Shown: positions 1 through 64,000 of the stretch, one piece after another
How the letters are laid out: every line of letters begins with the position of its first letter
Position numbering within the stretch: the first letter of the stretch is position 1
From: an uncultured Acidimicrobiaceae bacterium
Lineage (GTDB): Bacteria; Actinomycetota; Acidimicrobiia; Acidimicrobiales; SZUA-35
Direction of reading: 5' to 3'
Assembly (NCBI GenBank): GCA_964551835.1
Contig: CAZKEM010000092.1
Coordinates: 1,598-65,597 of the forward strand
DNA: 64,000 bases
Made by a program: the position numbers and the translations under genes
Notes under the pieces: generated by a model
Database searches by the model: none
What the model was told of the DNA's origin: nothing
The model's input: the letters and a program-made list of their open reading frames with translations, nothing else

Positions 1-2
1 TC

Positions 3-1604
3 ATGGCCGACGAGACCTCAAGCGATGAACCAGATCTGCCTACTGCGATTGCCGGGACGCCCCAAGAACAAGCAGCGCCACTTAGTCCGACCGCTTCGGC
101 CGCTGTTGCCGATCAGGCGAAACCACAGGTCCAACCGCCTGCCAGCGCGGATTCGGCACTTCAGACCAGCGCTGCGCAGACTCCTCCAATGCCAACGAGC
201 CAACCTTTTAGCACCGACCCTCCGGCCAGCGCGCCGCCCCCAGCGGGAGCGGGTAAAGGACTTCCGGTCACGAGTCCTTTTGATGCTGCTCAGAAACCAC
301 CCCAGCCTGCCGTCAGCCAACCTGCGGCCGGAGGAGGCCATTGGGCGTCTCAGCCGTCGGAGACAGTCATCCAGGACCATTCGCTTCGGATCGAAGTCGA
401 TAATGAGCATCATGTCTTTCATCCCAATCAAGAAGTAACCATCGGGCGCGATCAAGAATGCAGCATCGTTTTAGACAAGCGGCACTCACTCGCCTCGAGG
501 AGACATGTTCGAGCCGCATTTCGTGATGGTTCCTGGTGGTTGGAAGACTTTTCCAGCAAAGGAACCTTTGTCGACGGCACCCAGATCAAGAACCCGTACG
601 AAGCCACTGGGGGTTTTATTGCCTTTCTTGGCAACAAACAAGCGGGAACCGAGCTGAAGATTGTCGCTCCTGGCGAACACAAATCTAACACTGCCCGTCG
701 ATGGCCCCTCTTTGCAGGTATTGCGGCGGCCGCGATCTTGCTCATCGGCGTAGTGGCTGTAGGGATAGTCGCAACCCGCGGCGAGGAAGAAGTCGCACCT
801 ACAACAATTTCAGAAGCCGAAATGGAAGCCGCATTTCTCGACTTGGCGAAACGATCGACCGTGTTGATTATCGAAGGCGACAGCAGAGATGTCTCCAGTG
901 GCAGCGGGTTCTTTGTCAGCGAGACCTTGGTCGTGACCAATCAGCACGTCGTAGCAGGTGATGACCTTGTCGAAGTGGCTGTGTCGAAGGGCAACGACGA
1001 CCCGGTCGAGCTGACCTACGTCGCCGAAATCGTCGAGCTACATCCCTTTCTCGATATAGCGGTACTTGAGTTGACGGGGGAGCTGGTTCCCGCCCCAGAA
1101 TTCGAGGACGACCCGGATGTCGCGTTCCCAGGCTACGCGATCGAGCCGCTCGAATCGGGCAGCGAATCGTTCGTCGAAGTTGGAGAATCAGAGGGTCTGG
1201 TTCTAGGAACGACAGTCTTCAGCACCGGGTTCCCTGGCAGCTTCAACTCGATTTCGACTAATGACGAAGGCAATGTCCTCCTTCCACCTGTTGGAACTGA
1301 TTCTGGAAACGCAGCAAGTCTCGCTATTTGGCCTGGCTGCGACAACCCGACCGGCGACCTGGAAATACCGAGGGGCAGCCCGCCTGGCGTGAAATGCAAC
1401 GATGACGGGGATGTCAAGAACGCCGTGGTAACGACTTCGCTCACCAGTGGGCCCGGGGCGTCGGGAAGTCCCGTGTACCAAGACGAGAAAGTCATTGCCG
1501 TCGTCTATGCTGGCGCAGCTGGCGCAGACGAAACCAACACGGGCCGATCGATTACGTCATCCTCGTTCAAGGCGTGGCTAGACCCGATTATCGCCGCTAA
1601 CTAG
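3..1604 (+). CDS. FHA domain / single TM / trypsin-like (S1) serine protease fusion protein
   Basis: 533-aa ORF. Pro/Ala-rich N-terminus, then an FHA-like block (VTIGRDQECSIVLDKRHSLASRRHV...WWLEDFSSKGTFVDG) and one TM helix (WPLFAGIAAAAILLIGVVAVGIVA). S1 triad motifs follow: TNQHV, DIAVLEL, GPGASGSPVY. The ATG at 3 is at the window edge, so the true start could lie upstream. Confidence 0.8.
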   Translation: MADETSSDEPDLPTAIAGTPQEQAAPLSPTASAAVADQAKPQVQPPASADSALQTSAAQTPPMPTSQPFSTDPPASAPPPAGAGKGLPVTSPFDAAQKPPQPAVSQPAAGGGHWASQPSETVIQDHSLRIEVDNEHHVFHPNQEVTIGRDQECSIVLDKRHSLASRRHVRAAFRDGSWWLEDFSSKGTFVDGTQIKNPYEATGGFIAFLGNKQAGTELKIVAPGEHKSNTARRWPLFAGIAAAAILLIGVVAVGIVATRGEEEVAPTTISEAEMEAAFLDLAKRSTVLIIEGDSRDVSSGSGFFVSETLVVTNQHVVAGDDLVEVAVSKGNDDPVELTYVAEIVELHPFLDIAVLELTGELVPAPEFEDDPDVAFPGYAIEPLESGSESFVEVGESEGLVLGTTVFSTGFPGSFNSISTNDEGNVLLPPVGTDSGNAASLAIWPGCDNPTGDLEIPRGSPPGVKCNDDGDVKNAVVTTSLTSGPGASGSPVYQDEKVIAVVYAGAAGADETNTGRSITSSSFKAWLDPIIAAN

Positions 1605-1613
1605 CGACCTCGC

Positions 1614-1619
1614 TAGAAT
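1614..1619 (+). promoter_or_regulatory. candidate -10 hexamer (TAGAAT) placed for a leaderless transcript starting at ATG 1626
   Basis: CTAGAATC followed 7 nt later by the ATG. No Shine-Dalgarno sequence is visible between them. The same 8-mer is found in front of ATG 3127. Confidence 0.3.
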
Positions 1620-1625
1620 CTGTCT

Positions 1626-2162
1626 ATGGGAATATTTGGGGTCTCTGATAAACACCGTCAAAAACAAGCCGAGAAAGCATCGGCGATAACGAACATGCAA
1701 CAGACAACCACCGCTTTCGGACAACGAAAGTTTGCTATGACTCCAGGAGCCTGGACGCTCATTGCAGTCATTGTCGTCGCTATGATCGCAATCGCCGTCG
1801 TATTCAAAGTTATTCCAATCCCGGCTGCGCTTCCGATAGTCGTTTTTATTACGATGACGAAGCCGCGACGCGTGATCGCGGTCGGCCCGGCAGGCTACAC
1901 CAACCTAACCACCTCGCATTGGACCGGCCGGCCAAAATCGGTCATCGGAACGTTCCCCAGTGTCACCATGCTCAATAACGGAGTTTCGATCGGCAACGAA
2001 ACAGTTATGCTGCCGAAAAAAGAGCTACAGGCCCTCAGGGCGGTGACGCCAAGCGTCGGATTCGGTGCGACGACCCCAGCCGGGGAAGCGCCACCATTTA
2101 GGGCTACGGGACCGACAGGGCATCCACCTGGCGGCACCCCGGCGCCCCCACAACCACAGTAG
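1626..2162 (+). CDS. hypothetical membrane protein (two predicted TM helices, Pro-rich C-terminus)
   Basis: 178-aa ORF. Hydrophobic stretches WTLIAVIVVAMIAIAVVF and IPAALPIVVFITM. No recognisable catalytic motif. Confidence 0.5.
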   Translation: MGIFGVSDKHRQKQAEKASAITNMQQTTTAFGQRKFAMTPGAWTLIAVIVVAMIAIAVVFKVIPIPAALPIVVFITMTKPRRVIAVGPAGYTNLTTSHWTGRPKSVIGTFPSVTMLNNGVSIGNETVMLPKKELQALRAVTPSVGFGATTPAGEAPPFRATGPTGHPPGGTPAPPQPQ

Positions 2163-2249
2163 GCGTCTCCCTCGTCACATATTGAACCTTTTTAACTCTA
2201 TTTATTATTGTTTGTAGTATTTAGGCGTTGTTTAAAGTATTTTAAGAGA

Positions 2250-3101
2250 GTGAAGTCTGACCCGCAGCATGACCACCTTCCGAACAGACTTCCGAAAGAG
2301 TTTGTCGCTGCTGCTTCCACGGCGGCCCGCACAGTCTTCGGCCCGCGAAGTAAACTCAACCCAAGATTTCAGGCAATCGACTTTGACGGACGGTTCGTGC
2401 CGCTTGTTCAGCTGTACCGCAACCTCAGCTCAACTGACCCAGACAATTGGATGGAGGCGATTTGCTCCCGGCTTGAGCAAATGCTGGAGGTAACAGAACG
2501 ACTTGCAGAAGACACCAGTGATTGGCATCACGCCAGACCGAGACTGCATGTTTGTGTCCGAAAGTCGGGCACCGTAAACGGAATCAGCAAGCCGATCTCG
2601 CCCAACCTTTGCTACACGCTAGTAATCAACACCGAAGACTACTGCGTTCGCGTCACATCTGCAGACCTTCGGTCTTGGCCCGTCGGCAACAACACCGCAT
2701 GGCAAACCGGGCTCGATAACAACACTCGAAATATCGACGTTCAACGAACACTACTGCGCCATGGTGGTGCCGACCTTGAGATCTTCTCCGGAGATCTAAA
2801 CGCCTCGGGGATCGTGACCAACATAGGCAACTATTTCGATCCAAGACTTCCAATGCCCTCGTTGCTCGCCCTGCCGACACACGAAACGGTCGTCCTTATC
2901 CGTCCCAAGAGATCTGTTGCTGGAATGCAGGGGCAGCAACTTAGGGCACTATTGTCGATGTGGTCGACGCAGTCGGAACACCCCCTGACTTCAGAGCTGT
3001 TTACACTCAACAACCAAGGAGATCTGACCATGAGCTGTCCAAACTCAGCCCTTCCGGCGGACGCGACCAGAAAAAGGCTCGGGTTCGAAATACAAATCTG
3101 A
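2250..3101 (+). CDS. hypothetical protein
   Basis: The ORF is open from 2208, but the first 14 codons lie in a very AT-rich tract. GTG at 2250 (VKSDPQHD...) preceded by AAGAGA is the more plausible start. No motif recognised. Confidence 0.5.
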   Translation: MKSDPQHDHLPNRLPKEFVAAASTAARTVFGPRSKLNPRFQAIDFDGRFVPLVQLYRNLSSTDPDNWMEAICSRLEQMLEVTERLAEDTSDWHHARPRLHVCVRKSGTVNGISKPISPNLCYTLVINTEDYCVRVTSADLRSWPVGNNTAWQTGLDNNTRNIDVQRTLLRHGGADLEIFSGDLNASGIVTNIGNYFDPRLPMPSLLALPTHETVVLIRPKRSVAGMQGQQLRALLSMWSTQSEHPLTSELFTLNNQGDLTMSCPNSALPADATRKRLGFEIQI

Positions 3102-3113
3102 GCTGGAAGCGTC

Positions 3114-3119
3114 TAGAAT
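3114..3119 (+). promoter_or_regulatory. candidate -10 hexamer (TAGAAT) 8 nt upstream of ATG 3127
   Basis: TCTAGAATC then gatggg then ATG. Same 8-mer and spacing class as at 1614. Confidence 0.25.
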
Positions 3120-3126
3120 CGATGGG

Positions 3127-6006
3127 ATGCCACTCCGCCCGTCACCCAATTCGATCTTGGAGTCTGGTATTGAAGCAACCTTTATTCCCGCTGACCCCCC
3201 AAGAGAGTCTTGGCTTGCTCTTTGGTCAGGCGATACCAATACCACTAAGCTTCTCGCCCGGTCATCACTGGCAACGGAGCAGGTCGAACTGGTCACACCT
3301 TCCGGCGACGGAGTTTCAAGATCAAAAGTAATGGTCAAGAAGCTACCGCTTAGGGCCGCGATCGACCCGCTCGTCGAGTTGGACAACCAGCACGAAAACA
3401 TCTCGGAGTCTGTTAGAGCCTGGTCCGAAACAACAGTGTTTAGCCTCGGGATGATAGGCAAAGGAAGTTTACAGCCTGCACTCTCGGCTACCGGGCTCGA
3501 CATGTGGCGTCTTGGCCCCTTTGAGCAGAGCGACACCGTTTGGCAGACCTCCATGGCCCAAGCCCTCCCCCCGGCGGCCCGAGCAACCCCGGCCGACGAT
3601 TCAATTGATGACGAAGGGCCGACACTCAGCGCAGCAGCTCCGCTCGTACACGCCTTCGGCGATGCCGTCGCCGACACTTTTGTCCGTACCGCCGCTGCAC
3701 ATATAGCCAGCGGACACGACGCATTCTCATCGAACCGGCAAACCATCGTCGACCCCGGCTCACAGGTCCCAAAACTTCTCGAATTCTTTGCAGACTCTGG
3801 GGTTCCGCTTCTGACTCTCAGAATTGATTGGCTTCCGCTCGAGCGTCGTACAAACTCAGAACAGGTGCTTGGGACACTCACCTTTCAAGACCGATCGGAT
3901 CCGAGTCGACAAGTTCCAGCAACCGCACTATGGGCGGCGTCACAATCGGACCGCAAAAAACTCCACATGGCCGAGAGTATGCTCATACGGAACCTGAGGC
4001 GTGCGGTCCGCGTCGAGCCAAACCTCAAACGACTCTTAGATCAGCAGCTCCCTTCAGAAATCACCTTAAACGAAGAACAAGTCGCCGACCTCCTAAAGCC
4101 GGAAACCAGCCAGCGTCTCGCTATGGCCGGGCTACCACCGGTCATACCTGACAACCTTTTCAAATCGGTTAGTCTCAAGCCGATTCTCGGCTCAACCACA
4201 GACGACTACCTCGAGTATGCTCAGCTCAACGAAAATCAACCATCGTTGGGACTCCCAAACCGTATTGACCTCAACGAACTGGTCGAACTTCACTGGCAGG
4301 GATCATTTGACGGGAGTGATTTAACGGACCAAGAACTTGCCGACCTTGTCGCGTCAAAACGAAACCTTGTACGCCTCCGCGGGGAATGGGTGCAACTCAA
4401 CGACATCGACCGAACTCGTTTAACAGAACGTCGAGAGTTAGAGAAATCAACCGCTCTCGCAGCTTCTCTCGGTGGCCCGGTCTCCTTAGACGGCGAAGTC
4501 ATCGATATCGAAGTTGTAGGCCCACTCGCCGCTCTCGGTGATCGTCTTCGGAACCGCGACACGACGATCACCCTCGAAGCTCCAGACGACCTAAAAGCGA
4601 CATTGCGCCCATACCAGCGACGCGGCTTGGCTTGGCTGCGCGAGATGGACCAACTAGGGCTTGGAGGCATCCTGGCCGACGACATGGGGTTGGGCAAGAC
4701 CGTCCAAGTTTTAGCATTACACCTTCAACGCCAAGCAGACGAACCCGGACCAACCCTCGTTGTCTGCCCGGCATCTGTCGTAGGAAACTGGGAACGGGAA
4801 ACGAACAAATTTTCCCCATTGACCAAGGTCTACCGGTACCACAGCTCTTCTCGGTCCATAGACGAGGTCAAAGATGGAGACATCGTCGTGACGACCTACG
4901 GCATCGTACGACAAGATGCCGAAACATTAGCGTCAATACGCTGGGGCCTCGTCGTAGCCGACGAAGCGCAGGCCATCAAAAATCCGTATTCTCGTTCCGC
5001 CCAGGCCATTCGCAAAGTTCCAGCACAGACAAGGCTCGCTCTGACGGGAACCCCTGTCCAGAATCAACTCTCAGACCTCTGGGCCCTACTCGACTGGACG
5101 ACACCCGGACTACTCGGAAACCTGACTCGGTTTAGACGTGAAATCGCAGCCCCGATAGAGAAACAAGGCGACGAAGATGCGGCCCGACGGCTCAACCGCC
5201 AACTCCGCCCGTTCCTGCTCCGCCGACAAAAATCGGATCCCGATATCGCGCCTGAACTGCCACCGAAGACCCAAACCGACGAAATCGTTCCGCTCACATC
5301 AGAGCAGGCAGCGCTTTATCAGGCGGTTGTGTCAGAAACGATGGCCGAGATCCGTTCGACCAAAGGGATAGAACGCAAAGGTCTCGTTCTTAGACTACTT
5401 ACCCATCTCAAGCAGATCTGCAATCACCCAGCTCAGTTTTTAAAGGAATCAGACAACCTGGCTGGACGATCCGGAAAACTCCGAGCTACAACTGAGCTGT
5501 TACGAGTGATAAAGGAAGAAGGCCAGGCGGCGTTGGTGTTCACCCAGTATGTGTCTATGGGAAACCTTCTCGTCCAGCACCTGGAGTCGGAGAACATCAG
5601 CACCAGCTTCCTAAATGGATCTCTTTCCCTCACCGAACGTGACCGCCTCGTAAATGATTTTCAAAGCGGCAACACCGATGTCTTCATTGTTTCGCTGCGG
5701 GCCGGAGGGGTTGGACTTAACTTGACCCATGCGAGCCATGTTATTCACTTCGACCGCTGGTGGAACCCAGCTGTCGAAGACCAAGCATCAGACAGGGCCT
5801 GGCGGATCGGTCAAACCAAACCGGTACAGGTCCATCGACTGATCTCGGAAGGAACCGTCGAAGATCGTATTGCTGCGTTGTTGCAGAGCAAACGTCAGCT
5901 AGCAGAATCGGTCGTTGGCTCAGGTGAAAGCTGGCTATCAGACCTCACCGACGAAGACCTAGCTGAGCTCGTAACGTTATCTGGGGAGAGTGTCGACCGG
6001 TGGTGA
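3127..6006 (+). CDS. SNF2-family DNA/RNA helicase (HelZ-like) with long N-terminal SNF2-associated region
   Basis: 959 aa. Motif I ILADDMGLGKTVQ, motif II VVADEAQAIKN, LTGTPVQN, and the C-terminal helicase block LRAGGVGLNLTHASHVIHFDRWWNPAVEDQASDRAWRIGQ. Confidence 0.9.
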   Translation: MPLRPSPNSILESGIEATFIPADPPRESWLALWSGDTNTTKLLARSSLATEQVELVTPSGDGVSRSKVMVKKLPLRAAIDPLVELDNQHENISESVRAWSETTVFSLGMIGKGSLQPALSATGLDMWRLGPFEQSDTVWQTSMAQALPPAARATPADDSIDDEGPTLSAAAPLVHAFGDAVADTFVRTAAAHIASGHDAFSSNRQTIVDPGSQVPKLLEFFADSGVPLLTLRIDWLPLERRTNSEQVLGTLTFQDRSDPSRQVPATALWAASQSDRKKLHMAESMLIRNLRRAVRVEPNLKRLLDQQLPSEITLNEEQVADLLKPETSQRLAMAGLPPVIPDNLFKSVSLKPILGSTTDDYLEYAQLNENQPSLGLPNRIDLNELVELHWQGSFDGSDLTDQELADLVASKRNLVRLRGEWVQLNDIDRTRLTERRELEKSTALAASLGGPVSLDGEVIDIEVVGPLAALGDRLRNRDTTITLEAPDDLKATLRPYQRRGLAWLREMDQLGLGGILADDMGLGKTVQVLALHLQRQADEPGPTLVVCPASVVGNWERETNKFSPLTKVYRYHSSSRSIDEVKDGDIVVTTYGIVRQDAETLASIRWGLVVADEAQAIKNPYSRSAQAIRKVPAQTRLALTGTPVQNQLSDLWALLDWTTPGLLGNLTRFRREIAAPIEKQGDEDAARRLNRQLRPFLLRRQKSDPDIAPELPPKTQTDEIVPLTSEQAALYQAVVSETMAEIRSTKGIERKGLVLRLLTHLKQICNHPAQFLKESDNLAGRSGKLRATTELLRVIKEEGQAALVFTQYVSMGNLLVQHLESENISTSFLNGSLSLTERDRLVNDFQSGNTDVFIVSLRAGGVGLNLTHASHVIHFDRWWNPAVEDQASDRAWRIGQTKPVQVHRLISEGTVEDRIAALLQSKRQLAESVVGSGESWLSDLTDEDLAELVTLSGESVDRW

Positions 6007-7028
6007 GCAGCGGCATTTCCACCTGGCGGCAACTGTGGTTTGATCATTTGGCCGCATCATCAATCGATGACGCCAAACTTAGACCAGGCAAAATGTTCGT
6101 TGAGCGCAACGATGAACTCGAGATCGACATTTCCCCGGGACGTATTGAGATGGAGATTCGTTCTGGCCCCAGAATGGTCTACGACGTTTCGATCCACGCT
6201 CCCAAAGCAACCCAACAAGGTTGGGAACTATTCGACAAAAACATCGAAAGTAATCCGGCCTTACTCAGTGAAGTCAGCCTGGGGGAACTCCCAATCGAAG
6301 CTGGCATTTACGCTCAGTCGGAGTCGATCGGAATTATTCCACACTGGTCAGATTTCGAATCGTCCTGTTCATGCCCAAACCCCGATCGTTGCAAACATAT
6401 TTATGCCTTGCTCTACTATCTGGGAGAACACTTCGATGAGGACCCGTTCGAACTGATGCGTTTCTTGGGTCGCACCCGTGAACAGTTCCTGGCATCAATC
6501 ACCTCGTCGACAACATCGTTTGAATATCGCCCACAGCTCGCAGTCGATGCATGGACGAACGACCTCCCTGAACTACCAATGGCGCCCGAACTCGCCATCG
6601 AAAACTACCAACTGACTAGCTGGCCCACGGACCCCCCTCACACTCCCCTCTTCGACGCCGAGGGTCTTCGTTCGATCGGTGAAGACGCACTGAAACGGGC
6701 TACCGAGATGCTATTGAATCAGACGAAGAGTTATCTTCAACTCGACGAGAAGCCGGACCTAATTCGACGAGCAGCTTATGCCGAAGACACCAAACAGTTC
6801 ATTCAGAACTCCGACTTCTCCTCCGAGGACCTCGCCGCCTATGTGGAGACGTGGAACAGAGCTGGTGACGACGGCGTCGACGCCCATATCTCGCCGTCGA
6901 TGGTTGTGCCTATCGATGAACGATCAGCGTTCCATCGGAGTCAGAGCAATTCGTGGTACACGTTTACTCAGGATGGGAATGTCCTACGATTCGACCGCGG
7001 CCCTGTAGATCCACCTGAAACAAGCTGA
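6000..7028 (+). CDS. SWIM zinc-finger protein, partner of the SNF2 helicase
   Basis: 342 aa. CxCxnCxH signature CSCPNPDRCKHIYALLYYL. The start (GTG 6000/6003) overlaps the helicase stop at 6004-6006. Confidence 0.8.
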   Translation: MVSSGISTWRQLWFDHLAASSIDDAKLRPGKMFVERNDELEIDISPGRIEMEIRSGPRMVYDVSIHAPKATQQGWELFDKNIESNPALLSEVSLGELPIEAGIYAQSESIGIIPHWSDFESSCSCPNPDRCKHIYALLYYLGEHFDEDPFELMRFLGRTREQFLASITSSTTSFEYRPQLAVDAWTNDLPELPMAPELAIENYQLTSWPTDPPHTPLFDAEGLRSIGEDALKRATEMLLNQTKSYLQLDEKPDLIRRAAYAEDTKQFIQNSDFSSEDLAAYVETWNRAGDDGVDAHISPSMVVPIDERSAFHRSQSNSWYTFTQDGNVLRFDRGPVDPPETS

Positions 7029-7242
7029 CGGCAACCATGGGTTTAGAAGACCTTCAGGGCTCCGACAAAACCGTTACCTAGTCCTGTCGCTGATGGGCGC
7101 CTGAAGCCGGTTGAAACGAATGCTTGTTACGAAAGTCGTCTTAGCTAGCCATTTGCCGGCGGGTGAAAATATTTCTGGCTCTGGTTGGCTATGCTTGTTT
7201 GTGCATCTACCAGCAAAGAGGCTAAGAACCTAAGGTATTCCG

Positions 7243-9213
7243 ATGTCCGCGAACTTGCATAAAGATTTAGGAATAGCGGGTATCGACGACATCAAGCCGT
7301 TGGACGAGAACCGGAATCCTGTCTTTTCTGGTCGCCAAAGTGTCATCGGACGAACCGTCGCCTTAAAGATACTTAACCCCCACAATGAGCCGCTGCTGCC
7401 TCGACGGTTCGACAGACGCCGGAAAGACTTCACCAAATACACCAGCAGCTCCCATGTCGTTCCGCTTTACGACAGCGGTGAGACGACAAATGGCAAGCCG
7501 TATATCGTGATGCCATATTTCAGGATTGGCTCCCTGCAAGATCAAATAAATCACGGAAAAATGCCTTGGCATCTTTCTGCCAGAATTATACAGCGAGCGA
7601 CCGAATCGGTCGCCTTAGCCCACGGCTTTGACATTGCCCTAGGCGATATCAAGCCTTCGTCGATCCTACTTAGCGACCCCGAGACACCTCGAATAGCCGT
7701 TTATGGAATGGCGACGCGCCACTTTGACGATGGCGGCCCTTCTTTCGTTGCCCCAGAAGTCGAGAAAGATCGTAGGCCTGAACTCGCAAGCGACGTCTAC
7801 AGCCTTTCGATGACACTAGGCGCATTGATCACCGGCGAGATGCCTTCTCGGTCGACGCCAACCGAGAAGTATCTCGAAAAAATTGAACCCTTGGTACCGC
7901 CGAGAATCTACGAGGTTATCGAACATGGATCGGCGACCGCTCTTTCTAATCGGTACGGCTCGGCTAAACATCTAGCGAACGTACTTGCTAGAGCAATCGC
8001 CGCCGAGACGACTTCGCAAATCAAGACGAAGTCGTCTACCCTAGTCAAACCTCCGAATCCAGAATCTAAGGTTTCCGAAAAAACCGAAGAGTTAAGAAAC
8101 GATCACGGCCCAATTTCCGTCGACGAACTGCTCGGGCCACCTGAACTGGCAAAAGACGCCGAAGCGCTGGAGCCTGAGCCGAAAATCGGAGCCAGCCACG
8201 CAAGCCAGGCCGACGATCCCGAGCAGGTAAACTCGCCCAAGCGGGCAGATATCGGTATGGACGTGTTGGTACAGTTAGGACAAGGCGATGCCTCGCAGGC
8301 GGCGAGTCAATTCAGAACGACAGCTTCTATCGGTGAATCCGACATAAATCCGGAACCAGCGGTGAGCGAATCCAAACTTCCCGACGAGGATTTTGAGGTC
8401 GAAGGGGAGTCAAAAGTTGATTCGGCTAAAGAATCGAGGTCAAAGATTTCTACTTCAGAAGAGTCAATGAGGGGCCGTAATTCCTCTTTCCTATCGCTGC
8501 CAGACGATTCGATTGGTTCAACTGAGCAGGTGGACATCACTTCGCTCAACGCCCCGATTGAGAAGCCAAGGCCTCCAAAAGACAAGTCGGATTCAGACCT
8601 GTTCCGCCAAACTCGTGTCTTTAGCGCGTCCGAGACTGACCCCCCTTGGGAAGAGCCCAGCCAACCCGGCCGGCAACAACCCCCGCTGGACGCTCAGCCT
8701 GCCCTTCGAGAAGCCAGATCCGAGCCCTATCGAAGCGGCCCACGTATGCGGGCCTCAGACAACCGACTGCACCACAAGGCCGAGTCAGATGGGATCTTAC
8801 TGTCGATTCAGGACAGTTGGCAGTCGAATAGGCAATGGTTAACTCTCGCCCTCGCAGGGTGCATCATGGTCGCTATCTCGTTGATAACGCTTAGCGTTAT
8901 CAACGGCAATGGCGGTGATTCAACGAACAATGGGGCTGACCTACCTCCGCGGACCACCGAACCTTCGGAAGCATCAGCTCCAGTGTTGAACCCGCCCCCC
9001 GCTATAAGCACAGACGATTCCGAACCCGCTCCCAATGCCACAAGCCCCCAGGGAACAAGGCGTCCGGCCAGACCAACGACCAGACCAGGTGTGAATCCGC
9101 CACCGACGACCGTCGCACCGCCGACCACAGTCGCACCACCAACCACAGTCGCACCACCTCCGCCCACAGAAAAGCCTCCGCCCACAGAAGTGCCTCCTCC
9201 AGCGGCACCTTAG
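7243..9213 (+). CDS. membrane-anchored Hanks-type Ser/Thr kinase-like protein, predicted pseudokinase
   Basis: 656 aa. Kinase fold landmarks VALKIL, YIVMPY, VAPEV and DVYSLS are present. There is no Gly-rich loop. HRDLKPSN is replaced by LGDIKPSS and DFG by VYGM. One TM helix (LTLALAGCIMVAISLITLSVI) and a Pro-rich tail. Confidence 0.75.
   Translation: MSANLHKDLGIAGIDDIKPLDENRNPVFSGRQSVIGRTVALKILNPHNEPLLPRRFDRRRKDFTKYTSSSHVVPLYDSGETTNGKPYIVMPYFRIGSLQDQINHGKMPWHLSARIIQRATESVALAHGFDIALGDIKPSSILLSDPETPRIAVYGMATRHFDDGGPSFVAPEVEKDRRPELASDVYSLSMTLGALITGEMPSRSTPTEKYLEKIEPLVPPRIYEVIEHGSATALSNRYGSAKHLANVLARAIAAETTSQIKTKSSTLVKPPNPESKVSEKTEELRNDHGPISVDELLGPPELAKDAEALEPEPKIGASHASQADDPEQVNSPKRADIGMDVLVQLGQGDASQAASQFRTTASIGESDINPEPAVSESKLPDEDFEVEGESKVDSAKESRSKISTSEESMRGRNSSFLSLPDDSIGSTEQVDITSLNAPIEKPRPPKDKSDSDLFRQTRVFSASETDPPWEEPSQPGRQQPPLDAQPALREARSEPYRSGPRMRASDNRLHHKAESDGILLSIQDSWQSNRQWLTLALAGCIMVAISLITLSVINGNGGDSTNNGADLPPRTTEPSEASAPVLNPPPAISTDDSEPAPNATSPQGTRRPARPTTRPGVNPPPTTVAPPTTVAPPTTVAPPPPTEKPPPTEVPPPAAP
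9100..9153 (+). repeat. 3 x 18-bp in-frame tandem repeat encoding (PPTTVA)3
   Basis: Direct reading: ccaccgacgaccgtcgca / ccgccgaccacagtcgca / ccaccaaccacagtcgca. Confidence 0.9.
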
Positions 9214-9905
9214 TCGACCTCCGACGCCGGTCTACTCGTTTCAGGTAAAGCCCCTGGGGTTTGGTTTGCGGCTGGAGCCGGCCGACTTGGCTGGGCTTTG
9301 GTCGTCGCAGGCAAACGCTTAGTTGTAGCCGGCTTAACCTTGGTCGTCGCAGGCAAACGCGTAGTTGTAGCCGGCTTGACCTTGGTCGTCGCAGGCAAAC
9401 GCGTAGTTGTAGCCGGCTTAACCTTAGTCGTCGCAGGCAAACGCGTAGTTGTTGCAGTCGTCGTCGTTGTTGCACCAGACTCACCAACCGTCGGCTGTTG
9501 TAGACCACCGACCTGAAGCTCGTCAGGCTGTTGAACTAAGGTAGTTGTTTTAGCCGTACTTCCGGGTTGGCTCTCCCGGCTAAGTTCGCCCTTCGAAGGA
9601 CCTTGCGGGCTTCGCCGATCTGAAGCGGTACGATCTTCGTCTACGCGCTCGACATCAGAATTGCGAGGAGTCGTTTCACTAGTACCCTGCTCGCGTTCTG
9701 TCACCCCGGTCCGAAGTTCCAATTCGGGGTGCGAAAGCTGGCGATACGCAACTGTCACAACTGGAACGCTCACGATTGCCCCGAGAAGGACTAGACCCAG
9801 TTTCGGGCGAACACGATCATAGAAGGCCAGGGCCATCTCGAGGTTAACGGGCACGACTATTTCCGCCCGTTCGAGACAGTCAAACAAGCGACTCTTGAGG
9901 TACAT
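9210..9905 (-). CDS. hypothetical membrane-anchored Thr/Pro-rich repeat protein
   Basis: 231 aa. N-terminal TM (LGLVLLGAIVSVPVVTVAY), then a disordered region and about 4 copies of PATTTRLPATTKVK. The repeat unit of 42 bp keeps the frame. The stop overlaps the stop of the convergent gene (cTTAg). Confidence 0.55.
   Translation of the reverse strand: MYLKSRLFDCLERAEIVVPVNLEMALAFYDRVRPKLGLVLLGAIVSVPVVTVAYRQLSHPELELRTGVTEREQGTSETTPRNSDVERVDEDRTASDRRSPQGPSKGELSRESQPGSTAKTTTLVQQPDELQVGGLQQPTVGESGATTTTTATTTRLPATTKVKPATTTRLPATTKVKPATTTRLPATTKVKPATTKRLPATTKAQPSRPAPAANQTPGALPETSRPASEVD
9300..9452. repeat. about 3.6 copies of a 42-bp tandem repeat
   Basis: Units at 9300-9341, 9342-9383 and 9384-9425, plus a partial fourth. 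Units differ by 1-3 substitutions (ggtcgtcgcaggcaaacgcKtagttgtagccggcttRacctt). Confidence 0.9.
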
Positions 9906-10149
9906 AAATGCGCTTTTTTAGACATTGATCATCCGGGAGACGCCTTTCCGCCAACAATCCTCCTCGACATGAATCCGCGCGCGGGGTAATTGGAGCATTT
10001 TTACCCAGACGCGAACTTCACCAACTGGTAACAGTCAGAACCAAACGGCTCGAGTACGATGCTTGTAGGGACATTAGATCGAGAGACCCGCAGCAACACA
10101 AGCACGTGAATTTCGTTTACGTCTCATTTGTTGCTCAGTCACCTAGGTC

Positions 10150-10186
10150 GGGACGTGGCTAATGCGCGGCGGCATAGCCACGTCCC
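10150..10186 (+). promoter_or_regulatory. perfect 12-bp stem hairpin in the fumC upstream/leader region
   Basis: gggacgtggcta - 13 nt loop - tagccacgtccc, about 140 nt upstream of the proposed fumC start. Confidence 0.4.
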
Positions 10187-10325
10187 TCCGCCGAACCATC
10201 GATTCGCAGACAGAAATCTCCATCATATTTCTTGCAGCTCGACCCGCCCTTCGGCACGACTCGGGGGTATCGTCTCGGTGTGGCTTAAGGGCGCGTCGCG
10301 CCGGAAACTTGAATGGAGCATACAG

Positions 10326-11732
10326 TTGTCTAACGTTGGCGCATTTCGGACTGAAACGGACTCGATGGGACCAATCGAGGTTCCCAGCGACCGCTATTGG
10401 GGAGCGCAGACCCAGCGAAGTATCGCGAACTTTCCGATTGGCAGAGATCGCTTTGTTTGGGGTCGCGCTGTAATCGAGGGCCTTGGTCTGCTCAAGTCCT
10501 GCGCTGCAACCGCCAACGGTGAGCTAGACCAGCTCCCCGAAGATGTCGTCGCGCTAGCCGTCGAAGCAGCTGACGAAGTCGCCGCCGGCAACCACGATGA
10601 TCACTTCCCTCTAGTCGTGTTCCAAACCGGATCAGGAACGCAGTCGAACATGAACTCCAACGAGGTAATTGCGAATCGGGCGATCGAGATCTCTGGCGGC
10701 ACCCTTGGGTCAAAGACTCCAGTTCACCCAAACGATCACGTCAACCGCGGTCAATCATCGAACGACACATTTCCTACCGCTATGCATGTCGCAACCCGCC
10801 TAGAACTCGAACGAGAACTCTTCCCAAAAGTTGGGAAACTTCGAGAGACCTTAAACGCCAAGGCCGAAGAGTACGCCGACCTTGTCAAAGTCGGTCGAAC
10901 GCACCTGCAAGACGCTACCCCAATCACCCTCGGTCAAGAAATAGGCTCATGGGTAGCACAGATCGACCAAGCTTTAGTCGGCGTCCACCAGGCCTCCGAA
11001 GGGCTATGCGAACTGGCGATCGGCGGCACGGCGGTTGGCACTGGACTCAACGCGCACCCGGAATTCGGTGATCGCGTGGCAGCCCTATTAGCTGAACGAA
11101 CCGGCCATCCGTTTACATCAGCCGAAAACAAATTCGCTGCCCTCGCGGCACACGACGCCATCGTTGCTACATCGGCATCGCTACGGACCTTAGCTGGAGT
11201 CCTTCTCAAGATGGCGAACGATGTTCGGTGGCTTGCTAGCGGGCCCCGAAATGGTATCGGGGAACTCGTTATCCCCGCTAACGAACCGGGGTCATCGATC
11301 ATGCCCGGAAAGGTAAACCCCACGCAGTGCGAGGCCATGACGATGGTTGCCGCTCAGGTGTTCGGTAATGATACTGCGGTCGCCTTTGCCGGCAGCCAAG
11401 GTAACTTCCAACTAAATGTCTTTAAACCCGTAATGGTTCACAACGTGATCGAAAGTATCCGTCTGCTCGGCGATACCTGCGTGGCCTTCAACGACAACAC
11501 AGCTGTCGGTATCGAACCTAACAGAGAGCGAATCCAACAAAACCTGGATCAGAACCTAATGCTGGTTACTGCCCTGAACCGGGCGATCGGTTACGACAAG
11601 GCCGCTGAGATCGCCAAATTTGCCCACAAGAACGGACTCAGCCTTAGAGACGCCGCTCTTAAGTTAGGGGTCACGGCAGCCGAATACGACGAGCTCGTCG
11701 TACCAATCAAGATGACAACTCCGACCAGCTAA
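10326..11732 (+). CDS. fumC: class II fumarate hydratase
   Basis: [16 protein letters not shown] signature. The N-terminus [24 protein letters not shown] matches the canonical FumC start. TTG at 10326 is preceded by GGAG 8 nt upstream. The ORF is open from 10128, but that extension looks non-coding. Confidence 0.9.
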
Positions 11733-11737
11733 GCGAG

Positions 11738-13555
11738 ATGGTGGTGCCAATACCTGGCGCCACCTCTAACAAATGGATTCATGTTACTAACAAATGGATT
11801 CGTGTGACCGATTGGTATGGCGTGAGTGTCAAAGCGCCTCCCGTAGAGGGCCAACAATGGTTCAACGCCGAACCCATCGTCTGGGATGAACTCCTCGGGC
11901 GTGTCGTCGTCTTGGTGTTTTGGGGCGCCGCTGACGAGGCTTCGTTGGCCAGAATCGCGCAAGTCCAAGAGCTATCCGCTTTGTATCCGAACTTGGCATC
12001 TATCGGGATTCACACTCCACGTCTTCCCTATGAGGACGATGCCGACAATGTTGCGTCAATTATCGGCCAGTACAACATCACTATCCCAATTGTCCATGAC
12101 CCTGAATATGTCACGTGGAACCGCTACAACCCTGATGGCTGGCCGACCACACTGGTCATCGATGACCGCCTGAACGCTATTGGCGTCCAGGCAGGCGTCG
12201 ACTACTTTGAAACGCTCAAGGAGGCAGTCTGGCTCGCTGTAAGCGTCGCAGACAAACGTCAAGTAGGCCAGGCTCGGCTTCCGCTCGGAACTCCTCAACT
12301 TCAGCCAGTCGACGAGTCCGGTTCACCTCTCCGTTATCCAAGCTGTGTTCGGGCGATATCTGACAACGAGCTAGTAGTCGTCGATTCGGGCCATGACCGG
12401 CTCCTAATCGCCGAGGTGAATACTGAGAACTCCACCGCTCGAGTCACTGCCACGATCGACGGGTTTGATAGTCCGGGGGCTATTGCGGTCCCCGATGACC
12501 CAAAGCATAAGGACAAACTTTTCGTTAGCGAGCCAGCAAACGGGTCGATTATAAGATACGACCGTTCGTTCGGAACGCGCTTTGTTCTCACCGACCAGCT
12601 CATACGACCGACTGGACTGTCCATGGATTATGACGGATCCTTGGTCGTGGCTGACTCCGCGTCTGAACAGTTGCTACGGATACCGAACCCCTACGCAGAC
12701 CAAGACATCCAGCTAGGCTTGATAGCCGGAAATGGGATGTCGGGAAGTGAAGACGGAACATCGACCAACGCCTCGCTGGCCCAACCAACAGCATTCGCAA
12801 GGACCGAGGTTGGTATGGTATTTTGCGACGCTGCAGCTAGCAGTCTGCGCCTCCTGACAGACAGCGGAAAAATTACAACCATTATCGGAGATGAATTTGA
12901 ATGGGGCCATGTTGACGGCCCCGCTCATCAAGCTAGATTGCAACGCCCAAGCGACTTGGCAATTTTGGGTGATGGTTCGATCATCATCGTCGATACGGGC
13001 AACGGCCGACTGAGGCGACTCTCCAAACGCCGTGTCGCTACGGTTGGACCAGAACAGCTCAACAGAGCAACCAGCGTTTGCGTGATGCCATCAGGGCACG
13101 TCATCGTCGCCGAAACAGGTTCAGACCAGCTAATTTTCATGAATTCAACGTTGAAGTCGGCCACACCGCTAGAACTCGAAGGACTAGCTGATGCCACCTC
13201 CGTTTCAATGGAGAATCCGGCAAGCTCAGAGTCGTCTTCAAACGGGCAAACGCCTCCTGGCACATCTCTCAGAGGTCTGGAAGGCGAACAGTTGGCCGTT
13301 AGCTATCCCTCGCCGTCGACGGGTCCATGGAATGTTTCGGTCCACTCAGAACCATCTACACTGCTGACCGGACCAATTTCGGTTACCAGAAACAGCTCCG
13401 CTGGCAAGGTTCAGGTCACCCTCGGTTCCGTTGGTAACGGCCAACTCATCGTCCGTTCAGACCTGATTCGCGACTCGACTGTCGCCGTATCAAAAAAATG
13501 GCAACTCGCCGTTACCGACGCCGAACAATCGGAATCATCTAACCTGAACAGTTAG
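11738..13555 (+). CDS. thioredoxin-fold (redoxin-like) domain fused to NHL-repeat beta-propeller protein
   Basis: 605 aa. The N-terminal block LLGRVVVLVFWGAADEASLARIAQVQEL...WPTTLVIDDRLNAIG resembles TlpA/AhpC-like redoxins but lacks the CxxC. It is followed by repeated NHL-like units (VVDSGHDRLL, VADSASEQLLRI, IVDTGNGRLRRL, VAETGSDQLIF). The start is uncertain; an in-frame GTG at 11804 is an alternative. Confidence 0.75.
   Translation: MVVPIPGATSNKWIHVTNKWIRVTDWYGVSVKAPPVEGQQWFNAEPIVWDELLGRVVVLVFWGAADEASLARIAQVQELSALYPNLASIGIHTPRLPYEDDADNVASIIGQYNITIPIVHDPEYVTWNRYNPDGWPTTLVIDDRLNAIGVQAGVDYFETLKEAVWLAVSVADKRQVGQARLPLGTPQLQPVDESGSPLRYPSCVRAISDNELVVVDSGHDRLLIAEVNTENSTARVTATIDGFDSPGAIAVPDDPKHKDKLFVSEPANGSIIRYDRSFGTRFVLTDQLIRPTGLSMDYDGSLVVADSASEQLLRIPNPYADQDIQLGLIAGNGMSGSEDGTSTNASLAQPTAFARTEVGMVFCDAAASSLRLLTDSGKITTIIGDEFEWGHVDGPAHQARLQRPSDLAILGDGSIIIVDTGNGRLRRLSKRRVATVGPEQLNRATSVCVMPSGHVIVAETGSDQLIFMNSTLKSATPLELEGLADATSVSMENPASSESSSNGQTPPGTSLRGLEGEQLAVSYPSPSTGPWNVSVHSEPSTLLTGPISVTRNSSAGKVQVTLGSVGNGQLIVRSDLIRDSTVAVSKKWQLAVTDAEQSESSNLNS
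11768..11809 (+). repeat. 21-bp tandem duplication (2 copies, 4 mismatches)
   Basis: aacaaatggattcatgttact / aacaaatggattcgtgtgacc, directly after the fumC stop. If translated it reads NKWIHVT-NKWIRVT. Confidence 0.85.
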
Positions 13556-14855
13556 TAAATTCGACTCCGAAGACTCCTGGTTCTGCAACTGGGCTCGACG
13601 AACGTTCTGGTTCCTCAGCCACCCAGCCGTCTACGGCAGCCGACAGTTGGGTCAAGTCTTGCTCTGATTCGACCAGCACTTGTGCTGCGACGCAGGCCCG
13701 TCCAGCATCAGACCACACGACATATGAGTCGCCTTCCCATCCGGTTGCCGCTTCAGCTCCAAACATATAGCGGACCACTATTTCGCCCAGTTTCCCGTCG
13801 TCGACAACGTCGGGACGGTCCAGGGGTTCGACAGTCACCTGTGGATCGTCTGCGTCCGACGTGTCGGGGTGGAGAATCCGTTCGGACGTTGCTGGGGGGT
13901 TCTCGAGCAACGCATCGATGTCCGCTTCTGAAGACGTCGCTTCAGTAAGAAATTTGGAGCCGTCGACATACGGGGAACTCTGAAGTTCTATTATCGCTTG
14001 TGGAAGAGCCAGGAATTTGGTGGCGTCCTCAGGGCTGAACAGGGCGCCTTGAGCCGCAAGAAATTCACCGTATTCGTCGGAGCTTAGTTCTTCAGTCCAT
14101 GCCTCGTCGACTCTGGTGGCGTTACCTTCGATGATTGCCGTGTACCCATAAGACGCCTCATCGTCTTCAAATTCTCGGCTGAGGTCGAACCACTGATCAT
14201 CCAAGGCGTGGACCAATTCATGCACGAGTACCGACTGGACGTAGACGTTCAGGTCCTCGCCGCGGAGGACGAGCCGACCATCCTCGGGATCGTAGAACCC
14301 GACAACACCCAGCGACAGAACTTCCCTGAACTCTTCATAGAGATCTGCGTCTTGATCGATCAATCCAAGACCCTTAAACGCCAACTCTGCTTCCTCCAGC
14401 TCCTCGCGCGCCTCGTCGTAGTCTTCTAGAAGCGTTGCGCTAAAGGCTTCTGACTCCATAAGCTCGACTTCGGGAAACGTCTTGAACGGTTTCTCTCTTG
14501 TGAGTTGAACGTACTCGGCAGCATCACAAATGACCTCGTTGGTCCCCTCAGGGCAGGCGAGCAATTCGAAGTCCACAGATCCTTCAGGCTCCGAAGTTGG
14601 CGGTTCGGTGCCGCCTGAAAAATCGCCGGTTACTCGAGTTGACTCGGCCACGCTCGCAGCGTCGGATTCTCGACCCCGGTACCAGGTGAACCCTACCGCG
14701 GCACCTGCGACGAGTAAGACGGCCGAAGCAATCGCTAGCCCGATAAGCACCCCATCAGGAACCCACGGTTTGTTTGAGTTTTCTTCCGGGCCAATCAAAC
14801 CCGGTGGCGGGTAATTTGGTTGGGTCGGCTGCTCGAAGGGGCCGTTTCTATCCAT
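13539..14855 (-). CDS. membrane-anchored putative zinc metallopeptidase (HExxH)
   Basis: 438 aa. N-terminal cytoplasmic Pro-rich tail, one TM (VLIGLAIASAVLLVAGAAVGF) and an acidic ectodomain with LVHELVHALDDQ. The 3' end overlaps the convergent gene by 17 nt. Confidence 0.65.
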   Translation of the reverse strand: MDRNGPFEQPTQPNYPPPGLIGPEENSNKPWVPDGVLIGLAIASAVLLVAGAAVGFTWYRGRESDAASVAESTRVTGDFSGGTEPPTSEPEGSVDFELLACPEGTNEVICDAAEYVQLTREKPFKTFPEVELMESEAFSATLLEDYDEAREELEEAELAFKGLGLIDQDADLYEEFREVLSLGVVGFYDPEDGRLVLRGEDLNVYVQSVLVHELVHALDDQWFDLSREFEDDEASYGYTAIIEGNATRVDEAWTEELSSDEYGEFLAAQGALFSPEDATKFLALPQAIIELQSSPYVDGSKFLTEATSSEADIDALLENPPATSERILHPDTSDADDPQVTVEPLDRPDVVDDGKLGEIVVRYMFGAEAATGWEGDSYVVWSDAGRACVAAQVLVESEQDLTQLSAAVDGWVAEEPERSSSPVAEPGVFGVEFTNCSG

Positions 14856-15008
14856 AAGGAACTACGGTAGCCATCATTCTACACCAATAACTAGTCAGGC
14901 TTGTTACAACCAAACATAAATCGAGAGGTCCAATCGGATTGGGAAGGTTTAAGATAGCCTTCGAAAAACATGGAACTTCTTATTCCGAACAAGGTCTGGT
15001 GAAACTCG

Positions 15009-17549
15009 ATGACAAGCGGAAACTTAGGCAACTTGGGCGATCACATTCGCCAACTTTCTCGGACGCCAAACCTTTTGGTCGCCTGCGACTACGACGGAAC
15101 CCTGGCCCCGCTCGTCGATGACCCGATGAAGGCTCATCCCAATCGTGACTCTGTTGCCGCGCTGCGGCAGCTCGCCGAGCTTTCAAACTCCCATGTCGCT
15201 GTCATATCTGGACGCAGCCTTCGGGATCTTGCGACGCTATCGCGCTTCCCAGAGGAGATCCGTCTCGTCGGCAGCCACGGTAGCGAGTTCGAGCTTGGCT
15301 TTGCATCAAAGCTAAACCCCGATCTGATCCGGCTACGAACCCAAATCACGCAGGCCATCGATGAAATCGCGAGCCGGTACGGTGCTGTCTCTGAAGAGAA
15401 GCCGACCGGGGTAACGTTCCACACGAGGAACTTCGACCAAGAAACCACCGATGCCGCAATAGCCGAAGTCCACTCTGTGGTTTCCCAATTTGACCAAATC
15501 CACACCCGAACGGGCCACGATGTAATCGAGATGTCGGTCATCGAGACCAACAAGGGCACAGCCATCGAGACCATTCGGTCACAGGTAGGGGCTTCGGCGG
15601 TACTTTTTATTGGCGACGATGTTACCGACGAAGACGGTTTCGCAGTACTAACGGGTCCGGACATTGGTGTGAAAGTAGGGCCTGCTCCAACGGCTGCCCC
15701 GTTCCGTGTAACGAGCACCGAAACGGTCGCAGAAATTCTGGCGCTTATTGCAGAGCTTCGAGGCTCCTGGCTACGTGGCGCAGGTTTAACGCCGATCGAA
15801 GATCACTCGGTTCTGTCTGACCTACGAACCGCGGCGGTACTAGCTCCCGACACCAACGTAACCTGGATGTGCGCCCCGAGGATTGATTCGGCCTCCATTT
15901 TCGCCGAACTATTGGGCGGTCCAGCGGCCGGCCACTTCAGGATCAAGCCGTCAGATGGTTCCGATGCTTTACGTCAGCGATACATCGCCAATACGATGCA
16001 TACGAAGACCGATTTCGACAAGTTCTCAGTAATAGACTTCCTTGATGTCTCTAGCGGACGTACCCGCCGCAAGGCTGGGCGCACCGACCTAATCCGGACA
16101 ATTCGAGGGTCGGGGGAAGTCCAAATCGAGTTTGCGCCACGAGTTAACTTTGGGCGGACTCCAACGCTACTAGAGGTCCGCCCTGATGGCATCGTGGTCA
16201 ACGGTGGCGCCGACCTGATGGTTCTACGCTCCGAAGGCGTCAACTGGACCGTCACGAAAGACGGCGTTCACGAGACGGCGGTTGGCACCGCTACGTTGGG
16301 CGACGACGCGCTAGTCCTTGAGCTTCGCTGCGGAAGTGGGACCCTTAAGCCTGGAGCAAAACTTGCCGTCGATCGCCAAAGTGACAGCGAAGAGTACTGG
16401 GCTAGTTGGGTCAAAAAGCTCACCCTTCCCAAGCTTCAACAAGCTCGGGTTTCGAGAAGCGCATTGGTGTTGAAGTCTCTCTGCCATGGACCGACGGGCG
16501 CTATTTTGGCGGCGGCTACAACCAGCCTGCCGGAACATATCGGCGGTGTCCGCAACTGGGACTACCGTTATTGCTGGCTTCGTGATGCCGCTCTGACCGC
16601 GGCGAGTCTGGTGCGTCTTGGTTCGAATGGCGAAGCAATGAGCTATCTCGACTGGGTCTTGCGGATCCTGGAAACAGGTAAGGAACCAGAACGACTTTCA
16701 CCTCTCTACAACGTGGCCGGCCACCATCTACCGCCAGAGGCCGAAATAGCAGAACTCCCGGGGTACGGAAGTTCCCGACCAGTCCGAATCGGAAATGCTG
16801 CCGACGGTCAGGTCCAACTCGACGTGTTCGGGCCGATAGTCGATTTAGTTCACGTGTTGCTCAACAGCGGCGAAGAACTTTCGACTGAACATTGGCGACT
16901 TGTCGAGGCCATGGTGCTGGCCGTTTCTCGTCGTTGGAAAGAGCCGGATCATGGGATTTGGGAAATCCGCAAACCGGCACGCCATCATGTGTACACCAAA
17001 GTAATGTGTTGGGTCACGGTCGATCGGGCCATCGCAATCGCCCGGGAGTTTCTTGACCGCGAACCCAAAGCATGGATTGCTTTACGTGAAGAGATCGCAA
17101 ACGACGTAACAGCTAACGGCTGGAAACCAGGCCTGAATAGCTTTACAGCAGCATACGTCGGTGACGATCTCGACGCATCGGTCTTAGCAATCGGCATGTG
17201 GGGGCTTCTCGATCCGAAAGACCCAAGGTTCGTGGCCACGGTCGAGGCGGTAGTCAAAGGTCTGCAAGACGGACCAACCGTGTACCGTTACCTCGACGAT
17301 GACGGCCTTCCGGGCAAAGAAGGCGGCTTTCACCTGATGACTACATGGCTGATCGAGTCCTTAGCGCTTATCGGCCGCACCGACGACGCAAACATGTTGT
17401 TTCAAGAATTCTGTGATCTTACTGGGGCGACCGGCTTGCTCAGCGAGGAGTTCGACCCCGAGAGCGGTCAGGCGTTGGGCAACTTGCCGCAGGCCTATTC
17501 CCATCTTGGGCTAATCAACAATGCAATCTTGCTCGAGAAACTATCGTAG
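15009..17549 (+). CDS. otsB: trehalose-6-phosphate phosphatase (HAD) fused to glycoside hydrolase family 15 (trehalase/glucoamylase-like) domain
   Basis: 846 aa. HAD motifs LLVACDYDGTL and FIGDDVTDEDGF. The GH15 N-domain reads DLRTAAVLAPDTNVTWMCAPRIDSASIFAELLG. The catalytic domain has VRNWDYRYCWLRDAA and LSEEFDPESGQALGNLPQAYSHLGLINNA. Confidence 0.85.
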   Translation: MTSGNLGNLGDHIRQLSRTPNLLVACDYDGTLAPLVDDPMKAHPNRDSVAALRQLAELSNSHVAVISGRSLRDLATLSRFPEEIRLVGSHGSEFELGFASKLNPDLIRLRTQITQAIDEIASRYGAVSEEKPTGVTFHTRNFDQETTDAAIAEVHSVVSQFDQIHTRTGHDVIEMSVIETNKGTAIETIRSQVGASAVLFIGDDVTDEDGFAVLTGPDIGVKVGPAPTAAPFRVTSTETVAEILALIAELRGSWLRGAGLTPIEDHSVLSDLRTAAVLAPDTNVTWMCAPRIDSASIFAELLGGPAAGHFRIKPSDGSDALRQRYIANTMHTKTDFDKFSVIDFLDVSSGRTRRKAGRTDLIRTIRGSGEVQIEFAPRVNFGRTPTLLEVRPDGIVVNGGADLMVLRSEGVNWTVTKDGVHETAVGTATLGDDALVLELRCGSGTLKPGAKLAVDRQSDSEEYWASWVKKLTLPKLQQARVSRSALVLKSLCHGPTGAILAAATTSLPEHIGGVRNWDYRYCWLRDAALTAASLVRLGSNGEAMSYLDWVLRILETGKEPERLSPLYNVAGHHLPPEAEIAELPGYGSSRPVRIGNAADGQVQLDVFGPIVDLVHVLLNSGEELSTEHWRLVEAMVLAVSRRWKEPDHGIWEIRKPARHHVYTKVMCWVTVDRAIAIAREFLDREPKAWIALREEIANDVTANGWKPGLNSFTAAYVGDDLDASVLAIGMWGLLDPKDPRFVATVEAVVKGLQDGPTVYRYLDDDGLPGKEGGFHLMTTWLIESLALIGRTDDANMLFQEFCDLTGATGLLSEEFDPESGQALGNLPQAYSHLGLINNAILLEKLS

Positions 17550-19475
17550 TTAGCGTTCGAGTTTCTCTACCGCAGCTTCCCATGCTGACAATAAGGTCTC
17601 GGCCTTCTTCTTTGCTACTGCATGTTGGTTGAGAAGCTCGTTCATCCGGTCGACATCTTGGTAAACGTCAGGGTCGGCTAGCTCGACCGCCAGTTCGTTG
17701 GCGTGAGCTTCGGCCTGGTCAGCCTTTCGTTCGAGTTTGTCCGCTTCTTTCTGGAGCGAGCGCAGTTCTTGGCTGGATGGTTTTGACTTCGATGTTTGTC
17801 TGGACTCGTTGGATTTCGACTCAGATTTTTTGGGTGAGCTTTGGGTCGGCTGTTTCCCACTTCTAGTCGGCTTATGATCACGATTGGGGAACATCGCTTG
17901 TTCGACGTCGGATCGGGCGTTGACTTGGCCATCGCGAACCTCGAAGACTCGATCAACCGTGTTGCGAACCAGGTATCGGTCGTGGCTAACGAGCAAAATA
18001 GTGCCCGGGTATGCCAGGAGGGCATCTTCCAAGACGTCGCAGCTTGGTATATCGAGGTGATTTGTCGGCTCGTCCAGGATGAGCAGATTGACAGGATTAC
18101 ACATGACTTCGGCCAACGAGAGTCTGGTGCGTTCTCCCCCCGAGAGATCACGAACCTTGCGATCCACGGCGTCACCAGAGAACCCGAACGACCCCAAAAC
18201 GGATCTAATGTTTCTGTTCTTCGGCTGGTCGCCTATCGCGTGGCGAAATTCTTGCTCAACCGTCTTGTCCAGATCGAGTGCGTCGACCTGATGCTGAGCA
18301 AAGTAGGCGACGTCGACATTCGAACCTATTTCGACGGTTCCTACGAGGGGGACCAGCTCACCCAAAACCAGTTTGAGCAACGTCGACTTTCCGGCTCCGT
18401 TTGGTCCGACTAGGCCAATCTTGTCGCCGCGCTCAACCACAAGGCTGATCCCGGAAAGGAGAGCTTCATCGTCGTAGCCGACTGACACATTCGCCATATC
18501 GAGTACGGTTCGAGCCGAACGGGGCGGGTCAGGGAAGCTAAATTTGACCTTTAGATCGGCGATCTTGGGTACTTCGATCGTCTCCAATTTTTCCAACGCC
18601 TTTATTCGGGACTGGACCTGCTTGGCCTTGGTTGCCTTGTACCGAAACCGGTCGACAAACCGTTCTACCCGTTCGACCTCTTTAGCCTGGCGACGAGCTG
18701 TTGCCTCAAGGATCGCTATACGTTCTTGGCGGGCGACGATGAATTCGACAAAACCTCCAACGTACTCAGATGCGGTACCCCATGCGATTTCCACCACTCG
18801 TTCCGCTACAGCATCGATGAAATCGCGGTCGTGAGACACAAACAAGACCGCACCAGACCAGCTGCTGAGCTGAGCCTCGAGCCACGCCACCGAGTCGACA
18901 TCCAGATGGTTTGTCGGTTCGTCGAGAACCAACACATCAGGCTTTTGGAGCAGGAGGCGGGCGAGAACCGCCCGCATTTGCCAGCCACCCGACATCTCCT
19001 TCAGTGGTCGGTCCATATCTTGGGATGTAAAACCTAGTCCTCCGAGGATGCGTCGGGCATCTGCTTCGAGCTGGTAACCACCTAGTGTTTCGTACCGGCT
19101 CTGCACGTCACCGTATGCTTGAATGAGAGCGTCATCGGTCTCGGTACCAGCTGCCGATATCTTGTCGCCTAAGACCTCCAGTTCGTTCTGAAGGGCCATG
19201 ATCTCGGCCGCTCCCGACATCACTTCATCGAGAACCGTGCCATCCCATGCTTCTAGAAGTTCTTGAGGTAGATATCCAATCCGATAGTCCGTCGGGGTCG
19301 AGACCTGACCTTGGTCGGCTTCTTGAACACCGACGACTATTTCCAGCAGGGTTGATTTCCCAACGCCGTTGCCACCAACCAGCGCTATTCGTCTGCCTGG
19401 TGACAACCGAAAAGTGACATCGGAGAAAAGCGTTCGACCTCCGAAAGACTTCGAGAGTGATGAGACGGTAAGCAC
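17550..19475 (-). CDS. ABC-F family ATPase (two ABC domains, no TMD) with Lys/Ser-rich coiled-coil C-terminal extension
   Basis: Walker A GGNGVGKST and GPNGAGKST. Signatures LSGGWQMR and LSGGERTR. GTG at 19475 gives (M)LTVSSLSKSFGG, has AGGA upstream, and lies 7 nt after the sodX stop. An ATG at 19526 (and the ORF maximum at 19658) would overlap sodX. Confidence 0.9.
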   Translation of the reverse strand: MLTVSSLSKSFGGRTLFSDVTFRLSPGRRIALVGGNGVGKSTLLEIVVGVQEADQGQVSTPTDYRIGYLPQELLEAWDGTVLDEVMSGAAEIMALQNELEVLGDKISAAGTETDDALIQAYGDVQSRYETLGGYQLEADARRILGGLGFTSQDMDRPLKEMSGGWQMRAVLARLLLQKPDVLVLDEPTNHLDVDSVAWLEAQLSSWSGAVLFVSHDRDFIDAVAERVVEIAWGTASEYVGGFVEFIVARQERIAILEATARRQAKEVERVERFVDRFRYKATKAKQVQSRIKALEKLETIEVPKIADLKVKFSFPDPPRSARTVLDMANVSVGYDDEALLSGISLVVERGDKIGLVGPNGAGKSTLLKLVLGELVPLVGTVEIGSNVDVAYFAQHQVDALDLDKTVEQEFRHAIGDQPKNRNIRSVLGSFGFSGDAVDRKVRDLSGGERTRLSLAEVMCNPVNLLILDEPTNHLDIPSCDVLEDALLAYPGTILLVSHDRYLVRNTVDRVFEVRDGQVNARSDVEQAMFPNRDHKPTRSGKQPTQSSPKKSESKSNESRQTSKSKPSSQELRSLQKEADKLERKADQAEAHANELAVELADPDVYQDVDRMNELLNQHAVAKKKAETLLSAWEAAVEKLER

Positions 19476-19482
19476 AAGTTTC

Positions 19483-19881
19483 CTATCGTTGAAGCCGTCG
19501 AGCGGTGTTGGAAGGCGCATCATCATGGAACGCCCGGTTAACGTGAAGGGTGACGACTCCTTCGATGCTGGCCGACGGAACCGGCCCCCATACAGAACTG
19601 TCGGTTCCGTGTTCTGGGTTATCGCTCCGCAGTTCGACAGTCCGGTCTGGATGAACAATCCCGAGCCGTTTTATTACTGTCAGGTCTGGTCGCGACGGAT
19701 GCCTGGTGACAACGATGTCATCGACTCCTGGAAGCATTTCGTCGTCGACCAGTACGTAGTCGCCGTCGAATAAAGTCGGCTCCATCGAACGGCCCACGAC
19801 GCGCACACGCCTCCGGCGTCGAACAGCCCAAAGAGCTATCTGGCCGAAGGCGTGAACCTGACTTTTTGAGAAACGAATCAT
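19483..19881 (-). CDS. sodX: S26-type peptidase, nickel-SOD maturation protease
   Basis: 132 aa. Signal-peptidase-like motif VVGRSMEPTLFDGDYVLVD. Located immediately downstream of sodN. Confidence 0.8.
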   Translation of the reverse strand: MIRFSKSQVHAFGQIALWAVRRRRRVRVVGRSMEPTLFDGDYVLVDDEMLPGVDDIVVTRHPSRPDLTVIKRLGIVHPDRTVELRSDNPEHGTDSSVWGPVPSASIEGVVTLHVNRAFHDDAPSNTARRLQR

Positions 19882-19920
19882 CTTTTCGCTCCTCCGATCA
19901 CAACGAGCTTGGTGTGTCGG

Positions 19921-20379
19921 CTAACTAGCCGTGTACCAAGGAATATCACGACCTTTGCTCTTCCAGAACATGGTGTGAATGGCCTCAATCTGACTCATCA
20001 GCTCTTCACCAGCGGCCACATCGACGGTAGTTTTACATTTCGACGCTTGTTTGGCTGCGTTCCAAAAGGTCGAGTGAAGTTCTGGGAACGTTTCAAGATG
20101 GTCGGGCTTGAAGTAATCGTGCCACAAGATATTGAGTTCTCGCTTTACGTCCTCAGCTTGTTCTTCCTTAATCGCCACGAAACGGGCGTAGGTGTTTTGA
20201 GCGCCCGGCGTTTGCATGTCGAGCGCCACCAATTTCTTGGTCATCGATAGAACAGCTTCACCAGCGATCCGGGCGCTGGCTGGGTCATATACGCCACAAG
20301 GGCCATCACAGTGTGCAGAAGCTACAGGAGCTGGACTACAAAGATCAACTACGTCAAACAGGCGGGCAAGAAAGTTCAT
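19921..20379 (-). CDS. sodN: nickel-containing superoxide dismutase precursor
   Basis: 152 aa. A propeptide is followed by the Ni-hook HCDGPCGVYDP. Strong SD (GGAGGAA) upstream of ATG 20379. Confidence 0.9.
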   Translation of the reverse strand: MNFLARLFDVVDLCSPAPVASAHCDGPCGVYDPASARIAGEAVLSMTKKLVALDMQTPGAQNTYARFVAIKEEQAEDVKRELNILWHDYFKPDHLETFPELHSTFWNAAKQASKCKTTVDVAAGEELMSQIEAIHTMFWKSKGRDIPWYTAS

Positions 20380-20514
20380 TTAGCATTCCTCCAACAATGA
20401 ACGCCAATAGATATGGGGCATTCGGTCCACAGTTACTGAGAATCGTACCCGAAAGTGGGACCAAATTTATCGTTAGACGGTGGTTAGTCGCCATAGTTAT
20501 GGTGTACTCAGAGA

Positions 20515-21846
20515 GTGGAACGACAAATATCATACGTGCTCAGAACAGTCGAAGAGCGAAAAATAAAACTGATCCGTTTTTGGTTCACCGACGTTCAAGG
20601 CCAACTCAAGTCAATGGCCATATCGCCGGTCGAACTCGAAGTGGCGCTATTTGAGGGTGTTCACTTCGATGGTTCAGCGATCGATGGCTTTAGCCGCGTC
20701 CAAGAATCCGACGTTCTCGCGAGACCTGACCCAGCGACGTTCCAGATTCTGCCGTGGGCCGATGGCGGCACGACAGCGCGAATGTTCTGCAATATCTATG
20801 ACCCCTCTGGCGAACCATTTAAAGGCGATCCCCGAAACATACTTCGACGCAACTTACTTGAAGCCCAAGACAAAGGTCAATCATTTTACGTCGCACCCGA
20901 AATGGAGTTTTTCTATTTCAAAGACGGCGACTCGCCTCGGCCTGAACCCATCGATTCAGGTGGCTACTTCGACCTGACTACCGCCGACGTCGCGTCGGAC
21001 CTTAGGCGAAAGACAATCTCTGTTCTCGAATCGATGGGGATTCCGGTTGAATATTCCTTTCACGAAGATGCTCCAAGCCAACACGAAATCGACCTTCGCT
21101 ACACAGATGCGATGGCGATGGCTGACAAGATCATGACGTTTCGGCTTGTCGTTAGGGAGTTGGCTCTCGAACAAGGGCTCCTGGCAAGCTTTCTGCCAAA
21201 GCCTATTGAAGATGTCCAAGGCTCTGGAATGCATTTACATCTGTCGTTGTTCAACGGCGGGGACAAGAACCTATTTCATGACCCTGAGGCTAAGTACGGG
21301 CTCTCAAAAACAGGGCAACAATTCATGGCTGGTCTTTTGCATCATGCGCCCGAAATCACAGCGGTCACTAACCCCTTAGTCAACTCGTATAAACGCCTCG
21401 TCCCAGGATTTGAAGCGCCGGGGTGGGTCACCTGGGCCCGGAACAACCGATCGTCTTTGATTCGGGTTCCGATTACAAAGCCGGACAAAGAGACGTCGAC
21501 TCGGATCGAGTACCGCTCCCCCGACCCCACCTGTAACCCATACTTGGCTTTCTCGGTCCTGCTGGCAGCTGGGACAAAAGGAATCGCCGAAGGTTACGAA
21601 CTATCTGAAGAAGTGGCACAGAACACATCCAAACTCTCGGAACAAGAAATCGATAGACTTGGTATCGCGCCGCTACCTCGCTCACTCAACGAAGCCTTAG
21701 AGGCAATGGAACAATCTGAATTAGTTCACAACGCGTTGGGGGAACATGTTTTCGAGTGGTTCTTACGTAACAAGCGAAGCGAATGGCGCGCCTACAAGTC
21801 TCACGTGACTCAATGGGAACTCGACACGTACCTTCCAAACTGGTAG
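20515..21846 (+). CDS. glnA: type I glutamine synthetase, GlnA2-like (443 aa form)
   Basis: The N-terminus ERQISYVLRTVEERKIKLIRFWFTDVQGQLKSMAISP..FDGSAIDGF closely follows actinobacterial GlnA2. Catalytic-domain blocks include HEDAPSQHEIDL and GSGMHLHLSLF. GTG start. Confidence 0.9.
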   Translation: MERQISYVLRTVEERKIKLIRFWFTDVQGQLKSMAISPVELEVALFEGVHFDGSAIDGFSRVQESDVLARPDPATFQILPWADGGTTARMFCNIYDPSGEPFKGDPRNILRRNLLEAQDKGQSFYVAPEMEFFYFKDGDSPRPEPIDSGGYFDLTTADVASDLRRKTISVLESMGIPVEYSFHEDAPSQHEIDLRYTDAMAMADKIMTFRLVVRELALEQGLLASFLPKPIEDVQGSGMHLHLSLFNGGDKNLFHDPEAKYGLSKTGQQFMAGLLHHAPEITAVTNPLVNSYKRLVPGFEAPGWVTWARNNRSSLIRVPITKPDKETSTRIEYRSPDPTCNPYLAFSVLLAAGTKGIAEGYELSEEVAQNTSKLSEQEIDRLGIAPLPRSLNEALEAMEQSELVHNALGEHVFEWFLRNKRSEWRAYKSHVTQWELDTYLPNW

Positions 21847-21850
21847 CCCC

Positions 21851-22516
21851 ATGACCGAGTCGTTTCTGCTATTCCCCGACCCTGCCCCGCCTGAAGTTGT
21901 CCGCTGCCTAGATCTCGCCGACTACGAGTGGAAAACCGCTGAGCTTGCGAGTCCAGCTCAGCACGATGAGGACTGGACTGGAGCAATCATCGACTTAAGC
22001 ACCGAGCCAACTGAAGGCTGGCAACTCTGCAAGCGACTCAAGCGGGGCGATTTGCCAGTCGAACCGTTGCTTGTGCTGGTTGCAGGCAATCAGCTTCCGG
22101 ACATGCAGCTCCGAGATGACCTCTTCGATGACTTCATGATTACTCCGTTCCACCCGTTAGAACTCGAGGCGAGGCTCCGACATCTGCTTTGGAAGGCTGG
22201 CAGAGGTGCCCGACCTGAGGTGCTCTCCTATGGGCCTCTGACAATCAATATCGATACCTATCAGGCTGAGGTTGACAGCCGCAAGATGGACCTTACCTTC
22301 ATGGAGTACGAGCTTCTGAAGTTTCTGACGTCAAACCCAGGGCGAGTATTCGACCGAGAAACTCTTCTCAGCAGAGTCTGGGGTTACGAATACTATGGTG
22401 GAGCGAGAACGGTCGACGTCCACATCCGGCGGCTCCGAACCAAGCTTGGAGAAGAACACGCTCACCTTATCCAAACCGTCCGCAGCGTCGGCTACAAGCT
22501 TGGGCAGGCTCGTTAA
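21851..22516 (+). CDS. glnR: GlnR-type OmpR-family nitrogen regulator with atypical receiver domain
   Basis: 221 aa. The C-terminal wHTH MDLTFMEYELLKFLTSNPGRVFDRETLLSRVWGYEYYGGARTVDVHIRRLRTKLG..VRSVGYKL closely resembles actinobacterial GlnR. The receiver-like N-domain is degenerate. Confidence 0.75.
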   Translation: MTESFLLFPDPAPPEVVRCLDLADYEWKTAELASPAQHDEDWTGAIIDLSTEPTEGWQLCKRLKRGDLPVEPLLVLVAGNQLPDMQLRDDLFDDFMITPFHPLELEARLRHLLWKAGRGARPEVLSYGPLTINIDTYQAEVDSRKMDLTFMEYELLKFLTSNPGRVFDRETLLSRVWGYEYYGGARTVDVHIRRLRTKLGEEHAHLIQTVRSVGYKLGQAR

Positions 22517-25500
22517 GACTCGTACTGTTCAGATGCCCGCAACGCAATCGTCGAGATGCGGTACCCGGCATCGGTTTCGACCAGCCAGAGGTCGCTTCGG
22601 CGTCGTTCGAACGGATGTGATTCGAGCTGGCTTCCATCAGCGTCGAGTAGAACATACGGTGGGTGTGCGACTTCGACTTCCAACCGGACTGGCGCATCGG
22701 TGTTTATTACATTCACGGTAAGCACCATTGGTTTCTCCGCAATAATTTTATGCCCGGCTTCGAGGTAGTGTGAACGCATCTCCTGGGCCATTTCGTAGAC
22801 TTCGGTGCCCGGGGCATAGACCTCGTCGACGGAGTGGTCGCCAGGCGACGACGCAAGTTGAAAGTCAGCTAGAATCAACCGACTAGCCTCGGCCGACCAG
22901 TCGACGTTCGATCGAGTCCTCGATGGGAAAGGCTTCGGTCGCTCGGGACTGGGGTTACGACCGTCCGATGACCGACGTGCGAAGAGTCCAATGAACCCGG
23001 CCTTCGATGTCCGACGAACTTTGCTTGATCGACTCTGACCGGCTTGCATCTCTGGGACTGGTTTTTGAGGACCTTCCAGAAGCGACCGTTTGACGAGTGC
23101 TGTATGCATCTCGGCCACTGACCCAAATCGTCTCGACGCTCGTTTATCTACCGCCTTTTCGACGACATCTCTAAACCAGTTCGGCACGCCGGTCAGCGGT
23201 GCAAGTTCTTCGGTTGCCACCCGGTTAAAAATCGTTGGAATCTCGTCGCTATCCGAATCGTCAGAAACGAACGGACGACGCCCAGCGACCATCGACCATA
23301 ACAGGACGCCAAGTCCGTAAACATCGACCAGCCCCCCGTCAGAGCCCTTATTGCCAACCGCTAGAACTTCGGGCGGAGAGTAATTGGGGGTGAAGGCCGG
23401 CCGGGACGATAACGAACGTCCATCTACTATCTCGGTTGACCCGAAGTCGAGCAGGTGAGGTTGACCATCAGCGTCGAGCAACACATTGCTGGGCTTTAGA
23501 TCTCGGTGGAAAACCCCTCTGCGGTGACACGCAGCTAAGGTCTCGGCCAACTTACAGCCTAATTCGTAGGCCTCATGCCAGTTATACGGTTGGTTTCGGA
23601 TTCCGTTCGCGATTGTCCCACCCTCGAGGTAGCTCAAGACCAAATATGGCGAGCCTCCCTCCGTCACGCCTGAGCCCAAAAGCTCCACGACGCCATCTAC
23701 TTCTGACAATGCCTCCAAGGCATCTTTCTCCCGATCGAACCGACGCCGCCCGCTTTCGCTATTGGTGGTGGTTAGGACTTTCAGAGCTACGACAGAACCA
23801 GCCGAATCGACTGCTCGATAAACGACAGCGAATCCACCCTCTCCTACGATCGTCAAGTCAGAAAATCCATCTATTGGTTCAGGCGTGGAATCGGTTTGTC
23901 GGTCGTCCTCGATTTGGTCGTCAGAAGATTCAGGCGACTCGGTCACTTCTGAGGTCGAGGGAGCAACTTCGTCAATGTCTTCGTCAATTTCGAGATCCGA
24001 ACCGTCAGGCACGGCGTCGATAGGACTCTCTTCTCGGTCATTGGTCAGAGAAGGTTCGAAGCCAGTCGATCGAGCTAGCGGGCGCAGCCTGGACGGTTTC
24101 GCCGGCCGAGCACGCTGCCGGGCCAGAGGCTGCGTGGCAAACGCAAGCATCGACGGACCCACCGAAGTTAACTTGTTCGGAGTGAGTGACGACAACGACC
24201 ACTCCGATCCGAACGTCGAGCCATACCGAAGAACTGCAGGTAGTAACACGTTGATGGCTGCAGTAACGACCGCCGGCACAACGACGAACGCCATTCCTAT
24301 CGGCCTGATAAACGGGGCGTCAGCGAACATCCATGCTGACCCAATGGCTGCGAGCGAACAAAACCCGGCACTCGATGACCTCATCGGGGTTCGCATTCGA
24401 TAAGCCACCGACCCATACCGAGGACTTGATACCGAACGATGTTCAAACGTACCGCGTTCCTTAGACGTCCAATATGAAACCTCGAACCATCCCAGAGCTA
24501 TCGAAACCACAAGAACCACTAACACCAGCTCGTCTACCGAGCCAGCCGAAACAAGTGCTGAACCGATACCGATCGAACCCAATAGGAGAAACAGCCGAGT
24601 AGCAAAAAACAGCAGCACGGTCGAAGGGCTCCCGCCAACCGCAAGAGCTGCCACTAGCGCAGCGAGACAACTGATGAGCACGAGAGACATAAGCAGCGAC
24701 CCACTCCGCCGTTCCAGGTCAACTTCGTCAAGCCGGGTACCGTCGACTCTGAAGCCCAACGTTTCTTCCCGCTCTTGGAGATCTAAGACTAGTTGCTGGG
24801 TAGATCGAGATCGCTCGCCACCGTTCGGCACCACCAAAACCATTTGAGAGTCATCCGTGTCCAGGCCAACAAACGGACGACTCCGCCCAATCTCGGCATT
24901 GTCGACACTGAGACCTTGTCGTACCAAAGCAGACGACGTTTGCACCATTTGCACTGCTGGCCAGTTTGATACTTCGACGACAAACCGATCGACTAATTCG
25001 GTTTCGGGTTTCGGTGAAGCTGTGAGCACGATCGCCTCAGTCAGATCACCTGCACTCGCTAGTTCGGCCGCCAAGGAAGAACGAACCTCTAAGGAACTTT
25101 GGTCCAGAGAACCAGCAGACGGGCGGCCGAAGGAGTTCAGGACACCCACTACCGTTACGAACACGATCACGCCAGCCACGCTGAGCTTAATAATCTTGGC
25201 CAGTTCTTGTTCACGAAGGACATCCAGAAGCCGCGGCGAAGGTCGACCAAAACTAACTCCACCAACCTCAACCAGCAACGAACCTAACGCCACGCCAACA
25301 ATCGCCCCAGCACAAGCACCAATCAAGATACTGAGCGTCGGGTTGCTCGGTGGAAAAAACAGCTCGACAAACAACCAAACAAGGAATAGTTGGCCGATGA
25401 CAACGGCCATTGGAAAAGCTTGCCCACGGACTACGTCGAAGCTACGAACCATGGTCGACCGCCGATCGCCTGATGCTGAAGGGGTGCGGGTCGCGTGGTA

Positions 25501-26205
25501 GCCGATCACTGCCACAACAATTTGGCTAGCGGCGATTGCCGGCAGGTTCGTCGAGAGTACTGACCCGTTAAAGCCCGGGTTCAATAGTGAACCCAGGATC
25601 GTGGCTAACGTAGCGGAAGCGCCAAGTCCGCAAGCAACCCCAATGCCAACCCGCCACCCATAGGTGAGCGCTAGAATGGCGCCAGCGACAACCGACACCA
25701 AGCCAACGGCGAGCAACGCTTCTCGTTCGATCGATTGACGCAGCCGAACATCCGCTGAGCCGGATCCTAGTACGAATGTCGAAGAGGCCGTCGTATTGGT
25801 CTCGACGATGTTTTCGACCTGGTCTAAAAGTTCTGGGTCGGCGTGTTGGTCAGAGTTGATGTAAATGACAGAGGTGTCCACCGAAGTTGGCACAACAGCA
25901 AAATTCGATGTTTCGGTTGTCTTGAGGAGAGCCAAAGAAATAGCCTCGACGTCGCCTTGGAGAGCTGCCGCATCTCCCTGTACCACAATTGCCAAGTCTG
26001 GCGTCTTCCCCTCAGACCACATAGTCACGTTTGACTGGGCAGACGCCGAACTGAAGATTGCTGTGATACAGAACAGCACAAGACCGAATCCAACCAAGGC
26101 CTGACACAAATATTCTCGATGAGTTAAGAAGTCGTTAAAGCGGCTGTCTGAACGCCCATCGGAATTGGGTCTTCCCATACTGCGTCTCACTGGTCTACCC
26201 TGCAT
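22513..26205 (-). CDS. RND/MMPL-like 12-TM membrane domain fused to Ser/Thr protein kinase domain and a C-terminal unknown domain
   Basis: 1230 aa. Topology is TM1, about 100-aa loop, TM2-6, TM7, about 145-aa loop, TM8-12. An acidic linker is followed by an intact Hanks kinase: GEGGFAVVYRA, VALKVL, HRDLKPSNVLL, DFGS, SPPEVL, DVYGLGVLLW. The last 140 aa or so are unassigned. Confidence 0.8.
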   Translation of the reverse strand: MQGRPVRRSMGRPNSDGRSDSRFNDFLTHREYLCQALVGFGLVLFCITAIFSSASAQSNVTMWSEGKTPDLAIVVQGDAAALQGDVEAISLALLKTTETSNFAVVPTSVDTSVIYINSDQHADPELLDQVENIVETNTTASSTFVLGSGSADVRLRQSIEREALLAVGLVSVVAGAILALTYGWRVGIGVACGLGASATLATILGSLLNPGFNGSVLSTNLPAIAASQIVVAVIGYHATRTPSASGDRRSTMVRSFDVVRGQAFPMAVVIGQLFLVWLFVELFFPPSNPTLSILIGACAGAIVGVALGSLLVEVGGVSFGRPSPRLLDVLREQELAKIIKLSVAGVIVFVTVVGVLNSFGRPSAGSLDQSSLEVRSSLAAELASAGDLTEAIVLTASPKPETELVDRFVVEVSNWPAVQMVQTSSALVRQGLSVDNAEIGRSRPFVGLDTDDSQMVLVVPNGGERSRSTQQLVLDLQEREETLGFRVDGTRLDEVDLERRSGSLLMSLVLISCLAALVAALAVGGSPSTVLLFFATRLFLLLGSIGIGSALVSAGSVDELVLVVLVVSIALGWFEVSYWTSKERGTFEHRSVSSPRYGSVAYRMRTPMRSSSAGFCSLAAIGSAWMFADAPFIRPIGMAFVVVPAVVTAAINVLLPAVLRYGSTFGSEWSLSSLTPNKLTSVGPSMLAFATQPLARQRARPAKPSRLRPLARSTGFEPSLTNDREESPIDAVPDGSDLEIDEDIDEVAPSTSEVTESPESSDDQIEDDRQTDSTPEPIDGFSDLTIVGEGGFAVVYRAVDSAGSVVALKVLTTTNSESGRRRFDREKDALEALSEVDGVVELLGSGVTEGGSPYLVLSYLEGGTIANGIRNQPYNWHEAYELGCKLAETLAACHRRGVFHRDLKPSNVLLDADGQPHLLDFGSTEIVDGRSLSSRPAFTPNYSPPEVLAVGNKGSDGGLVDVYGLGVLLWSMVAGRRPFVSDDSDSDEIPTIFNRVATEELAPLTGVPNWFRDVVEKAVDKRASRRFGSVAEMHTALVKRSLLEGPQKPVPEMQAGQSRSSKVRRTSKAGFIGLFARRSSDGRNPSPERPKPFPSRTRSNVDWSAEASRLILADFQLASSPGDHSVDEVYAPGTEVYEMAQEMRSHYLEAGHKIIAEKPMVLTVNVINTDAPVRLEVEVAHPPYVLLDADGSQLESHPFERRRSDLWLVETDAGYRISTIALRASEQYES

Positions 26206-26382
26206 CTAGGTTGGTGTGGAACAATCGTAGCTGACAGGTTGCGCCCAGCTTCATCGACAAATCGAATTTATTTGAAGGCACCCGCCCTAGGAGCGGGTGA
26301 TAGTGACGGTGCCTCACGAAATCTACGAGACGAATGGACGACCTCGACCTATCTGTGCGACTGACTCGTCTATGGTGGGAGT

Positions 26383-27807
26383 ATGAAACAACAGGGGATA
26401 CAGAACCTCGTTGTCGCTGCCAACCGCCTACCTGTTCGAAAAGTCACAGACCCAAACGGGGAACAAACTTGGAAAACCAGCCCTGGCGGGCTCGTCTCTG
26501 CTCTAGCGCCTTCGATATCGAACACCGAACGCCTTCAATGGATTGGTTGGGCCGGTGACGTTATAGGCCCTGACGACCCGCCCGACAATGGCATCGAACC
26601 GTTTGTTGTCGATGGCATCGAACTCCAACCTGTCGCATTGACCAAAGAAGAGAAGAGCCTTCACTACGATGGCATGTCAAACGGCACGCTTTGGCCGCTG
26701 TACCATGACAAGGTTGGCCCGGTAGCATTCCACCGCCACTGGTACCTTGGCTACAAGACCGTCAACCAACGATTCGCAGACGCGATATCGAGCGTGGCTC
26801 CCAAGGGAGCAACTGTCTGGATCCACGACTACCAACTTCAACTCGTTCCGGCGATGATCAAGGAGAACCGACCCGATCTTAAAGTCGGCTTCTTCTTACA
26901 TATCCCATTTCCGCCTGAAGAGCTGTTTATGCAGCTCCCCTGGAGGCGGTCCCTGGCAAAGGGAATCCTCGGTAGCGACTTGGTTGGTTTCCAAACACCG
27001 GACGGTGCTGACAATTTTCGACGACTCATTCGGGCCATCGAATTGGTTGAAGGCGACAGCGACGACAATGTTATCTATGAAGGTCGCGAAGTCGCCATCG
27101 GAACCTTCCCGATCGGCATTGTTGGCGAACGATACGAGTCGGTCGCCAGAAGCGAAGCCACGACTATGCGCACTCAGGACTTGCGCGCTCGTCTTGGCCA
27201 ACCCCATGTAGTGTTACTGGGCGTCGATCGTCTCGACTATACAAAAGGCATCGATGTGAGGCTTCGGGCCTTCAAAGAACTTTTGGCTGAAGGTCGGGTT
27301 AGCCCGACTCGCGTTTCTATGGTCCAAGTCGCTGAACCGTCTCGTGACAACGTGAAGGCGTATATCGCCCTTCGGGCCAAGGTCGAACAGTTGGTTGGTG
27401 AAATCAATGGCGACTACGGACGCGTCGGTTTTCCAGTTGTGAACTATATTCACCAAACGCACGGTTTGGAAGAGTTGATCTCGCTGTACCGAGTCGCAGA
27501 CGTGATGGTCGTGACCCCTTTTAGGGATGGTATGAATCTGGTAGCGAAAGAATACGTCTCCTGTCGATACGACAACACTGGCGTGCTCGTTCTCTCCGAA
27601 TTCGCCGGAGCCGCCCATGACCTTGAAGGTGCGCTGCTCGTAAATCCACACGATATCGACGGGCTGAAAGATGCTTTAGTCCAAGCCATCGGCATGGCCT
27701 CAACTGAAGCTGAACAACGTATGGAGAAGATGCGGGAGACAGTTCAAGACAACGATGCGGTCAGTTGGGCAAGTAGTTTCCTACAGGCGATTCCTCAAAT
27801 CGATTAG
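26383..27807 (+). CDS. otsA: alpha,alpha-trehalose-phosphate synthase (GT20)
   Basis: 474 aa. VVAANRLPV, PGGLVSAL, WIGW, FFLHIPFPP, LLGVDRLDYTKGI, PFRDGMNLVAKEY. SD GGGAG upstream of the ATG. Confidence 0.9.
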   Translation: MKQQGIQNLVVAANRLPVRKVTDPNGEQTWKTSPGGLVSALAPSISNTERLQWIGWAGDVIGPDDPPDNGIEPFVVDGIELQPVALTKEEKSLHYDGMSNGTLWPLYHDKVGPVAFHRHWYLGYKTVNQRFADAISSVAPKGATVWIHDYQLQLVPAMIKENRPDLKVGFFLHIPFPPEELFMQLPWRRSLAKGILGSDLVGFQTPDGADNFRRLIRAIELVEGDSDDNVIYEGREVAIGTFPIGIVGERYESVARSEATTMRTQDLRARLGQPHVVLLGVDRLDYTKGIDVRLRAFKELLAEGRVSPTRVSMVQVAEPSRDNVKAYIALRAKVEQLVGEINGDYGRVGFPVVNYIHQTHGLEELISLYRVADVMVVTPFRDGMNLVAKEYVSCRYDNTGVLVLSEFAGAAHDLEGALLVNPHDIDGLKDALVQAIGMASTEAEQRMEKMRETVQDNDAVSWASSFLQAIPQID

Positions 27808-27814
27808 TTCAGAC

Positions 27815-29077
27815 TTACCGCAACTGGTCCAGGGCCTGAAAGTACGTTGGAAATGTTTTGGCGACGCAGCCCGGATCCTCAATTTGAATTCCTGGATGCA
27901 CGAGCCCTAATAGAGCGAAACTCATCGCCATGCGGTGGTCGTCGAAGGTCTCGATCGAACCACCGGTAGACGCACCCGGCCATATCTTCATCGCGTCGTC
28001 GAATTCTTGCGCCCGGATACCCGCCTTTGAGAGCTGGGTCACGACGGCGTTAATCCGGTCCGTTTCTTTGCGCCTAATAAACCCGATACCCGAAATGATG
28101 GTCGGTGTCGACGCAAACGATGCGACGACGGCGAGAGTTTGGGCGGTATCCGATATGTCGGCCATGTCGACTTCCACTCCGACTAACTTTTCGGTGCATG
28201 ACACCTCTGTCCAACCATCCCCATACGTAACCTTGGCGCCCATCTGGGCCAAGACATCGACGAATGCAAGATCGCCTTGAACCGTCGAGTTGTCTAAACC
28301 TAGAACTCGGACGCGACCGCCGCTAACGGCGGCTGCCGCAAAGAAATAGGATGCTGCAGACGCATCCGGCTCGATTTGACAAGTTGCTGCCTGGTATGGC
28401 TGGGGGCGGACTTCGAATCGGTTGTAGTCTTCGTTGTCGACTTCGACCCCAAACGTCGACATTGTCGCCAATGTGAGGTCAATATAGGGTTTGGACACAA
28501 GTTCGCCCGTCACGTCAATCGTCGTTGGACCCGAGAAGGTAGGTGCCGAGAGCAAAAGCCCCGAAAGAAATTGGCTTGACGCGTCGCCTGGTATGGAGAT
28601 CGTGCCCCCACCCATCTGGGCTTGTCGAACGACGACAGGTAGGCTCTCGGAGTCGATGTCGGCGCCAAGGTTTCTGAGCGCCTCGACCAAGGTCTCGAAA
28701 GGGCGCGCTCGTAGTTGCTCGTCGGCATCAAGCGTGTACGGACCGGAACCCGTCGTCAGCAACGGCAGTAAAAAGCGTCCGGCGGTGCCAGCCTGGTTGA
28801 CGTTGACAGTCAGCGGTCCAGACCGGAGGTCCCCACCACTACCCGTCACTCGAATTTCACCACTGTCGGCCGACTCTACGACAACTCCGAGAGACCTCAG
28901 TGCTCCGGCCATAGCCTGGGTGTCCTTAGCGTCGAGGGCGCCCTGTAAGATCGACTCCCCTTCAGCTAAGGCCGCACATGCCAGAGCACGGTTTGTGTGG
29001 CTCTTAGAACCTGGAACGGTGACGATAGCGTCGGGTGGGCGAAGAAGCGGATCTACAACATGGGCCAAACGAGTCAT
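27815..29077 (-). CDS. aroA: 3-phosphoshikimate 1-carboxyvinyltransferase (EPSP synthase)
   Basis: 420 aa. VPGSKSHTNRALACAALAEG, NAGTAGRFL, DHRMAMSFALLGL. Confidence 0.9.
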   Translation of the reverse strand: MTRLAHVVDPLLRPPDAIVTVPGSKSHTNRALACAALAEGESILQGALDAKDTQAMAGALRSLGVVVESADSGEIRVTGSGGDLRSGPLTVNVNQAGTAGRFLLPLLTTGSGPYTLDADEQLRARPFETLVEALRNLGADIDSESLPVVVRQAQMGGGTISIPGDASSQFLSGLLLSAPTFSGPTTIDVTGELVSKPYIDLTLATMSTFGVEVDNEDYNRFEVRPQPYQAATCQIEPDASAASYFFAAAAVSGGRVRVLGLDNSTVQGDLAFVDVLAQMGAKVTYGDGWTEVSCTEKLVGVEVDMADISDTAQTLAVVASFASTPTIISGIGFIRRKETDRINAVVTQLSKAGIRAQEFDDAMKIWPGASTGGSIETFDDHRMAMSFALLGLVHPGIQIEDPGCVAKTFPTYFQALDQLR

Positions 29078-29106
29078 TGCTAACTGAGTTTAGGCTGGCA
29101 AACGAA

Positions 29107-29610
29107 TCATTGCCGCAGGTTTACTTCACTGGTATCAATCGTCGCCAACCGTTCGCCGACCAGTTGAGCTTCGGGCGACGCCGCCTGTTTTTCTGCGGGC
29201 ACCCCGATTGACCCTGACTCTTCGATCTGTTGTCGAATTTCTTTGATAGTGAACCTTGCGACCCTGATGGCTTCGTCTCGTTCGTTGACGCGTTCCCGGG
29301 CTACCGCCAACTCAGCGGTGAGTCGATCAACTTCGGTACGTGCACGTTGAAGATCTACGTCCTTGACGTCGTCAGACGTACCAGCCCTCATACTTGGCTG
29401 GGACGCCATCTGGTATCGCAGCCTGCGGTTTACCATTTTGTCTTCGGTTAGCTCTTGACGGAGCTGCTCCATCGAACGGTCTTTGATGGCGAGCTGTTCG
29501 CGGCACTTGCGCAGCGAAGGCCCGGAGCGGAACTTCGCCACAAGGTAACCTACGGCCGTCGCCAAGACCAGCGCAACAACCAGCAGTCCAGAATTGACCA
29601 CGGCACCCAT
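29107..29610 (-). CDS. hypothetical membrane-anchored coiled-coil protein
   Basis: 167 aa. N-terminal TM (LLVVALVLATAVGYLVA), then charged heptad-like sequence (EQLRQELTEDK, VDRLTAELAVARERVNERDEAIRV). Confidence 0.5.
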   Translation of the reverse strand: MGAVVNSGLLVVALVLATAVGYLVAKFRSGPSLRKCREQLAIKDRSMEQLRQELTEDKMVNRRLRYQMASQPSMRAGTSDDVKDVDLQRARTEVDRLTAELAVARERVNERDEAIRVARFTIKEIRQQIEESGSIGVPAEKQAASPEAQLVGERLATIDTSEVNLRQ

Positions 29611-29748
29611 ACTTTGCCTTCCACCGATGTCAAATTAGACACCGCTTTAGATTCGACGACCAGCTAACACCTACCACATTAACGCTCTTGAGTGTACCTC
29701 AGTAAACAAAGGTCCAGGCATGAGTAACCTACCCCAGGACTTCAGAGG

Positions 29749-29788
29749 CCCGTTAGCGCAGGGTAGGCGGATACCGCGCGCTAACGGG
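29749..29788. other. 40-nt near-perfect hairpin in a 640-bp divergent intergenic region
   Basis: cccgttagcgc ... gcgctaacggg (11 bp) with an inner 4-bp extension ggta/tacc. Confidence 0.5.
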
Positions 29789-30248
29789 ACTTTCTGAGCG
29801 CTAGCCCCCCCATAAAAAGAGCTAGTGAGGCGCCCGCACTCAAGAACTGAAGCTTCCCACCCTGAAATTCAGGAAAGGACGTCTGTTCTCGTCGGCAGGG
29901 TCGTGCCCGCGCTGTCTACAGAACATCTAAACAACAAGCATCCACATTCGTCAACACAAACTCGAAGTTTCGATGAACCGTCGTTAGTCAATCGCTTCTG
30001 ACGATGCAAGTGGCGTTTGGCACTTGGGCTGGTAGTAGGCGTGGTCGACTCAATTCCCTCCATTTTCGGGGAAACCTTGGAGTTGAAACGGCAACCATGT
30101 AGTTTATAAGACAACGAAACATGATCCATATCCATGAATTCGAGCTTTACGTTTGGACAAACATCCTTTCTTCTGTTCGATCCATGCGACTTTAGTGGTA
30201 GTTTCACATAGAGAGTAATTAAGAGGGCTAACGGGGGACTGACGAACG

Positions 30249-32627
30249 GTGTCTGACATGGATGAAACTCCAACTTCGCGATCAAGCTGGTTTGGCTTTG
30301 AAAGAGTACGCGTTGATTACAAGAATCACGCGGTTGATATTACGGTCGGGTCTGAGACGGCTTGGGACCGTTCCCACCTTCGCCGACTCCGCCAGTCGAG
30401 CGATCTACCTGGACTCGTCCCAATCATCGATGCCGATGTCTCTTCTGAGGGACGGCCTTATGCCATAACCTCAGCAGTCGACGAACCAACCCTGGCCGAC
30501 CTTTTAGCGGCCGATGACGGCGTTAGCTGGAATGACAGCACAGGTATCACCGAAGCAGCTGCAAGAGCATGCCACGACGCCCATGAACGAGGTCTCTTTC
30601 ACGGTTCGATAAGCCCTAGCGATATTTATGTAATAGGCGACGAGATTGCAGTCGACGGTCTAGGGCTGACCCGAGGCGGAGGCGTCCCCGCCGACCGTTC
30701 CCAGTGGGTCGCGCCAGAAGTCCTCGCTGGCGACGCACCAACTGCACGATCCGATGTCTACTCCCTCGGCAAGCTTCTCGAAACGGCACTTGGCGACTCG
30801 ATCGAACTCGTACCTCGTTCCGTCAAACGATTGATGATGTGGTCTAGCTCTGATTCGGCTGATACCCGACCCCGCACGGCTTCGGAGTTCGCAGAGATCC
30901 TCAGCGACGGACTAGGAGACGCTAAGAGCTCGTATCGTCCTGCATTTATCCCAACGATACGGGCCAACAACCTTACGGAAGATGCGGAACGGGCGGTCGC
31001 AGACACCCAGACAGATATCGCCCTTGCATCTGTCGTCACGTCTGAAATCGAAGTTGAATCTCAAACAGAAGTTGAATCACAGACACTGACGGACGAAGAC
31101 TCCGTCGAAACGCCTGATGACATCAGCGTGGATGACGACGCGACCGAACAACTCGACACTGTCGACCTTGAGCGGGTCCCTCAAGAAGACGACATAACCG
31201 AAGAAGTCTCGCTGACAACCGACCCAGCCGAGGCCACATCCGATGATGAGGAGAGCTCAGGTTCGTTGACGAAAGCGGCCGGCGCAGCAGCAGCGGTAGG
31301 TGCTGCAGGAGCAGCCTCAAGCAAATTGGGCAGCAACAAGGGGGCTTCAGGCGACGCCGACTCCGACAGTTCGAAGAGCGGCTCTAAATCAAAGGGCTCC
31401 AAGAAAACGAAAACCAGCGCCAAAACTAAGACCAGTAAAGGTTCTCCCAAGAAAGCAGTGGAAGAGACCACCAAGACCGCTGGAATTGCCGCCAGCGAAG
31501 CAGTGACCGTCAAAAGTACCGGCACAAGTAATGCAGACAAATTTTCCTACCAAGACGTGTCACTAACTGAAGATCGTGGGATGTCTCGGTTTTTAATCCC
31601 AGCCCTTATTGTAGTTGCAATACCATTCCTAATCTGGGCTCTCGTTCGTTCAGGCGGCGGCGGCACTGATACTGCTGACTCTTCTCCTAATACGACGTCA
31701 GGAGCCAGTCAAGCAGGTCCAGCTATTACCGAGGGCACTGAACCAGACAGCGTGGAAAACGCCGTTCCTCCAGTTTCCGAAGCACCAGAAACCACACCAG
31801 CACCAGAAACCACACCAGCACCAGAGACCACACCAGCACCAGAACCGGTCAGCGAAGCACCGGCGGCTATCGCTGCTTCCGATGCAGCGATCCAGGTAGT
31901 TCACGCCGTCCCGGAAACACCGGTTGACGTCTATGTCGATGGCGAACTCACCGCACCCGCATTCCAACCTGAGAGCATTGCCGGCCCTGTCGACCTGGAA
32001 GCAGGCGATCACGACATTGCGATATTCGCAGCCGAAACTAATCCTGCGCAGTCCGCCGACGACCGTACCGACGATGCCGTTATAGAGCAGACAGTCACCG
32101 CCTCAGGTGATCCGACAACGTTGGTAGCCCACCTCGATGACAGTGAGAACCCGGTGCTCAGCGCATTTGCAGAGAGCTTAACCGAGCTCGAGGCTGGCGA
32201 AACCCGTGTTGTGGTAAGAAACCTAACCACGACCGCCGGGGACGCTACCGTAGTTGTCGATGGAGTAGAACAGTCTGCCCCTCTAGCAAATGGAGACGAA
32301 CTCGAAATCGTTCTTCCTGCTGGGGAACATACCATCACCATGCTAGGCACAAACGGCGAAGAGGTCTTCAGTTCAGATCTGGACCTAGTCGAAGGTGAAC
32401 TGACAACAGTCGGATTCATCGGATCGTCTAGAATCGGATCGGAAAGCGTCGTTGTTCAACGATATTCTGGCCTTGGTTCCGCTCCTTCAGAAGTACCAAC
32501 TGGCGACTCTGGGCTCTTAGAAGGAGGTCCAAGCTCCGGAGGGGCTCGGACGGTTATTGGCCTTGTCCTTATGATGCTGCTAAGCGGCGCCATGATTGCA
32601 TTCAAGCGTCGCCGCAGCATGGTATGA
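30249..32627 (+). CDS. pseudokinase / TM / tandem DUF4397-like ectodomain protein with C-terminal sorting-signal-like tail
   Basis: 792 aa. The kinase-like core has WVAPEVL and SDVYSLGKLL, but the catalytic loop is FHGSISPSD (no HRD Asp/Lys), and there is no Gly loop and no VAIK Lys. Acidic and Lys/Ser-rich linkers precede a TM (FLIPALIVVAIPFLIWALV). (APETTP)3 is followed by two DUF4397-like units (IQVVHAVPETPVDVYVDG, TRVVVRNLTT..ATVVVDG). The tail is EVPTGDSG...hydrophobic...KRRRSMV. Confidence 0.75.
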   Translation: MSDMDETPTSRSSWFGFERVRVDYKNHAVDITVGSETAWDRSHLRRLRQSSDLPGLVPIIDADVSSEGRPYAITSAVDEPTLADLLAADDGVSWNDSTGITEAAARACHDAHERGLFHGSISPSDIYVIGDEIAVDGLGLTRGGGVPADRSQWVAPEVLAGDAPTARSDVYSLGKLLETALGDSIELVPRSVKRLMMWSSSDSADTRPRTASEFAEILSDGLGDAKSSYRPAFIPTIRANNLTEDAERAVADTQTDIALASVVTSEIEVESQTEVESQTLTDEDSVETPDDISVDDDATEQLDTVDLERVPQEDDITEEVSLTTDPAEATSDDEESSGSLTKAAGAAAAVGAAGAASSKLGSNKGASGDADSDSSKSGSKSKGSKKTKTSAKTKTSKGSPKKAVEETTKTAGIAASEAVTVKSTGTSNADKFSYQDVSLTEDRGMSRFLIPALIVVAIPFLIWALVRSGGGGTDTADSSPNTTSGASQAGPAITEGTEPDSVENAVPPVSEAPETTPAPETTPAPETTPAPEPVSEAPAAIAASDAAIQVVHAVPETPVDVYVDGELTAPAFQPESIAGPVDLEAGDHDIAIFAAETNPAQSADDRTDDAVIEQTVTASGDPTTLVAHLDDSENPVLSAFAESLTELEAGETRVVVRNLTTTAGDATVVVDGVEQSAPLANGDELEIVLPAGEHTITMLGTNGEEVFSSDLDLVEGELTTVGFIGSSRIGSESVVVQRYSGLGSAPSEVPTGDSGLLEGGPSSGGARTVIGLVLMMLLSGAMIAFKRRRSMV
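31782..31847 (+). repeat. 3.6 x 18-bp in-frame tandem repeat encoding (APETTP)n
   Basis: gcaccagaaaccacacca repeated, with one synonymous change in copy 3. Confidence 0.9.
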
Positions 32628-33238
32628 ACCGAAAGTTCCTTTCCGGAACGTTCGGCCTTATAGCCACCGTAGCAATGGTGGCGGCGGCAGGAACCGGGGG
32701 CGCGACAGCCTCCGCTGACCCTGATGCACCCCAACAACCAGCCAACACGGCAGCTGTACCAATTCGCTCGGGTAACCCCTTGGATGTACAACCATCCAAG
32801 GGACCTCGACCGGTAAGCATAAGGGTTGGAGACCTCAACCTCGACGCATCCGTTATCCCAGTCGGCGTCGACGACGAAAAGCGACTCGATGTCCCTTCCG
32901 CGGACTTAGTCGGCTGGTACCAGTACAGCGCGACCCCTGGTGAGACGGGTACAACAGTCCTAGCAGCCCATGTTGACTATGGCGGCGAAGAAGGTGTCTT
33001 CTTCAACCTTGACCAATTGCAAATCAACCAGCGCTTCGAGGTAGAACTCGAGGACGGCAGTATTAGACAATACCAAGTGACGGCAAACTCAACTTATAAC
33101 AAAGTCGACCTTCCTGGTGAAGAGCTATTCCGCAAAGACGGCGAGCCAACACTTCAGCTGGTCACGTGCGGCGGAGAGTTCGATGCGGACGCACGTTCGT
33201 ACGAAGCAAACGTTGTGGTAAGCGCTGTCCCAGTCTAA
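32624..33238 (+). CDS. class F-type sortase
   Basis: 204 aa. N-terminal signal/anchor, active-site His (LAAHVDYGG), the TC motif LQLVTCGG and a downstream Arg. The ATG overlaps the upstream stop (ATGA). Confidence 0.8.
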   Translation: MNRKFLSGTFGLIATVAMVAAAGTGGATASADPDAPQQPANTAAVPIRSGNPLDVQPSKGPRPVSIRVGDLNLDASVIPVGVDDEKRLDVPSADLVGWYQYSATPGETGTTVLAAHVDYGGEEGVFFNLDQLQINQRFEVELEDGSIRQYQVTANSTYNKVDLPGEELFRKDGEPTLQLVTCGGEFDADARSYEANVVVSAVPV

Positions 33239-33259
33239 ACCTAACGCCTTTATAGAGAA

Positions 33260-33301
33260 GGTGCGCTCCCCGAGCCCTCGACCTGCTTGGGGAGTCGCAC
33301 C
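33260..33301 (+). terminator. candidate intrinsic terminator-like hairpin after the sortase gene
   Basis: ggtgcgctcccc - 17 nt - ggggag(t)cgcacc, a 12 bp stem with one bulge, 22 nt after the stop. Only a 2-nt T run follows, so it is not canonical. Confidence 0.35.
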
Positions 33302-33781
33302 TTGAAACAGCCAATGGCTGCTATTAACATTGACCCGAACGCTGGTACTGAACCTGACAACAATAGCCAGCAGGTCAACGGAAAGGGAACTTCTGTTTCG
33401 CCGAGCGCACGTTTACCCGGCAATTAAGAAACTAGGTGATTTTCTCCAGTTTGTGAAATCGAATGCGCGCAATTTATTGATATAGAAGAATATCGATGCT
33501 ATTAATAGCTTGTCGAATGAACCTCCAGAAACGCACTGCTAGAGGCGATTATGTGCTCATATTTTGAAGAAAACTTGCGCCCTCTTATCCCAAAATAAAT
33601 AAGAAAATATTCGGTGGTTAACCTCCCAGAGTACCTAAAGCTCAGAATCTGAGCAAAGAACTCAAGGGTTCCAGAAGTGAAGCCACCCTCCTTCTTTGCA
33701 GTTGTGTCGTCAAGATAACAACGACAGGGAGATTGGAGTCCTATTCGCCGACCCAGTCCACACAGAGGTAGCCTCGACTAC

Positions 33782-36337
33782 GTGACCGAATCATCTCGAC
33801 TGCCGCTCCACACCATCCCAACTCATTATGACCTCGCGCTGCGACCGAACTTGGAAACAGACTCGTTTTCGGGCTCCGTCGTGATAGCGGCAGAAACTAC
33901 AAAGGCCACGAACTCCATAGTTCTGAACAGCGAAGGTCTTGAGATCAGGACTGCCGCCGTATCGAACAACGGCCTGACCCAACAGCCCCGTATCGAAGTC
34001 GACGACGAACAGGGACAAATCGCGCTGCGTATCACCGACACCCTAACTCCCGGTGAGACGACAATCGAGCTCCACTTCTCCGGCCAGTTCAACGACCAAT
34101 TGGTCGGCCTATATGCGAGCACATTCGAAAAGGAAGGAGAAGCGCTTAAGCTGGCAACTACACAATTCGAAGCAACACACGCACGTAAGTGTTTCCCGTG
34201 TTGGGACGAGCCGGCGTTCAAATCTACGTTCTCGTTGTCAATCACTGTCGAGCAGGGTCACGAAGCGGTTGCTAACAGCGCTGAAAGGTCACGAACGGCG
34301 AATGACGACGCAACGACAACAATAGTCTTCGAACCAACTATAAAGATGAGTACCTACCTGGTGGCCTTTGTGGTTGGGCCGCTAGAAATGACCGATCCAG
34401 TCATGGTTAGAGGCGTCCCGTTACGGATCGTTCACGTACCTGGCAAATCCGCCTTGACTCCATTCGCTCTCGAAGTCGGTGCCTTCGCATTGGACTACTT
34501 TACAGAGTACTTTGGCATCGAGTACCCGGGTGACAAACTCGACCTCGTCGCGATCCCAGACTTTGCGTTCGGAGCCATGGAAAACCTCGGCTGTGTGACT
34601 TTTAGAGAAGTCTTGCTTCTAATCGACCCTGGTTCAGCAACCCAACCTGAGCTACAGCGTTCCACAGACGTAATCAACCACGAAATCGCTCATATGTGGT
34701 TCGGTGACTTAGTCACGATGAAATGGTGGAACGGGCTTTGGCTAAACGAGGCGTTCGCCACCTTTATGGAGATGAGGTGTACCGATGCCTTCCGTCCACA
34801 ATGGCAACGGTGGGTCGAGTTCGGTGTATCGAGATCGGATGCCTTTTCTACCGACTCGTTGCAAAACACGAGACCCATCGAATTCGAGGTAATCCATCCA
34901 GAAGACGCCGAAAGCATGTTCGACGTGCTCACATATGAAAAAGGAGCAGCCGTCGTCCGCATGGCTGAACAATTTCTAGGTGAGAAGGCGTTCCAAGCTG
35001 GAATAGCGCGCTATATGCACGAACATTCATATAGCAACGCGGAAACGACTGACCTTTGGGACGCGCTCGAAGCCGAAACCGGCCAGCCTGTTCGAAAGAT
35101 GATGGACACGTGGATTTTCCAAGGCGGCTTCCCCACCATCACCAGCTCGATCAAAGACTCGACCCTCACACTCACGCAGAAACGGGTAACCGTTTCGACG
35201 ATGCCGGCTACGGAGACTTCAGAGCAACTATGGTCTGTTCCGGTCCAGTATCGATGGTTGGCCGAAGGAGAAACCGAACCAACAACAGACTGGGTGTCGC
35301 TCGAAGGCGAGACCGCCTCGGTCGAGCTGGGGGCGACACCGCAATGGGTGGTTCTTAATGCCGAAGCCGCCAGTTTCGTTCGGATCGGATATACGGCTAC
35401 CCAACTGGACCATCTCGCGGACATCGCAGAGTCTCATCTGTCAGCAATTGAGCGGTACAACCTCATCGACGATACGTGGGCGTCTGTTCAGGCGGGCGAT
35501 ATCTCGTCCATCAGCTATTTGACGCTGCTAGAAGCACTCGCTGGTGAATCTGACCGGTCGGTCTGGCTCCGCATCATCAAGGGACTGCACCAAATTCGTC
35601 GGCTAGTGACCGGTGACGCCCGAAACAGGTTCGAAGACATCGCCCACGACATTTTGTCGCCTGCGTTGGCAAACCTAGGACTCGGACCAGTCGACGGTGA
35701 CAGCGATCGCACCAAACAACTTCGAGGGGACCTGATCAGGGCGTTTGGTATTGTCGCCAACAACGACGAAATACAGAAAGAAGCTAAACGGGCCGTCGCT
35801 TCCGAAATCCGCAACGCCGGGCTTGTCGATGCCGCAGTCTTGGCGGCCGCGGTCGACATCTCGGCCCAGCACGGCGACGAAGTTGATTTCGACGAATTCG
35901 TTGCGCAATGGAAGTCCGCCACCAGCCCCCAAATCGAACAACGCTACCTCGGGGCACTCTGCGACTTTCCAGACGATGAACTCGTCGGGCAACTTCGTGA
36001 TCGAGTTCTGTCTGGCGAGGTTCGGTCGCAGAACGGGCCACATTTGTTGCAGCGGGCTCTGACCAATGAATTTGCAGGTCCACAGACATGGGAATTTATT
36101 AAGACCAATTGGGACCAGCTAACAACCCAATTCCCAACTGCGTCAATCGTGCGCATGGTGTCCGGTATTACTGCACTGGTATCGCCAGAACAGGTCGCTG
36201 ACTGCTCACAGTTCTTCGCCGATAACCCGGTGAGCACAGGTCAACTGACGTTGGCCCAGATTTTGGAGCGCCAACAGGTTGAAGCTGAGCTGACTGCGAG
36301 GGAGTCCGATGTTCTCCGCCGATTTCTAACTAACTAA
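33782..36337 (+). CDS. pepN: M1-family aminopeptidase N
   Basis: 851 aa. GAMENLGCVTF exopeptidase motif and HEIAHMWFGDLVTMKWWNGLWLNEAF (HExxH-18-E). ERAP1-like C-terminal domain. GTG start. Confidence 0.9.
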   Translation: MTESSRLPLHTIPTHYDLALRPNLETDSFSGSVVIAAETTKATNSIVLNSEGLEIRTAAVSNNGLTQQPRIEVDDEQGQIALRITDTLTPGETTIELHFSGQFNDQLVGLYASTFEKEGEALKLATTQFEATHARKCFPCWDEPAFKSTFSLSITVEQGHEAVANSAERSRTANDDATTTIVFEPTIKMSTYLVAFVVGPLEMTDPVMVRGVPLRIVHVPGKSALTPFALEVGAFALDYFTEYFGIEYPGDKLDLVAIPDFAFGAMENLGCVTFREVLLLIDPGSATQPELQRSTDVINHEIAHMWFGDLVTMKWWNGLWLNEAFATFMEMRCTDAFRPQWQRWVEFGVSRSDAFSTDSLQNTRPIEFEVIHPEDAESMFDVLTYEKGAAVVRMAEQFLGEKAFQAGIARYMHEHSYSNAETTDLWDALEAETGQPVRKMMDTWIFQGGFPTITSSIKDSTLTLTQKRVTVSTMPATETSEQLWSVPVQYRWLAEGETEPTTDWVSLEGETASVELGATPQWVVLNAEAASFVRIGYTATQLDHLADIAESHLSAIERYNLIDDTWASVQAGDISSISYLTLLEALAGESDRSVWLRIIKGLHQIRRLVTGDARNRFEDIAHDILSPALANLGLGPVDGDSDRTKQLRGDLIRAFGIVANNDEIQKEAKRAVASEIRNAGLVDAAVLAAAVDISAQHGDEVDFDEFVAQWKSATSPQIEQRYLGALCDFPDDELVGQLRDRVLSGEVRSQNGPHLLQRALTNEFAGPQTWEFIKTNWDQLTTQFPTASIVRMVSGITALVSPEQVADCSQFFADNPVSTGQLTLAQILERQQVEAELTARESDVLRRFLTN

Positions 36338-37488
36338 TGAAGCGTCCCCGGAACCGAATATTTCCGGCTTCGCCGCTACAGGTCTTCGCCGTCGAGACAG
36401 ATACCTTACAGCTCGCATGGGGAAATTTGCCGGCTGGAAAAGTCACCGTCACGGCGGCACCAGCTGTCGTGACAATTGAGCACCCCGGAGGGCCAGGCAC
36501 TGTTGAACTGAGAGGGCTTGAGCCCGGGACATCTTATGAACTGGTCATCGACCTTCGCCGCGGGCACTCAAGCGAACGTTTCGAACTTACGGCTACAACG
36601 CTCGCCAAACCAGAAGGTAAACGCCTGTCAAAGTTTGCCACTATTAGTGATCTACATATCGGAGCCCGGAGTTTCGGCGCTCTGAGCACCATGACAGATA
36701 TCGAACCAGGTGGGGAACCCTTTGCCCATCGGTGTGCACGCGCTGCGATCGAGGACGCAATCGATTGGGGCGCCGAATTTCTCGTCATCAAGGGCGACAC
36801 GGTCCACGCTCAGTCAACCGAAAACATGGCCGAGCTTGGAAAGATACTTGACGACTTCAGCGAGCTTCCGATGATGCTGCTCCCGGGCAACCACGACGTC
36901 GATCAACGTGGCGACCTCGACGAGCTTCCCGTAATCGGAAGTCGGGGGCTTCGTTTCGTTGAAGACGTTTCGACCAAGGAACTGCCAGGCCTTCGCCTCG
37001 TTGGGGCCGATACGACCATCAAGGGAAGAGGAGTCGGAACCCTTGGACACGTCTCCGACAAGATTCTGGACGAAATTAGCCGTGACACACCGTCGCTCGT
37101 CTGCATCCACCAACAACTGCAACGCCACACCACAAACCGTTACTGGCCTCCAGGTATCCCCCGCCAAGAATCAGACCTTTTTCTAAACCGGCTCGCAGCG
37201 ATTAGACCCGATTCATTCGTTACTAGCGGGCACACCCATCGTAACCGAGTCCGTATGCATGGCTCAGTCACCATCTCAGAGGTGGCGTCAACAAGGGATT
37301 GGCCTGGTGTGTGGGCTGGGTATTCTGTTTACGAGGGCGGCCTCACACAAACCGTTCGGCGAATATCTGCTCCCACTGCTCTTAGGTGGCATGAATACAG
37401 TCGCCAAGCGGTCGCTGGATTATGGAATTTATGGTCACCTGGCAAACTCGGTGACCGGTGTATCAGCCGGCAATGGAAGACGACATAA
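36337..37488 (+). CDS. calcineurin-like metallophosphoesterase with N-terminal Fn3-like domain
   Basis: 383 aa. ISDLHIG, KGDTVH, LPGNHD, SGHTHRN. The start overlaps the pepN stop (TAATG). Confidence 0.8.
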   Translation: MKRPRNRIFPASPLQVFAVETDTLQLAWGNLPAGKVTVTAAPAVVTIEHPGGPGTVELRGLEPGTSYELVIDLRRGHSSERFELTATTLAKPEGKRLSKFATISDLHIGARSFGALSTMTDIEPGGEPFAHRCARAAIEDAIDWGAEFLVIKGDTVHAQSTENMAELGKILDDFSELPMMLLPGNHDVDQRGDLDELPVIGSRGLRFVEDVSTKELPGLRLVGADTTIKGRGVGTLGHVSDKILDEISRDTPSLVCIHQQLQRHTTNRYWPPGIPRQESDLFLNRLAAIRPDSFVTSGHTHRNRVRMHGSVTISEVASTRDWPGVWAGYSVYEGGLTQTVRRISAPTALRWHEYSRQAVAGLWNLWSPGKLGDRCISRQWKTT

Positions 37489-37579
37489 GCCGCCGACAGG
37501 CGAGACACCTTGGGACTGATGCCGTCGTTTGGATAACAAACGCCAACGATTCAACATGACTCCAAGGTAAGATTCGGAC

Positions 37580-38335
37580 ATGTCAATTGTGGCTGCGACT
37601 TCGCTGACCGATCAAATCGACTCCGTTTCTCAGAACCAACTAAAAGTCGCCTTTGTGGCCGCAGTCGTGATTTCGGTGGTGTTACCCCGCCTCCCCTACG
37701 GCCGAAGACTGCTGTTCCCGTTTGCCCTTCTAGCGACCTGGGCCCACGAGCTAGGCCACGGCGTCGCCGCCATTTTAATGGGAGGACGATTTACCCGACT
37801 AGAGGTCTACTCCAACTTGGGTGGAACCGCTTACTCTTCGGGGGTTAGGAACGGTCTTGGCCGTGCATTCGTTTCAGCCGGGGGGTTGTTAGGTCCAGCG
37901 TTAGTCGGCGGATTGATCATTATCGCAGGCTCGAGGCAGGAGACAGCACCATATGTTCTGGCCGCAGTTGCTGGGTCGGTCCTGGTCTCGGTCGTCCTCG
38001 TCCTTCGAAACCAGTTCGGCCTGATTGCCATGAGCATCATTGGCCTAACCCTGGCCGTTATGGCGTGGAAAGGGCCCGAACTGGTTCGACTGCTGGTCGC
38101 TCAGCTAATCGGTATCCAGTTCTGCCTGGCCAGTTGGGGGACCCTCGACTATATGTTCACCAAAAATTTTGTTCGAGGCGACCAAGTAATCAATTCTGAC
38201 ACCCAAAACATTTCTGACGAACTAATTCTGCCTTACTGGTTCTGGGGTGGGTGTATCGCCGGCGTTTCGGCCCTGATTTTGGCCAGCTCGTTCTATGTTG
38301 CATGGGTCCGCCCGGAGTTCGCTCCGACAGGCTAG
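37580..38335 (+). CDS. M50B-like integral membrane metallopeptidase-family protein
   Basis: 251 aa, polytopic. WAHELGHGVAAILMGG motif in the first TM region. Confidence 0.65.
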   Translation: MSIVAATSLTDQIDSVSQNQLKVAFVAAVVISVVLPRLPYGRRLLFPFALLATWAHELGHGVAAILMGGRFTRLEVYSNLGGTAYSSGVRNGLGRAFVSAGGLLGPALVGGLIIIAGSRQETAPYVLAAVAGSVLVSVVLVLRNQFGLIAMSIIGLTLAVMAWKGPELVRLLVAQLIGIQFCLASWGTLDYMFTKNFVRGDQVINSDTQNISDELILPYWFWGGCIAGVSALILASSFYVAWVRPEFAPTG

Positions 38336-38372
38336 ACCTTTCCTGAGAGCACGGAGCGGCTAGGATTAGGAG

Positions 38373-39743
38373 GTGGAATCGATCGAGACCGTCAGAGCTT
38401 GCTTTGAGTCAGGTAAGACCCGTTCGCTGAGCTGGCGAAAACGGCAGCTATTAAGTCTTGAGTCGCTAATCACCGAGAATAGAGATGAACTGTGTGAGGC
38501 CCTCGCGACCGATGTCGGAAAACCCCTCTCTGAGGCTTGGGCCGCTGACCTCCATCCAGCCTTGAACCACATCCGATTTCTTCACAAGAATTTTTCGTCG
38601 TGGGCAAAGCCACAAAAAGTGGCGCTGCCTCTTATAGGACAGCCCGCTAGAGCGTACACGGTGGCCGAACCCCTCGGTGTCTGCCTCATAATGTCACCCT
38701 GGAACTACCCTGTTTTACTTACTCTGACCCCGCTGGCGTCCGCCTTAGCGGCCGGCAATGCGGCAGTCGTAAAGCCATCGGAGATAGCGCCTGCGACGGC
38801 CAAGTTGTTATCGAGTTTGGCCGGGTCTTACCTAGATTCTGATGCCGTCCAATTCTGCCAAGGCGGCCCAGTGATGGCAGAAGAGTTACTGAGCCATTCT
38901 TTCGATCATATTTTCTTTACCGGCTCGACGAGGGTCGGGCGGCTTGTAGCACAAGCGGCCGCTTCTTCGCTCACCCCCGTCACCCTCGAACTTGGCGGCA
39001 AAAGTCCAGCCATTGTTGACCGGTCGGCGAACATCGCCTCAGCAGCGAAGAGAATCGCATGGGGAAAATTTCTAAACGCAGGACAGAGTTGCATCGCCCC
39101 TGACCACGTTTTAGTACATGGCGACGTTAAGCAGCAGTTCGTTGAAGAGCTCCAAAATTCCGTCGAGGCCTTCTTCGGAGACGATCCAGAGTCGAGTCCA
39201 GACTTTGGTCGAATGGTGTCGGCCAAACATACAAGTCGAGTCGAAGCAATGATCAAGGCAAATGACAGCGGTCAAGTAGTGCTCGGCGGCGAAGTGAACC
39301 ATACATCCCGCTACGTCGCTCCAACCATTTTGGTCGATCCCGAGCCGACATCGGCTGTCATGACCGACGAAATATTCGGACCCGTCCTGCCGGTACTGTC
39401 TGTACCTTCAACCACCCACGCCATCTCCCTCGTAAGGGCGGGGCCAAAGCCATTGGCACTGTATCTTTTTGCGACCGAGCAGTCCGTAAAGGCCGCCGTG
39501 CTAAACCAAACCAGCTCTGGCTCGGTTCTAATCAACCATACGATGTTCCAGTTCGCTATACCCGCATTGCCGTTTGGTGGAGTTGGCGATTCCGGACAAG
39601 GACGTAACCATGGCCACAAAGGGTTCGAGAATTTTTCGAATATCAAATCGGTGATGCATAAGCCTTCCGGCTATGAACTCGATGTGATCTACCCTCCGGC
39701 TACTAAGACAAAGAAATCGATATTGCGAAGGCTGTTGCGATAG
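38373..39743 (+). CDS. NAD(P)-dependent aldehyde dehydrogenase (class 3-like)
   Basis: 456 aa. LELGGKSP, catalytic GQSCIAPDHVLV, EIFGPVLPV. Confidence 0.9.
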   Translation: MESIETVRACFESGKTRSLSWRKRQLLSLESLITENRDELCEALATDVGKPLSEAWAADLHPALNHIRFLHKNFSSWAKPQKVALPLIGQPARAYTVAEPLGVCLIMSPWNYPVLLTLTPLASALAAGNAAVVKPSEIAPATAKLLSSLAGSYLDSDAVQFCQGGPVMAEELLSHSFDHIFFTGSTRVGRLVAQAAASSLTPVTLELGGKSPAIVDRSANIASAAKRIAWGKFLNAGQSCIAPDHVLVHGDVKQQFVEELQNSVEAFFGDDPESSPDFGRMVSAKHTSRVEAMIKANDSGQVVLGGEVNHTSRYVAPTILVDPEPTSAVMTDEIFGPVLPVLSVPSTTHAISLVRAGPKPLALYLFATEQSVKAAVLNQTSSGSVLINHTMFQFAIPALPFGGVGDSGQGRNHGHKGFENFSNIKSVMHKPSGYELDVIYPPATKTKKSILRRLLR

Positions 39744-39758
39744 TCCGAGGGGTCCGCA

Positions 39759-40799
39759 TTAGAGTAACTGGAATCGTGGGTTGCCTTCCGTTACCGTGCC
39801 GACTACCGCCGCTCGGTGCCCGGTTTCTTCCAATTCTTGAACTACGTTCGCAGACTCGCCCGGGTCTACCCCAAAGACAAGTCCGCCTGAAGTCTGAGCA
39901 TCGGAGATCAACAGCTGGTGGGTTTCGGGGTGAGAACCGGGCTCAAATAGCTCGGCGCCCCATGACAGGTTCCGACGACTACCTCCGGGCATCACGCCTT
40001 CGTTCGCCAGCCCGACCGCTCCTTCGAGGAACGGAACCGATTCGAAGGCAACTGAAACCGCTACCTTCGACTCGATGGCCATACGTCCTAAGTGCCCCAA
40101 CAAGCCGAAGCCTGTTACGTCGGTGCATCCCGTCGCGCCAGCGGCCAAAGCGACGCTAGAAGCAGTATCGTTGAGGCGAACCATCGAATCCACGGCACCA
40201 GCCGCTATATCATCGGCAGCCTTGTCGGCCTTTATCGCTGTGGTGATAACACCGACACCCAACGGCTTGGTCAAGATCAGTTCTTGACCTGGCTTTAGAC
40301 CCGTGTTGGTCAAGATTCTTTTTGGATCAACCTCACCGGTAACCGACATTCCGTATTTGGGTTCTGGGTCGTCGATCGTATGGCCGCCCACGATCGCAAA
40401 GCCGCCAGCAGTTGCCACATCCTGACCGCCCGCTAATACTTCACCTAGCAGTGATGTTGGCAACGCTTCGGTGTTCCAGCCGACGAGATTGAGAGCAAAC
40501 ATTGGCTTGGCTCCCATTGCGTAGATGTCAGAGACGCTATTCGCCGCCGCCACACGACCCCACGTTCGGGCGTCATCGACAACCGGCGTGATAAAGTCAG
40601 CCGTCGAAACTAGTGCCCGCCCTTCGTCGAGTTTCCATACCGCCGCGTCGTCGCCCGTTGAAGGTCCGACCAACAACTCTTCTGTGGTGTCCGTCTGCAA
40701 ATCACGCACAACGTGCGCGAGCTCGCCTGGGGCGAGTTTGCAGCCTCAACCGGCTCCGTGGCTGAACTGGGTAAGTCTAAACGATGTTGGTTTGCTCAT
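39759..40799 (-). CDS. selD: selenide, water dikinase (selenophosphate synthetase), selenocysteine-containing form
   Basis: The track ORF (39759..40709) lacks the SelD N-terminus. Reading upstream in the same frame gives MSKPTSFRLTQFSHGAG-TGA-GCKLAPGELAHVV-RDLQ..., where the TGA (40748..40746) sits at the position of the active-site Cys/Sec of GxGC/UGCK. The rest matches SelD (DDAAVWKL, STADFITPVVDD, AANSVSDIYAMGAKP). Confidence 0.85.
40716..40748 (-). promoter_or_regulatory. in-frame UGA plus candidate bacterial SECIS hairpin of selD
   Basis: UGA GGCUGCAAA CUCGC-CCCAG-GCGAG CUCGC. The stem starts 10 nt after the UGA. The alternative self-complementary GCGAGCUCGC adjoins it. Confidence 0.5.
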
Positions 40800-40900
40800 T
40801 GTGCTCTTCCACCCATCCAGATTCATTACGTCGCAACCATACTTTACTGACAAAAGCCAGCCTCGACTGACCATCGAAGGCTACAAACGTTGGCTGTCTC

Positions 40901-42556
40901 CTACCTTAGACTTCTCCTGATCCAAGACGACACCAAGTCGACTAGTACCGTGACGAGCAACAGAGCGACAATAGTGGCCAGAACGCCGTCGTAGTCGAAC
41001 GATGAAGTCTGTTCGCTAAGCCGACGTCCGAGGCCTGCCGCTCCAACGACGACAAGTATCACGGTTTCACGGACAACTACTTCCCAACGGTAAAGGCTCA
41101 ATGCTGTGAAGCGTCCAGCCACCGCAGGCATCGTGGAATACAGCAAGGTGCCCGGAGCGGACGCACCCATTGCACGCAATTCCTCATTAGGGCGTCGATC
41201 ACGGTTTTCAAGAACTTCTGCTTGGAGGCGACCAAGGATACCTGCATTGTAAATACCGAGGGCGACTACCGCAGGCCAAAGCCCGGGAAACAAAACAAAC
41301 ACAACAACGAATGCCCAAACCGGTGGCGGCACAGATCGACTAACAAGCATCGCGAACCGGGTGAGCCTCGAGCACAACCTCCGGAAACGGGCTTTCTGTT
41401 GACCAGGCCCTGGTCGCTGAGCTACAAACGCCAACGGTGAGCCAACGACGACGGCCAAAGCGATCGAAAGGATGGCTAATGCTACGGTGTGCAACGAGTC
41501 TTCAACCAACTCGGCGATGCCACCCGGACCAACTTGTGGGGGCCACGCATCAGCCAACAGTCCCCCGGCCAATGACCGGGCACGAGGCGCCCACAACGTC
41601 GACAGATCCAGATTGAGCCTCCAGATTGCAACCGGGACGCCGACAGCGCAGACCAGAGCACTAAGCCGCAAGAAACGATCGCCGGCAGGCCGCCACGAGT
41701 TCATGCCAACTTCTACCGCAGCCATCCTGCGGCGACGCCGGACCGATGAGGACCACCAGTCTGCGACGCCACTCAAAAAAATTAGCGCCCAAAGGAAGGT
41801 CCACATCTGGTCATAGCGCAACGACTGGAACGAAAGGGCGAGCTGGAAACCTAGACCACCGGCTCCAACAATTCCTAGAACTGCCGCACTTCTCAGACTG
41901 CACTCGAACCTATAGAAGGCATATGAGAGTAAGTCATTCAGCGCGTGGGGTACTGTCGCAACTAGCAGGGCGGTAATCCGGCCGGCGCCGGTGGCCCGCA
42001 AATTCAACTCGGGGCCTTTCGGAACCTCGTCGAGCAACTCGGCAAATACCTTGGCAGTTACAGCACCGAACGGGATACCAATGGAGAACACGGCCACGAG
42101 CGGGTTTAGGCCCAGAATATTCACCAAGATCAGACCAAAAACGATCTCATGCATCGAGCGCGGAACGACGAAGGCCAGCTTCGCCCCGAGCCAACCAATT
42201 CGACCTCGACCCATAGGTCTATGACCTGAACTCCAGAGGCGCTCGCTCAGCAGAATCCCTCCAACAGAACCGATGACTAGTGCCAGCGCCGTTCCGACCA
42301 ACGCATAGCCGATAGTCACCGCCGACTCCCGCACGGTCAGCTCCAGGATGTTCGGACTCAGGTCGGGCCTAAACATCGCTCCGAAGAACGACCGGACTTG
42401 TGACCATCCCCGAGGGTTAACCAGCTCAGTCGGATCGATTCCTGCCACCCAGGCGGAGCAACCCACGGCGACCCCGAGGGCTGCAAGCCAACTAAGGCGA
42501 ACGCGATCGTTTGGCTTTCGCGGCACATCCAGCCCAGCGGAAACGTGGCGTTCCAT
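40901..42556 (-). CDS. phnE: phosphonate/phosphite ABC transporter permease, fused double PhnE
   Basis: 551 aa with two PhnE-like modules. Each ends in the family block YRFECSLRSAAVLGIVGAGGLG / YRWEVVVRETVILVVVGAAGLG. Confidence 0.8.
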   Translation of the reverse strand: MERHVSAGLDVPRKPNDRVRLSWLAALGVAVGCSAWVAGIDPTELVNPRGWSQVRSFFGAMFRPDLSPNILELTVRESAVTIGYALVGTALALVIGSVGGILLSERLWSSGHRPMGRGRIGWLGAKLAFVVPRSMHEIVFGLILVNILGLNPLVAVFSIGIPFGAVTAKVFAELLDEVPKGPELNLRATGAGRITALLVATVPHALNDLLSYAFYRFECSLRSAAVLGIVGAGGLGFQLALSFQSLRYDQMWTFLWALIFLSGVADWWSSSVRRRRRMAAVEVGMNSWRPAGDRFLRLSALVCAVGVPVAIWRLNLDLSTLWAPRARSLAGGLLADAWPPQVGPGGIAELVEDSLHTVALAILSIALAVVVGSPLAFVAQRPGPGQQKARFRRLCSRLTRFAMLVSRSVPPPVWAFVVVFVLFPGLWPAVVALGIYNAGILGRLQAEVLENRDRRPNEELRAMGASAPGTLLYSTMPAVAGRFTALSLYRWEVVVRETVILVVVGAAGLGRRLSEQTSSFDYDGVLATIVALLLVTVLVDLVSSWIRRSLR

Positions 42557-42564
42557 CAGGTACT

Positions 42565-43311
42565 TCAGAGCTCGTCAAGCTTGTAGAGGTCGTCGAGTAG
42601 CTCATCTGTGACGTCGGCCGACGGAAGGTCGAACTGCACGCTACCGGATCGTAAACCCACGATCCGATCGCAGTGTTGAAGCGCCAGAGCGGCGTCGTGC
42701 ATGCTCATGATCACGGTCTTTGTGGACGCAGAGTTGCCCTTCTTAGTCAAGATAGCCATTACTGAGTCGGAACGAGCTGGGTCTAGCGAACTGACTGGCT
42801 CGTCGGCCAACAACAAGTCCGGGCCCTGAAACAGCGTCCGCGCGATCGCCGTGCGTTGTTGCTGGCCACCAGAAAGCTGATCGGTACGGTCCCAAACTTT
42901 GTCGCCGATCCCTACTTGGTCGAGCGCCTGCATTATCTCGTCAATCGGACCGGGGCGAAACAGTGTCGCCACCGCCTGCCGTGCTGACCGGCTGCCCAAG
43001 CGACCGGCGGCCACATTGTTTGCAACCCGAAGACGCCCGACCAACGAAAAATCTTGGCTAATGATGCCAATCCGAGACCGCTGAGATCGATACGCCCGGC
43101 GACCAAGGTCACGCGAATCGACCCCGAAGATCTCAACCTTACCTTGCGTCGCCAACGTCAGTCCAGAGCAAAGACGTAAAATGGTCGACTTACCAGCTCC
43201 CGACGGGCCGACAAGCCCGACGCGCTCTCCGGCTCGAATGTTAACGGTCAGTTGGTCGATGGCAGCGTCGGTGCTCTCAGGGTACCGAACCGTCGCCCCA
43301 TCGATCGACAC
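42565..43311 (-). CDS. phnC: phosphonate ABC transporter ATP-binding protein
   Basis: Walker A GPSGAGKST, signature LSGGQQQR, Walker B LLLADEP. GTG 43311 lies 8 nt after the phnD stop and gives a PhnC-like N-terminal length. Alternatives are ATG 43377 and the ORF maximum at 43428, both overlapping phnD. Confidence 0.85.
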   Translation of the reverse strand: MSIDGATVRYPESTDAAIDQLTVNIRAGERVGLVGPSGAGKSTILRLCSGLTLATQGKVEIFGVDSRDLGRRAYRSQRSRIGIISQDFSLVGRLRVANNVAAGRLGSRSARQAVATLFRPGPIDEIMQALDQVGIGDKVWDRTDQLSGGQQQRTAIARTLFQGPDLLLADEPVSSLDPARSDSVMAILTKKGNSASTKTVIMSMHDAALALQHCDRIVGLRSGSVQFDLPSADVTDELLDDLYKLDEL

Positions 43312-43318
43312 AATTGAC

Positions 43319-44215
43319 TTAGCCGTCGATCTGGCCAGTCTCTCGGCCGACGGTTTCGATGCTGTCGTAGTTTCCATTTTCGGTTTCGATAAAGGACTCC
43401 GCACCAAAGAAATCAAGAATTTCTGCATGTTCTGGGTCGTCTGAATCGAGCTTCATCAATGCGTCGATTATTTCGGTCTGAAGGTCTGCGTCGACCTCGG
43501 GGCGGACGACCCAATGGTAGTCGTAGTACGTTGGCGTCTCGAAAACGACGTCGACTTTAGTGAGGTCAACGTCTCCCGTTTCAACCCTGGCGTCCCAAAC
43601 CTGAGAATTTAAGACACCGACCTCGAACGTGCCTGCTTCAACAAGTTTTATGGTGGCGTCGTGCGATCCGCTGTACACTGGCTCGCCATCAAATTCGTCC
43701 AGAGAAACCCCTGCTTCGCCCAGAAACGATTGTGGCATGAGTCGGCCTGAGGTACTCGATTCGGAACCGAACGTAAGACTTCTTCCGGCAAGCACGCTGA
43801 GTCCCTCCACGTCGGTTATCGGCTCTATTCCAGAATCTGTGGCAGCTATAAAGACCGAAGTAAATTTCTGGTCAATATCACGTTGAGCAATCGCCTCAGC
43901 ACCCTCGACCCGTAAGCGAGCCTGCACCCCGGTTAGACCTCCAAACCAGGCGAGGTCTAGGTCACCTACGCCAAATGCGGTAACCGCTGCTTCATATTCG
44001 GTAACCGGCTCAAACCGCACTTCCATATCTAGTTCTTCAGACAGATAGGCGGCAACGAGCTCGAAGTTGCGAGCTAATACCTCAGGTTCCTGATCGGGAA
44101 TTGCCCCGATGACTAGCGGGCCTTCAAACCCGCCAGCGGCTTCCGCTTGTTCAGCGGAGCCACACGCTGAGGCTAGTAAGACCAGTACAGACAATATTGA
44201 TAACAGGCGACGCAT
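43319..44215 (-). CDS. phnD: phosphate/phosphite/phosphonate ABC transporter substrate-binding lipoprotein
   Basis: 298 aa. Lipobox LLASAC. PhnD-type TFGSESSTSG motif. Confidence 0.85.
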   Translation of the reverse strand: MRRLLSILSVLVLLASACGSAEQAEAAGGFEGPLVIGAIPDQEPEVLARNFELVAAYLSEELDMEVRFEPVTEYEAAVTAFGVGDLDLAWFGGLTGVQARLRVEGAEAIAQRDIDQKFTSVFIAATDSGIEPITDVEGLSVLAGRSLTFGSESSTSGRLMPQSFLGEAGVSLDEFDGEPVYSGSHDATIKLVEAGTFEVGVLNSQVWDARVETGDVDLTKVDVVFETPTYYDYHWVVRPEVDADLQTEIIDALMKLDSDDPEHAEILDFFGAESFIETENGNYDSIETVGRETGQIDG

Positions 44216-44334
44216 TCAGCCGACCCTTTCATTCCTTGATAAGTAATAGTTAAACGAATACAAACTGCCAAACCCAGTGAGGGCATTGGTTTTCGGTAGA
44301 TTCGGACCCCACCTGACCTGGGATTGCATCCGAA

Positions 44335-45483
44335 CTACACAAACGAGTTGCCCCCCTGACGGGGAAGACAAACTCGTACTCGACCCCCAGGACCTTCGAA
44401 CAGTTCGACAAAGCCTCCATGAGCGACCGCTAAGGCGTTCGTGATTGACAGACCCAACCCGGCACGGCCAGTTCGGGAGTCATCTGCTTGGGTAAATCGT
44501 TCAAGCGCAGACGAAATAAACGCCCGCGAAAAGCCTTCACCCTGGTCAAGAACTTCGATCGTTACGTGCCCACCTGGTTCAGAACCTATAACCGAGGATT
44601 CTACCGAGGTTACGAAAATAACCGAATTGTGCGGAGCATGTCGAACTGCGTTGTCGAGGAGGTTCCGCCAGATACGACCTAGGGCGACGTCATCACCATT
44701 GATTACCAAAGGACCCGGAACCTCCGAACGAATTTCGACCACCTTGCCAGAGGCGACCGGGGCGACAGCGTCGATGGCTTCGTCGACCAATTCACCGAGG
44801 TCTAACGGTTCGAATCGAAGCGCCAAACTTCCAGAGTCAGCTCGAGCCAAAAGAAACAGATCGTCGACAAGCCGCTCCAACGCCAGAACATTCTGGCGGA
44901 TTGCCTTAAGGTGAATCCTTGAGGAGCCGACGTCATCCTGCAACGCATCGACGGATGCCAACATTGCCGCAAGCGGCGTTCGAAGATCATGGCTTAACGC
45001 CGTCACGACCGACAGTCGTTCGTTTTCGGCGATCTCACGTTCTGCTTCGGCCTGGGCCAGAGACCATGAGAGGCCATCGACCGAAGAGACGAGACGACCG
45101 ATTTCGCCCTTCCGTTCGATTCCCGTCGTGCCTCGATCGCCAGCTGCGACCTTGTCAATCGAAGCCACGACGCTTTGGAGATCTTTTGCCAACGGTCGAG
45201 AGACCCGCATGCCTACCCACAACATCGCCATGGCCGTTATTCCTGAAACGAACAGCGTGTAGCGGACCTCCCGACCTGACAATGTCATTGCTCCTGCACC
45301 AAGAACCGCTCCGATAATGCCGAGAATTGGGCCGACGAAGCCGATGGCTAACACCGAGGCTGACAGCGAAGACCGACGCAGGAGAGCTGGCAGCACTATG
45401 GCAATGGCGGCGCAGATACCAACCATCATTACGACAAAGAGCGCTACGGATGGCCCTTCATCCATCGGTGCTGCAACGATCAT
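44335..45483 (-). CDS. two-component sensor histidine kinase
   Basis: H-box LSHDLRTPLAAM, N-box LLDNAVRHAP, DQGEGF, GLGLSI. Two N-terminal TM helices plus a HAMP-like linker. ATG 45483 overlaps the regulator stop (ATGA). The ORF upstream extension was rejected. Confidence 0.85.
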   Translation of the reverse strand: MIVAAPMDEGPSVALFVVMMVGICAAIAIVLPALLRRSSLSASVLAIGFVGPILGIIGAVLGAGAMTLSGREVRYTLFVSGITAMAMLWVGMRVSRPLAKDLQSVVASIDKVAAGDRGTTGIERKGEIGRLVSSVDGLSWSLAQAEAEREIAENERLSVVTALSHDLRTPLAAMLASVDALQDDVGSSRIHLKAIRQNVLALERLVDDLFLLARADSGSLALRFEPLDLGELVDEAIDAVAPVASGKVVEIRSEVPGPLVINGDDVALGRIWRNLLDNAVRHAPHNSVIFVTSVESSVIGSEPGGHVTIEVLDQGEGFSRAFISSALERFTQADDSRTGRAGLGLSITNALAVAHGGFVELFEGPGGRVRVCLPRQGGNSFV

Positions 45484-46208
45484 GAATCGAATCTGTAGCC
45501 GACACCGTAGACCGTCATAATATGACGAGGTGCCCCTGGGTCTTGTTCTATGAGTCTTCGCAGCCGGCGAATATGAACCGTAACCGTCCCTGGGTCTTGC
45601 CATTCTGGGCTCGAGCCCCAGACCTGGCGCAACAAATCGGACCTTGTCATGACTTCACTTGGCTTCGAGGCCAACTCGACGAGCAGGTCAAACTCTTTTG
45701 GCCGAAGTGAAATCTGAGAGCCAGCACGACTAACGGTCCGGGCCACAACATCTATTTCGATGTCGGCGAACGTTAGCACCGTCGCAGTTTCGGGTTTTAG
45801 ACGACGCATGACGGCTCGCACACGAGCTGATATCTCTCGAGGAGACGCCGGCTTTGCCACATAGTCATCCGCTCCTAAGTCGAGCCCGGCGACTCGGTCT
45901 GGCTCGCCGCCCCGGGCACTTAGGACGATAACGGGGGTGTCGGCCCCGCCGCTACGGAGTTCAGATAGCACTTCGATGCCGCTTTTTTCTGGCAGCATCA
46001 AGTCGAGCACGATCACATCTGGACGTTCGGCGTAGAACTTTAAGAGCGCCTGCTTCCCATCGCTGGCCGTGATGACATCAAACCCGTCTCGCTCGAGGTA
46101 GCTCGCTATGACCGAACACACCTGCTCCTCGTCATCGACTACAAGCACGCAACGACGTGTTCTGAGATCTCCGGCGTCTTTAACTGTCTCTGGCTCAGCG
46201 GGTTCCAT
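45480..46208 (-). CDS. OmpR-family two-component response regulator
   Basis: Receiver VLVVDDEEQ...VIVLDLMLPEKSG. wHTH KEFDLLVELA...VHIRRLRRLIE...VYGVGYRF. ATG 46208 with AGGAAA upstream. Confidence 0.85.
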   Translation of the reverse strand: MEPAEPETVKDAGDLRTRRCVLVVDDEEQVCSVIASYLERDGFDVITASDGKQALLKFYAERPDVIVLDLMLPEKSGIEVLSELRSGGADTPVIVLSARGGEPDRVAGLDLGADDYVAKPASPREISARVRAVMRRLKPETATVLTFADIEIDVVARTVSRAGSQISLRPKEFDLLVELASKPSEVMTRSDLLRQVWGSSPEWQDPGTVTVHIRRLRRLIEQDPGAPRHIMTVYGVGYRFDS

Positions 46209-46234
46209 TGTTTTCCTAACACCTGTTGCATGTC

Positions 46235-46777
46235 TCACATTTCGTACCTTTGGATTGTTTTCACAAATCCGGGCAGCTTTGGTAGGACCATAGCGACAGA
46301 ATCTGCACAGACAGGCCTCCCGGCGAGCCAAGTAGGCAGATCTTCAACTGACACCCTTTTGCTTTGCTGGACCTCTCGGTCAACAAAACTGAGTGGCCCG
46401 TTGTACCTAACGGCGTAGATCGACCCGACAACGGCCAAATGTGCATCGTAATATGTTTCTTGGCCTAGAAATGTGAGTTCCTGGGCGACGATGCCGGCCT
46501 CTTCAGCCAGTTCTCGCTCAGCGGCTTTTAGGCGATCTTCGCCCACATCGCACACTCCGCCGAACGCCAAGTCCCAAATGCCAGCATTGATATCTTTCGA
46601 GTCAGATCGCTGGTGAACCACTAGCTCTGGTTCGGCTACCGAACCCGCAAGGACCGCCACGTATACCGACCTGTGAGGCAAATTTTGAGTCCTCATCTCC
46701 GAGCGGGTCACAACGCGTAGAACGGACCCATCGGAGTCGGCTACTTCTACTAGCTCCTTCGATACGTCCGTTCCCAC
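46235..46777 (-). CDS. NUDIX hydrolase
   Basis: 180 aa. Nudix box GGVCDVGEDRLKAAERELAEEAGI. GTG start with GAGGAGAGG upstream. Confidence 0.75.
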   Translation of the reverse strand: MGTDVSKELVEVADSDGSVLRVVTRSEMRTQNLPHRSVYVAVLAGSVAEPELVVHQRSDSKDINAGIWDLAFGGVCDVGEDRLKAAERELAEEAGIVAQELTFLGQETYYDAHLAVVGSIYAVRYNGPLSFVDREVQQSKRVSVEDLPTWLAGRPVCADSVAMVLPKLPGFVKTIQRYEM

Positions 46778-46807
46778 TGCCTCTCCTCATTTACTAATGT
46801 TCAGATG

Positions 46808-47434
46808 TCAACCAATCGCCGTCGTTACCGCATCGGCGTCAAACCGGTCCCAGCGTTGGAGTTCTTCTCCAGACGAATCCAGTAGGATCGCCGTGTGCCG
46901 ACCTGTAACCTCATAGGCCTTCCAGATATCTCCTCCTTGGGACCAAACCAGATCTGCCGCCTCGGTTTGTGCTCCCTCTTGGAAGCTGACGGCTAATTCT
47001 TCTGTGTCTTGGGTTCCGACTCCGACCACTCGAACTTTGTCTGCGTTAAGTGAAGCTAACTGCTCCACGTCAGGCGCTTGGGCCTGGCAGCTGGCTCAAT
47101 GTGGGAAGTAGAACCAAAGTAAGACCGGAGTGTCCCCGCCGGAGAGAAATTCGTCAAACTTCACGTTTTGACTGTCGTTCAGGCTTAAGACCTCAACAGC
47201 AGGAAACGAAGACTCCCCAGGCGACTCGGCACCAGAACCGTCATCCGCGCTTGGGCTCGGGCTTGAATTTGGCGCAGGATCTGTGCCCGCATCGGCTGCG
47301 GTTTCAGATCCACCGCAACTGGCAGCGACGAGTGCAGTCGATACGACGAGGGCGGCAAAGACACGGCGCTTCGACTTGGCTGGCTCGCCACGCGGTTGGA
47401 TGCCCTGGGTTTCAGGTTTCATAGAAGAGTCCAT
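46808..47434 (-). CDS. thioredoxin-fold thiol:disulfide oxidoreductase-like lipoprotein, predicted selenoprotein (U-x-x-C)
   Basis: Track ORFs 47096..47434 and 46808..47068 share one frame and are separated only by TGA at 47098..47096. Read-through gives VLLWFYFPH-U-ASC-QAQAPDVEQLASLNADKVRVVGVG...HTAILLDSSGEEL, a TlpA/ResA-like layout with the TGA at the first Cys of CxxC. Lipobox ALVAASC near the N-terminus. Confidence 0.7.
47059..47098 (-). promoter_or_regulatory. in-frame UGA plus candidate SECIS stem-loop of the redoxin-like gene
   Basis: UGA GCCA GCUGC CAGGC [CCAAGC] GCCUG ACGUGGA GCAGU. Two stacked 5-bp stems begin 5 nt after the UGA. Confidence 0.45.
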
Positions 47435-47576
47435 TCGTTAGATAACTACAGTATTGTCTGCCAAATTCCCAAACAGACCAAAAACTTATTAACGTCTAAT
47501 AAATTCGAAAGCTGAATCTAGATTACACAACCCACTCAAGTATTGTTGTCAGTACCTACAGAACGACATTGAGGCA

Positions 47577-49151
47577 ATGGCAAAGAAACCCCCAATATTC
47601 GACTCCCGCCTTGTAGGAGCGGCTGCCGCCGTCGCTTCTATGGGTTCCGCCGAGCTTCTAGCTGCAGCAATGCGCCCCCACCCTGGGCCGGTGGTCGCCG
47701 TCAGCGCTCGGGTGGTCGCCTACGCTCCAACATGGTTTGTTGATCTCGGAAAGACGTTGTTTGGGTTTTCGGACAAGGTGGCGTTGTTGATCGGGACGGC
47801 GATCCTGACCGTTGTGATCGGTTCGCTGCTGGGCAAGCTGGGGCGAGAACGCATGGACTGGGCTCTTGTAGGAATTGGAGTGATGCAAGCAATCGGCTTC
47901 GCGTCAATGGTGAGCGATGACAATGGAACAGCCGGAACATCGATGTTTCTCACCATCGCAGGAACGTTGGCCGGCGTCATCGTCTTTGTGGTTCTGATGG
48001 GCCTAATCACGCCAATCCGTAAGCCTGCCGACGGCCAGGGCTCAGAGATATCCCCGACCAACCCCCCGGTTGGTCGCCGCACGTTTCTGGCTGCCGCCGG
48101 CGTTGTCACTGCGTCGGGCGCAATCATGGGCGTTGGTGGAACCCAGCTCCGAGATCGGGGCTCGGCAAACACGACGGCTACCGGGGCGTCTTTTCCACCA
48201 TCGCCTGACGCCAAAGCGGTCGACTCGCTTGTCGAAGAAGCAAACGGGTCGGTTGTCGGGCTGACCGAGAGTATTACCCCAGCTGTGGTACCCAACGACG
48301 ACTACTATCGGATAGATACTGCGCTGTTCGTCCCGAGTATCAACGCCCGCGACTGGTCGCTGACCATAGATGGTTTGGTCGATAACCCTCTGACGTTATC
48401 TTATGACGAACTCGTAGAACGTTCCACGACAATCAAACCGGTTACCCTGTCGTGCGTATCAAATGAGGTGGGCGGGCCGTTGGTTGGCAACGCTGTTTGG
48501 CAGGGAGTACCGTTACAGGATCTCTTGGAAGAAGTAGGAGTGAAGCCCGAAGCTACCCAAGTCGCTAGCTTTGCCGACAATTGGTCATGTGGGTTTCCGA
48601 CCGCAGCACTCGATGATGATAGGACAGCTCTCGTCGCTGTTGGGATGAACGGCGAGCCGCTGCCCAACCAACATGGTTTCCCGGCTCGATTAGTTGTTTC
48701 TGGGCTCTATGGCTACGTGTCAGCCACCAAGTGGCTCAGGCGGATCGAACTGACTACTCTGGAAGACTTCGATGGGTTTTGGATCGACAAGGGTTGGGCC
48801 AAGATCGCTCCGGTCAAGACCCAGGCCCGGATCGACGTTCCCTTCCCGTCACAAGAGTTCGACGGTTCGAGCCCGATCGATATCGCCGGGGTCGCATGGG
48901 CGCCCAACATCGGCGTCGAACGGGTCGAGATCCAAGTCGACTCCGGACCATGGATTGAGGCAGAACTCGGGACCAGCTTGGGCCCTGACGCATGGCGTCA
49001 ATGGCGGGTGAAATGGGAAGGCGAACCTGGCGAACATGTGGTGCAGGTGCGGGCGACGCGGGCTGACGGCGAAGTTCAAACAGGAGATGTTGCCGAGCCA
49101 GCGCCCGACGGGGCGACAGGGTGGCATTCCCGTAGGTTCATCTCGTTCTAA
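47577..49151 (+). CDS. molybdopterin-dependent oxidoreductase (sulfite-oxidase family) with N-terminal membrane domain
   Basis: 524 aa. About 4 TM helices, then a Moco domain (LTLSCVSNEVGGPLVGNAVWQGVPLQDLL, GFPARLVVSGLYGYVSATKWLRRIEL) and an Ig-like dimerisation-type C-terminus. Confidence 0.8.
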   Translation: MAKKPPIFDSRLVGAAAAVASMGSAELLAAAMRPHPGPVVAVSARVVAYAPTWFVDLGKTLFGFSDKVALLIGTAILTVVIGSLLGKLGRERMDWALVGIGVMQAIGFASMVSDDNGTAGTSMFLTIAGTLAGVIVFVVLMGLITPIRKPADGQGSEISPTNPPVGRRTFLAAAGVVTASGAIMGVGGTQLRDRGSANTTATGASFPPSPDAKAVDSLVEEANGSVVGLTESITPAVVPNDDYYRIDTALFVPSINARDWSLTIDGLVDNPLTLSYDELVERSTTIKPVTLSCVSNEVGGPLVGNAVWQGVPLQDLLEEVGVKPEATQVASFADNWSCGFPTAALDDDRTALVAVGMNGEPLPNQHGFPARLVVSGLYGYVSATKWLRRIELTTLEDFDGFWIDKGWAKIAPVKTQARIDVPFPSQEFDGSSPIDIAGVAWAPNIGVERVEIQVDSGPWIEAELGTSLGPDAWRQWRVKWEGEPGEHVVQVRATRADGEVQTGDVAEPAPDGATGWHSRRFISF

Positions 49152-49427
49152 GTCCTAAATATTTGGCGCAATCAACCACTCACATCCGTAGGCGACTATA
49201 AGCATCCGCCTACATTGCCACAGCATGTTCCAGTTTGACTTTGACGCCTCCAGCGCCTTCTGAAAGAAATTTCTTGGAGCTCATTTCCGCAACAATCCGG
49301 GCAGCCCTCGCTTCAATAGAGGTACAAATTAGGTTGCCAATAGAAGCATATACACGCCCCAGGAACCTCCTCCCAGCAATTCAAAGATCTTTCGATATAA
49401 GATTCACTCAATAAGAAAGGTCACCAA

Positions 49428-50777
49428 ATGAAATCGATCCTATCGCCTGTATTAGCAGGTGTAAGCTTGCTTGTTGTTGGCGCAATAATAGTCAACTCCA
49501 TCATCAATGGAGAACAGCTAGTGATCAAGTTTCTCGTGACCATAGTAGTTGCAGCGCTCGGCCTGTATATCATCAGCGATCTCCGTCTCCGCCGAACAGA
49601 GAATTCGGCGATCCTGGCAAACCAGTCATCATCAGTCGACTCTACTCCGCAGACAGAATCAGGACCAGCCAAAATGCCTATCATCCGATCCAAGATCGCG
49701 GAGACAGTCATGTCTCCTCCATCGAATAGCACCGCCGCCTTTATGGCCGACATGAACAAAACCAAAGAACGCGACCTCGCCTCTTCCAAAGATAGAAGCT
49801 ATTCGACGATGAGTCGGATCGACCAGAAGCGACGGGCATCGTCAGACACCAACAAGGAAAAGGGCGCCCCCCCGACAGCTAACCTGAGGGCCAAACGTTC
49901 GGGCACGCAAGCTAAGGATGTGACCCCACCTCAGGAAGAGGAGATCCTGGTCGTCGAAACCGACCTAGACGCACCCTTGGATACCGTCCGAATCTCGTCG
50001 CCAATTGAGGAACTGCAGCCGAGTGAGGCAGGCGGGTTGGAGAATGCCAAGGCCGAAGTCAACGAAGATCTAACGTCGATTCTTTCAATTCCAACCGACT
50101 TGGAAACAGATGAGGACAACTTCGACGAAGCTGAAAGTTTGGTCTACGGTGACGATCTCAGCGAAGCCAACGTGTCAGACGGCTCAGAAAAGCTCCGCGA
50201 TGGCTACTCTCTCGTAGCGGACAGCCCCGAGGAAGACCCCGGATCCAATATTGACGACGATGACCCAACCGTTGTGGGCCCTCCAAATGATGAGAACCCG
50301 GCCGATGAAACTGTTGAAGCGTCCACTCCTGAACGGCGCCGATTCGCTCCAGAAGACATCCGTATCGAAGATCTACGCTCAGTCGACTTTGAAAAGATCG
50401 GGAAGCCGAGACAGACGGTCGAACAGGCCACCAACACAACACCGACGTCGAAATCTAGCACATCGCTGTCGGCCGTCAATAGCGCTATCGCCGACGGGGA
50501 ACGCTCGATCATCAGTTCGCTGATGGATCGTGGAGTTCTCTCCGTCGAAGGGCCAATTACAAACGAAGACGTGACAACGATGATTTATGTAGCTTTTACG
50601 TCCTCAGAACTCCGATCATTATTGAACAAAGGCGGCACAATCGATGGCGTCAATGGCGAGATAAGCTTGGCTGGGCTAGGTATTTACACAACGGATGACC
50701 TCGAAGAGAACGATCAGTTTTTAGTTGCAGGACCCGACGAGGCAATCAGCCAGCTCAAAACACAAGCTGGCACCTAA
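49428..50777 (+). CDS. hypothetical membrane-anchored acidic protein
   Basis: 449 aa. Two N-terminal TM helices, a long Asp/Glu/Ser-rich disordered region, and a small structured-looking C-terminus. AAGAAAGG upstream of the ATG. Confidence 0.55.
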   Translation: MKSILSPVLAGVSLLVVGAIIVNSIINGEQLVIKFLVTIVVAALGLYIISDLRLRRTENSAILANQSSSVDSTPQTESGPAKMPIIRSKIAETVMSPPSNSTAAFMADMNKTKERDLASSKDRSYSTMSRIDQKRRASSDTNKEKGAPPTANLRAKRSGTQAKDVTPPQEEEILVVETDLDAPLDTVRISSPIEELQPSEAGGLENAKAEVNEDLTSILSIPTDLETDEDNFDEAESLVYGDDLSEANVSDGSEKLRDGYSLVADSPEEDPGSNIDDDDPTVVGPPNDENPADETVEASTPERRRFAPEDIRIEDLRSVDFEKIGKPRQTVEQATNTTPTSKSSTSLSAVNSAIADGERSIISSLMDRGVLSVEGPITNEDVTTMIYVAFTSSELRSLLNKGGTIDGVNGEISLAGLGIYTTDDLEENDQFLVAGPDEAISQLKTQAGT

Positions 50778-50793
50778 ATACTCCGGGTGGAGA

Positions 50794-53700
50794 CTACAAC
50801 ATCACTGGAGCAAGCCAACGTCGCGTTTCGTCGACTGTCGACCCTTTACGTTTCGCGTAGTCAAGCAACTGGTCTTCACCAACTCGACGAACACCGAAGT
50901 AGCGGCTTTCGGGGTGGGAGAAATACAGACCACTAACAGCGGCTGCGGGAAACATGGCAAAGCTCTCGGTAAGGGTGAGGCCAATCCGGTCTTCCGCCTC
51001 GAGCATTTCGAAAATCGTACCTTTCTCGGTATGGTCTGGACACGCCGGGTATCCCGGCGCTGGTCTAATACCCTGGTACTTCTCTTTTATTAGCTCTGCG
51101 TTTGTGAACTGTTCTGATTGATAACCCCAGAGTTCAGTTCGCACCTTATGGTGTAAATATTCAGCGCTAGCTTCAGCCAATCGATCGGCTATCGACTTGA
51201 CCATAATCGACCGATAGTCATCGTCGTCCTCTTCAAACCGTTTGGCTTCGGAGTCGACGCCCTTCCCAGTCGTCACAGCGAAGGCGCCAATGTAGTCTGC
51301 TTCAGGACCTTCCGACGGCGCTACGAAGTCAGCCAAAGCGTAATTCGGCCTGCCGCCTTTTTGTTCGACCTGTTGCCGCAAGGTATGAATCTTCCTGAAC
51401 GGCCTACCAGCGGAATCAAACAGTTGAATATCATCGCCAACAGCAGCGGCCGGCCAGAAGCCTACAACGGCACGCGATTCGAGCCAGTCGCTAGCGAGCA
51501 TGTCATTCAACATGGACTTCCCGTCAGTGAACACACTGGTTGCGGCCTCGCCAACAACTTCGTCTGTCAAGATTTTCGGGTACGAACCAGCTAGATCCCA
51601 TGTCCGGAAGAAGGGTGACCAGTCTATAAAGTCAACCAGCTCGTGAACATCGATCTCAAACGTCTTGACCCCCGTGAACGTCGGCTTAGTAGGGACAAAA
51701 CCATTCCAGTCAATCGGGACTCGGTTGGCTCTAGCTTCGTCGAGCGGAGTGGTCTTTGTGCCGCTGCCATTCTTACGGGCGGTCCGCACGTTTTCGTAGT
51801 CTTCTGAAACGCCTGCTTTGAACTTTTCTTGCTCATCGCCGACCAGGTCCGAAATTACTCCGACCGCGAGGGATGCATCGGAAACGTGAACGACGCTGTT
51901 ACTGTAGGCCTCGTCGATTCGAACCGCGGTGTGAACACGGCTGGTCGTGGCGCCGCCAATCAGGAGCGGCACGGTCATCTCGCGAGATTCCATCTGTTCA
52001 GCGACGTGGACCATCTCGTCCAAGCTTGGCGTAATCAAGCCCGAAACACCGATGATGTCTGCGTCGTGTTCGACCGCCGCGTCCAAGATCTTGTCTGCGG
52101 GTACCATCACGCCGAGGTCGATCACTTCATAGTTGTTACAGCGAAGCACGACACCGACGATATTTTTACCAATGTCGTGCACGTCGCCTTTCGCTGTCGC
52201 CATGATAACCACCGCCGCTGAGTCTGCTGACGAACCCTCTGAGGCCACGAATGGTTCGAGGTGGGCCACCGCCTTTTTCATTACGCGGGCGCTCTTAACG
52301 ACCTGAGGCAAAAACATCTTGCCTGCACCGAACAGTTCGCCGACCTTGTTCATACCGTCCATCAGTGGACCTTCGATCACGTCGAGCGCTCTGGATGCGC
52401 CAACCCTAGCCTCTTCGGTATCTTCGACAACGTAGGTGTCGAGACCTTTGACCAACGCGTGGGCGATCCGTTGTTCTACCGGCTCTTCGCGCCAACTGAG
52501 ATCTTTGGCCTGGGCTTTCGCTGATGACTTAGCCTCGCTTGCGATGTCGATTAGCCGCTCGGTCGCATCATCCCGGCGGTTGAACAGCACGTCTTCAATT
52601 CGTTCTCGAAGTTCTTCTGGAACGTCTTCGTATACGGGGAGCCTGCCAGCGTTTACTATCGCCATCGACATTTTGACCTTGACGGCGTGGTATAGAAATA
52701 CTGCGTTCATCGACTCCCGAAGTGGGTTGTTGCCCCTGAAAGAAAACGAGAGGTTGCTCACTCCACCCGATACCTGGGTAAGCGGCATCTCGGTTCGTAT
52801 TCGCTCGGTGGCATCGAGAAACGCTTTGCCGTAGTTTGCATGTTCTTCAATGCCGGTTGCGACCGCAAAAATGTTCGGGTCGAAGATCATGTCTTCAGGT
52901 GCGAAGTCGAGTCGGTCGACCAGAAGGTCGTGAGACCGTTTACATATCTCGTACTTGTGTTCAGCTGTTTCGGCCTGTCCTGATTCGTCGAACGCCATAA
53001 TGACCACGGCGGCACCGTAGCGCTGAGCTTTCTTCGCATGTTCGAGAAATTGTTCTTCACCTTCTTTGAGGCTGATCGAATTGACGATCCCTTTACCCTG
53101 AACACATTGCAGACCCGCTTCGATCACGGACCATTTAGACGAGTCGATCATGAAGGGGACTCGAGCGATGTCGGGTTCGGTCGCGATCAAGTTGCAGTAG
53201 TGACGCATCGCGGCTTCTGAGTCGAGCAGGCCCTCGTCCATGTTGATGTCAATGACCTGCGCTCCGTTGTCGACTTGGTCGCGGGCGACCTCGACGGCAG
53301 CGTCGTAGTCCTGTTCCTTGATAAGGCGTGCGAACTTTGCCGACCCGGTAACGTTGGTCCGTTCCCCAACGTTTACCAACAACGAATCCGAGTCAATCGT
53401 CATTGGTTCCAGTCCGGACAGCCTGGTTGCCCGGGCGAGCGTCGGAATCGGACGGGCTGGGTATCTGCCAGCTACGTCTGCAATCGCCGCGATGTGGCCA
53501 GGTACAGTGCCACAGCAGCCACCGACCATGTTGAGCACTCCGTTGGCCGCTAACTCATCAATGACCGAGGCCATGTCCTCAGGACCTAGGTCGTAGCCGC
53601 CAAGGTCGTTAGGAAGTCCAGCGTTTGGGTGGCAGCTGATGGGAACGTCGGCGACTCGAGCAAGCTCGGTGATGTGGGCTTTGATTTCGCTTGGCCCCAA

Positions 53701-54456
53701 TGCACAATTGAGTCCGACAGCGATGGGTTTAGCGTGGGCGACGGAATTCCAAAACGCCTCTGGGGTCTGTCCAGACAATAACCGACCAGCTTGATCGGTT
53801 ATGGTTCCCGAGATCATCACGGGGATATCGTTTCCCGATTGCTCAACGAACTCGGCATGGGCGTAAATCGCTGCCTTAGCGTTGAGCGTGTCAAAGACCG
53901 TCTCGATGAGAATCACGTCTGCACCTCCATCGACTAAGGAAGTGATCGCTTCGGCATACGTCACTACCAACTCGGTGAATGTGATATTTCGATTCGCCGG
54001 ATCGTTGACGTCGGGCGAAAGACTGCAGGTGGCGCTGGTCGGACCTACCGCTCCAAGAACCCATCGACATCGACCGTCTTGGGCCGTCAGCTCGTCGGCA
54101 ACCTCTCGGGCGATCCGAGCTGAGTCTCGATTAAGGTCGCTGACGAGGTGTTGCGTCCCGTAGTCGGCTTGAGCAACAGAGTTTGAACTAAAGGTGTTTG
54201 TCGACGCAACGTCTGCGCCCGCGTCAAAAAAGGCTCGATGAATATCCTTGATAACATCTGGCCTGGTCAACGACAACATGTCGTTGTTACCGAACAAGTC
54301 ACTGGGGTGCTCGGCTAGCATGTCTCCGCGAAAATCGTCTTCGGTTAAGTCGCGCAGCTGGATGTTAGTTCCCATTGCACCATCGATGACGAGGATCCGT
54401 TTTGCTAACGCCTCGTGGAGCGCCTCACGTCGCTGCGCTGCGTTGAAAGATGCCAC
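50794..54456 (-). CDS. metH: cobalamin-dependent methionine synthase
   Basis: Hcy-binding and pterin-binding barrels, B12-binding [11 protein letters not shown] (DxHxxG), and a C-terminal AdoMet activation domain. GTG 54456 lies 2 nt after the metF stop. The ORF extension to 54594 overlaps metF and was rejected. Confidence 0.9.
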
Positions 54457-54458
54457 TC

Positions 54459-55331
54459 TTACCTGCCCTTCAACGGGTTCGGGCCACCGGCGAGCTGACG
54501 CCAGACTGCGGTTGTCATTTCGCCACGATTCATCGTGTAGAAGTGAAATTGATTTACGCCATGTTCGATAAGATCCCGGCATTGGTCCACACAAATCGTG
54601 GTACCGATCATATTGGCCACGGTCCCGGCCGGATCAAGGCCTTCGAAGAGTGGAGGAATCCATGGTGGAATTTTCGCTCCACACCGGTCGGCAAAGACCG
54701 TATTTCGTTCCAGGTTTCCGATCGGGAGAATCCCCGGAATCAGCGGCAGGTCGATTCCCGCATTTGTGATGGCTTCCCGAAATCGATAGAAATCATTATT
54801 GTCGAGAAAAAACTGAGTCACTATGGTAGTTGCACCAGCATCAACTTTCTCTTTGAGGCTCTCGATATCGGCTTCGACTGACGCCGCCTTGGGGTGAACC
54901 TCCGGGTATCCGGCTACTGCAATATCCAGGTCAGCTCCCCCGGTCCGTGACCGGAGGCCTGCGACGAGTTCGGCCGCCGTTTCATATCCGCCTTGGAGTT
55001 CTGGCTGGTCAGCTGGTTGGTCGCCCCGGATGGCTACTAGCGACCGAACGCCCGCCTGGATGTAGTTGTCGACTACCTGGTGAACTTCTTCTTTACTTGC
55101 GCCAACACAGGTTATGTGACCGGCAACAGGAGGGTTACCGTCGACAGACAAACGTGTGACAACCGCTTCCGTTCGATTTCGCGTGCTGCCACCAGCGCCA
55201 TACGTGACGGTAAACAGTTCAGGCTTCAGTAACTGCAGGTTGGCGACTGCTTCGTCTAGGTTCTTGAGCCCCTTTGGTCCCTTTGGCGGATAGAACTCGC
55301 AGGAGAATGAAATCTCCGAGTCGATGTTCAT
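54459..55331 (-). CDS. metF: 5,10-methylenetetrahydrofolate reductase
   Basis: 290 aa. [31 protein letters not shown]. The start overlaps the upstream stop (ATGA). Confidence 0.9.
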
Positions 55332-56353
55332 GTGGCTCCTTCTAGCAGGCGGTTGCCGTCGGCTACAAAATCATCTGCGGCCGTATAGGCGGACCACAAG
55401 GTAACGGTTAATTTTTCTTCTATTGGTTCGTCAGGGCTGAAGCTGGTTGTTGTCATCGAAGTAAACCCAGCTTCGGAAAGCAACTGTTCCATTTCGTCGT
55501 TAGCGAAACCGAGTCTACGATGGTTGTAGTCATCACGTAGGCGTTCGATCGCATGACGGCTGAAGTCCACTACGAGCAGTTGGCCCCCTGATCGCAGTAC
55601 CCGGTAAGCTTCGCCGAAAACAGTCGGTACATCCTCAAGGAAATGTAGCACATGGTGGATAACGGCAACATCGACGGAATCGGATTCGACGTCGAGGGCA
55701 TAGGCACTACTCTTTCGGACTGAACAGTGACGCAAACCAGGTTTGTCGAGGTTTGTACGAGCTACGTTGAGCATGTCAGAGTTGTTGTCAACGCCGACTG
55801 CTAGTTTAGCTCGATCGGCGAACAGCTCCATAACTCGTGCTGTGCCGGTACCGATGTCGAGGAGGCTCGAAAACCTCTTGGCGGGAACCGCTGCTAGGAG
55901 GGCCTGCTCGACATCGCTGTCGGCGACATGCAAAGCCCTAATCTGATCCCAGTCGTCGGCCACGGACGAGAAGTAGTCAGCGGCTTGTTCGATTCGCTCA
56001 TGGCGAACCTGCTCGAGTCGAGCTCGGTCGGCTACGATCTGTGGGTCATCGGGGTCGACAAGTCCGAGAACAGCTTGTACAACATCATGGCCTTGACCAA
56101 CGGGAATGCTCTGATAAAATGCCCGGGCGCCGTCCGCGCGTCGGACGACCAGCCCTTGGTCCGCAAGCAACTTCAAATGCCGACTGACCCGTGGCTGAGT
56201 TTGACCGAGAATGTGGCAGATCTCAGTTGTTGTCGCCTCGCAATCGTCGAGGATCACCAAGATTCTGAGGCGTGTAGGTTCACCAACGACCTTCAACGAA
56301 TCAACGAGCGTGAGCACACGACCCACCCTAGCACTTCGCAAACATAAAGACAT
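55328..56353 (-). CDS. ArsR-type wHTH fused to SAM-dependent methyltransferase-like domain (SahR-type architecture)
   Basis: 341 aa. EPTRLRILVILDDCEATTTEICHILGQTQPRVSRHLKLLADQGLV, then LLDIGTGTARVMELF and the following Rossmann-type methyltransferase blocks. First gene of the metF-metH transcription unit. Confidence 0.75.
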   Translation of the reverse strand: MSLCLRSARVGRVLTLVDSLKVVGEPTRLRILVILDDCEATTTEICHILGQTQPRVSRHLKLLADQGLVVRRADGARAFYQSIPVGQGHDVVQAVLGLVDPDDPQIVADRARLEQVRHERIEQAADYFSSVADDWDQIRALHVADSDVEQALLAAVPAKRFSSLLDIGTGTARVMELFADRAKLAVGVDNNSDMLNVARTNLDKPGLRHCSVRKSSAYALDVESDSVDVAVIHHVLHFLEDVPTVFGEAYRVLRSGGQLLVVDFSRHAIERLRDDYNHRRLGFANDEMEQLLSEAGFTSMTTTSFSPDEPIEEKLTVTLWSAYTAADDFVADGNRLLEGAT

Positions 56354-56361
56354 ATTTATGT
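56342..56361. promoter_or_regulatory. 7-6-7 inverted repeat overlapping the start codon of the ArsR/methyltransferase gene
   Basis: ACATAAA gacata TTTATGT. Confidence 0.35.
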
Positions 56362-56389
56362 GTGCATGTGTCTATGAAGTTGTAGTCCT

Positions 56390-57127
56390 TTAGTGGTCGT
56401 TTGCCGCTTGTTCAAGGTGAGACCAGTCCGAGGTCGACAAATCCTGGCTCGCTTCGGGGCGAGAATCCAATCGTGGGCGACGAAATACTATTCGGCGGGA
56501 CGGGTTCTTTAGCGGCCGCTTTCTCCGACGTGACCCTTTTACTTTGAGGGTCGGATCTGCAGTTTCGGTTCCATCACCATCATCTAAGTCGTCCTGCCCT
56601 AAAGCGAGGTGACCCTGCCGGACTCGATCGTGGCCGGCCCGCTGGGCCGCCACAGGTATAGCGACCTGGCCGATATCGGACGCCTTCGGAATGTTCAAGT
56701 TCGGCGGCTCTGCCCGCTTTCGAACGTAACGTTCACGACGAACCAGGCGTCCACCAATTTGGATAGCGACACCCAGGTACAACACAAGCGCCAACGCAAC
56801 TGTGGCGGCCAGAACCAAGAAGGGGCCCCGTAGTACGATCGCTAACGCACAGGATGCGATGGTCATCGCGGCCAACGCTATTAGAAGTTGCCGACGACGA
56901 GCGAATAACCCCTGAGATCTCCAGTTACGAACCGGGCCAAACATCGGTTGGAGCAAAATGAGCCCAAGCGACCTAACCGAAGGACGCCTGTAGTCGATAC
57001 CCCCGTCCGAGGACCTCATGCGGCGCACTAAATAGGATATTTTGGACAGCACTGGTCGGCCTAAAACGTACAGCCAAGCGACGACGAGAATCCCCGCAAC
57101 GACAAGGTTAAAGACCGAGGTGTTCAT
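56390..57127 (-). CDS. hypothetical basic membrane protein
   Basis: 245 aa. About 3 TM helices and an Arg/Lys-rich C-terminal half. The start overlaps the moaC stop (ATGA). Confidence 0.5.
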   Translation of the reverse strand: MNTSVFNLVVAGILVVAWLYVLGRPVLSKISYLVRRMRSSDGGIDYRRPSVRSLGLILLQPMFGPVRNWRSQGLFARRRQLLIALAAMTIASCALAIVLRGPFLVLAATVALALVLYLGVAIQIGGRLVRRERYVRKRAEPPNLNIPKASDIGQVAIPVAAQRAGHDRVRQGHLALGQDDLDDGDGTETADPTLKVKGSRRRKRPLKNPSRRIVFRRPRLDSRPEASQDLSTSDWSHLEQAANDH

Positions 57128-57672
57128 CGAGGGAGAGGCCCGAAGGAGTCTCCACCCGGTTCCTCACCACCTGCCGCTTCGACCCGCTTGTACGGGCCAG
57201 AACGCCCACCTGTCTTTTCCCATAACGCTATGTCTGAAATGACCATCGACTTGTCGGCCGACTTACACATGTCATAGATAGTTAGCGCAGCGACCGAACA
57301 AGCGGTCAGCGCTTCCATCTCAACGCCGGTTCGGTCAACTGTGTCGACTTCTGCTTCAACTTGAATATGGTTGTCGCCAATATTGAAACTCACATTCACA
57401 GCGCCCACCGTTACGTTATGACATAACGGGAGCAGGTCAGACGTCTTCTTAGCTGCCTGGATCGCCGCTATCCGAGCGACAGCCAAAACATCGCCCTTTG
57501 TGACGGTTCCCCTGGCCACAAGATCAGTCGTTTCCGGCCGCATGTAAACGCGCCCACGAGCTACCGCTCGTCGAAAGGTCGGTTCCTTCGGCGTCACGTC
57601 GACCATACGCGCTCGGCCAATAGGATCTAGATGAGTTAATTTGCGATCTCCCACAAGGCCAAGATAGTGCAT
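57124..57672 (-). CDS. moaC: cyclic pyranopterin monophosphate synthase
   Basis: LTHLDPIGRARMVDVTPKEPTFRRAVA, KGDVLAVARIAAIQAAKKTSDLLPLCH, TGVEMEALTA. Confidence 0.85.
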   Translation of the reverse strand: MHYLGLVGDRKLTHLDPIGRARMVDVTPKEPTFRRAVARGRVYMRPETTDLVARGTVTKGDVLAVARIAAIQAAKKTSDLLPLCHNVTVGAVNVSFNIGDNHIQVEAEVDTVDRTGVEMEALTACSVAALTIYDMCKSADKSMVISDIALWEKTGGRSGPYKRVEAAGGEEPGGDSFGPLPR

Positions 57673-57690
57673 TTTGTGGTGACTGGTCGA

Positions 57691-58707
57691 CTACCCGCCT
57701 ACTTGGCTCATAGATTTCGTTGGCCTGACGAAGTAAACCTGCCCGATATTGTGTCCGGCCCGTTTGCGCTCGACCTCGCCGACGATGGCGTCGGCCAATT
57801 CAGAGTCGCTTTTTCCTGCTCGGAGTAACGCTCGTAAATCCAAGTGTTCGAGCGCAAAAAGACAGTTTCGTAACTGACCATCGGCGGTCAGACGAATCCG
57901 GTCACATGATTCGCAGAATGGCTCGCTTACGCTGGCGATGATTCCAAACTCGCCGCCTTGGGCATTTTCACCCAAATCGGGAAAAAGTTCAGGCTTTACT
58001 TCAAATTGGAATCGTTCTGCGGGAGACGACCCTCGAGTAATCTCTTCATAGCGATATCGATTCGAGACCTGTTCCAAGATCTCAGCGGATGTCACAACGC
58101 GATCCTGGGACCACTGCTCGCTTGCATCTAGCGGCATAAATTCGATAAATCGTACCGTCACACCCGTCTTGCGACCGAATTCCAAAAAGTCGATGACTTC
58201 AGAATCATTAATCCCTTTCATCAACATTGCGTTGACTTTCACGGGATCAAATCCGGCCTGTTTAGCAGCGTCAATTCCCGCCAATACCTGTGGCAACTGG
58301 TCGCGTTTAGTCAAGTCCGCAAATGTTTGACGATCGAGTGTATCGAGACTGATGTTTATGCGGGACAGACCAGCGCCGTAAAGATCTTTCGCTTGGTGCT
58401 CCAACGTTGCACCGTTAGTCGTCATCGACAATTCGACACCCAAGCTAGCCAATTGTTCAACCAAGAGATGTAGCTGCTTACGCAGCGTAGGCTCTCCCCC
58501 GGTCAGGCGAATCGATTTGAGGCCGAACCGCTCGACTAAGACGCTGGCCACCCGGTAAATCTCGTCGAAAGACAAGACGTCAGACCGTTTAAGCCAGACC
58601 ATACCTTCCTCCGGCATGCAATATTGACACCGGAAATTACATCGATCGGTCACGGAGATTCTGAGATCTCTATGTACGCGTCCAAAGGTATCGGTCAGAT
58701 CTTCCAC
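57691..58707 (-). CDS. moaA: GTP 3',8-cyclase (radical SAM)
   Basis: LRISVTDRCNFRCQYCMPEEG, RLTGGEPTLR, C-terminal CESCDRIRLTADGQLRNCLF. Confidence 0.9.
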   Translation of the reverse strand: MEDLTDTFGRVHRDLRISVTDRCNFRCQYCMPEEGMVWLKRSDVLSFDEIYRVASVLVERFGLKSIRLTGGEPTLRKQLHLLVEQLASLGVELSMTTNGATLEHQAKDLYGAGLSRINISLDTLDRQTFADLTKRDQLPQVLAGIDAAKQAGFDPVKVNAMLMKGINDSEVIDFLEFGRKTGVTVRFIEFMPLDASEQWSQDRVVTSAEILEQVSNRYRYEEITRGSSPAERFQFEVKPELFPDLGENAQGGEFGIIASVSEPFCESCDRIRLTADGQLRNCLFALEHLDLRALLRAGKSDSELADAIVGEVERKRAGHNIGQVYFVRPTKSMSQVGG

Positions 58708-58716
58708 ATTCTTAGA

Positions 58717-59976
58717 CTACTCGTTCAGGACCGAACTGGAGAATACCGAATCATCGGTTAACAAGACCTTCACTCGACCGCCAGCCGCGGCTTGTGCTCC
58801 GTCGGGTAGAACAGCAAGCGCGTTCGATGCCGCCAACGCACGCAATTGGTGCGACCCCTGGCCTCCCGCATATCGGACGTGCAGAGCCCCGTCGCTCTGG
58901 TTTGAGGCAACCACTCTGACGAAGTGCGTCTTGCCATCCAAGCGTCGCCGCATCGGCTCATCGGCAATCGCCGTGACCAGCCGACGAAATGGCTTTGAGT
59001 CACCGAGCATCATGCGCAAACTAGGGCGGGCGAACAGTTCGAACGAGACCGACGCCGAGACCGGGTTACCGGGCAAACCAAATATAGGTGTGTCGTTCAC
59101 CAGGCCGAACGAGAGCGGCTTTGCTGGCTTAATCGCAATTTGCATCCAGTCATGATCGCCTAGACGACTAAGTACTTCTTTAACCGGGTCGTAGTCCCCC
59201 ATCGAAACTCCACCAGAACTGACAATCGCGTCGCAGTCCGCAGCGCCGGCGACAAAAGCAGCTTCGACTAAGGCTTCGTCGTCGGCCACATGACCGAGGT
59301 CGACGGGCGTACACCCAGCCGCCTCGACTTGGGCAAGAAGCATCGGGCGGTTGGAGTCATAAATTTGACCAGGACCCAACGGAGTTGGCGGCGCCAACAA
59401 TTCGTCTCCGGTCGAAATCACCCCGACGCGGGGACGCTGGTATACCTTGATGGTGGCGAGACCCGTCGATATCAGGAGGCCAATATGGCTTGCATCAAGT
59501 ACGGTGCCAGCGGTTACCACAATGTCGCCTGGCTCGACGTCGCTTCCCGCTGGGCGGAGATGGTTACCAATGTCAATAGCCGCGTGTAGCGACACAGACT
59601 CGGTTCCCGCTTCAGCGTCGAAATGGGCTTCGGTCAATTCCACCTTGATGACCGCATCGGCACCCTCGGGCAACGGGGCGCCAGTCATTATTCTCATCGC
59701 CTCGCCGCGCCTAAGTTCTCGGCTCGCCGTCGTTCCAGCAGGGATGGTTTCAACTACGGGCAGCTCAACCGGCTCTGTGGCAGAAGCAGCCGTGGAGTCG
59801 GCAGCGACAATAGCGAAACCATCCATCGCGACACTGATGAACGGCGGCATCTGAATAGCCGAAGCCACCTCCTGGGCTGGGACGAGTCCCACAGCGTCGC
59901 AAACATCTACCTCGACCACCGGGTTGGGCCTAACGTCTTCAAAAACCCTGGCCTGGGCATCACTGAGCGAAATCAT
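58717..59976 (-). CDS. moeA: molybdopterin molybdotransferase
   Basis: 419 aa. MDGFAI, TGDEL, SSGGVSMGDYD, PGNPVSA. Confidence 0.85.
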   Translation of the reverse strand: MISLSDAQARVFEDVRPNPVVEVDVCDAVGLVPAQEVASAIQMPPFISVAMDGFAIVAADSTAASATEPVELPVVETIPAGTTASRELRRGEAMRIMTGAPLPEGADAVIKVELTEAHFDAEAGTESVSLHAAIDIGNHLRPAGSDVEPGDIVVTAGTVLDASHIGLLISTGLATIKVYQRPRVGVISTGDELLAPPTPLGPGQIYDSNRPMLLAQVEAAGCTPVDLGHVADDEALVEAAFVAGAADCDAIVSSGGVSMGDYDPVKEVLSRLGDHDWMQIAIKPAKPLSFGLVNDTPIFGLPGNPVSASVSFELFARPSLRMMLGDSKPFRRLVTAIADEPMRRRLDGKTHFVRVVASNQSDGALHVRYAGGQGSHQLRALAASNALAVLPDGAQAAAGGRVKVLLTDDSVFSSSVLNE

Positions 59977-60012
59977 GTACGTACCCTAACTCCACCCAGC
60001 TGTAAGTGACGC

Positions 60013-60900
60013 CTACGAAACTAGGCCTTCACGAATTGCAATGTCTCGGAGGATTTCGCGAAACTGGGGCCCGAGGTCTTCGCGTTCCAACGCTAGCTCA
60101 ACCACCGCCCGGAGATAGTCGATCTTCTTCCCGGTGTCGAACCGCCCCTCTGTGAAGGTGTACCCCAGAAGACGTTGGTGGTTCATCAGGCTGGCCATCG
60201 CATCGGTGATTTGAATTTCACCACCAGCCCCCGGCTGGGTCTTGGCGATCTCATCGAAGATCTCGGGGGTAAAGATATATCGGCCCATGACCGCCAAGTT
60301 CGACGGGGCAACTTCGGGTGCAGGTTTTTCGACGAGTTCGGAAACCTGAACAAGCTTGTCCGACAGCGGTGTGGCCGCAGCACAGCCATAGGAGGCTATG
60401 TCTTGCTTGGGGACCTCCATCAGAGCAACAACCGAACTCTTTTCGGCATCGTAAGCGGCGATCATACCTTTCAGTACTGGCGACGAATGGTGCATAATGT
60501 CATCGCCGAGCAAGACCGCAAATGGTTCGCTCCCCACATGGTTTTGGGCCATCCCGATGGCGTGACCCAGTCCAAGAGCCTCACCTTGACGTACGAAGTG
60601 GATTTGCGCCAACTCAGAAATGCGTCGAATCTCACGCGCTTCATCGGTTTTACCCTTCGCCTTTAACGCATCTTCGAGATCAATCAGCCGGTCGAAGTGG
60701 TCTTCCAGACTCTTTTTGTGGCGAGAAGTAACTACCAAAATATCTTCGATACCCGCTTCGACCGCCTCTTCGATGATGTACTGGATAACTGGACGGTCTA
60801 CGACGGGAAGCATTTCTTTGGGGCTTGCCTTGGTAAATGGCAAGAAGCGGGTACCCAGACCAGCTGCGGGGATTACGGCTTTTTTGACGTTGGCGGCCAT
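60013..60900 (-). CDS. galU: UTP--glucose-1-phosphate uridylyltransferase
   Basis: KAVIPAAGLGTRFLPFTKASPKEMLPVVDRPVIQYIIEEA, VEKP. ATG 60900 gives the canonical N-terminus. The ORF extension to 60948 was rejected. Confidence 0.9.
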   Translation of the reverse strand: MAANVKKAVIPAAGLGTRFLPFTKASPKEMLPVVDRPVIQYIIEEAVEAGIEDILVVTSRHKKSLEDHFDRLIDLEDALKAKGKTDEAREIRRISELAQIHFVRQGEALGLGHAIGMAQNHVGSEPFAVLLGDDIMHHSSPVLKGMIAAYDAEKSSVVALMEVPKQDIASYGCAAATPLSDKLVQVSELVEKPAPEVAPSNLAVMGRYIFTPEIFDEIAKTQPGAGGEIQITDAMASLMNHQRLLGYTFTEGRFDTGKKIDYLRAVVELALEREDLGPQFREILRDIAIREGLVS

Positions 60901-61048
60901 CGTAAAATCCTTTGTTCGGCTTCTAATGTAGAGTAACCGATGATTCACGGGGACTGGGTGAGCGATTTACCACAGCCGGTGGTTGCCCGCTTTGGAGTAA
61001 ACAGATGCTACCTTACAATAGGTTAATTGGCGGTCTTCGGGAGTTTCA

Positions 61049-61372
61049 ATGCCAACATATGATTACAAGTGCACGGTCTGCGATAAACGGTTTGAAGTTA
61101 CCCAATCGATCCATGAGGATTCGTTGACCACCATAGACGACTGTCCAGTAAAGAAGGTTTTCGGCGCTGTAAGCATCTCTTTTAAGGGTTCCGGCTTCTA
61201 TCGCAACGACTCTCGGGGGTCAACTTCGTCGACGGCAACGGCTTCGTCATCATCATCTGATTCGAGCTCGAAATCCTCGTCGAATTCATCGAGTTCCGAA
61301 GCGAAGAAAACTACCACAAAAACCGAGTCATCAACCCCAAAAAAGTCGTCGAGCGATAACTCCGCAGCCTAA
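61049..61372 (+). CDS. FmdB-family zinc-ribbon protein with Ser-rich tail
   Basis: MPTYDYKCTVCDKRFEVTQSIHED...KGSGFYRNDSR. The second Cys pair is reduced to one Cys. The C-terminal half is Ser/Thr/Lys low complexity. Confidence 0.7.
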   Translation: MPTYDYKCTVCDKRFEVTQSIHEDSLTTIDDCPVKKVFGAVSISFKGSGFYRNDSRGSTSSTATASSSSSDSSSKSSSNSSSSEAKKTTTKTESSTPKKSSSDNSAA

Positions 61373-61396
61373 GCAAGCGGCGTGAACCGCCTCGCC

Positions 61397-62743
61397 TCAG
61401 TTTCCTGCTAACGCTATTCCAGATAGGACAATAGGCGGAGCCGTCACACCACTAGGAAGGTATGTGACCTCTCCCCCGACAGTCTTGATGTCGAGCATCA
61501 GCCGCTGCAGAGTCGACCCGATAGTGCATTCGCCGATAGGTTCGGCCAGTTCACCGTCTCGTATCATGCGGCCGACAACCCCGACGGAGAAGTCACCCGA
61601 CACTGGGTTTACCCCACTGTGCAACCCGGTAAGGCTAAAGGCGAACAAACCTAACTCGACGTCGGCAATGAGTTCGTCCATCGTTGCAGAACCTGGAGCG
61701 ACCGCTAGAGCCTGGACGCCTGGAGATGGTAACCCGCGGACCCCTCGTGTCGCTGAGCCGGTTGAACCTTCGCCCGAACGGCGACCCGTGTACGAGTCGT
61801 GCAGGTAGCTCTTCAGTTCGCCATTAGTAATTAGTTGATTACGTCGGCAGGCGAGTCCCTCGCCATCGTGCGAGCTGGCGGCCAGCGAACGAACGTCGGT
61901 TGGGTCGTCGACCAATGTCAGCTTGTCAGAAGCTACCTGTTGGCCGAGGCGGCCAACGAACGGCGACCGGCCCTTTAAAATGCGATCCCCGGAAAGCGTC
62001 GATGCGATCAAGCCGTAGACGGTTGCCACCATTCGGGGTTCGAGCACGAGGTCGATCTTGGCGCTATCGGGTTTCGTCGAACCCAACAGGTCGACCGAGC
62101 GACTTATGGCGTCATCGACCACGTTGTCGAGTGAAAGATCCGACGGTCGAATTGCACCGTCATAGCCATACCCGGTTTGGGTGCCGTCTGAGTCTTCGGC
62201 CAAGGCCTGGACCGAGACCCCCGCAGAAGTTGCTCGAGTGGCCGCTTGGATCCCTGAGGTACTGGCCAAGGCGATCGACGACACCGAGTCCCCGTATGTG
62301 GCAGTTCGTACCCCGACGATTTTGTCGTGGCCAGTACGCACTCGTTTTTCGATATCTAACGCCATCTGAACTTTGGTTTCCGACGCCATAGAGTCGACTT
62401 CGTTTGACCACAACTCAATATCGGCCGCATCCACACCATCGGGCTCGGCGATCCCAACAAATTCGTCTCGTTCGGCAAATACTGCGTTACTTCGAGCTTG
62501 GGCAAACGTGTCAGCCACGACGTCACCGTCTAAAGAACCGGCACTGGCGAACCCTTCCTTGCCATCTATGAGGACCCGGACTCCCAGTCCCATACTCTCA
62601 GCGGCCGTCATTGACTCGACTTCACCTTCGTATGCCTTGATGCTCGTCGACCTACCGTGAGAACAGGCGACCTCGATCTGTTCGTTCGCCGCTGCCCCGC
62701 TGAGGACGCCGTTTGCAATTTCCAATAGTTGTTCGGGTGTCAT
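61397..62743 (-). CDS. pmbA: PmbA/TldE-family metalloprotease subunit
   Basis: TldD/PmbA-fold C-terminal block (HSGVNPVSGDFSVG) without the HExxxH motif. ATG 62743 overlaps the tldD stop (ATGA). Confidence 0.8.
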   Translation of the reverse strand: MTPEQLLEIANGVLSGAAANEQIEVACSHGRSTSIKAYEGEVESMTAAESMGLGVRVLIDGKEGFASAGSLDGDVVADTFAQARSNAVFAERDEFVGIAEPDGVDAADIELWSNEVDSMASETKVQMALDIEKRVRTGHDKIVGVRTATYGDSVSSIALASTSGIQAATRATSAGVSVQALAEDSDGTQTGYGYDGAIRPSDLSLDNVVDDAISRSVDLLGSTKPDSAKIDLVLEPRMVATVYGLIASTLSGDRILKGRSPFVGRLGQQVASDKLTLVDDPTDVRSLAASSHDGEGLACRRNQLITNGELKSYLHDSYTGRRSGEGSTGSATRGVRGLPSPGVQALAVAPGSATMDELIADVELGLFAFSLTGLHSGVNPVSGDFSVGVVGRMIRDGELAEPIGECTIGSTLQRLMLDIKTVGGEVTYLPSGVTAPPIVLSGIALAGN

Positions 62744-64000
62744 CCTGCGGTTCCCCCAATGGTCAACTCCGCTACTTTCAGCGTCGGAACACCATCGCCT
62801 ACTGGAACTCCTTGGCCGTCCTTGCCGCATGTCCCGGGAGGGCCCATTTCGAAGTCGTCGCCGACTGCTTCGATTTGTTGAAGAACTTTCGGGCCGTTGC
62901 CAACCAGCTGCCCGTCTCGAAGCGGTGTCGAAATTTTGCCATCTTCGATCATGTACGCTTCTACCATGCCAAAGACAAAGTCGCCCGATGCTGTGTTGAC
63001 CTGACCACCGCCTAGTTGAGCTACGTACACTCCGTGATCGACGCTGGAAATAATGTCAGCGGGAGTGGAATCACCAGCCGAGAGGTAGGTGTTCGTCATC
63101 CGTACCATCGGAAGGTGGCGGTAGCTCTGCCGTCTGCCGTTCCCGGAGCTCGCACGCCCTTCCTTTCGAGCTCGGATCGAGTCCCACATATAGTCGACGA
63201 GGACACCGTTCTCGATGAGCACATTCCGGGCTGGTAGGTTGCCTTCGTCGTCGACGCCGAACTGTCCCCATTCGCCCGCCATTGTGCCATCATCGACCAG
63301 GGTCACCAATGGTGACGCAACCTGTTCGCCGAGACGGCCTGCGAAGGCAGAAGCCCCTTTACGGACCAGGTCGGCCTCTAAACCATGCCCGCAGGCCTCA
63401 TGGAACAACACCCCACCCGAACCGGGTCCGATTACCACCGGCAGTGCGCCCGACGGGGCCGGCCTAGCTCGAAGTTTAATCAACGCACGATGAGCAGCGT
63501 CGCGAGCCAACTCTTCGACGTCAACCGAGTCGAAAAGTTCAAACCCGCCGGATGTTCCTACCGATTCCCGGCCGGTCTGAAGCCCAGTGTCGCCGGTGGC
63601 GATACATGACACCGAGAATCTCGTCTTGGTTTGGTCGTCGTTGGCCAATGTTCCATCCGAGTTGGCGACCATGACTTTACGGCGCTGGTCGGCGTATCCG
63701 ACACTGACCTGGGTGATGGATGGGTCAGCCGATCGAGCGGCGTCTTCGGCTGCCTGCAGCAGCTCGACCTTGCGTTGTTTGTCAACCTCCTCAGGACGAA
63801 CCTTCACCGCGGCGACTTTGACATCCACATCGTTCAAAGCCGATAGTTGCTTGGCGGCTGGCGCAGCTGCTCCTCTGCTCGCTTTTGCGGCTCCAGCCGC
63901 AGTTTCGGCAGTCGAGGAAAGCCCAGCAGGGGTTAGGTTCGACGAGTGGGCAAAACCGATCGCGCCTGTGTCCATTACCCGTATACCGACGCCGCGATCG
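62740..64000 (-). CDS. tldD: TldD metalloprotease, 5' end outside the window
   Basis: FHEACGHGLEAD (HExxxH), GGQVNTASGDFVFG. The reading frame is still open at 64000. Confidence 0.85.
   Translation of the reverse strand, partial: DRGVGIRVMDTGAIGFAHSSNLTPAGLSSTAETAAGAAKASRGAAAPAAKQLSALNDVDVKVAAVKVRPEEVDKQRKVELLQAAEDAARSADPSITQVSVGYADQRRKVMVANSDGTLANDDQTKTRFSVSCIATGDTGLQTGRESVGTSGGFELFDSVDVEELARDAAHRALIKLRARPAPSGALPVVIGPGSGGVLFHEACGHGLEADLVRKGASAFAGRLGEQVASPLVTLVDDGTMAGEWGQFGVDDEGNLPARNVLIENGVLVDYMWDSIRARKEGRASSGNGRRQSYRHLPMVRMTNTYLSAGDSTPADIISSVDHGVYVAQLGGGQVNTASGDFVFGMVEAYMIEDGKISTPLRDGQLVGNGPKVLQQIEAVGDDFEMGPPGTCGKDGQGVPVGDGVPTLKVAELTIGGTAG

What the first reader, a model, noticed from the sequence alone, without database searches (positions are those of the whole stretch)
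22513..26205. Unusual fusion: 12-TM RND/MMPL-like transporter body with a C-terminal active Ser/Thr kinase
- Bacterial Hanks kinases normally have an N-terminal kinase domain, one TM helix and an extracellular sensor.
- Here the first 690 aa or so show the RND/MMPL topology: TM1, a large loop, TM2-6, TM7, a large loop, TM8-12.
- An acidic linker follows. Then comes a kinase domain with all catalytic motifs intact (GEGGFAVVY, VALK, HRDLKPSN, DFG, PPE).
- A further 140-aa domain of unknown type (VLTVNVINTDAPVRLEVEVAHPPYVLLDADG...WLVETDAGYRI) ends the protein.
- This would couple a proton-motive-force-driven lipid/glycolipid exporter-type module directly to phosphosignalling.
- The gene is divergent from otsA across only 177 bp, and an otsB-GH15 gene lies 5 kb away. 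That is suggestive because MmpL transporters export trehalose lipids in mycolata.
Basis: partly seen in the sequence, partly recalled or inferred. Interest (0 to 1): 0.75.

Follow-up and report, generated by a model that had tools for sequence, protein, structure and literature searches.

The report
MmpL-like membrane protein with built-in kinase
A real gene from uncultured Acidimicrobiales encodes a distant relative of the mycobacterial MmpL lipid exporters that has an apparently active Ser/Thr kinase inserted into its cytoplasmic tail. I found no description of this combination, and it puts on one protein a regulation that mycobacteria carry out with separate proteins.

Summary
The 1230-aa ORF at 22513..26205(-) is real and has the described layout.

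- **Not an artefact.** The same full-length fusion occurs in three other independent assemblies, at 54% identity and in the same gene neighbourhood.
- **Membrane body.** No single sequence scores against Pfam MMPL. A profile of the family hits only MmpL3 in the PDB (E=3e-6, colinear over 560 positions). It also matches PF03176 proteins by hhalign (96%) and shows the RND internal duplication. Both MmpL3 Asp-Tyr proton-relay pairs are missing; only Glu575 (TM10) and Arg537 are conserved.
- **Kinase.** All Hanks motifs are intact. The kinase is not terminal.
- **Tail domain.** The last 125 aa form an NTF2-like domain (AlphaFold pLDDT 95; Foldseek best match ARC6/PARC6).
- **Evolution.** Fourteen kinase-less relatives carry the body plus this tail, so the kinase was inserted into the tail linker in one sublineage.
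- **otsA link.** Proximity to otsA is conserved in every locus I could examine. aroA is conserved with it wherever the contig extends that far. This looks like inherited gene order and is weak evidence for a trehalose-lipid role.

Function is inferred: most likely a membrane-tethered kinase that reads or regulates the RND-like body. This would be a one-protein version of PknA/B acting on MmpL3, and an active counterpart of the MviN pseudokinase fusion. I rate it a new variant of known kinds, of moderate to high interest.

The parts
22513..26205 (-). Whole ORF, 1230 aa from the first ATG. The likely true start is the conserved GTG at 26190, giving 1225 aa.
   Evidence: The GTG is conserved in L001/L009 while the window's ATGs are not. 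The database gene call P0001 starts at M10.
26032..26205 (-). aa 1-58: basic cytoplasmic N-terminus plus TM1, followed by a family-conserved A-x-A (ASA|QS).
   Evidence: Hydropathy. A54 and A56 are conserved across the family.
25732..26031 (-). aa 59-158: periplasmic domain 1. It is predicted as beta-alpha-beta-beta-alpha-beta (ferredoxin-like, as in RND porter subdomains) and ends in the conserved G147...D152 motif.
   Evidence: Low-confidence single-sequence model, DSSP only. It pairs with PD2 in the internal-repeat alignment.
25246..25731 (-). aa 159-320: TM2-TM6. Contains the F212-x-G214...T219..P222 motif at TM4. The post-TM4 loop GD(247)...VRS matches MmpL3 EGYDTEAAVRRTV. V233/I234 stand where MmpL3 has the D256/Y257 relay pair.
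25120..25245 (-). aa 321-362: cytoplasmic loop (conserved R331) plus TM7.
24709..25119 (-). aa 363-499: periplasmic domain 2, with family-invariant D368, G386-D387 and R465.
24220..24708 (-). aa 500-662: TM8-TM12. Carries conserved R537 (TM9), E559 and F574-E575 (TM10; E575 aligns with MmpL3 E647) and P656 (TM12).
   Evidence: HMMER versus MmpL3; hhalign 96% versus PF03176 proteins; conservation
23869..24219 (-). aa 663-779: acidic, Ser/Thr/Pro-rich linker, presumably disordered. It varies in length between homologues.
   Evidence: 25 D+E and 28 S+T in 117 aa. Identity to L001 is 26%, with 50 indel columns.
23086..23868 (-). aa 780-1040: Hanks-type Ser/Thr kinase domain with all motifs intact (G789-x-G-x-x-A, K808, HRDLKPSN, DFG, SPPE).
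   Evidence: Pfam PF00069 E=5.8e-39. Best PDB matches are StkP and PknB. Identity to L001 is 75% with no indels.
22912..23085 (-). aa 1041-1098: basic Ser/Arg-rich linker with a conserved GF..LFARR segment.
22540..22911 (-). aa 1099-1222: NTF2-like domain, ancestral to the family. Invariant residues are W1103, H1181-P1182, E1200, W1207 and Y1215-R1216.
   Evidence: AF2 pLDDT 95.1. Foldseek best matches are the ARC6/PARC6 IMS domain (E 5e-5, TM 0.59-0.65), then Tim44, the CaMKII hub and VirB8. It is present in 13 of the 14 kinase-less relatives; P0011 ends before it.
26206..26382 (.). Divergent intergenic region shared with otsA. Long blocks are conserved with L001/L009 and are probably promoters or 5'UTRs.
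26383..27807 (+). otsA (trehalose-6-phosphate synthase, GT20), the divergent neighbour.
   Evidence: Pfam E=7e-140. It is 91% identical to the L001 orthologue.
21851..22516 (+). GlnR-like orphan OmpR-type regulator. It is convergent and overlaps the 3' end of the gene by 4 bp. glnA lies upstream at 20515..21846. This adjacency occurs only in the kinase clade.
   Evidence: compared

Best explanation
**What is shown**
- This is a genuine single polypeptide found in a small clade of uncultured Acidimicrobiales.
- It has five parts in order: a divergent MMPL-type RND membrane body (12 TM helices, two periplasmic porter-like domains), an acidic disordered linker, a catalytically competent Hanks Ser/Thr kinase, a basic linker, and an NTF2-like domain.
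- The ancestral protein, still present in related Acidimicrobiales, was the body plus the NTF2-like tail. It is a fast-evolving positional orthologue next to the aroA-otsA block.
- The kinase was inserted into the tail linker in one sublineage.

**What is inferred**
- RND topology puts the C-terminus in the cytoplasm, so the kinase is held at the cytoplasmic face of the body.
- Its activation would then depend on the conformation or clustering of the RND-like body. Hanks kinases are typically activated by dimerisation and trans-autophosphorylation.
- Its first substrates are probably its own Ser/Thr-rich linkers.
- That would make it a one-protein version of the regulation of the MmpL3 tail by PknA/PknB, and an active counterpart of the mycobacterial MviN-pseudokinase fusion.
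- Phospho-linkers could recruit FHA-domain proteins, or the kinase could act on soluble targets such as the adjacent GlnR-like regulator.
- The canonical Asp-Tyr relay is missing, so the body may act more as a sensor or anchor than as a canonical proton-driven pump.
For: **The fusion is real**
- Full-length collinear homologues (54% identity) occur in MAG JAHDCC010000009 (L001) and in two further assemblies (L009, L010), with the same neighbours.
- Identity to L001 follows the domain boundaries: kinase 75%, NTF2 72%, TM regions 60-64%, linkers 26-34% with indels.

**MMPL/RND homology**
- The family profile hits only MmpL3 chains in the PDB. E=3e-6, profile positions 85-644 against MmpL3 120-729.
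- The only non-family hits in the 5.8-billion-protein search are two PF03176 proteins.
- hhalign against those two gives 96% probability, E=5e-9.
- The N-half aligns with the C-half at E=2.7e-5 over 251 columns.

**Kinase**
- Pfam E=5.8e-39, with all motifs aligned to StkP and PknB.

**Kinase insertion**
- All 14 kinase-less relatives found by exhaustive HMMER have the body, and 13 also carry the homologous tail domain. None has a kinase.
- The kinase clade keeps 51 family-conserved residues in both the body and the tail.

**NTF2-like fold**
- pLDDT 95.1; Foldseek probability 1.0 to ARC6/PARC6, Tim44 and the CaMKII hub.

**Precedents from the literature**
- PknD is reported to phosphorylate MmpL7 (PMC2877116).
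- MviN is a transmembrane protein with a pseudokinase domain at residues 710-942 that PknB phosphorylates to recruit FhaA (PMC12599244).

**Possible partners in the window**
- An FHA-domain protein and a second STPK are encoded in the window.
Against: - There are no functional data of any kind. Kinase activity, substrates, oligomeric state and transport are all inferred.
- No confident 3D model of the body was obtained. The single-sequence AF2 model had pLDDT 43 and gave no significant Foldseek hit.
- The body keeps conserved intramembrane E575 and R537 and conserved periplasmic motifs. It may therefore still be an active transporter and not a sensor.
- The glnR adjacency could be coincidental.
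- I could not take a census of RND+kinase architectures outside this family.
Confidence: 0.5

Rival explanations
1. The body is an active proton-motive-force-driven exporter of a trehalose-containing lipid or glycolipid, functionally linked to otsA/otsB. The kinase reports or tunes export flux.
For: - MmpL3, the trehalose monomycolate exporter, is the only solved structure matched.
- otsA lies within 0.2-7 kb, in divergent orientation, in every locus whose upstream flank I could examine.
- An otsB-GH15 fusion lies 5 kb away.
- Kinase-less relatives have a thiolase-like TLP1_add_C gene between otsA and the family gene.
- E575, R537 and E559 are conserved within TM helices and might form an alternative relay.
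Against: - Both Asp-Tyr pairs that drive MmpL3 are absent from the whole family.
- aroA is conserved with otsA wherever the contig extends that far, and sodN is conserved where the contig reaches it. Housekeeping neighbours are 56-64% identical where the family protein is 22-26%. The adjacency therefore fits inherited gene order.
- There are no pks, fadD or acyltransferase genes in the neighbourhood.
- I found no literature on MmpL proteins or trehalose lipids in Acidimicrobiia.
Confidence: 0.3
2. The kinase domain is a scaffold, functionally a pseudokinase as in MviN. It would be phosphorylated by other STPKs and recruit FHA-domain proteins, without catalysing phosphotransfer itself.
For: - The MviN precedent.
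- Another STPK and an FHA-domain protein are encoded in the window.
Against: - All catalytic motifs are canonical (VALK, HRDLKPSN, DFG, SPPE). MviN instead has VALT, LSIDHPSR and Y--.
- The domain is 75% identical to L001 with every motif retained.
Confidence: 0.07
3. The long ORF is an assembly or frameshift artefact joining a transporter gene and a kinase gene, or the membrane part is an unrelated polytopic domain.
For: - No single-sequence Pfam or NCBIfam hit for aa 1-700.
- One kinase-less relative is split into two ORFs (L008).
Against: - The same uninterrupted architecture is present in four independent assemblies (window, L001, L009, L010).
- Homology continues on both sides of the kinase in a single reading frame.
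- Profile-level homology to MMPL is significant and collinear.
Confidence: 0.02

Closest known systems
MmpL3 / MMPL family (Pfam PF03176) of the RND superfamily
   Same: - 12-TM layout with two periplasmic domains after TM1 and TM7, and an internal duplication.
- Collinear profile match from TM2 to TM12.
- Shared motifs: Pro in TM4, the post-TM4 loop 'G.D...A.RR.V', Glu at the MmpL3 E647 position, Pro in TM12.
- A cytoplasmic C-terminal extension.
   Different: - Single sequences do not reach the PF03176 threshold.
- Both Asp-Tyr relay pairs are absent.
- The tail is a folded NTF2-like domain, whereas MmpL3 has a disordered tail.
- A kinase is built in.
- The host is an acidimicrobial lineage, not a mycolate-producing one.
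Regulation of MmpL3 by PknA/PknB/PstP, and of MmpL7 by PknD, acting as separate proteins
   Same: A Hanks kinase acts at the cytoplasmic tail of an MMPL protein.
   Different: Here the kinase and the MMPL-like body are one polypeptide. Phosphorylation of its own linkers is inferred, not shown.
M. tuberculosis MviN (Rv3910): polytopic membrane protein with a cytoplasmic pseudokinase domain (aa 710-942)
   Same: An actinobacterial polytopic envelope membrane protein followed by a kinase-fold domain at about the same distance from the N-terminus. The MviN domain forms back-to-back dimers and recruits an FHA-domain protein.
   Different: - MviN's membrane domain is not of the RND type. From my own knowledge it belongs to the MurJ/MOP family.
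- MviN's kinase fold is degenerate (VALT, no HRD, no DFG). Here every motif is intact.
- What follows the kinase fold differs. From my own knowledge, MviN continues with one more TM helix and an extracellular carbohydrate-binding domain. Here a cytoplasmic NTF2-like domain follows.
PknB/StkP-type receptor Ser/Thr kinases
   Same: The kinase domain is most similar to StkP and PknB (E about 1e-24 to 1e-20) and has the same catalytic motifs.
   Different: The canonical order is N-terminal kinase, one TM helix, extracellular PASTA or other sensor. Here the kinase follows 12 TM helices and lies between two other modules.
NTF2-like domains: ARC6/PARC6 intermembrane-space domain, Tim44 C-terminal domain, CaMKII association (hub) domain
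   Same: Same alpha+beta cone fold (Foldseek probability 1.0, TM 0.5-0.65). The order kinase, basic segment, linker, NTF2-like domain resembles CaMKII.
   Different: - There is no sequence-level family membership (no Pfam hit, identity 9-18%).
- The domain predates the kinase in this family, so any CaMKII-like arrangement would be convergent.
- Its ligand or partner is unknown.

Membership tests
RND superfamily | 12 TM helices arranged as TM1, large extracytoplasmic loop, TM2-6, then TM7, large loop, TM8-12 | tested here: met
   Hydropathy. TM11 is placed by its alignment to MmpL3.
RND superfamily | Internal duplication: the N-terminal half is homologous to the C-terminal half | tested here: met
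   hhalign of the two half-profiles: E=2.7e-5, probability 74%, 251 collinear columns. TM1 pairs with TM7, PD1 with PD2 and TM2-5 with TM8-11.
MMPL family (PF03176) | The sequence scores above the Pfam gathering threshold for PF03176 | tested here: not met
   No PF03176 hit at E<=1 for the window protein and four other members (P0012-P0015), nor at E<=0.01 for P0002-P0011.
MMPL family (PF03176) | Profile-level homology to bona fide MMPL proteins over the whole body | tested here: met
   - Family profile versus PDB: only MmpL3 is hit, E=3e-6, 560 collinear positions.
- hhalign versus two PF03176 proteins: 96%, E=5e-9, covering the TM8-12 half.
- PF03176 proteins are the only outgroup hits in the 5.8-billion-protein search.
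MMPL family (MmpL3-type mechanism) | Asp-Tyr proton-relay pairs in TM4 (D256/Y257) and TM10 (D645/Y646) | tested here: not met
   The aligned residues are V233/I234 in TM4. In TM10, Y646 aligns with F574 and D645 falls in an alignment gap, opposite W573 if read without the gap. Only E575 is retained, at the E647 position.
MMPL family | Exports a lipid or glycolipid using the proton-motive force | not testable with these tools
   Needs transport or lipidomic assays.
Hanks-type Ser/Thr protein kinases (PF00069) | Pfam match above threshold, plus a Gly-rich loop, VAIK Lys, alphaC Glu, HRDxxxxN, DFG, APE, and the subdomain IX Asp and XI Arg | tested here: met
   134.5 bits against a cut-off of 31.7. 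Motifs GEGGFA, VALK, RE, HRDLKPSN, DFG, SPPE, DVYGLG and RRF align to StkP.
Hanks-type Ser/Thr protein kinases | Catalytic activity (autophosphorylation) | not testable with these tools
   Requires an in vitro assay.
NTF2-like superfamily | Alpha+beta cone fold: N-terminal helices packed on a curved antiparallel sheet | tested here: met
   AF2 pLDDT 95.1, pTM 0.86. Elements are H5-21 and H37-52 followed by seven strands. Foldseek finds ARC6/PARC6, Tim44, SnoaL-like, CaMKII hub and VirB8 at probability about 1.0.
ARC6-like IMS, Tim44 or SnoaL sequence families | A significant sequence match to the family model | tested here: not met
   No member has a significant Pfam hit at E<=10. The best are spurious matches such as PH0730-like_N at 0.012. 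The profile has no PDB sequence hit better than E=0.3.

The most novel reading that the evidence does not exclude
The RND-like body has given up pumping and works as a Patched- or SCAP-style ligand or lipid sensor for the kinase, making this a bacterial 'RND receptor kinase'. The order kinase, basic GF..LFARR segment, linker, NTF2-like domain would work like CaMKII. The NTF2-like domain would oligomerise the protein or bind a partner's C-terminus. The basic segment would act as an autoinhibitory pseudosubstrate released by autophosphorylation. Envelope-lipid status would thereby be converted into a switch-like phospho-signal, possibly acting on the adjacent GlnR-like regulator.
Probability: 0.12. 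Interest if true: 0.85.

Novelty: new variant of a known kind. Interest (0 to 1): 0.58.

Why it matters
**One-protein version of a known regulation.** Ser/Thr kinases are known to regulate MmpL transporters as separate proteins in mycobacteria, but how tail phosphorylation changes transporter activity is unclear (PMC10171966). A natural single-chain version fixes the kinase-transporter pairing. That makes the coupling directly testable by biochemistry and by structure.

**A new sensor type for bacterial kinases.** If the body acts as the sensor, RND-fold membrane domains would join the repertoire of bacterial Hanks-kinase sensor modules, otherwise dominated by single-pass receptors with PASTA or beta-propeller domains. 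Whether it does so is inferred, not shown.

**An unannotated family.** The work also defines an MMPL-like plus NTF2-like family with no Pfam model. It is restricted, as far as I could see, to Acidimicrobiales. It evolves much faster than its housekeeping neighbours.

**Limits.** Only one 50%-identity cluster carries the kinase, all members come from uncultured organisms, and nothing is known experimentally.

Tried and rejected
**Searches that found nothing**
- Single-sequence Pfam, NCBIfam and PDB sequence searches of aa 1-700 gave nothing.
- The word-indexed homologue search with aa 1-697 gave no hits. Exhaustive HMMER was needed.
- The search for related loci on metagenomes with the family alignment failed because no stretch was conserved enough.
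- Exact-product lookup of the 1230-aa ORF failed because the database gene call starts at M10.
- Sequence-profile searches for the tail domain against PDB and Pfam gave only noise: a DNA polymerase II intein-like segment, MukE and PH0730-like_N.
- Literature searches for MMPL+Pkinase architectures, for Acidimicrobiia with MmpL and trehalose, and for RND-kinase fusions returned nothing.

**Weak structural results**
- The single-sequence AlphaFold model of the body was poor (pLDDT 43), and its Foldseek search had no significant hit. MmpL3 and MmpL5 appeared only among non-significant matches. I do not use this as evidence.

**Ideas considered and set aside**
- Assembly artefact: rejected.
- FtsX/MacB-type or other polytopic fold: rejected, because the only PDB hits are MmpL3.
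- A functional otsA operon: the genes are divergent, and the synteny is regional.
- A CaMKII-type hub reading of the NTF2-like domain: kept only as the speculative novel case.

Full report
**1. The observation**

The ORF at 22513..26205 on the minus strand is present and uninterrupted, 1230 aa long.

- A Kyte-Doolittle scan gives TM1 at ~33-55, a 100-aa loop, five helices between 160 and 315, TM7 at 336-360, a 137-aa loop, then helices at 502-578 and 636-660.
- TM11 (~609-629) is only weakly hydrophobic. I place it by alignment to MmpL3 TM11.
- Pfam finds one domain, Pkinase at aa 783-1029 (E=5.8e-39). It finds nothing for the first 700 residues or for the last 140. NCBIfam agrees.
- otsA (GT20) is the divergent neighbour.
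- The otsB-TREH_N-GH15 fusion lies at 15009..17549.

The description is therefore accurate.

**2. Artefact or real gene**

- A scan of one genome per species found a single relative, in Acidimicrobiales MAG JAHDCC010000009 (L001). It encodes a 1303-aa ORF that aligns end to end at 54% identity, including body, kinase and tail. Its neighbours are the same: otsA divergent, a GlnR-like regulator and glnA convergent, plus sodN, aroA and a DUF4397 protein.
- A near-identical variant, P0016 (1287 aa), has one fewer acidic linker repeat. It occurs on two further contigs from different samples (L009, L010) in the same context.
- Identity between the window and L001 follows the domain boundaries:

| Module | Identity to L001 | Indels |
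|---|---|---|
| Kinase | 75% | none |
| NTF2-like tail | 72% | none |
| TM blocks | 60-64% | few or none |
| Periplasmic domains | ~50% | none |
| Two linkers | 26-34% | many |

This is the pattern expected for a real multidomain protein under selection. The frameshift or mis-assembly hypothesis is rejected.

**3. What the membrane body is**

- The word-indexed search with aa 1-697 found nothing.
- An exhaustive HMMER scan of 1.84 billion cluster representatives found only 15 clusters. One is the window's own; the other 14 are distant relatives (24-27% identity, 613-1241 aa).
- None of the 14 has any Pfam domain, and none has a kinase.
- A profile of these sequences (A1) hits only MmpL3 chains among 177,635 PDB sequences. 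E=3e-6, in one collinear stretch from profile positions 85-644 to MmpL3 120-729.
- The same profile, searched against 5.8 billion proteins, recovers only two outgroup proteins, both PF03176 MMPL proteins.
- hhalign against those two gives 96% probability (E=5e-9) over TM8-12.
- The N-terminal half-profile aligns with the C-terminal half (E=2.7e-5, 251 columns). This is the internal duplication typical of RND proteins.

I conclude that the body is a distant, previously unmodelled MMPL-like branch of the RND superfamily. It fails membership at the Pfam threshold but passes at profile level.

**4. The proton relay**

In MmpL3, two Asp-Tyr pairs (TM4 D256/Y257 and TM10 D645/Y646) carry the proton that powers transport (PMC10171966).

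- In both independent alignments the TM4 pair corresponds to V233/I234.
- The TM10 Tyr corresponds to F574. The Asp falls in a gap, opposite W573 if read without the gap.
- Only E575 is retained, at the MmpL3 E647 position.
- This holds for the whole family, not only for the kinase clade.
- Conserved intramembrane charges are limited to R537 (TM9), E559 and E575 (TM10).

So 'PMF-driven exporter' is not supported as stated. An alternative relay cannot be excluded.

**5. The tail domain and the order of events**

- The full alignment (A2) shows that 13 of the 14 kinase-less relatives end in a ~125-aa domain homologous to the last domain of the window protein. The exception, P0011, is shorter and ends before it. 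Invariant residues are L1110, P1121, P1159, H1181-P1182, E1200, W1207 and R1216.
- The ancestral architecture is therefore body, linker, tail. The kinase was inserted into the linker in one sublineage.
- Sequence methods could not name the domain.
- AlphaFold2 with the 15-sequence alignment gave a confident model: pLDDT 95.1, pTM 0.86, two long helices followed by a curved sheet.
- Foldseek places it in the NTF2-like fold. The best matches are the ARC6/PARC6 intermembrane-space domains (E 5e-5, TM 0.59-0.65), then Tim44, SnoaL-like proteins, the CaMKII hub and VirB8.
- The kinase clade retains 51 family-conserved residues across the body and the tail. The ancestral function was probably kept, with the kinase added to it.

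**6. Genomic context**

- The context of five kinase-less members could be examined (L002, L003, L005, L007 and the split gene in L008). All lie in the same region.
- That region runs aroA, sometimes an alcohol dehydrogenase, then otsA, and then the family gene. Between otsA and the family gene there is often a thiolase-like TLP1_add_C gene and/or an S15 peptidase gene. L003 also has three unrelated genes there.
- Downstream lie cystathionine beta-synthase and cystathionine gamma-lyase genes, with sodN further on.
- In the kinase clade the intervening genes are absent, so otsA is directly adjacent. glnR-glnA replace the downstream genes.
- Housekeeping neighbours are far more conserved than the family protein:

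| Comparison with the window | otsA | sodN | aroA | Family protein |
|---|---|---|---|---|
| L001 | 91% | 88% | 73% | 54% |
| Kinase-less loci | 56-60% | 61-64% | 57-59% | 22-26% |

- These are positional orthologues in a conserved chromosomal segment, and the family protein evolves fast. otsA proximity is real and conserved, but inheritance of gene order explains it. It is weak evidence for a trehalose-lipid substrate.
- The otsA-gene intergenic DNA is strongly conserved between the window and L001/L009. It shows that the conserved start is GTG at 26190.

**7. Mechanism**

Shown:
- An RND/MMPL-like body.
- A motif-complete kinase.
- A folded NTF2-like tail.
- Ser/Thr-rich flexible linkers on both sides of the kinase.

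Placed by RND topology:
- The tail modules are cytoplasmic. The N-terminus is basic and there are 12 TM helices.

Inferred:
- The kinase is tethered at the membrane, so its activation depends on the state or clustering of the body.
- Its own linkers are the nearest substrates.

Precedents for the inferred steps:
- PknA, PknB and PstP phosphoregulate the MmpL3 tail (PMC10171966).
- PknD is reported to phosphorylate MmpL7 (cited in PMC2877116).
- M. tuberculosis MviN has a pseudokinase domain at residues 710-942 that PknB phosphorylates to recruit FhaA (PMC12599244).
- Standard bacterial receptor kinases have a cytoplasmic kinase domain, one TM segment and an extracellular domain such as PASTA (PMC6213207).

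The window also encodes an FHA-trypsin-like protein and another STPK. I could not decide whether the body still pumps, which is the rival model, or mainly senses.

**8. Novelty and verdict**

- Within this family, only one of 15 clusters at 50% identity carries the kinase.
- Literature searches for an MMPL or RND plus Hanks-kinase fusion found nothing.
- I could not take a census of domain architectures outside the family.
- The parts are all known kinds and the logic has precedents. I therefore rate it a new variant of a known kind: a new architecture together with a new MMPL-like/NTF2-like family.
- Interest is moderate to high. Limits are restriction to a few uncultured genomes and the absence of functional data.

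Noticed in passing
window 26032-26070 (aa ~46-58): TM1 is followed by an A-x-A motif (ASA|QS) that is conserved across the family (A54, A56). It looks like a type-I signal-peptidase site. Cleavage would leave an 11-TM RND-like protein, which would be unusual.
   Followed up: partly
window 26178-26205 and L001/L009 upstream regions: Neither window ATG (26205, 26178) is conserved in the homologues. GTG at 26190, with an upstream CAGG, is conserved and is probably the true start. The otsA-gene intergenic DNA is much better conserved than the protein (88% mean column identity across window, L001 and L009).
   Followed up: yes
window 15009-17549 (+): A single 846-aa protein joins a trehalose-phosphatase domain, a trehalase-like N-terminal domain and GH15. 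Trehalose-making and putative trehalose-degrading modules therefore sit in one polypeptide.
   Followed up: partly
window 30249-32627 (+) and 32624-33238 (+); L001:3324-5879 and 2710-3327: A 792-aa protein has a degenerate kinase-like N-terminus (Pfam E=0.03 in the window; 7e-5 in the L001 orthologue) and a DUF4397 domain. A sortase gene overlaps its 3' end by 4 bp. It may be a pseudokinase/sortase pair, and it is conserved in L001.
   Followed up: partly
window 21851-22516 (+) and 20515-21846 (+): glnA and a GlnR-like orphan regulator converge on the kinase gene, and the 3' ends overlap by 4 bp. This adjacency occurs only in the kinase-bearing clade. Kinase-less relatives have PALP and Cys_Met_Meta_PP genes there instead.
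   Followed up: partly
L001:10016-13927 versus P0016 (L009): The acidic linker of the L001-type homologue contains tandem ~16-aa repeats (EEGQSEPSVQEASSDV). The copy number differs between near-identical strains (1303 versus 1287 aa).
   Followed up: no
L008:6334-8690: In one relative the family gene is split into adjacent 553-aa and 229-aa ORFs. This is either a frameshift or sequencing error, or a natural split between the body and the NTF2-like tail.
   Followed up: no
window 3-1604 (+) and 7243-9213 (+): The window also encodes an FHA plus trypsin-like protease fusion and a second Ser/Thr kinase (656 aa). The organism therefore has a wider phospho-Ser/Thr signalling toolkit nearby.
   Followed up: no
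whole gene compared with neighbours (window versus L001, L002, L003, L007): The fusion protein and its kinase-less orthologues evolve much faster than the flanking housekeeping genes (54% versus 73-91%, and 22-26% versus 56-64%). The periplasmic domains and the linkers change fastest.
   Followed up: yes

What the first reader, a model, noticed from the sequence alone, without database searches (positions are those of the whole stretch)
30249..33238. Pseudokinase-TM-DUF4397 protein with a C-terminal sorting signal, translationally coupled to a class F sortase
- The 792-aa protein has a cytoplasmic kinase-like domain whose catalytic loop is FHGSISPSD. The HRD Asp, the Lys and the Asn are all replaced, and there is no Gly loop or VAIK Lys.
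- It then has one TM helix, (APETTP)3, and two DUF4397-like beta domains.
- It ends with EVPTGDSG, a spacer, a hydrophobic helix and KRRRSMV. That is the tripartite layout of a sortase sorting signal, although the motif is xPTG rather than canonical LPxTG and the spacer is long.
- The next gene starts inside its stop codon (ATGA). It has class F sortase hallmarks (HVD...TCGG).
- If this protein is processed, it would stay membrane-anchored by its N-proximal TM while its C-terminus is linked to peptidoglycan.
- That gives a membrane-to-wall tether ending in a cytoplasmic pseudokinase scaffold, a plausible envelope-integrity sensor.
- Class F sortase substrates and functions are poorly defined.
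Basis: partly seen in the sequence, partly recalled or inferred. Interest (0 to 1): 0.75.

Follow-up and report, generated by a model that had tools for sequence, protein, structure and literature searches.

The report
Pseudokinase surface protein with dedicated sortase
A two-gene operon in an Acidimicrobiales bacterium encodes a membrane protein with a dead kinase domain inside the cell, two DUF4397 beta-sandwich domains outside and a non-LPXTG C-terminal sorting tail, followed by its own class F-type sortase; comparative genomics shows this tail-plus-sortase pairing is widespread in Actinomycetota, which gives the so-far function-less class F sortases a candidate substrate.

Summary
The 792-aa ORF has an N-terminal Hanks-kinase fold (AF2 pLDDT 92; best PDB matches PknB/PknA) with all catalytic residues lost family-wide. 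It is followed by a disordered linker, TM1, a Pro/Thr-rich ecto-linker with an 18-bp x3.6 repeat, and two DUF4397 domains. The tail is SAPSEVPTG, a 15-aa spacer, TM2 and KRRR. The sortase starts in an ATGA overlap.

Comparative genomics:
- All 44 Acidimicrobiales orthologues whose contig continues past the gene have the sortase directly downstream, and 38 of 45 pairs overlap by 4 nt.
- The DUF4397 + tail + sortase unit is much wider. In two sortase-centred scans of Actinomycetota genomes, 79/80 and 68/79 sortases had a secreted ~270-aa DUF4397 protein with a related tail directly upstream.
- Seven Pseudonocardia-type loci carry an unrelated DUF4142 protein with the same kind of tail instead.

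The tail therefore behaves as a portable signal of a dedicated His-Cys-Asn (class F-type) sortase. The pseudokinase version is a lineage-specific fusion.

Cleavage, wall linkage and the "tether/sensor" role are inferred and untested. The motif position matching the scissile Thr varies (T/S/A/G) across the wider family.

The parts
30249..32627 (+). Gene for the 792-aa pseudokinase-TM-DUF4397x2-sorting-tail protein. It has a GTG start, with GGGGGA 10 nt upstream.
   Evidence: ORF; start region. Orthologues begin at the same position (MNxQDET...). About 50 orthologues have the same architecture.
30270..31004 (+). Cytoplasmic Hanks-type pseudokinase domain (about residues 8-252). It is the most conserved part of the protein.
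   Evidence: AF2 pLDDT 92. Foldseek best matches are PknB/PknA/Stk1, E about 1e-11. phmmer to PknB gives E=1.9e-8. Identity to orthologues is about 55%, against about 40% for the ectodomain.
30597..30623 (+). Degenerate catalytic loop FHGSISPSD (residues 117-125), replacing HRDLKPxN. The DFG position is GLG (residues 137-139).
   Evidence: Residue-by-residue alignment to PknB. The family consensus is FHG[AS][LI]SP..[IV].
31005..31586 (+). Cytoplasmic low-complexity linker (residues 253-446). The first half is acidic (net -28) and the second half is Lys/Ser/Thr-rich (net +7), with 56 Ser+Thr in all.
   Evidence: Composition. Poorly conserved and of variable length, 125-216 aa.
31590..31646 (+). 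TM1 (residues 448-466, FLIPALIVVAIPFLIWALV), a signal-anchor. Its N-flank is basic (family consensus RRRNRAG), so the N-terminus is inside.
   Evidence: Hydropathy peak 2.77; family consensus.
31647..31883 (+). Extracellular Pro/Thr/Glu/Ala-rich linker (residues 467-545), which includes the (APETTP) repeat encoded by an 18-bp x3.6 tandem repeat at 31781-31844.
   Evidence: TRF. In the family the linker is 69-254 aa and 76-95% P/T/S/A/E/D/G. It is absent from the standalone secreted homologues.
31884..32183 (+). DUF4397 domain 1 (residues 546-645), a beta-sandwich.
   Evidence: Pfam PF14344 E=4.5e-16. AF2 pLDDT about 90. Fold resembles the tandem Ig-like extracellular domains of PepT1/PepT2.
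32184..32471 (+). DUF4397-like domain 2 (residues 646-741), a beta-sandwich and an internal duplicate of domain 1.
   Evidence: AF2 model. hhalign of domain 1 against domain 2 gives probability 88%, E=2.8e-6.
32478..32504 (+). Candidate sortase recognition motif S-A-P-S-E-V-P-T-G (residues 744-752). The predicted scissile bond is T751|G752. The motif lies in a low-confidence (flexible) segment between the last strand and TM2.
   Evidence: P746, P750 and G752 are invariant; A745, V749 and T751 are at least 90% conserved. Logos. pLDDT is 56-65 here. EVPTG is cleaved T|G by a sortase in S. pyogenes (PMC3019223).
32550..32615 (+). TM2 (residues 768-785, with invariant G780) followed by the basic stop-transfer tail KRRR (786-789).
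   Evidence: Hydropathy; AF2 helix; G780 invariant and R787/R789 at least 90% conserved.
32624..33238 (+). Gene for the 204-aa class F-type sortase. Its ATG lies inside the upstream gene's last codons (ATGA overlap).
   Evidence: Pfam Sortase E=1.6e-20. NCBIfam class_F_sortase 141 bits. Present directly downstream in 44/44 orthologous loci. 38/45 pairs have the 4-nt overlap.
32636..32692 (+). Sortase N-terminal membrane anchor or signal segment (residues 5-23).
   Evidence: Hydropathy; the conserved N-terminus MNRRVLSG... supports this start.
32969..32971 (+). Sortase catalytic His116 (in AAHVD).
   Evidence: Invariant in 45 orthologues and in distant cassette sortases.
33167..33169 (+). Sortase catalytic Cys182 (in TCGG).
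   Evidence: Invariant.
33209..33211 (+). Invariant Asn196 (with Tyr193) at the place of the canonical sortase Arg. Arg191 is only 60-85% conserved.
   Evidence: It matches the published statement that Arg is replaced by Asn in actinobacterial class F sortases (PMC6998099).

Best explanation
This is a dedicated sortase-substrate operon.

Proposed mechanism:
1. The 792-aa protein inserts with its pseudokinase and disordered linker in the cytoplasm. TM1 acts as a signal-anchor. The Pro/Thr-rich stalk and two DUF4397 beta-sandwich domains lie outside. TM2 plus KRRR acts as a stop-transfer (shown by sequence and model).
2. The co-translated class F-type sortase (His116-Cys182-Asn196) recognises the flexible juxtamembrane motif SAPxx[VI]P[TS]G. 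It cleaves before the invariant Gly and transfers the new C-terminus to a cell-wall acceptor, presumably lipid II/peptidoglycan (inferred from gene pairing, motif conservation and the EVPTG precedent).
3. TM1 is not removed, so the product would stay in the membrane while its far end is fixed in the wall. The 70-250-aa stalk would provide the slack.
4. The catalytically dead but strongly conserved kinase fold would act as a cytoplasmic docking or allosteric module, like the MviN pseudokinase. This would couple a wall-attached ectodomain to cytoplasmic Ser/Thr-kinase/FHA-type signalling or to localisation at sites of wall synthesis (speculative).

Evolution: an ancient actinobacterial cassette (secreted DUF4397 protein + tail + sortase) acquired a pseudokinase-TM module in place of the signal peptide in one Acidimicrobiales lineage.
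For: Gene pairing:
- 44/44 orthologous loci that extend 3' have the sortase directly downstream. 38/45 pairs overlap by 4 nt.
- Only these two genes are always adjacent. The other neighbours vary.

The tail as a linear motif:
- The motif, hydrophobic helix and Arg tail are conserved in all 45 pairs, down to 34% identical pseudokinase relatives.
- The motif sits in a low-pLDDT linker, so it is not part of the fold.

Portability of the tail:
- Sortase-centred scans found a DUF4397 + tail gene directly upstream in 79/80 loci. The exception is a 1.3-kb contig.
- A second scan found it in 68/79 loci. Three of the exceptions are truncated contigs.
- Seven further loci have a tail-bearing gene instead. 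All five tested by Pfam are DUF4142, a fold unrelated to DUF4397, with the tail ..AVDAG[ST]GGQAA-TM-RRR.
- This meets the criteria for a dedicated sorting system given in bioRxiv 10.1101/2023.06.07.544157.

Independent support for a sortase-processed C-terminus:
- P0048 has the same pseudokinase-TM-stalk but a different ectodomain ending in a canonical LPVTG-TM-RRR signal, with no adjacent sortase.
- (E/Q/V)(V/P)PTG is cleaved T|G by a sortase in S. pyogenes (PMC3019223).

Sortase competence:
- The sortase keeps His, Cys and the class F-type Asn in every sequence.

Pseudokinase:
- Kinase fold, all catalytic residues lost, yet it is the most conserved region.
- D61 aligns with PknB D76 and is at least 90% conserved.

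Stalk:
- The stalk is present only in the membrane-anchored version.

Published hint:
- An mBio 2026 paper notes that genes next to srtF1/srtF4 of Actinoplanes encode signal-peptide + C-terminal TM + basic-tail proteins without a pentapeptide, and that these 'may encode substrates' (PMC13251363).
Against: - No experiment exists for any member.
- The motif is not LPXTG. No NCBIfam C-terminal sorting-domain model matches the tail.
- Across the wider family the residue at the scissile-Thr position is T 69 / S 43 / A 43 / G 33 of 188 tails, and the Pro can be D/Q/N/S. This is unusual for sortases, so the cleavage site or the chemistry may differ.
- The spacer to TM2 is 15 aa, longer than in classical signals.
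- The sortases score 129-141 bits on class_F_sortase, below the curated 166. They have Asn instead of the canonical Arg.
- An invariant Gly inside TM2 could mean TM2 is a permanent structural helix.
- A quadruple class F sortase deletion in Actinoplanes had no observed phenotype (PMC13251363).
- The signalling or scaffold role of the pseudokinase has no conserved genomic partner to support it. The neighbouring real kinase is adjacent only in L001.
Confidence: 0.55

Rival explanations
1. The sortase acts as a processing switch and does not anchor the protein to the wall. It cleaves at the motif but resolves the acyl-enzyme with water or a non-wall nucleophile. The effect is to remove TM2 (releasing one end of a two-TM hairpin), or to shed the standalone proteins. 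In the fused protein, cleavage changes the state of the pseudokinase, analogous to site-1 proteolysis.
For: - The same pairing and motif evidence as the best explanation applies.
- The Arg-to-Asn active site and the variable P1 residue suggest non-classical chemistry.
- In Nakamurella alba an ECF sigma/RskA-type anti-sigma pair follows the sortase.
Against: - Sortases characterised so far are transpeptidases. The class F enzyme of P. acnes is reported to act on LPXTG like sortase A (PMC8225981).
- P0048 carries a canonical LPVTG wall-anchor signal on the same architecture.
- The Pro/Thr stalk is present only in the TM1-anchored form. That fits a need to reach the wall.
Confidence: 0.17
2. There is no cleavage. 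The protein is a stable two-TM hairpin. The conserved juxtamembrane motif and TM2 are a docking site for the sortase-fold protein, which acts non-catalytically or on another substrate.
For: - Gly780 is invariant within TM2.
- The spacer is long and the motif is non-LPXTG, with no sorting-domain HMM match.
- Class F mutants had no observed phenotype.
Against: - His, Cys and Asn are invariant in about 200 sortases from these cassettes. That argues for catalysis.
- The same tail sits on the unrelated DUF4142 fold next to a paralogous sortase.
- Standalone partners have a cleavable signal peptide plus this tail, which is the classical layout of sorted proteins.
- Conserved residues within the TM segment are also seen in other sorting signals (bioRxiv 10.1101/2023.06.07.544157).
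Confidence: 0.15
3. The system is pilus-like. The dedicated sortase polymerises DUF4397 subunits (tandem Ig-like domains with an EVPTG-type motif, as in S. pyogenes pilins) through a Lys side chain.
For: - A tandem beta-sandwich protein with its own sortase resembles a minimal pilin operon.
- The closest motif precedent (EVPTG) is a pilin motif.
- Some Modestobacter loci have two tandem DUF4397 genes.
Against: - The window's ectodomain has no Lys at all. 19 of 47 family members have none, and no Lys column is conserved.
- The N-terminal TM anchor would prevent fibre extension.
Confidence: 0.03
4. The pseudokinase is functionally irrelevant and serves only as an N-terminal anchor. The protein is simply a surface-displayed DUF4397 protein.
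For: The standalone secreted forms show that the ectodomain + tail + sortase works without any cytoplasmic domain.
Against: - The pseudokinase is the most conserved part: about 55% identity against about 40% for the ectodomain, with many invariant surface-type residues.
- It is retained in about 25 clusters at 50% identity, down to 34% identity.
- It is also retained in the LPVTG variant P0048.
Confidence: 0.1

Closest known systems
S. pyogenes FCT-pilin sorting motif (E/Q/V)(V/P)PTG, processed by the class B sortase Spy0129/SrtC1 (PMC3019223)
   Same: The core EVPTG in the window protein is identical. In the precedent, cleavage between Thr and Gly is experimentally established. The sortase is specialised and encoded next to its substrate.
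   Different: - The enzyme class differs (class B with Arg, against class F-type with Asn).
- The precedent polymerises pilins through a Lys, and this ectodomain has no Lys.
- Here the motif extends upstream (SAPxx), and the Thr position is T/S/A/G in the wider family.
Class F sortase (NCBIfam NF033748; P. acnes SrtF; Streptomyces and Actinoplanes SrtF paralogues)
   Same: - It is the best HMM match by a wide margin.
- It has the His-Cys-Asn signature reported for actinobacterial class F (PMC6998099).
- RefSeq names the Nakamurella alba cassette enzyme 'class F sortase'.
   Different: - It scores below the curated cut-off (129-141 against 166 bits).
- The only characterised class F enzyme is described as a housekeeping LPXTG enzyme. 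These enzymes are one-to-one with an adjacent non-LPXTG partner.
Dedicated sortase/single-target systems, for example SrtB-IsdC (NPQTN) and the class GN 'marine sortase' TIGR03784 with its one target. This comparison is from general knowledge. The criteria for dedicated systems are in bioRxiv 10.1101/2023.06.07.544157.
   Same: There is a one-enzyme-one-adjacent-substrate gene pair. The motif is non-canonical. Co-operonic conservation is the main evidence.
   Different: The motif, the sortase class and the substrate families (DUF4397, DUF4142) all differ. In the window the substrate also keeps an N-terminal TM anchor and a cytoplasmic domain.
M. tuberculosis MviN/MurJ pseudokinase domain (ActPs3 family) and PknB-type receptor kinases (PMC12599244)
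   Same: - It is an actinobacterial cytoplasmic Hanks fold with degraded catalytic motifs, joined by a TM segment to an extracellular domain.
- The juxtamembrane linker is Ser/Thr-rich.
- The MviN domain works as a phospho-dependent scaffold that regulates wall synthesis.
   Different: - By sequence and fold the window domain is closest to active PknB/PknA. MviN was not among the hits listed.
- The ectodomain is DUF4397 and not a carbohydrate-binding or PASTA domain.
- No known pseudokinase family is described with a sortase signal.
AMIS_11010 / AMIS_36440 next to srtF1 / srtF4 of Actinoplanes missouriensis (PMC13251363)
   Same: They are described as having a signal peptide, a C-terminal TM and a basic tail, with no pentapeptide, and they are adjacent to class F sortases. 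The authors suggest they may be SrtF substrates. This is the same layout as the standalone cassette found here.
   Different: Their domain content and motif were not reported and could not be retrieved here. No pseudokinase is mentioned.

Membership tests
Sortase superfamily (Pfam PF04203) | Sortase domain HMM above the gathering score | tested here: met
   E=1.6e-20, 73.5 bits against a cut-off of 26.6, residues 66-204.
Sortase superfamily | Catalytic His and Cys (TLxTC-type) conserved | tested here: met
   His116 (AAHVD) and Cys182 (TCGG) are invariant in 45 orthologues and in distant cassette sortases.
Sortase superfamily | Catalytic Arg after the Cys | tested here: not met
   Arg191 is only 60-85% conserved and is absent in Nakamurella and other cassette sortases. 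Asn196 and Tyr193 are invariant instead.
Class F sortase (NCBIfam NF033748) | HMM score at or above the curated cut-off (166 bits) | tested here: not met
   141 bits for the window sortase and 129-140 bits for three standalone-cassette sortases. It is still by far the best-scoring class, with the next at about 30 bits.
Class F sortase | His-Cys with Arg replaced by Asn (reported for actinobacterial class F, PMC6998099) | tested here: met
   Asn196 is invariant; literature statement.
LPXTG-type cell-wall sorting signal | Pentapeptide LPXTG (or an accepted variant such as LAXTG, NPXTG or LPXTA) | tested here: not met
   The motif is SEVPTG. In the wider family it is VP[TSAG]G, IQTG or VDAG. No NCBIfam sorting-domain model hits the tail at E<=1.
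LPXTG-type cell-wall sorting signal | Tripartite layout: motif, hydrophobic helix, basic tail at the extreme C-terminus | tested here: met
   Motif at 744-752, TM2 at 768-785, KRRR at 786-789. Conserved in all 45 pairs.
LPXTG-type cell-wall sorting signal | Cleavage by sortase and amide linkage to peptidoglycan | not testable with these tools
   This needs a biochemical assay or mass spectrometry.
Dedicated C-terminal sorting system (criteria of bioRxiv 10.1101/2023.06.07.544157) | Regular co-occurrence of the enzyme and a single target as consecutive genes | tested here: met
   44/44, 79/80, 68/79 plus 7 DUF4142-type loci, and 3/3 look-ups.
Dedicated C-terminal sorting system | The signal is found on proteins that share no other similarity | tested here: met
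   DUF4397 beta-sandwich proteins and DUF4142 proteins carry the same kind of tail next to sortases of one clade.
DUF4397 (Pfam PF14344) | HMM above the gathering score | tested here: met
   E=4.5e-16, 59.9 bits against 30.6, residues 546-665. The second copy is detected only by hhalign and structure.
Hanks-type Ser/Thr protein kinase (Pfam PF00069) | Bilobal kinase fold | tested here: met
   AF2 pLDDT 92. Foldseek matches PknB/PknA/Stk1 over about 260 columns, E about 1e-11, TM 0.54-0.66.
Hanks-type Ser/Thr protein kinase | Catalytic residues: Gly loop, VAIK Lys, alphaC Glu, HRD Asp, catalytic-loop Asn, DFG Asp | tested here: not met
   HRDxKPxN is replaced by FHGSISPSD and DFG by GLG. The beta3 strand reads AVDITVG, with no Lys and no Gly loop. 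Pfam scores 14 bits against a cut-off of 31.7. The domain is therefore a pseudokinase.
ActPs3 / MviN-type bacterial pseudokinases (PMC12599244) | Complete loss of catalytic motifs, activation-loop deletion, TM segment C-terminal to the domain, actinobacterial | tested here: inconclusive
   - The motif loss, the C-terminal TM and the taxon fit.
- The activation loop is about 10 residues shorter than in PknB, not the roughly 40-residue deletion described.
- MviN structures are not among the hits listed (top 50 Foldseek rows, best 60 phmmer rows).
- No family HMM was available.
Gram-positive pilin | Conserved Lys nucleophile (pilin motif) in the secreted domain | tested here: not met
   The window ectodomain has zero Lys. 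19/47 orthologues have none, and no Lys column is conserved.

The most novel reading that the evidence does not exclude
Class F-type (His-Cys-Asn) sortases are, as a rule, one-to-one enzymes for an adjacent protein carrying a previously unrecognised sorting signal, [ST][AS]P-x-x-[VI]-P-x-G + TM + basic tail.

In Acidimicrobiales this module has been fused to a cytoplasmic pseudokinase. The result would be a single polypeptide that is covalently fixed in peptidoglycan at one end and embedded in the membrane at the other. Its attachment, which consumes lipid II, or the mechanical strain on its stalk would be read out inside the cell by the pseudokinase. That would be a new kind of envelope-state sensor.
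Probability: 0.25. Interest if true: 0.88.

Novelty: new variant of a known kind. Interest (0 to 1): 0.72.

Why it matters
Class F is the one sortase class without a known physiological role.
- A 2026 study that deleted all four class F genes of Actinoplanes found no phenotype. It set aside the adjacent tail-bearing genes because they lack a pentapeptide (PMC13251363).
- The data here identify a conserved, adjacent candidate substrate family with a defined non-LPXTG motif across many culturable genera: Nakamurella, Modestobacter, Geodermatophilus, Blastococcus, Actinomadura, Thermomonospora, Cellulomonas and Pseudonocardia. The question can therefore be tested directly with a peptide-cleavage assay and fractionation.
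- Motif-based substrate searches (LPXTG, LAXTG and the like) would systematically miss these proteins.

The Acidimicrobiales fusion adds something not described for sortase substrates or for the catalogued bacterial pseudokinase families. It is a protein predicted to bridge cytoplasm, membrane and wall covalently. If real, it would be a compact model for how wall attachment is communicated inward.

A sortase with relaxed P1 specificity (T/S/A/G) could also be of interest for protein ligation.

Tried and rejected
1. Tail-only profile (alignment A5, 39 tails) against the 5.8-billion-protein collection. It returned only 6 weak hits of 69-95 aa. The profile is too short to be informative, so it could not show which other families carry the tail. 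The DUF4142 case came from sortase-centred locus scans instead.
2. NCBIfam scan of the 58-aa tail and of a standalone DUF4397 protein: no model matched.
3. Rfam scan on the whole window: no hit. The promoter/terminator scan around the operon gave nothing above the shuffles.
4. Conserved partner genes:
   - The neighbouring 1230-aa active kinase is adjacent only in the closest relative, L001.
   - Genes between aroA and the operon vary (ABC ATPase, coiled-coil protein, glycosidase).
   - No partner was inferred.
5. Long stop-to-stop ORFs upstream of standalone DUF4397 genes looked like N-terminal fusions. They are high-GC open-frame artefacts, and the real proteins start at a signal peptide.
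6. The pilus-polymerisation idea was rejected for lack of Lys.
7. I tried to reach the Actinoplanes missouriensis loci (AMIS_11010/36440). The supplements hold nothing, and a second sortase-centred genome scan returned no Actinoplanes.
8. P0053 (pseudokinase + TerC) was not used as evidence. Its Arg-rich middle looks like a frameshift or chimera.
9. Co-variation between the P1 residue and sortase residues was considered but not run, because P1 classes follow taxonomy and the test would be confounded.

Full report
**The observation**

The window holds an ORF at 30249-32627 (+, 792 aa, GTG start) and an ORF at 32624-33238 (+, 204 aa). They overlap in ...AGC ATG GTA TGA AAC..., so the sortase ATG lies within the last codons of the upstream gene. 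A GGGGGA sits 10 nt before the GTG. Orthologues start at the equivalent residue. Base composition is even across the window at about 55% GC. The neighbours are housekeeping genes: otsA, aroA, aminopeptidase N, a metallophosphoesterase, glutamine synthetase and others. The closest public relative of the region is an Acidimicrobiales MAG (L001, 72-90% protein identity to the neighbouring genes).

**N-terminal domain**

- Pfam sees only a sub-threshold kinase match (14 bits).
- An AlphaFold2 model of residues 1-258, built on 33 aligned sequences, is confident (pLDDT 92, pTM 0.89).
- Its best PDB matches are full-length Hanks kinase domains of M. tuberculosis PknB and PknA and S. aureus Stk1 (E about 1e-11, about 20% identity, about 260 aligned columns).
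- phmmer against PDB sequences also puts PknB first (E=1.9e-8). It aligns PknB GIIHRDVKPANI with GLFHGSISPSDI and DFG with GLG, and the activation loop is about 10 residues shorter.
- The beta3 strand reads AVDITVG (no Lys). The beta1-beta2 turn has no glycines. The alphaC helix (RSHLRRLRQ) has no Glu.
- These losses are shared by all 47 aligned family members, whereas APE (WVAPEV), SDVYSLG and the subdomain XI Arg-Pro are kept.
- The domain is the best conserved part of the protein: about 55% identity to orthologues, against about 40% for the ectodomain.
- It is therefore a pseudokinase under purifying selection.
- D61, at least 90% conserved, aligns with PknB D76. From my own knowledge, D76 lies in the back-to-back N-lobe dimer interface of PknB, which hints at dimer-type interactions. 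This is inference only.

**Pseudokinase family size**

An exhaustive HMMER search of 1.84 billion representatives found 19 clusters at E<=1e-30 and about 25 clusters that align over the whole domain. Below those, hits are ordinary HRD kinases. Every full-length member checked, down to 34% identity, carries the DUF4397 + tail module. The published catalogues of bacterial pseudokinases (ActPs1-3, GLW, CP1, DYD, DLHK) do not mention DUF4397 or sortases.

**Topology and ectodomain**

- Residues 253-446 are low-complexity: first acidic, then Lys/Ser/Thr-rich.
- There are two hydrophobic segments, 448-466 (basic N-flank, consensus RRRNRAG) and 768-785, followed by KRRR. This gives N-in, ectodomain-out, C-in.
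- After TM1 comes a 79-aa Pro/Thr/Glu/Ala stalk containing (APETTP) x3.6, encoded by an 18-bp tandem repeat at 31781-31844.
- In the family the stalk is 69-254 aa and 76-95% P/T/S/A/E/D/G.
- Pfam DUF4397 matches residues 546-665 (E=4.5e-16).
- The AF2 model of residues 530-792 (pLDDT 88) shows two beta-sandwiches, a low-confidence segment holding the motif, and a long terminal helix.
- The two sandwiches are related (hhalign 88%, E=2.8e-6).
- The fold resembles the tandem Ig-like extracellular domains of PepT1/PepT2, the HGSNAT luminal domain, the AlgF C-terminal domain and CBM41. This says little about function beyond a possible polymer- or protein-binding surface.

**The tail**

- The family logo is G-L-x-[ST]-A-P-x-x-[VI]-P-[TS]-G-[DN]-S-[GN]-L-L, then an acidic spacer, a roughly 20-residue hydrophobic helix and RRRR.
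- P746, P750, G752, L756 and G780 are invariant.
- In the window the core is EVPTG. (E/Q/V)(V/P)PTG is an experimentally defined sortase site, cleaved between Thr and Gly, in S. pyogenes pilins (PMC3019223).
- The divergent branch of the family has VPSG or IPSG, and single members have IPAG or VDSG.

**The sortase**

- It matches Pfam Sortase (E=1.6e-20).
- Its best NCBIfam model is class_F_sortase at 141 bits. Other classes score at most 30, but the curated cut-off is 166.
- His116 and Cys182 are invariant. The canonical Arg is not: Arg191 is 60-85% conserved and absent in distant members. Tyr193 and Asn196 are invariant instead.
- This matches the published statement that Arg is replaced by Asn in actinobacterial class F enzymes (PMC6998099).
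- RefSeq names the Nakamurella alba homologue 'class F sortase'.
- No closely related structure is solved. The best PDB sequence hit is 4D70 at E=0.0012.

**Gene pairing in the family**

A genome scan returned 47 Acidimicrobiales loci. All 44 loci that continue past the 3' end of the gene have the sortase directly downstream. Counting the window, 38 of 45 pairs show the 4-nt ATGA/GTGA overlap. The wider synteny (otsA-aroA...pair...pepN) is conserved, but the genes in between vary. The functional unit is therefore the two-gene operon, and it is chromosomal and vertically inherited.

**The wider cassette**

- Searching with the C-terminal half found more than 80 proteins of about 270 aa from Nakamurella, Pseudonocardia, Microbacterium and many metagenomes. 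Each has a Sec signal peptide, the DUF4397 pair directly after it (no stalk) and a related tail, for example LHSAPSGVPSGAPSG..., APGGVPAGTGP..., TPPNQIQTGDSGLAA....
- Three of three such proteins looked up have a sortase gene immediately downstream. All three score best as class F, at 129-140 bits.
- A scan starting from the sortase returned 80 loci from many orders. 79 have a DUF4397-like ORF on the same strand ending just before the sortase. The exception is a 1.3-kb contig.
- A second scan seeded from Actinomadura gave 68 of 79. Three of the 11 exceptions are truncated contigs, and one has tandem sortases.
- The other seven, Pseudonocardia or Pseudonocardia-like, have a different gene upstream. 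All five tested by Pfam are DUF4142 proteins, unrelated to DUF4397, ending in ...AVDAG[ST]GGQAA-TM-RRR.
- A census of 188 tails gives VPTG 51, VPAG 41, VPSG 34, VPGG 33 and IQTG 13, plus rarer forms. The upstream Pro and the Gly are invariant in the 39-tail alignment.
- The tail therefore behaves as a portable module tied to this sortase clade. This is the pattern that curators of sorting signals use to recognise dedicated systems (bioRxiv 10.1101/2023.06.07.544157).
- In the standalone cassettes the junction is usually a short gap. The tight overlap is typical of the fused family.

**Independent support from a variant**

P0048 has the same pseudokinase, linker, TM1 and Pro/Thr stalk. Its ectodomain is different, and it ends in a canonical LPVTG + helix + RRR signal with no sortase next to it. 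The architecture 'pseudokinase - TM - ectodomain - sortase signal' therefore exists with two different kinds of signal. This is hard to explain unless the C-terminus is indeed handled by sortases.

**Mechanism, and what is and is not shown**

- Shown: the architecture, the topology prediction, the pseudokinase status, the conserved linear motif in a flexible segment, the catalytically intact class F-type sortase, and the obligate gene pairing.
- Inferred: the sortase cleaves before the invariant Gly and links the protein to the wall.
- Further inferred: because TM1 is an uncleaved signal-anchor, the product remains in the membrane and so bridges membrane and wall. The stalk occurs only in the TM1-anchored form, which fits that picture.
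- Speculative: the pseudokinase relays or scaffolds something in the cytoplasm, by analogy with the MviN pseudokinase, which is phosphorylated by PknB and recruits FhaA (PMC12599244).
- Lys-dependent pilus polymerisation is excluded for this family, because the window ectodomain and 18 others have no Lys.

**Main caveats**

- The position of the scissile Thr is T/S/A/G in the wider family.
- The sortases fall below the NCBIfam class F cut-off.
- The spacer is long.
- TM2 contains an invariant Gly.
- There is no experimental evidence. The one genetic study of class F sortases saw no phenotype.

**State of knowledge**

Reviews and a 2026 primary paper state that class F roles are unknown. [quoted passage not shown] No paper in the searched library links DUF4397 to sortases.

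I therefore rate this a new variant of a known kind: a dedicated sortase-substrate pair. It has a new signal type, plus a lineage-specific fusion to a pseudokinase that has no described counterpart.

Noticed in passing
window 22513-26205 (-): This 1230-aa protein has an N-terminal multi-TM region, an intact Hanks kinase domain (Pkinase E=5.8e-39, with HRDLKPSN and DFG present) and a C-terminal domain of about 170 aa with no Pfam match. It is adjacent to the operon region only in the closest relative, L001, so it is not a conserved partner.
   Followed up: partly
window 15009-17549 (+): This is a three-part fusion protein: trehalose-phosphatase + trehalase-like N-terminal domain + GH15 glycosidase. 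It lies in the same region as otsA (26383-27807).
   Followed up: no
window 29611-30248 and 33239-33781: Non-coding gaps of about 640 bp and about 540 bp flank the two-gene operon. Neither has an Rfam family hit, a convincing promoter or a terminator consensus.
   Followed up: partly
window 32154-32627 (P0060): The public protein collection holds only a 157-aa C-terminal fragment of this ORF (starting at V636 read as Met). It does not hold the 792-aa product, so the gene appears to be mis-called or truncated in public annotation.
   Followed up: no
L047 8001-10349 (same MAG as L004): This is a second copy of the pseudokinase-DUF4397 gene. Its N-terminal part is split over three reading frames, so it is a pseudogene or an assembly error. 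The DUF4397 + tail part and the sortase are intact.
   Followed up: no
L112, L114, L134, L151 (Modestobacter): Two tandem DUF4397 + tail genes with near-identical tails precede a single sortase. This would be one enzyme with two substrates.
   Followed up: no
L079 5736-6948 (Nakamurella alba): An ECF sigma factor and an RskA-type anti-sigma factor follow the DUF4397-sortase pair directly on the same strand.
   Followed up: no
L204, L206, L209, L212, L221, L228, L239 (Pseudonocardia and relatives): A paralogous class F-type sortase is preceded by a different gene whose product ends in ...AVDAG[ST]GGQAA-TM-RRR. All five tested by Pfam are DUF4142 proteins. The same kind of tail therefore sits on an unrelated fold.
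   Followed up: partly
L083 544-2613 (P0048): This family member has the same pseudokinase, TM1 and stalk, but a different ectodomain with no Pfam match and a canonical LPVTG sorting signal. The next gene is a DAO-family oxidoreductase, not a sortase.
   Followed up: partly
L202 1172-3683: Two class F-type sortase genes lie in tandem, with no DUF4397-like ORF detected upstream.
   Followed up: no
L044 17147-18406 (-): An unrelated protein with a canonical LPVTG + TM + basic tail lies in an Acidimicrobiales locus. These genomes therefore also have classical sortase substrates.
   Followed up: no

What the first reader, a model, noticed from the sequence alone, without database searches (positions are those of the whole stretch)
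39759..40799. selD is itself Sec-encoding: an in-frame UGA restores the missing active-site N-terminus
- The track ORF starts at RDLQTD... and lacks the glycine-rich N-terminal loop of selenophosphate synthetase.
- Translating the same frame upstream gives ATG(40799) MSKPTSFRLTQFSHGAG-TGA-GCKLAPGELAHVV, which joins the ORF.
- In E. coli SelD this segment is SHGAGCGCK, and some bacteria are known to have Sec at that Cys.
- A short hairpin (CUCGC-CCCAG-GCGAG, 40736..40722) lies 10 nt after the UGA.
- This shows the lineage has the Sec-decoding trait, with the known auto-dependency that SelD needs Sec to make Sec.
- No selA, selB or tRNA-Sec is in this window. selD sits alone between an aldehyde dehydrogenase and the phn operon.
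Basis: partly seen in the sequence, partly recalled or inferred. Interest (0 to 1): 0.7.

Follow-up and report, generated by a model that had tools for sequence, protein, structure and literature searches.

The report
Selenocysteine-encoding selD with two-hairpin SECIS
The gene for the enzyme that activates selenium (SelD) is itself read through an in-frame UGA as selenocysteine, which is a real but well-known arrangement in bacteria, and here it sits beside a putative selenate importer, not a phosphonate operon.

Summary
Window 40799..39759 (-) is one 346-codon selD reading frame with a single in-frame TGA (40748..40746) at the position of catalytic Cys17 of E. coli SelD.

Main evidence:
- All 47 closest Acidimicrobiales orthologues keep TGA at that codon; more distant relatives have TGC/TGT.
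- The 10 codons upstream are under purifying selection: 216 synonymous vs 21 nonsynonymous codon differences.
- Two adjacent hairpins downstream covary in 66 Sec-type genes and are degraded in the 11 Cys-type genes.

It fails the published bacterial SECIS model.
- The second hairpin (H2, 40720..40702, GUU loop, 33 nt after UGA) meets that model and is the likelier SelB site.
- The "phn operon" neighbour matches the putative selenate ABC transporter family (TIGR04553). In five relatives, selenoneine genes (senA/senB-like) lie between this transporter and the UGA-selD.

Machinery: selA, selB and tRNA-Sec are absent from the window but present in related genomes that carry a UGA-selD. One MAG has all four.

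Sec-containing SelD is one of the two most widespread bacterial selenoproteins, so novelty is low.

The parts
39759..40799 (-). Full selD coding sequence (346 codons including one Sec codon, plus TAA stop)
   Evidence: Translation. With U replaced by C it scores TIGR00476 selD 370.8 bits (cutoff 125) and NF002098 355.6 bits (cutoff 299), aligned from model position 1. It aligns to E. coli SelD 3u0o over residues 5-335, E = 5e-75.
40797..40799 (-). ATG start codon, 17 codons upstream of the Sec codon
   Evidence: Verified. Several orthologues (L001, L003, L004, L007, L010) start with M at the same distance from the TGA.
40746..40748 (-). In-frame TGA = Sec codon (residue 18), homologous to Cys17 of E. 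coli SelD
   Evidence: TGA in L001-L047 (47/47); TGC/TGT in 11 more distant relatives.
40722..40736 (-). Conserved accessory stem that does not fit the bSECIS model.
   Evidence: -8.2 kcal/mol, z = -3.75. 88.5% of cells paired, and 4 of 6 pairs with changes on both sides, in 66 Sec-type sequences. Cys-type genes keep 3.0 of 6 pairs. The loop is CCN with no G, and the UGA-to-loop distance is 15 nt, so it fails the criteria quoted.
40702..40720 (-). Hairpin H2 (UCGCGCAC-GUU-GUGCGUGA), +26..+44 after UGA. Best candidate for the SelB-binding SECIS stem-loop.
   Evidence: -10.5 kcal/mol. 95.6% of cells paired, and 5 of 8 pairs with changes on both sides. Predicted independently by RNAalifold. Loop GUN in 68/68 Sec-type genes. 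33 nt from UGA to loop, 8-bp stem, 3-nt loop, which meets all bSECIS criteria. Cys-type genes keep 4.7 of 8 pairs.
40707..40709 (-). GTG used as start by mechanical ORF calling. It lies inside the 3' arm of H2 and is an internal Val codon, not a start.
43319..44215 (-).
   Evidence: TIGR04553 327.1 bits (cutoff 250); PhnD equivalog TIGR03431 only 122.6 bits (cutoff 261.1). Pfam Phosphonate-bd.
42565..43428 (-). ABC transporter ATPase of the same operon
   Evidence: Pfam ABC_tran 113.6 bits.
40901..42556 (-). Fused double PhnE-type permease of the same operon. It ends 101 nt upstream of the selD start, on the same strand.
   Evidence: TIGR01097 311.6 bits, two stretches; Pfam BPD_transp_1. Only a weak terminator-like hairpin at 40879..40861 lies in the gap.

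Best explanation
Window 40799..39759 (-) encodes a full-length, functional selenophosphate synthetase (SelD) whose catalytic N-terminal loop residue is selenocysteine, encoded by UGA at 40748..40746.

Proposed mechanism (inferred): SelB carrying GTP and Sec-tRNA(Sec) is recruited by an mRNA element immediately downstream in the coding sequence. That element is two adjacent hairpins. H2 (GUU loop, 33 nt after UGA) has the features of a SelB-binding bacterial SECIS. H1 is a conserved accessory stem, perhaps a structural spacer.

The gene lies downstream of, and is co-oriented with, a putative selenate ABC importer. Together these would form a selenium uptake and activation module. The selenophosphate made would feed Sec synthesis through selA, selB and selC elsewhere in the genome. 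In relatives that carry senA/senB beside this gene, it would also feed selenoneine-type metabolite synthesis.

Shown here: the reading frame, SelD family membership, the Sec/Cys pairing, purifying selection upstream of the UGA, RNA covariation, and the machinery in relatives.

Inferred: actual Sec insertion, which hairpin binds SelB, co-transcription with the importer, and the transporter's substrate.
For: Reading frame and family:
- One frame with a single TGA.
- Passes two SelD equivalog cutoffs from model position 1.
- The TGA aligns to Cys17 in SHGAGCGCK of E. coli SelD, and the GDDAAV, S(T)xDF, SDIxAMG and TDVTGFG motifs are conserved in the alignment.

Conservation of the UGA:
- TGA in 47/47 closest orthologues, and in 67 of the 78 related loci where the motif was located. 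Cys codons in the other 11.
- In the upstream 10 codons, variation is concentrated at third positions (entropy 1.08 vs 0.26 and 0.15), with 216 synonymous vs 21 nonsynonymous codon differences.
- TGA ends 10 of 38 long frames in the window, so it is otherwise a stop.

RNA structure:
- 92.5% of cells paired vs 26-47% in slid controls.
- 9 pairs with changes on both sides.
- Covariation 0.316 vs <=0.073, with 0/500 shuffles reaching it.
- RNAalifold gives the same two hairpins.
- H2 meets the published bSECIS criteria.

Machinery in UGA-selD genomes:
- L011 has selD(UGA)-selA-selB contiguous (Pfam SelA 328.6 bits and SelB-wing_3).
- MAG JBGCFW has UGA-selD (L024), selA/selB (L198) and tRNA-Sec (L329).
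- CALIOL has UGA-selD (L010) and selA/selB (L178).
- Chromosomes OZ245048.1 and OZ241894.1 each carry UGA-selD and tRNA-Sec.
- These tRNAs have a UCA anticodon and a G discriminator.

Transporter.
Against: - The window's own genome could not be searched, so selA, selB and selC are unverified for this organism. None is in the 64-kb window.
- There is no experimental evidence of Se incorporation.
- Both loop sequences coincide with conserved residues (Pro CCN; Val GUN), so loop conservation alone cannot be separated from protein constraint.
- The assignment of H2 rather than H1 as the SelB site rests on a consensus model, not on binding data.
- H2's loop lies at the far end of the allowed 16-37 nt range.
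- No Rfam family matches.
Confidence: 0.9

Rival explanations
1. The reader's hairpin H1 (40736..40722) is the SelB-binding SECIS, and H2 is incidental or has another role.
For: H1 starts 10 nt after UGA, close to the 11-nt spacing of the minimal E. coli fdhF element (own knowledge). It covaries, with 4 of 6 pairs changed on both sides. It is degraded in Cys-type genes, which keep 3.0 of 6 pairs.
Against: [quoted passage not shown] Both fall outside the published bSECIS model. H2 is better conserved (95.6% vs 88.5% of cells paired), and its loop is GUN in 68/68 Sec-type genes.
Confidence: 0.2
2. The UGA is decoded as cysteine, not Sec, by a tRNA-Sec-like tRNA(ReC) delivered by SelB. This would remove the auto-dependency.
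For: Such tRNAs exist and decode SECIS-dependent UGA as Cys (Vargas-Rodriguez et al. 2018, as cited in PMC13582414). The window's own tRNA set is unknown.
Against: The tRNAs found in three UGA-selD relatives have a UCA anticodon and a G discriminator, which is canonical tRNA-Sec by the criterion in PMC13582414; tRNA(ReC) has U. selA, which is needed only to make Sec-tRNA(Sec), is present in these genomes.
Confidence: 0.04
3. The gene is a pseudogene or a truncated SelD translated from GTG 40709, and the upstream frame is a decaying remnant.
For: Mechanical ORF calling starts at GTG 40709. No Sec machinery is in the window.
Against: The upstream codons are under strong purifying selection: 216 synonymous vs 21 nonsynonymous differences, with RLTQFSHGAG nearly invariant. 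The TGA is conserved in 47/47 orthologues. The truncated product would lack the Sec/Cys17 and Lys20 loop that SelD catalysis requires (own knowledge of E. coli SelD mutants). GTG 40709 is an internal Val codon inside H2.
Confidence: 0.02
4. This gene works as SenC, the dedicated selenophosphate synthetase of a selenoneine-type pathway, rather than as the housekeeping SelD for Sec synthesis.
For: In L003, L004, L006, L016 and L027 a SenB-like and a SenA-like gene lie between the same transporter and the UGA-selD. NF041186 SenA scores 443 bits against a cutoff of 420. TIGR04348 SenB scores 297 against 300. PDB SenB 8fbx matches at 7e-44, and SenA/OvsA at 2e-65 and 4e-73.
Against: No senA or senB homologue is in the 64-kb window or in its closest relative L001. 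In L011 the same UGA-type selD sits directly in front of selA-selB. None of the 77 further Ilumatobacteraceae-type selA loci fetched (73 with selB alongside) has a second selD nearby. So this clade's SelD most likely serves Sec synthesis, and both roles where sen genes exist.
Confidence: 0.1

Closest known systems
Sec-containing bacterial SelD (selenophosphate synthetase selenoprotein family)
   Same: Same enzyme family, the same Sec position in the N-terminal Gly-rich loop, an in-frame UGA followed by a coding-region SECIS, and the known self-dependency. SelD and FdhA are described as the most widespread bacterial selenoproteins, with actinobacterial examples listed (PMC1794560; PMC13188914).
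   Different: This example is from an uncultured-type Acidimicrobiales/Ilumatobacteraceae lineage, at most 77% identical to any species representative. The downstream element is two adjacent covarying hairpins rather than the single stem-loop of the consensus model.
E. coli SelD (PDB 3u0o), Cys-type
   Same: Alignment over residues 5-335, E = 5e-75. SHGAG-x-GCK loop and the Asp-containing motifs are conserved.
   Different: E. coli has Cys17 (TGC-type) where the window has UGA, and it has no SECIS.
E. coli fdhF SECIS / published bSECIS consensus model
   Same: H2 has a small apical loop starting G-U, an 8-bp stem, 33 nt from UGA (allowed range 16-37) and -10.5 kcal/mol (limit -7.5 or lower). 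Sequences whose top pair is G.G expose a GGUNG loop resembling fdhF's GGUC (fdhF loop from own knowledge).
   Different: An extra conserved hairpin (H1) sits between the UGA and the SelB-type hairpin. The spacing is near the upper limit of the model.
sen cluster (senA/senB/senC) for selenoneine, with associated putative selenate transporter
   Same: A SelD homologue next to a TIGR04553-type transporter. Five relatives add SenB-like and SenA-like genes at the same locus. The founding paper notes a putative selenate transporter near many clusters.
   Different: The window lacks senA and senB within 64 kb. The characterised SenC was expressed in E. coli as an ordinary protein, and none of the passages I read in that paper describes SenC as a selenoprotein.

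Membership tests
SelD, selenide water dikinase (TIGR00476 / NF002098) | Whole-protein HMM score above the curated equivalog cutoff, full-length coverage | tested here: met
   370.8 bits vs 125 and 355.6 bits vs 299; protein residues 8-313 and 5-339, from model positions 1 and 4.
SelD, selenide water dikinase (TIGR00476 / NF002098) | N-terminal Gly-rich loop with Sec/Cys (E. coli Cys17) and Lys20 | tested here: met
   SHGAG-U-GCK aligned to SHGAGCGCK of 3u0o.
SelD, selenide water dikinase (TIGR00476 / NF002098) | Selenide- and ATP-dependent selenophosphate synthesis | not testable with these tools
   Needs an enzyme assay.
Bacterial selenoprotein gene (Sec-UGA plus bSECIS) | In-frame UGA aligned with Cys in homologues and conserved in orthologues, with coding conservation on both sides | tested here: met
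   47/47 closest orthologues have TGA, 11 relatives have TGC/TGT. Upstream codon differences: 216 synonymous vs 21 nonsynonymous.
Bacterial selenoprotein gene (Sec-UGA plus bSECIS) | Downstream stem-loop meeting the bSECIS model (3-9 nt loop, 4-16 bp stem, G in the first two loop positions, 16-37 nt from UGA, MFE <= -7.5) | tested here: met
H2 meets all criteria: GUU loop, 8 bp, 33 nt, -10.5 kcal/mol.
Bacterial selenoprotein gene (Sec-UGA plus bSECIS) | Structure supported by compensatory changes, and lost in Cys-type homologues | tested here: met
   9 pairs with changes on both sides; covariation 0.316 vs <=0.073 when slid. Cys-type genes keep 3.0 of 6 and 4.7 of 8 pairs, against 5.3 of 6 and 7.6 of 8 in Sec-type.
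Bacterial selenoprotein gene (Sec-UGA plus bSECIS) | selA, selB and selC present in the same genome | not testable with these tools
   The window's genome is not in the collection (best hit 77%). None of the three is in the window. The feature is met in relatives: L011, JBGCFW, CALIOL, OZ245048.1, OZ241894.1.
Bacterial selenoprotein gene (Sec-UGA plus bSECIS) | Selenium actually incorporated at the UGA | not testable with these tools
   Needs 75Se labelling or mass spectrometry.
senC of a selenoneine (sen) cluster | Co-localised senB (TIGR04348) and senA (EgtB homologue) | tested here: not met
   No tblastn hit to the L006 SenB-like or SenA-like proteins anywhere in the window. The pair is present in L003, L004, L006, L016 and L027.
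TIGR04553 putative selenate ABC transporter (neighbouring operon) | Substrate-binding protein above the family cutoff, with adjacent ABC ATPase and permease | tested here: met
   327.1 bits vs 250; PhnD equivalog not met (122.6 vs 261.1). ATPase and permease.
TIGR04553 putative selenate ABC transporter (neighbouring operon) | Transports selenate | not testable with these tools
   The family is a 'hypothetical equivalog', so the substrate is putative.
tRNA(ReC)-mediated UGA-to-Cys recoding | tRNA-Sec-like tRNA with a U discriminator base | tested here: not met
   The tRNAs in three UGA-selD relatives have a G discriminator and a UCA anticodon (criterion). The window's own genome was not testable.

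The most novel reading that the evidence does not exclude
The two-hairpin element is a distinct SECIS architecture specific to Sec-type selD and shared across phyla (Actinomycetota, Gemmatimonadota, Myxococcota). The first hairpin (H1) does not bind SelB. By folding, it would shorten the effective distance so that the GU-loop hairpin (H2) sits about 10-11 nt from the UGA in space (9-nt spacer, folded H1, 1 nt). Coupled to an adjacent selenate importer, the Sec-dependent SelD would then form a selenium-gated positive-feedback switch for all selenium use, including selenoneine synthesis in relatives.
Probability: 0.25. Interest if true: 0.45.

Novelty: already known. Interest (0 to 1): 0.2.

Why it matters
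For annotation, the gene should be called from ATG 40799 with a Sec exception at 40748..40746. The mechanical call from GTG 40709 starts inside the SECIS and removes the catalytic loop. The same truncated ORF from an internal GTG is produced mechanically in L006 and L011 and probably affects many MAG annotations.

A Sec-type selD marks this Acidimicrobiales lineage as Sec-decoding. Together with the re-identified selenate-type importer, and the sen-like genes in relatives, it points to active selenium metabolism in a poorly cultured aquatic and soil actinobacterial group.

None of this changes current understanding of Sec biology.

Tried and rejected
- Rfam gave nothing relevant, at gathering thresholds on the whole window and at permissive thresholds on 40500-40950.
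- The outer closing stem of the window's minimum-energy fold (CUGCAAA/UUUGCAG, 40743..40737 with 40701..40695) looked attractive. Only 5 of 68 Sec-type sequences can form 6 or more of its 7 pairs, so it is not part of the conserved element.
- A scan of the window for other ORFs interrupted by a single TGA gave 26 mechanical candidates. Only 40748 has a selenoprotein-like context; the rest are gene boundaries or off-frame noise.
- The window's own genome is not among the species representatives (best SelD hit 77%). Direct searches for its selA, selB and selC were therefore impossible.
- The first SelA search, with the L049 query, sampled a different clade and linked only L011. Repeating it with L011's SelA gave the CALIOL and JBGCFW links.
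- Sigma-70 promoter and terminator scans around selD were uninformative: one weak terminator-like hairpin, and counts no higher than in shuffles.
- My regex for the tRNA discriminator base was off by one. I used the ARAGORN drawings and printed sequences instead.
- A second, divergent Cys-type SelD (about 35% identity) seen in some sel operons (L131, L261, L265) was considered as a way round the auto-dependency. It was not found next to any of the 77 further selA loci fetched with L011's SelA.

Full report
**Observation.** On the minus strand, window 40799..39759 is a single reading frame of 346 codons plus TAA. It reads MSKPTSFRLTQFSHGAG*GCKLAPGELAHVVRDLQTD..., with one internal TGA at 40748..40746. 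The window holds no tRNA gene, no Rfam match and no SelA or SelB homologue.

**Identity of the protein.** With the stop replaced by Cys, the full-length product passes both NCBIfam SelD equivalogs. TIGR00476 scores 370.8 bits against a cutoff of 125, and NF002098 scores 355.6 against 299. The alignment starts at model position 1, so the upstream extension is the true N-terminus. Against solved structures the best match is E. coli SelD 3u0o (E = 5e-75, residues 5-335). The TGA falls on Cys17 of SHGAGCGCK, and the GDDAAV, S-x-DF, SDIxAMG and TDVTGFG motifs are conserved. The catalytic roles of Cys17 and Lys20 come from my own knowledge of E. coli SelD.

**Comparative evidence that the UGA is decoded.** A search of species-representative genomes returned 80 related loci. 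The closest are Acidimicrobiales/Ilumatobacteraceae MAGs at up to 77% identity, so the window's own genome is not in that collection.
- All 47 closest orthologues (L001-L047) have TGA at the homologous codon. Over the 78 related loci where the motif was located, 67 have TGA and 11 have TGC or TGT.
- The 10 codons before the TGA vary almost only at third positions (entropy 1.08 vs 0.26 and 0.15). Against the window they show 216 synonymous and 21 nonsynonymous codon differences. That stretch is therefore translated in this frame and is under purifying selection.
- TGA ends 10 of 38 long frames in the window, so it is an ordinary stop elsewhere.
- A pseudogene, a sequencing error or a protein starting at GTG 40709 cannot explain these data.

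**The RNA element.** The 61 nt after the UGA fold into two adjacent hairpins inside a closing stem.
- Across 66 Sec-type sequences the two hairpins are paired in 92.5% of cells, against 26-47% when the 3' partners are slid.
- Nine of 14 pairs show changes on both sides.
- The covariation score is 0.316, against 0.073 or less in slid controls, and 0 of 500 shuffles reach it.
- RNAalifold independently predicts the same two hairpins.
- Several compensatory changes alter the protein in a coordinated way. Examples are His-Val (CAC..GUG) switching with Gln-Leu (CAG..CUG), and Leu..Glu (CUC..GAG) switching with Ile..Asp (AUC..GAU).
- The 11 Cys-type genes keep only 3.0 of 6 pairs in H1 and 4.7 of 8 in H2, against 5.3 and 7.6 in Sec-type genes.
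- The outer closing stem is not conserved: 5 of 68 sequences can form it.

**Which hairpin binds SelB.** The published bacterial SECIS model requires a 3-9 nt loop, a 4-16 bp stem, a G in the first two loop positions, 16-37 nt between UGA and loop, and an MFE of -7.5 kcal/mol or lower (PMC13188914).
- H2 (40720..40702) meets every criterion: 8 bp, GUU loop, 33 nt, -10.5 kcal/mol. Its loop is GUN in 68 of 68 Sec-type genes.
- I infer that H2 is the SelB-binding stem-loop and that H1 is a conserved accessory. This assignment is model-based, not experimental.
- The GTG that ORF callers take as the start is an internal Val codon in the 3' arm of H2.

**Decoding machinery.** L049 supplied Acidimicrobiia SelA and SelB sequences from a compact tRNA-Sec/selD(Cys)/selB/selA cluster.
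- In this order selA-selB is usually a separate operon.
- UGA-type selD and the machinery co-occur in the same genomes. L011 has selD(UGA)-selA-selB in a row (Pfam SelA 328.6 bits and SelB-wing_3).
- MAG JBGCFW (Ilumatobacter SGMAG-118) has UGA-selD (L024), selA/selB (L198) and tRNA-Sec (L329).
- MAG CALIOL has UGA-selD (L010) and selA/selB (L178).
- Chromosomes OZ245048.1 (L006 and L260) and OZ241894.1 (L032 and L321) carry both UGA-selD and tRNA-Sec.
- These tRNAs have a UCA anticodon, an 8-bp acceptor stem and a G discriminator. By the criterion in PMC13582414 that is canonical tRNA-Sec, not the Cys-inserting tRNA(ReC).
- For the window's own organism the machinery remains untested.

**Genomic context.**
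The substrate-binding protein (43319..44215) passes TIGR04553, 'putative selenate ABC transporter substrate-binding protein' (327.1 bits, cutoff 250). It fails the PhnD equivalog (122.6 bits, cutoff 261.1).
- The ATPase (42565..43428) and the fused PhnE-type permease (40901..42556) follow on the same strand. The permease ends 101 nt before the selD start, with only a weak terminator-like hairpin in the gap.
- The closest relative, L001, has the identical order: transporter, selD, convergent aldehyde dehydrogenase, M50B peptidase.
- In L003, L004, L006, L016 and L027 a further pair of genes accompanies the same transporter and the UGA-selD. It lies between them in the first four and beyond the transporter in L027.
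- One of that pair is SenB-like: TIGR04348 296.8 bits against a cutoff of 300, and PDB SenB 8fbx at E = 7e-44.
- The other is SenA-like: NF041186 443.3 bits against 420, PDB OvsA at 4e-73 and SenA at 2e-65.
- This is the senA/senB/senC selenoneine-type layout, whose founding paper also notes a nearby putative selenate transporter.
- The window has no senA or senB homologue within 64 kb, so I do not file its gene as senC.

**Rivals.**
- H1 as the SelB site is possible but less likely (0.2).
- Cys insertion by tRNA(ReC) is unlikely given canonical selC and selA in relatives (0.04).
- A pseudogene or truncated protein is contradicted by the data (0.02).
- A dedicated SenC role is unlikely for this window (0.1). 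In L011 the same clade's gene heads the selA-selB operon, and no second selD accompanies any of the 77 further selA loci fetched with L011's SelA.

**Comparison with what is known.** Sec-containing SelD is a textbook case. [quoted passage not shown] The self-dependency is also discussed there. The finding is therefore correct but already known in kind. The modest additions are the two-hairpin covarying element shared with Gemmatimonadota and Anaeromyxobacter Sec-type selD, and the link to a selenate-type importer and, in relatives, to sen-like genes.

**Limits.** There is no experimental evidence. The source genome is not available. Both loop sequences coincide with conserved residues.

Noticed in passing
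window 40901-44215 (-): The three-gene ABC transporter beside selD is not a phosphonate system by curated cutoffs. Its binding protein passes TIGR04553 (putative selenate ABC transporter, 327 bits vs 250) and fails the PhnD equivalog (123 vs 261). It is co-oriented with selD and ends 101 nt upstream of it.
   Followed up: yes
L006 7569-9898 (also L003, L004, L016, L027): A SenB-like selenosugar synthase and a SenA/OvsA-like selenoxide synthase accompany the selenate-type transporter and the UGA-selD in five relatives. They lie between the two in four of them and beyond the transporter in L027. In L006 a methyltransferase follows selD (11422-12231). The pair is absent from the window and from L001, which suggests loss or relocation of a selenoneine- or ovoselenol-type cluster.
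   Followed up: partly
L131 4979-5914; L261 6270-7208; L265 5989-6990: Some Acidimicrobiia sel clusters (tRNA-Sec, selB, selA) contain a divergent Cys-type SelD-like gene, only about 35% identical to the window's SelD (N-terminal motif LTSCGGCAAKW in L131). I did not test whether such a paralogue ever coexists with a UGA-type selD.
   Followed up: no
L006 10076-11026; L011 1062-2012: In related assemblies the mechanical ORF for selD also starts at an internal GTG just after the UGA. Truncated SelD calls are therefore probably common in MAG annotations of this order.
   Followed up: no
window, whole (38 stop-to-stop frames of 250 aa or more): Stop usage among long frames is TAG 15, TAA 13, TGA 10 at 55% G+C, so TGA is the least used stop. 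The count includes some spurious frames and was not refined.
   Followed up: no
L048 2851-2946; L049 731-826: The two Acidimicrobiia loci with a Cys-type selD closest to the Sec-type clade have tRNA-Sec immediately upstream of selD, with selB (and selA in L049) on the opposite strand. In Sec-type genomes selD, selAB and selC are mostly dispersed.
   Followed up: partly
window 47577-49151 and 57124-59976: A sulfite-oxidase-type molybdoenzyme (Oxidored_molyb) and a MoaC-MoaA-MoeA molybdenum cofactor block lie in the window. No formate dehydrogenase or other usual selenoprotein family was seen among the ORFs scanned.
   Followed up: no
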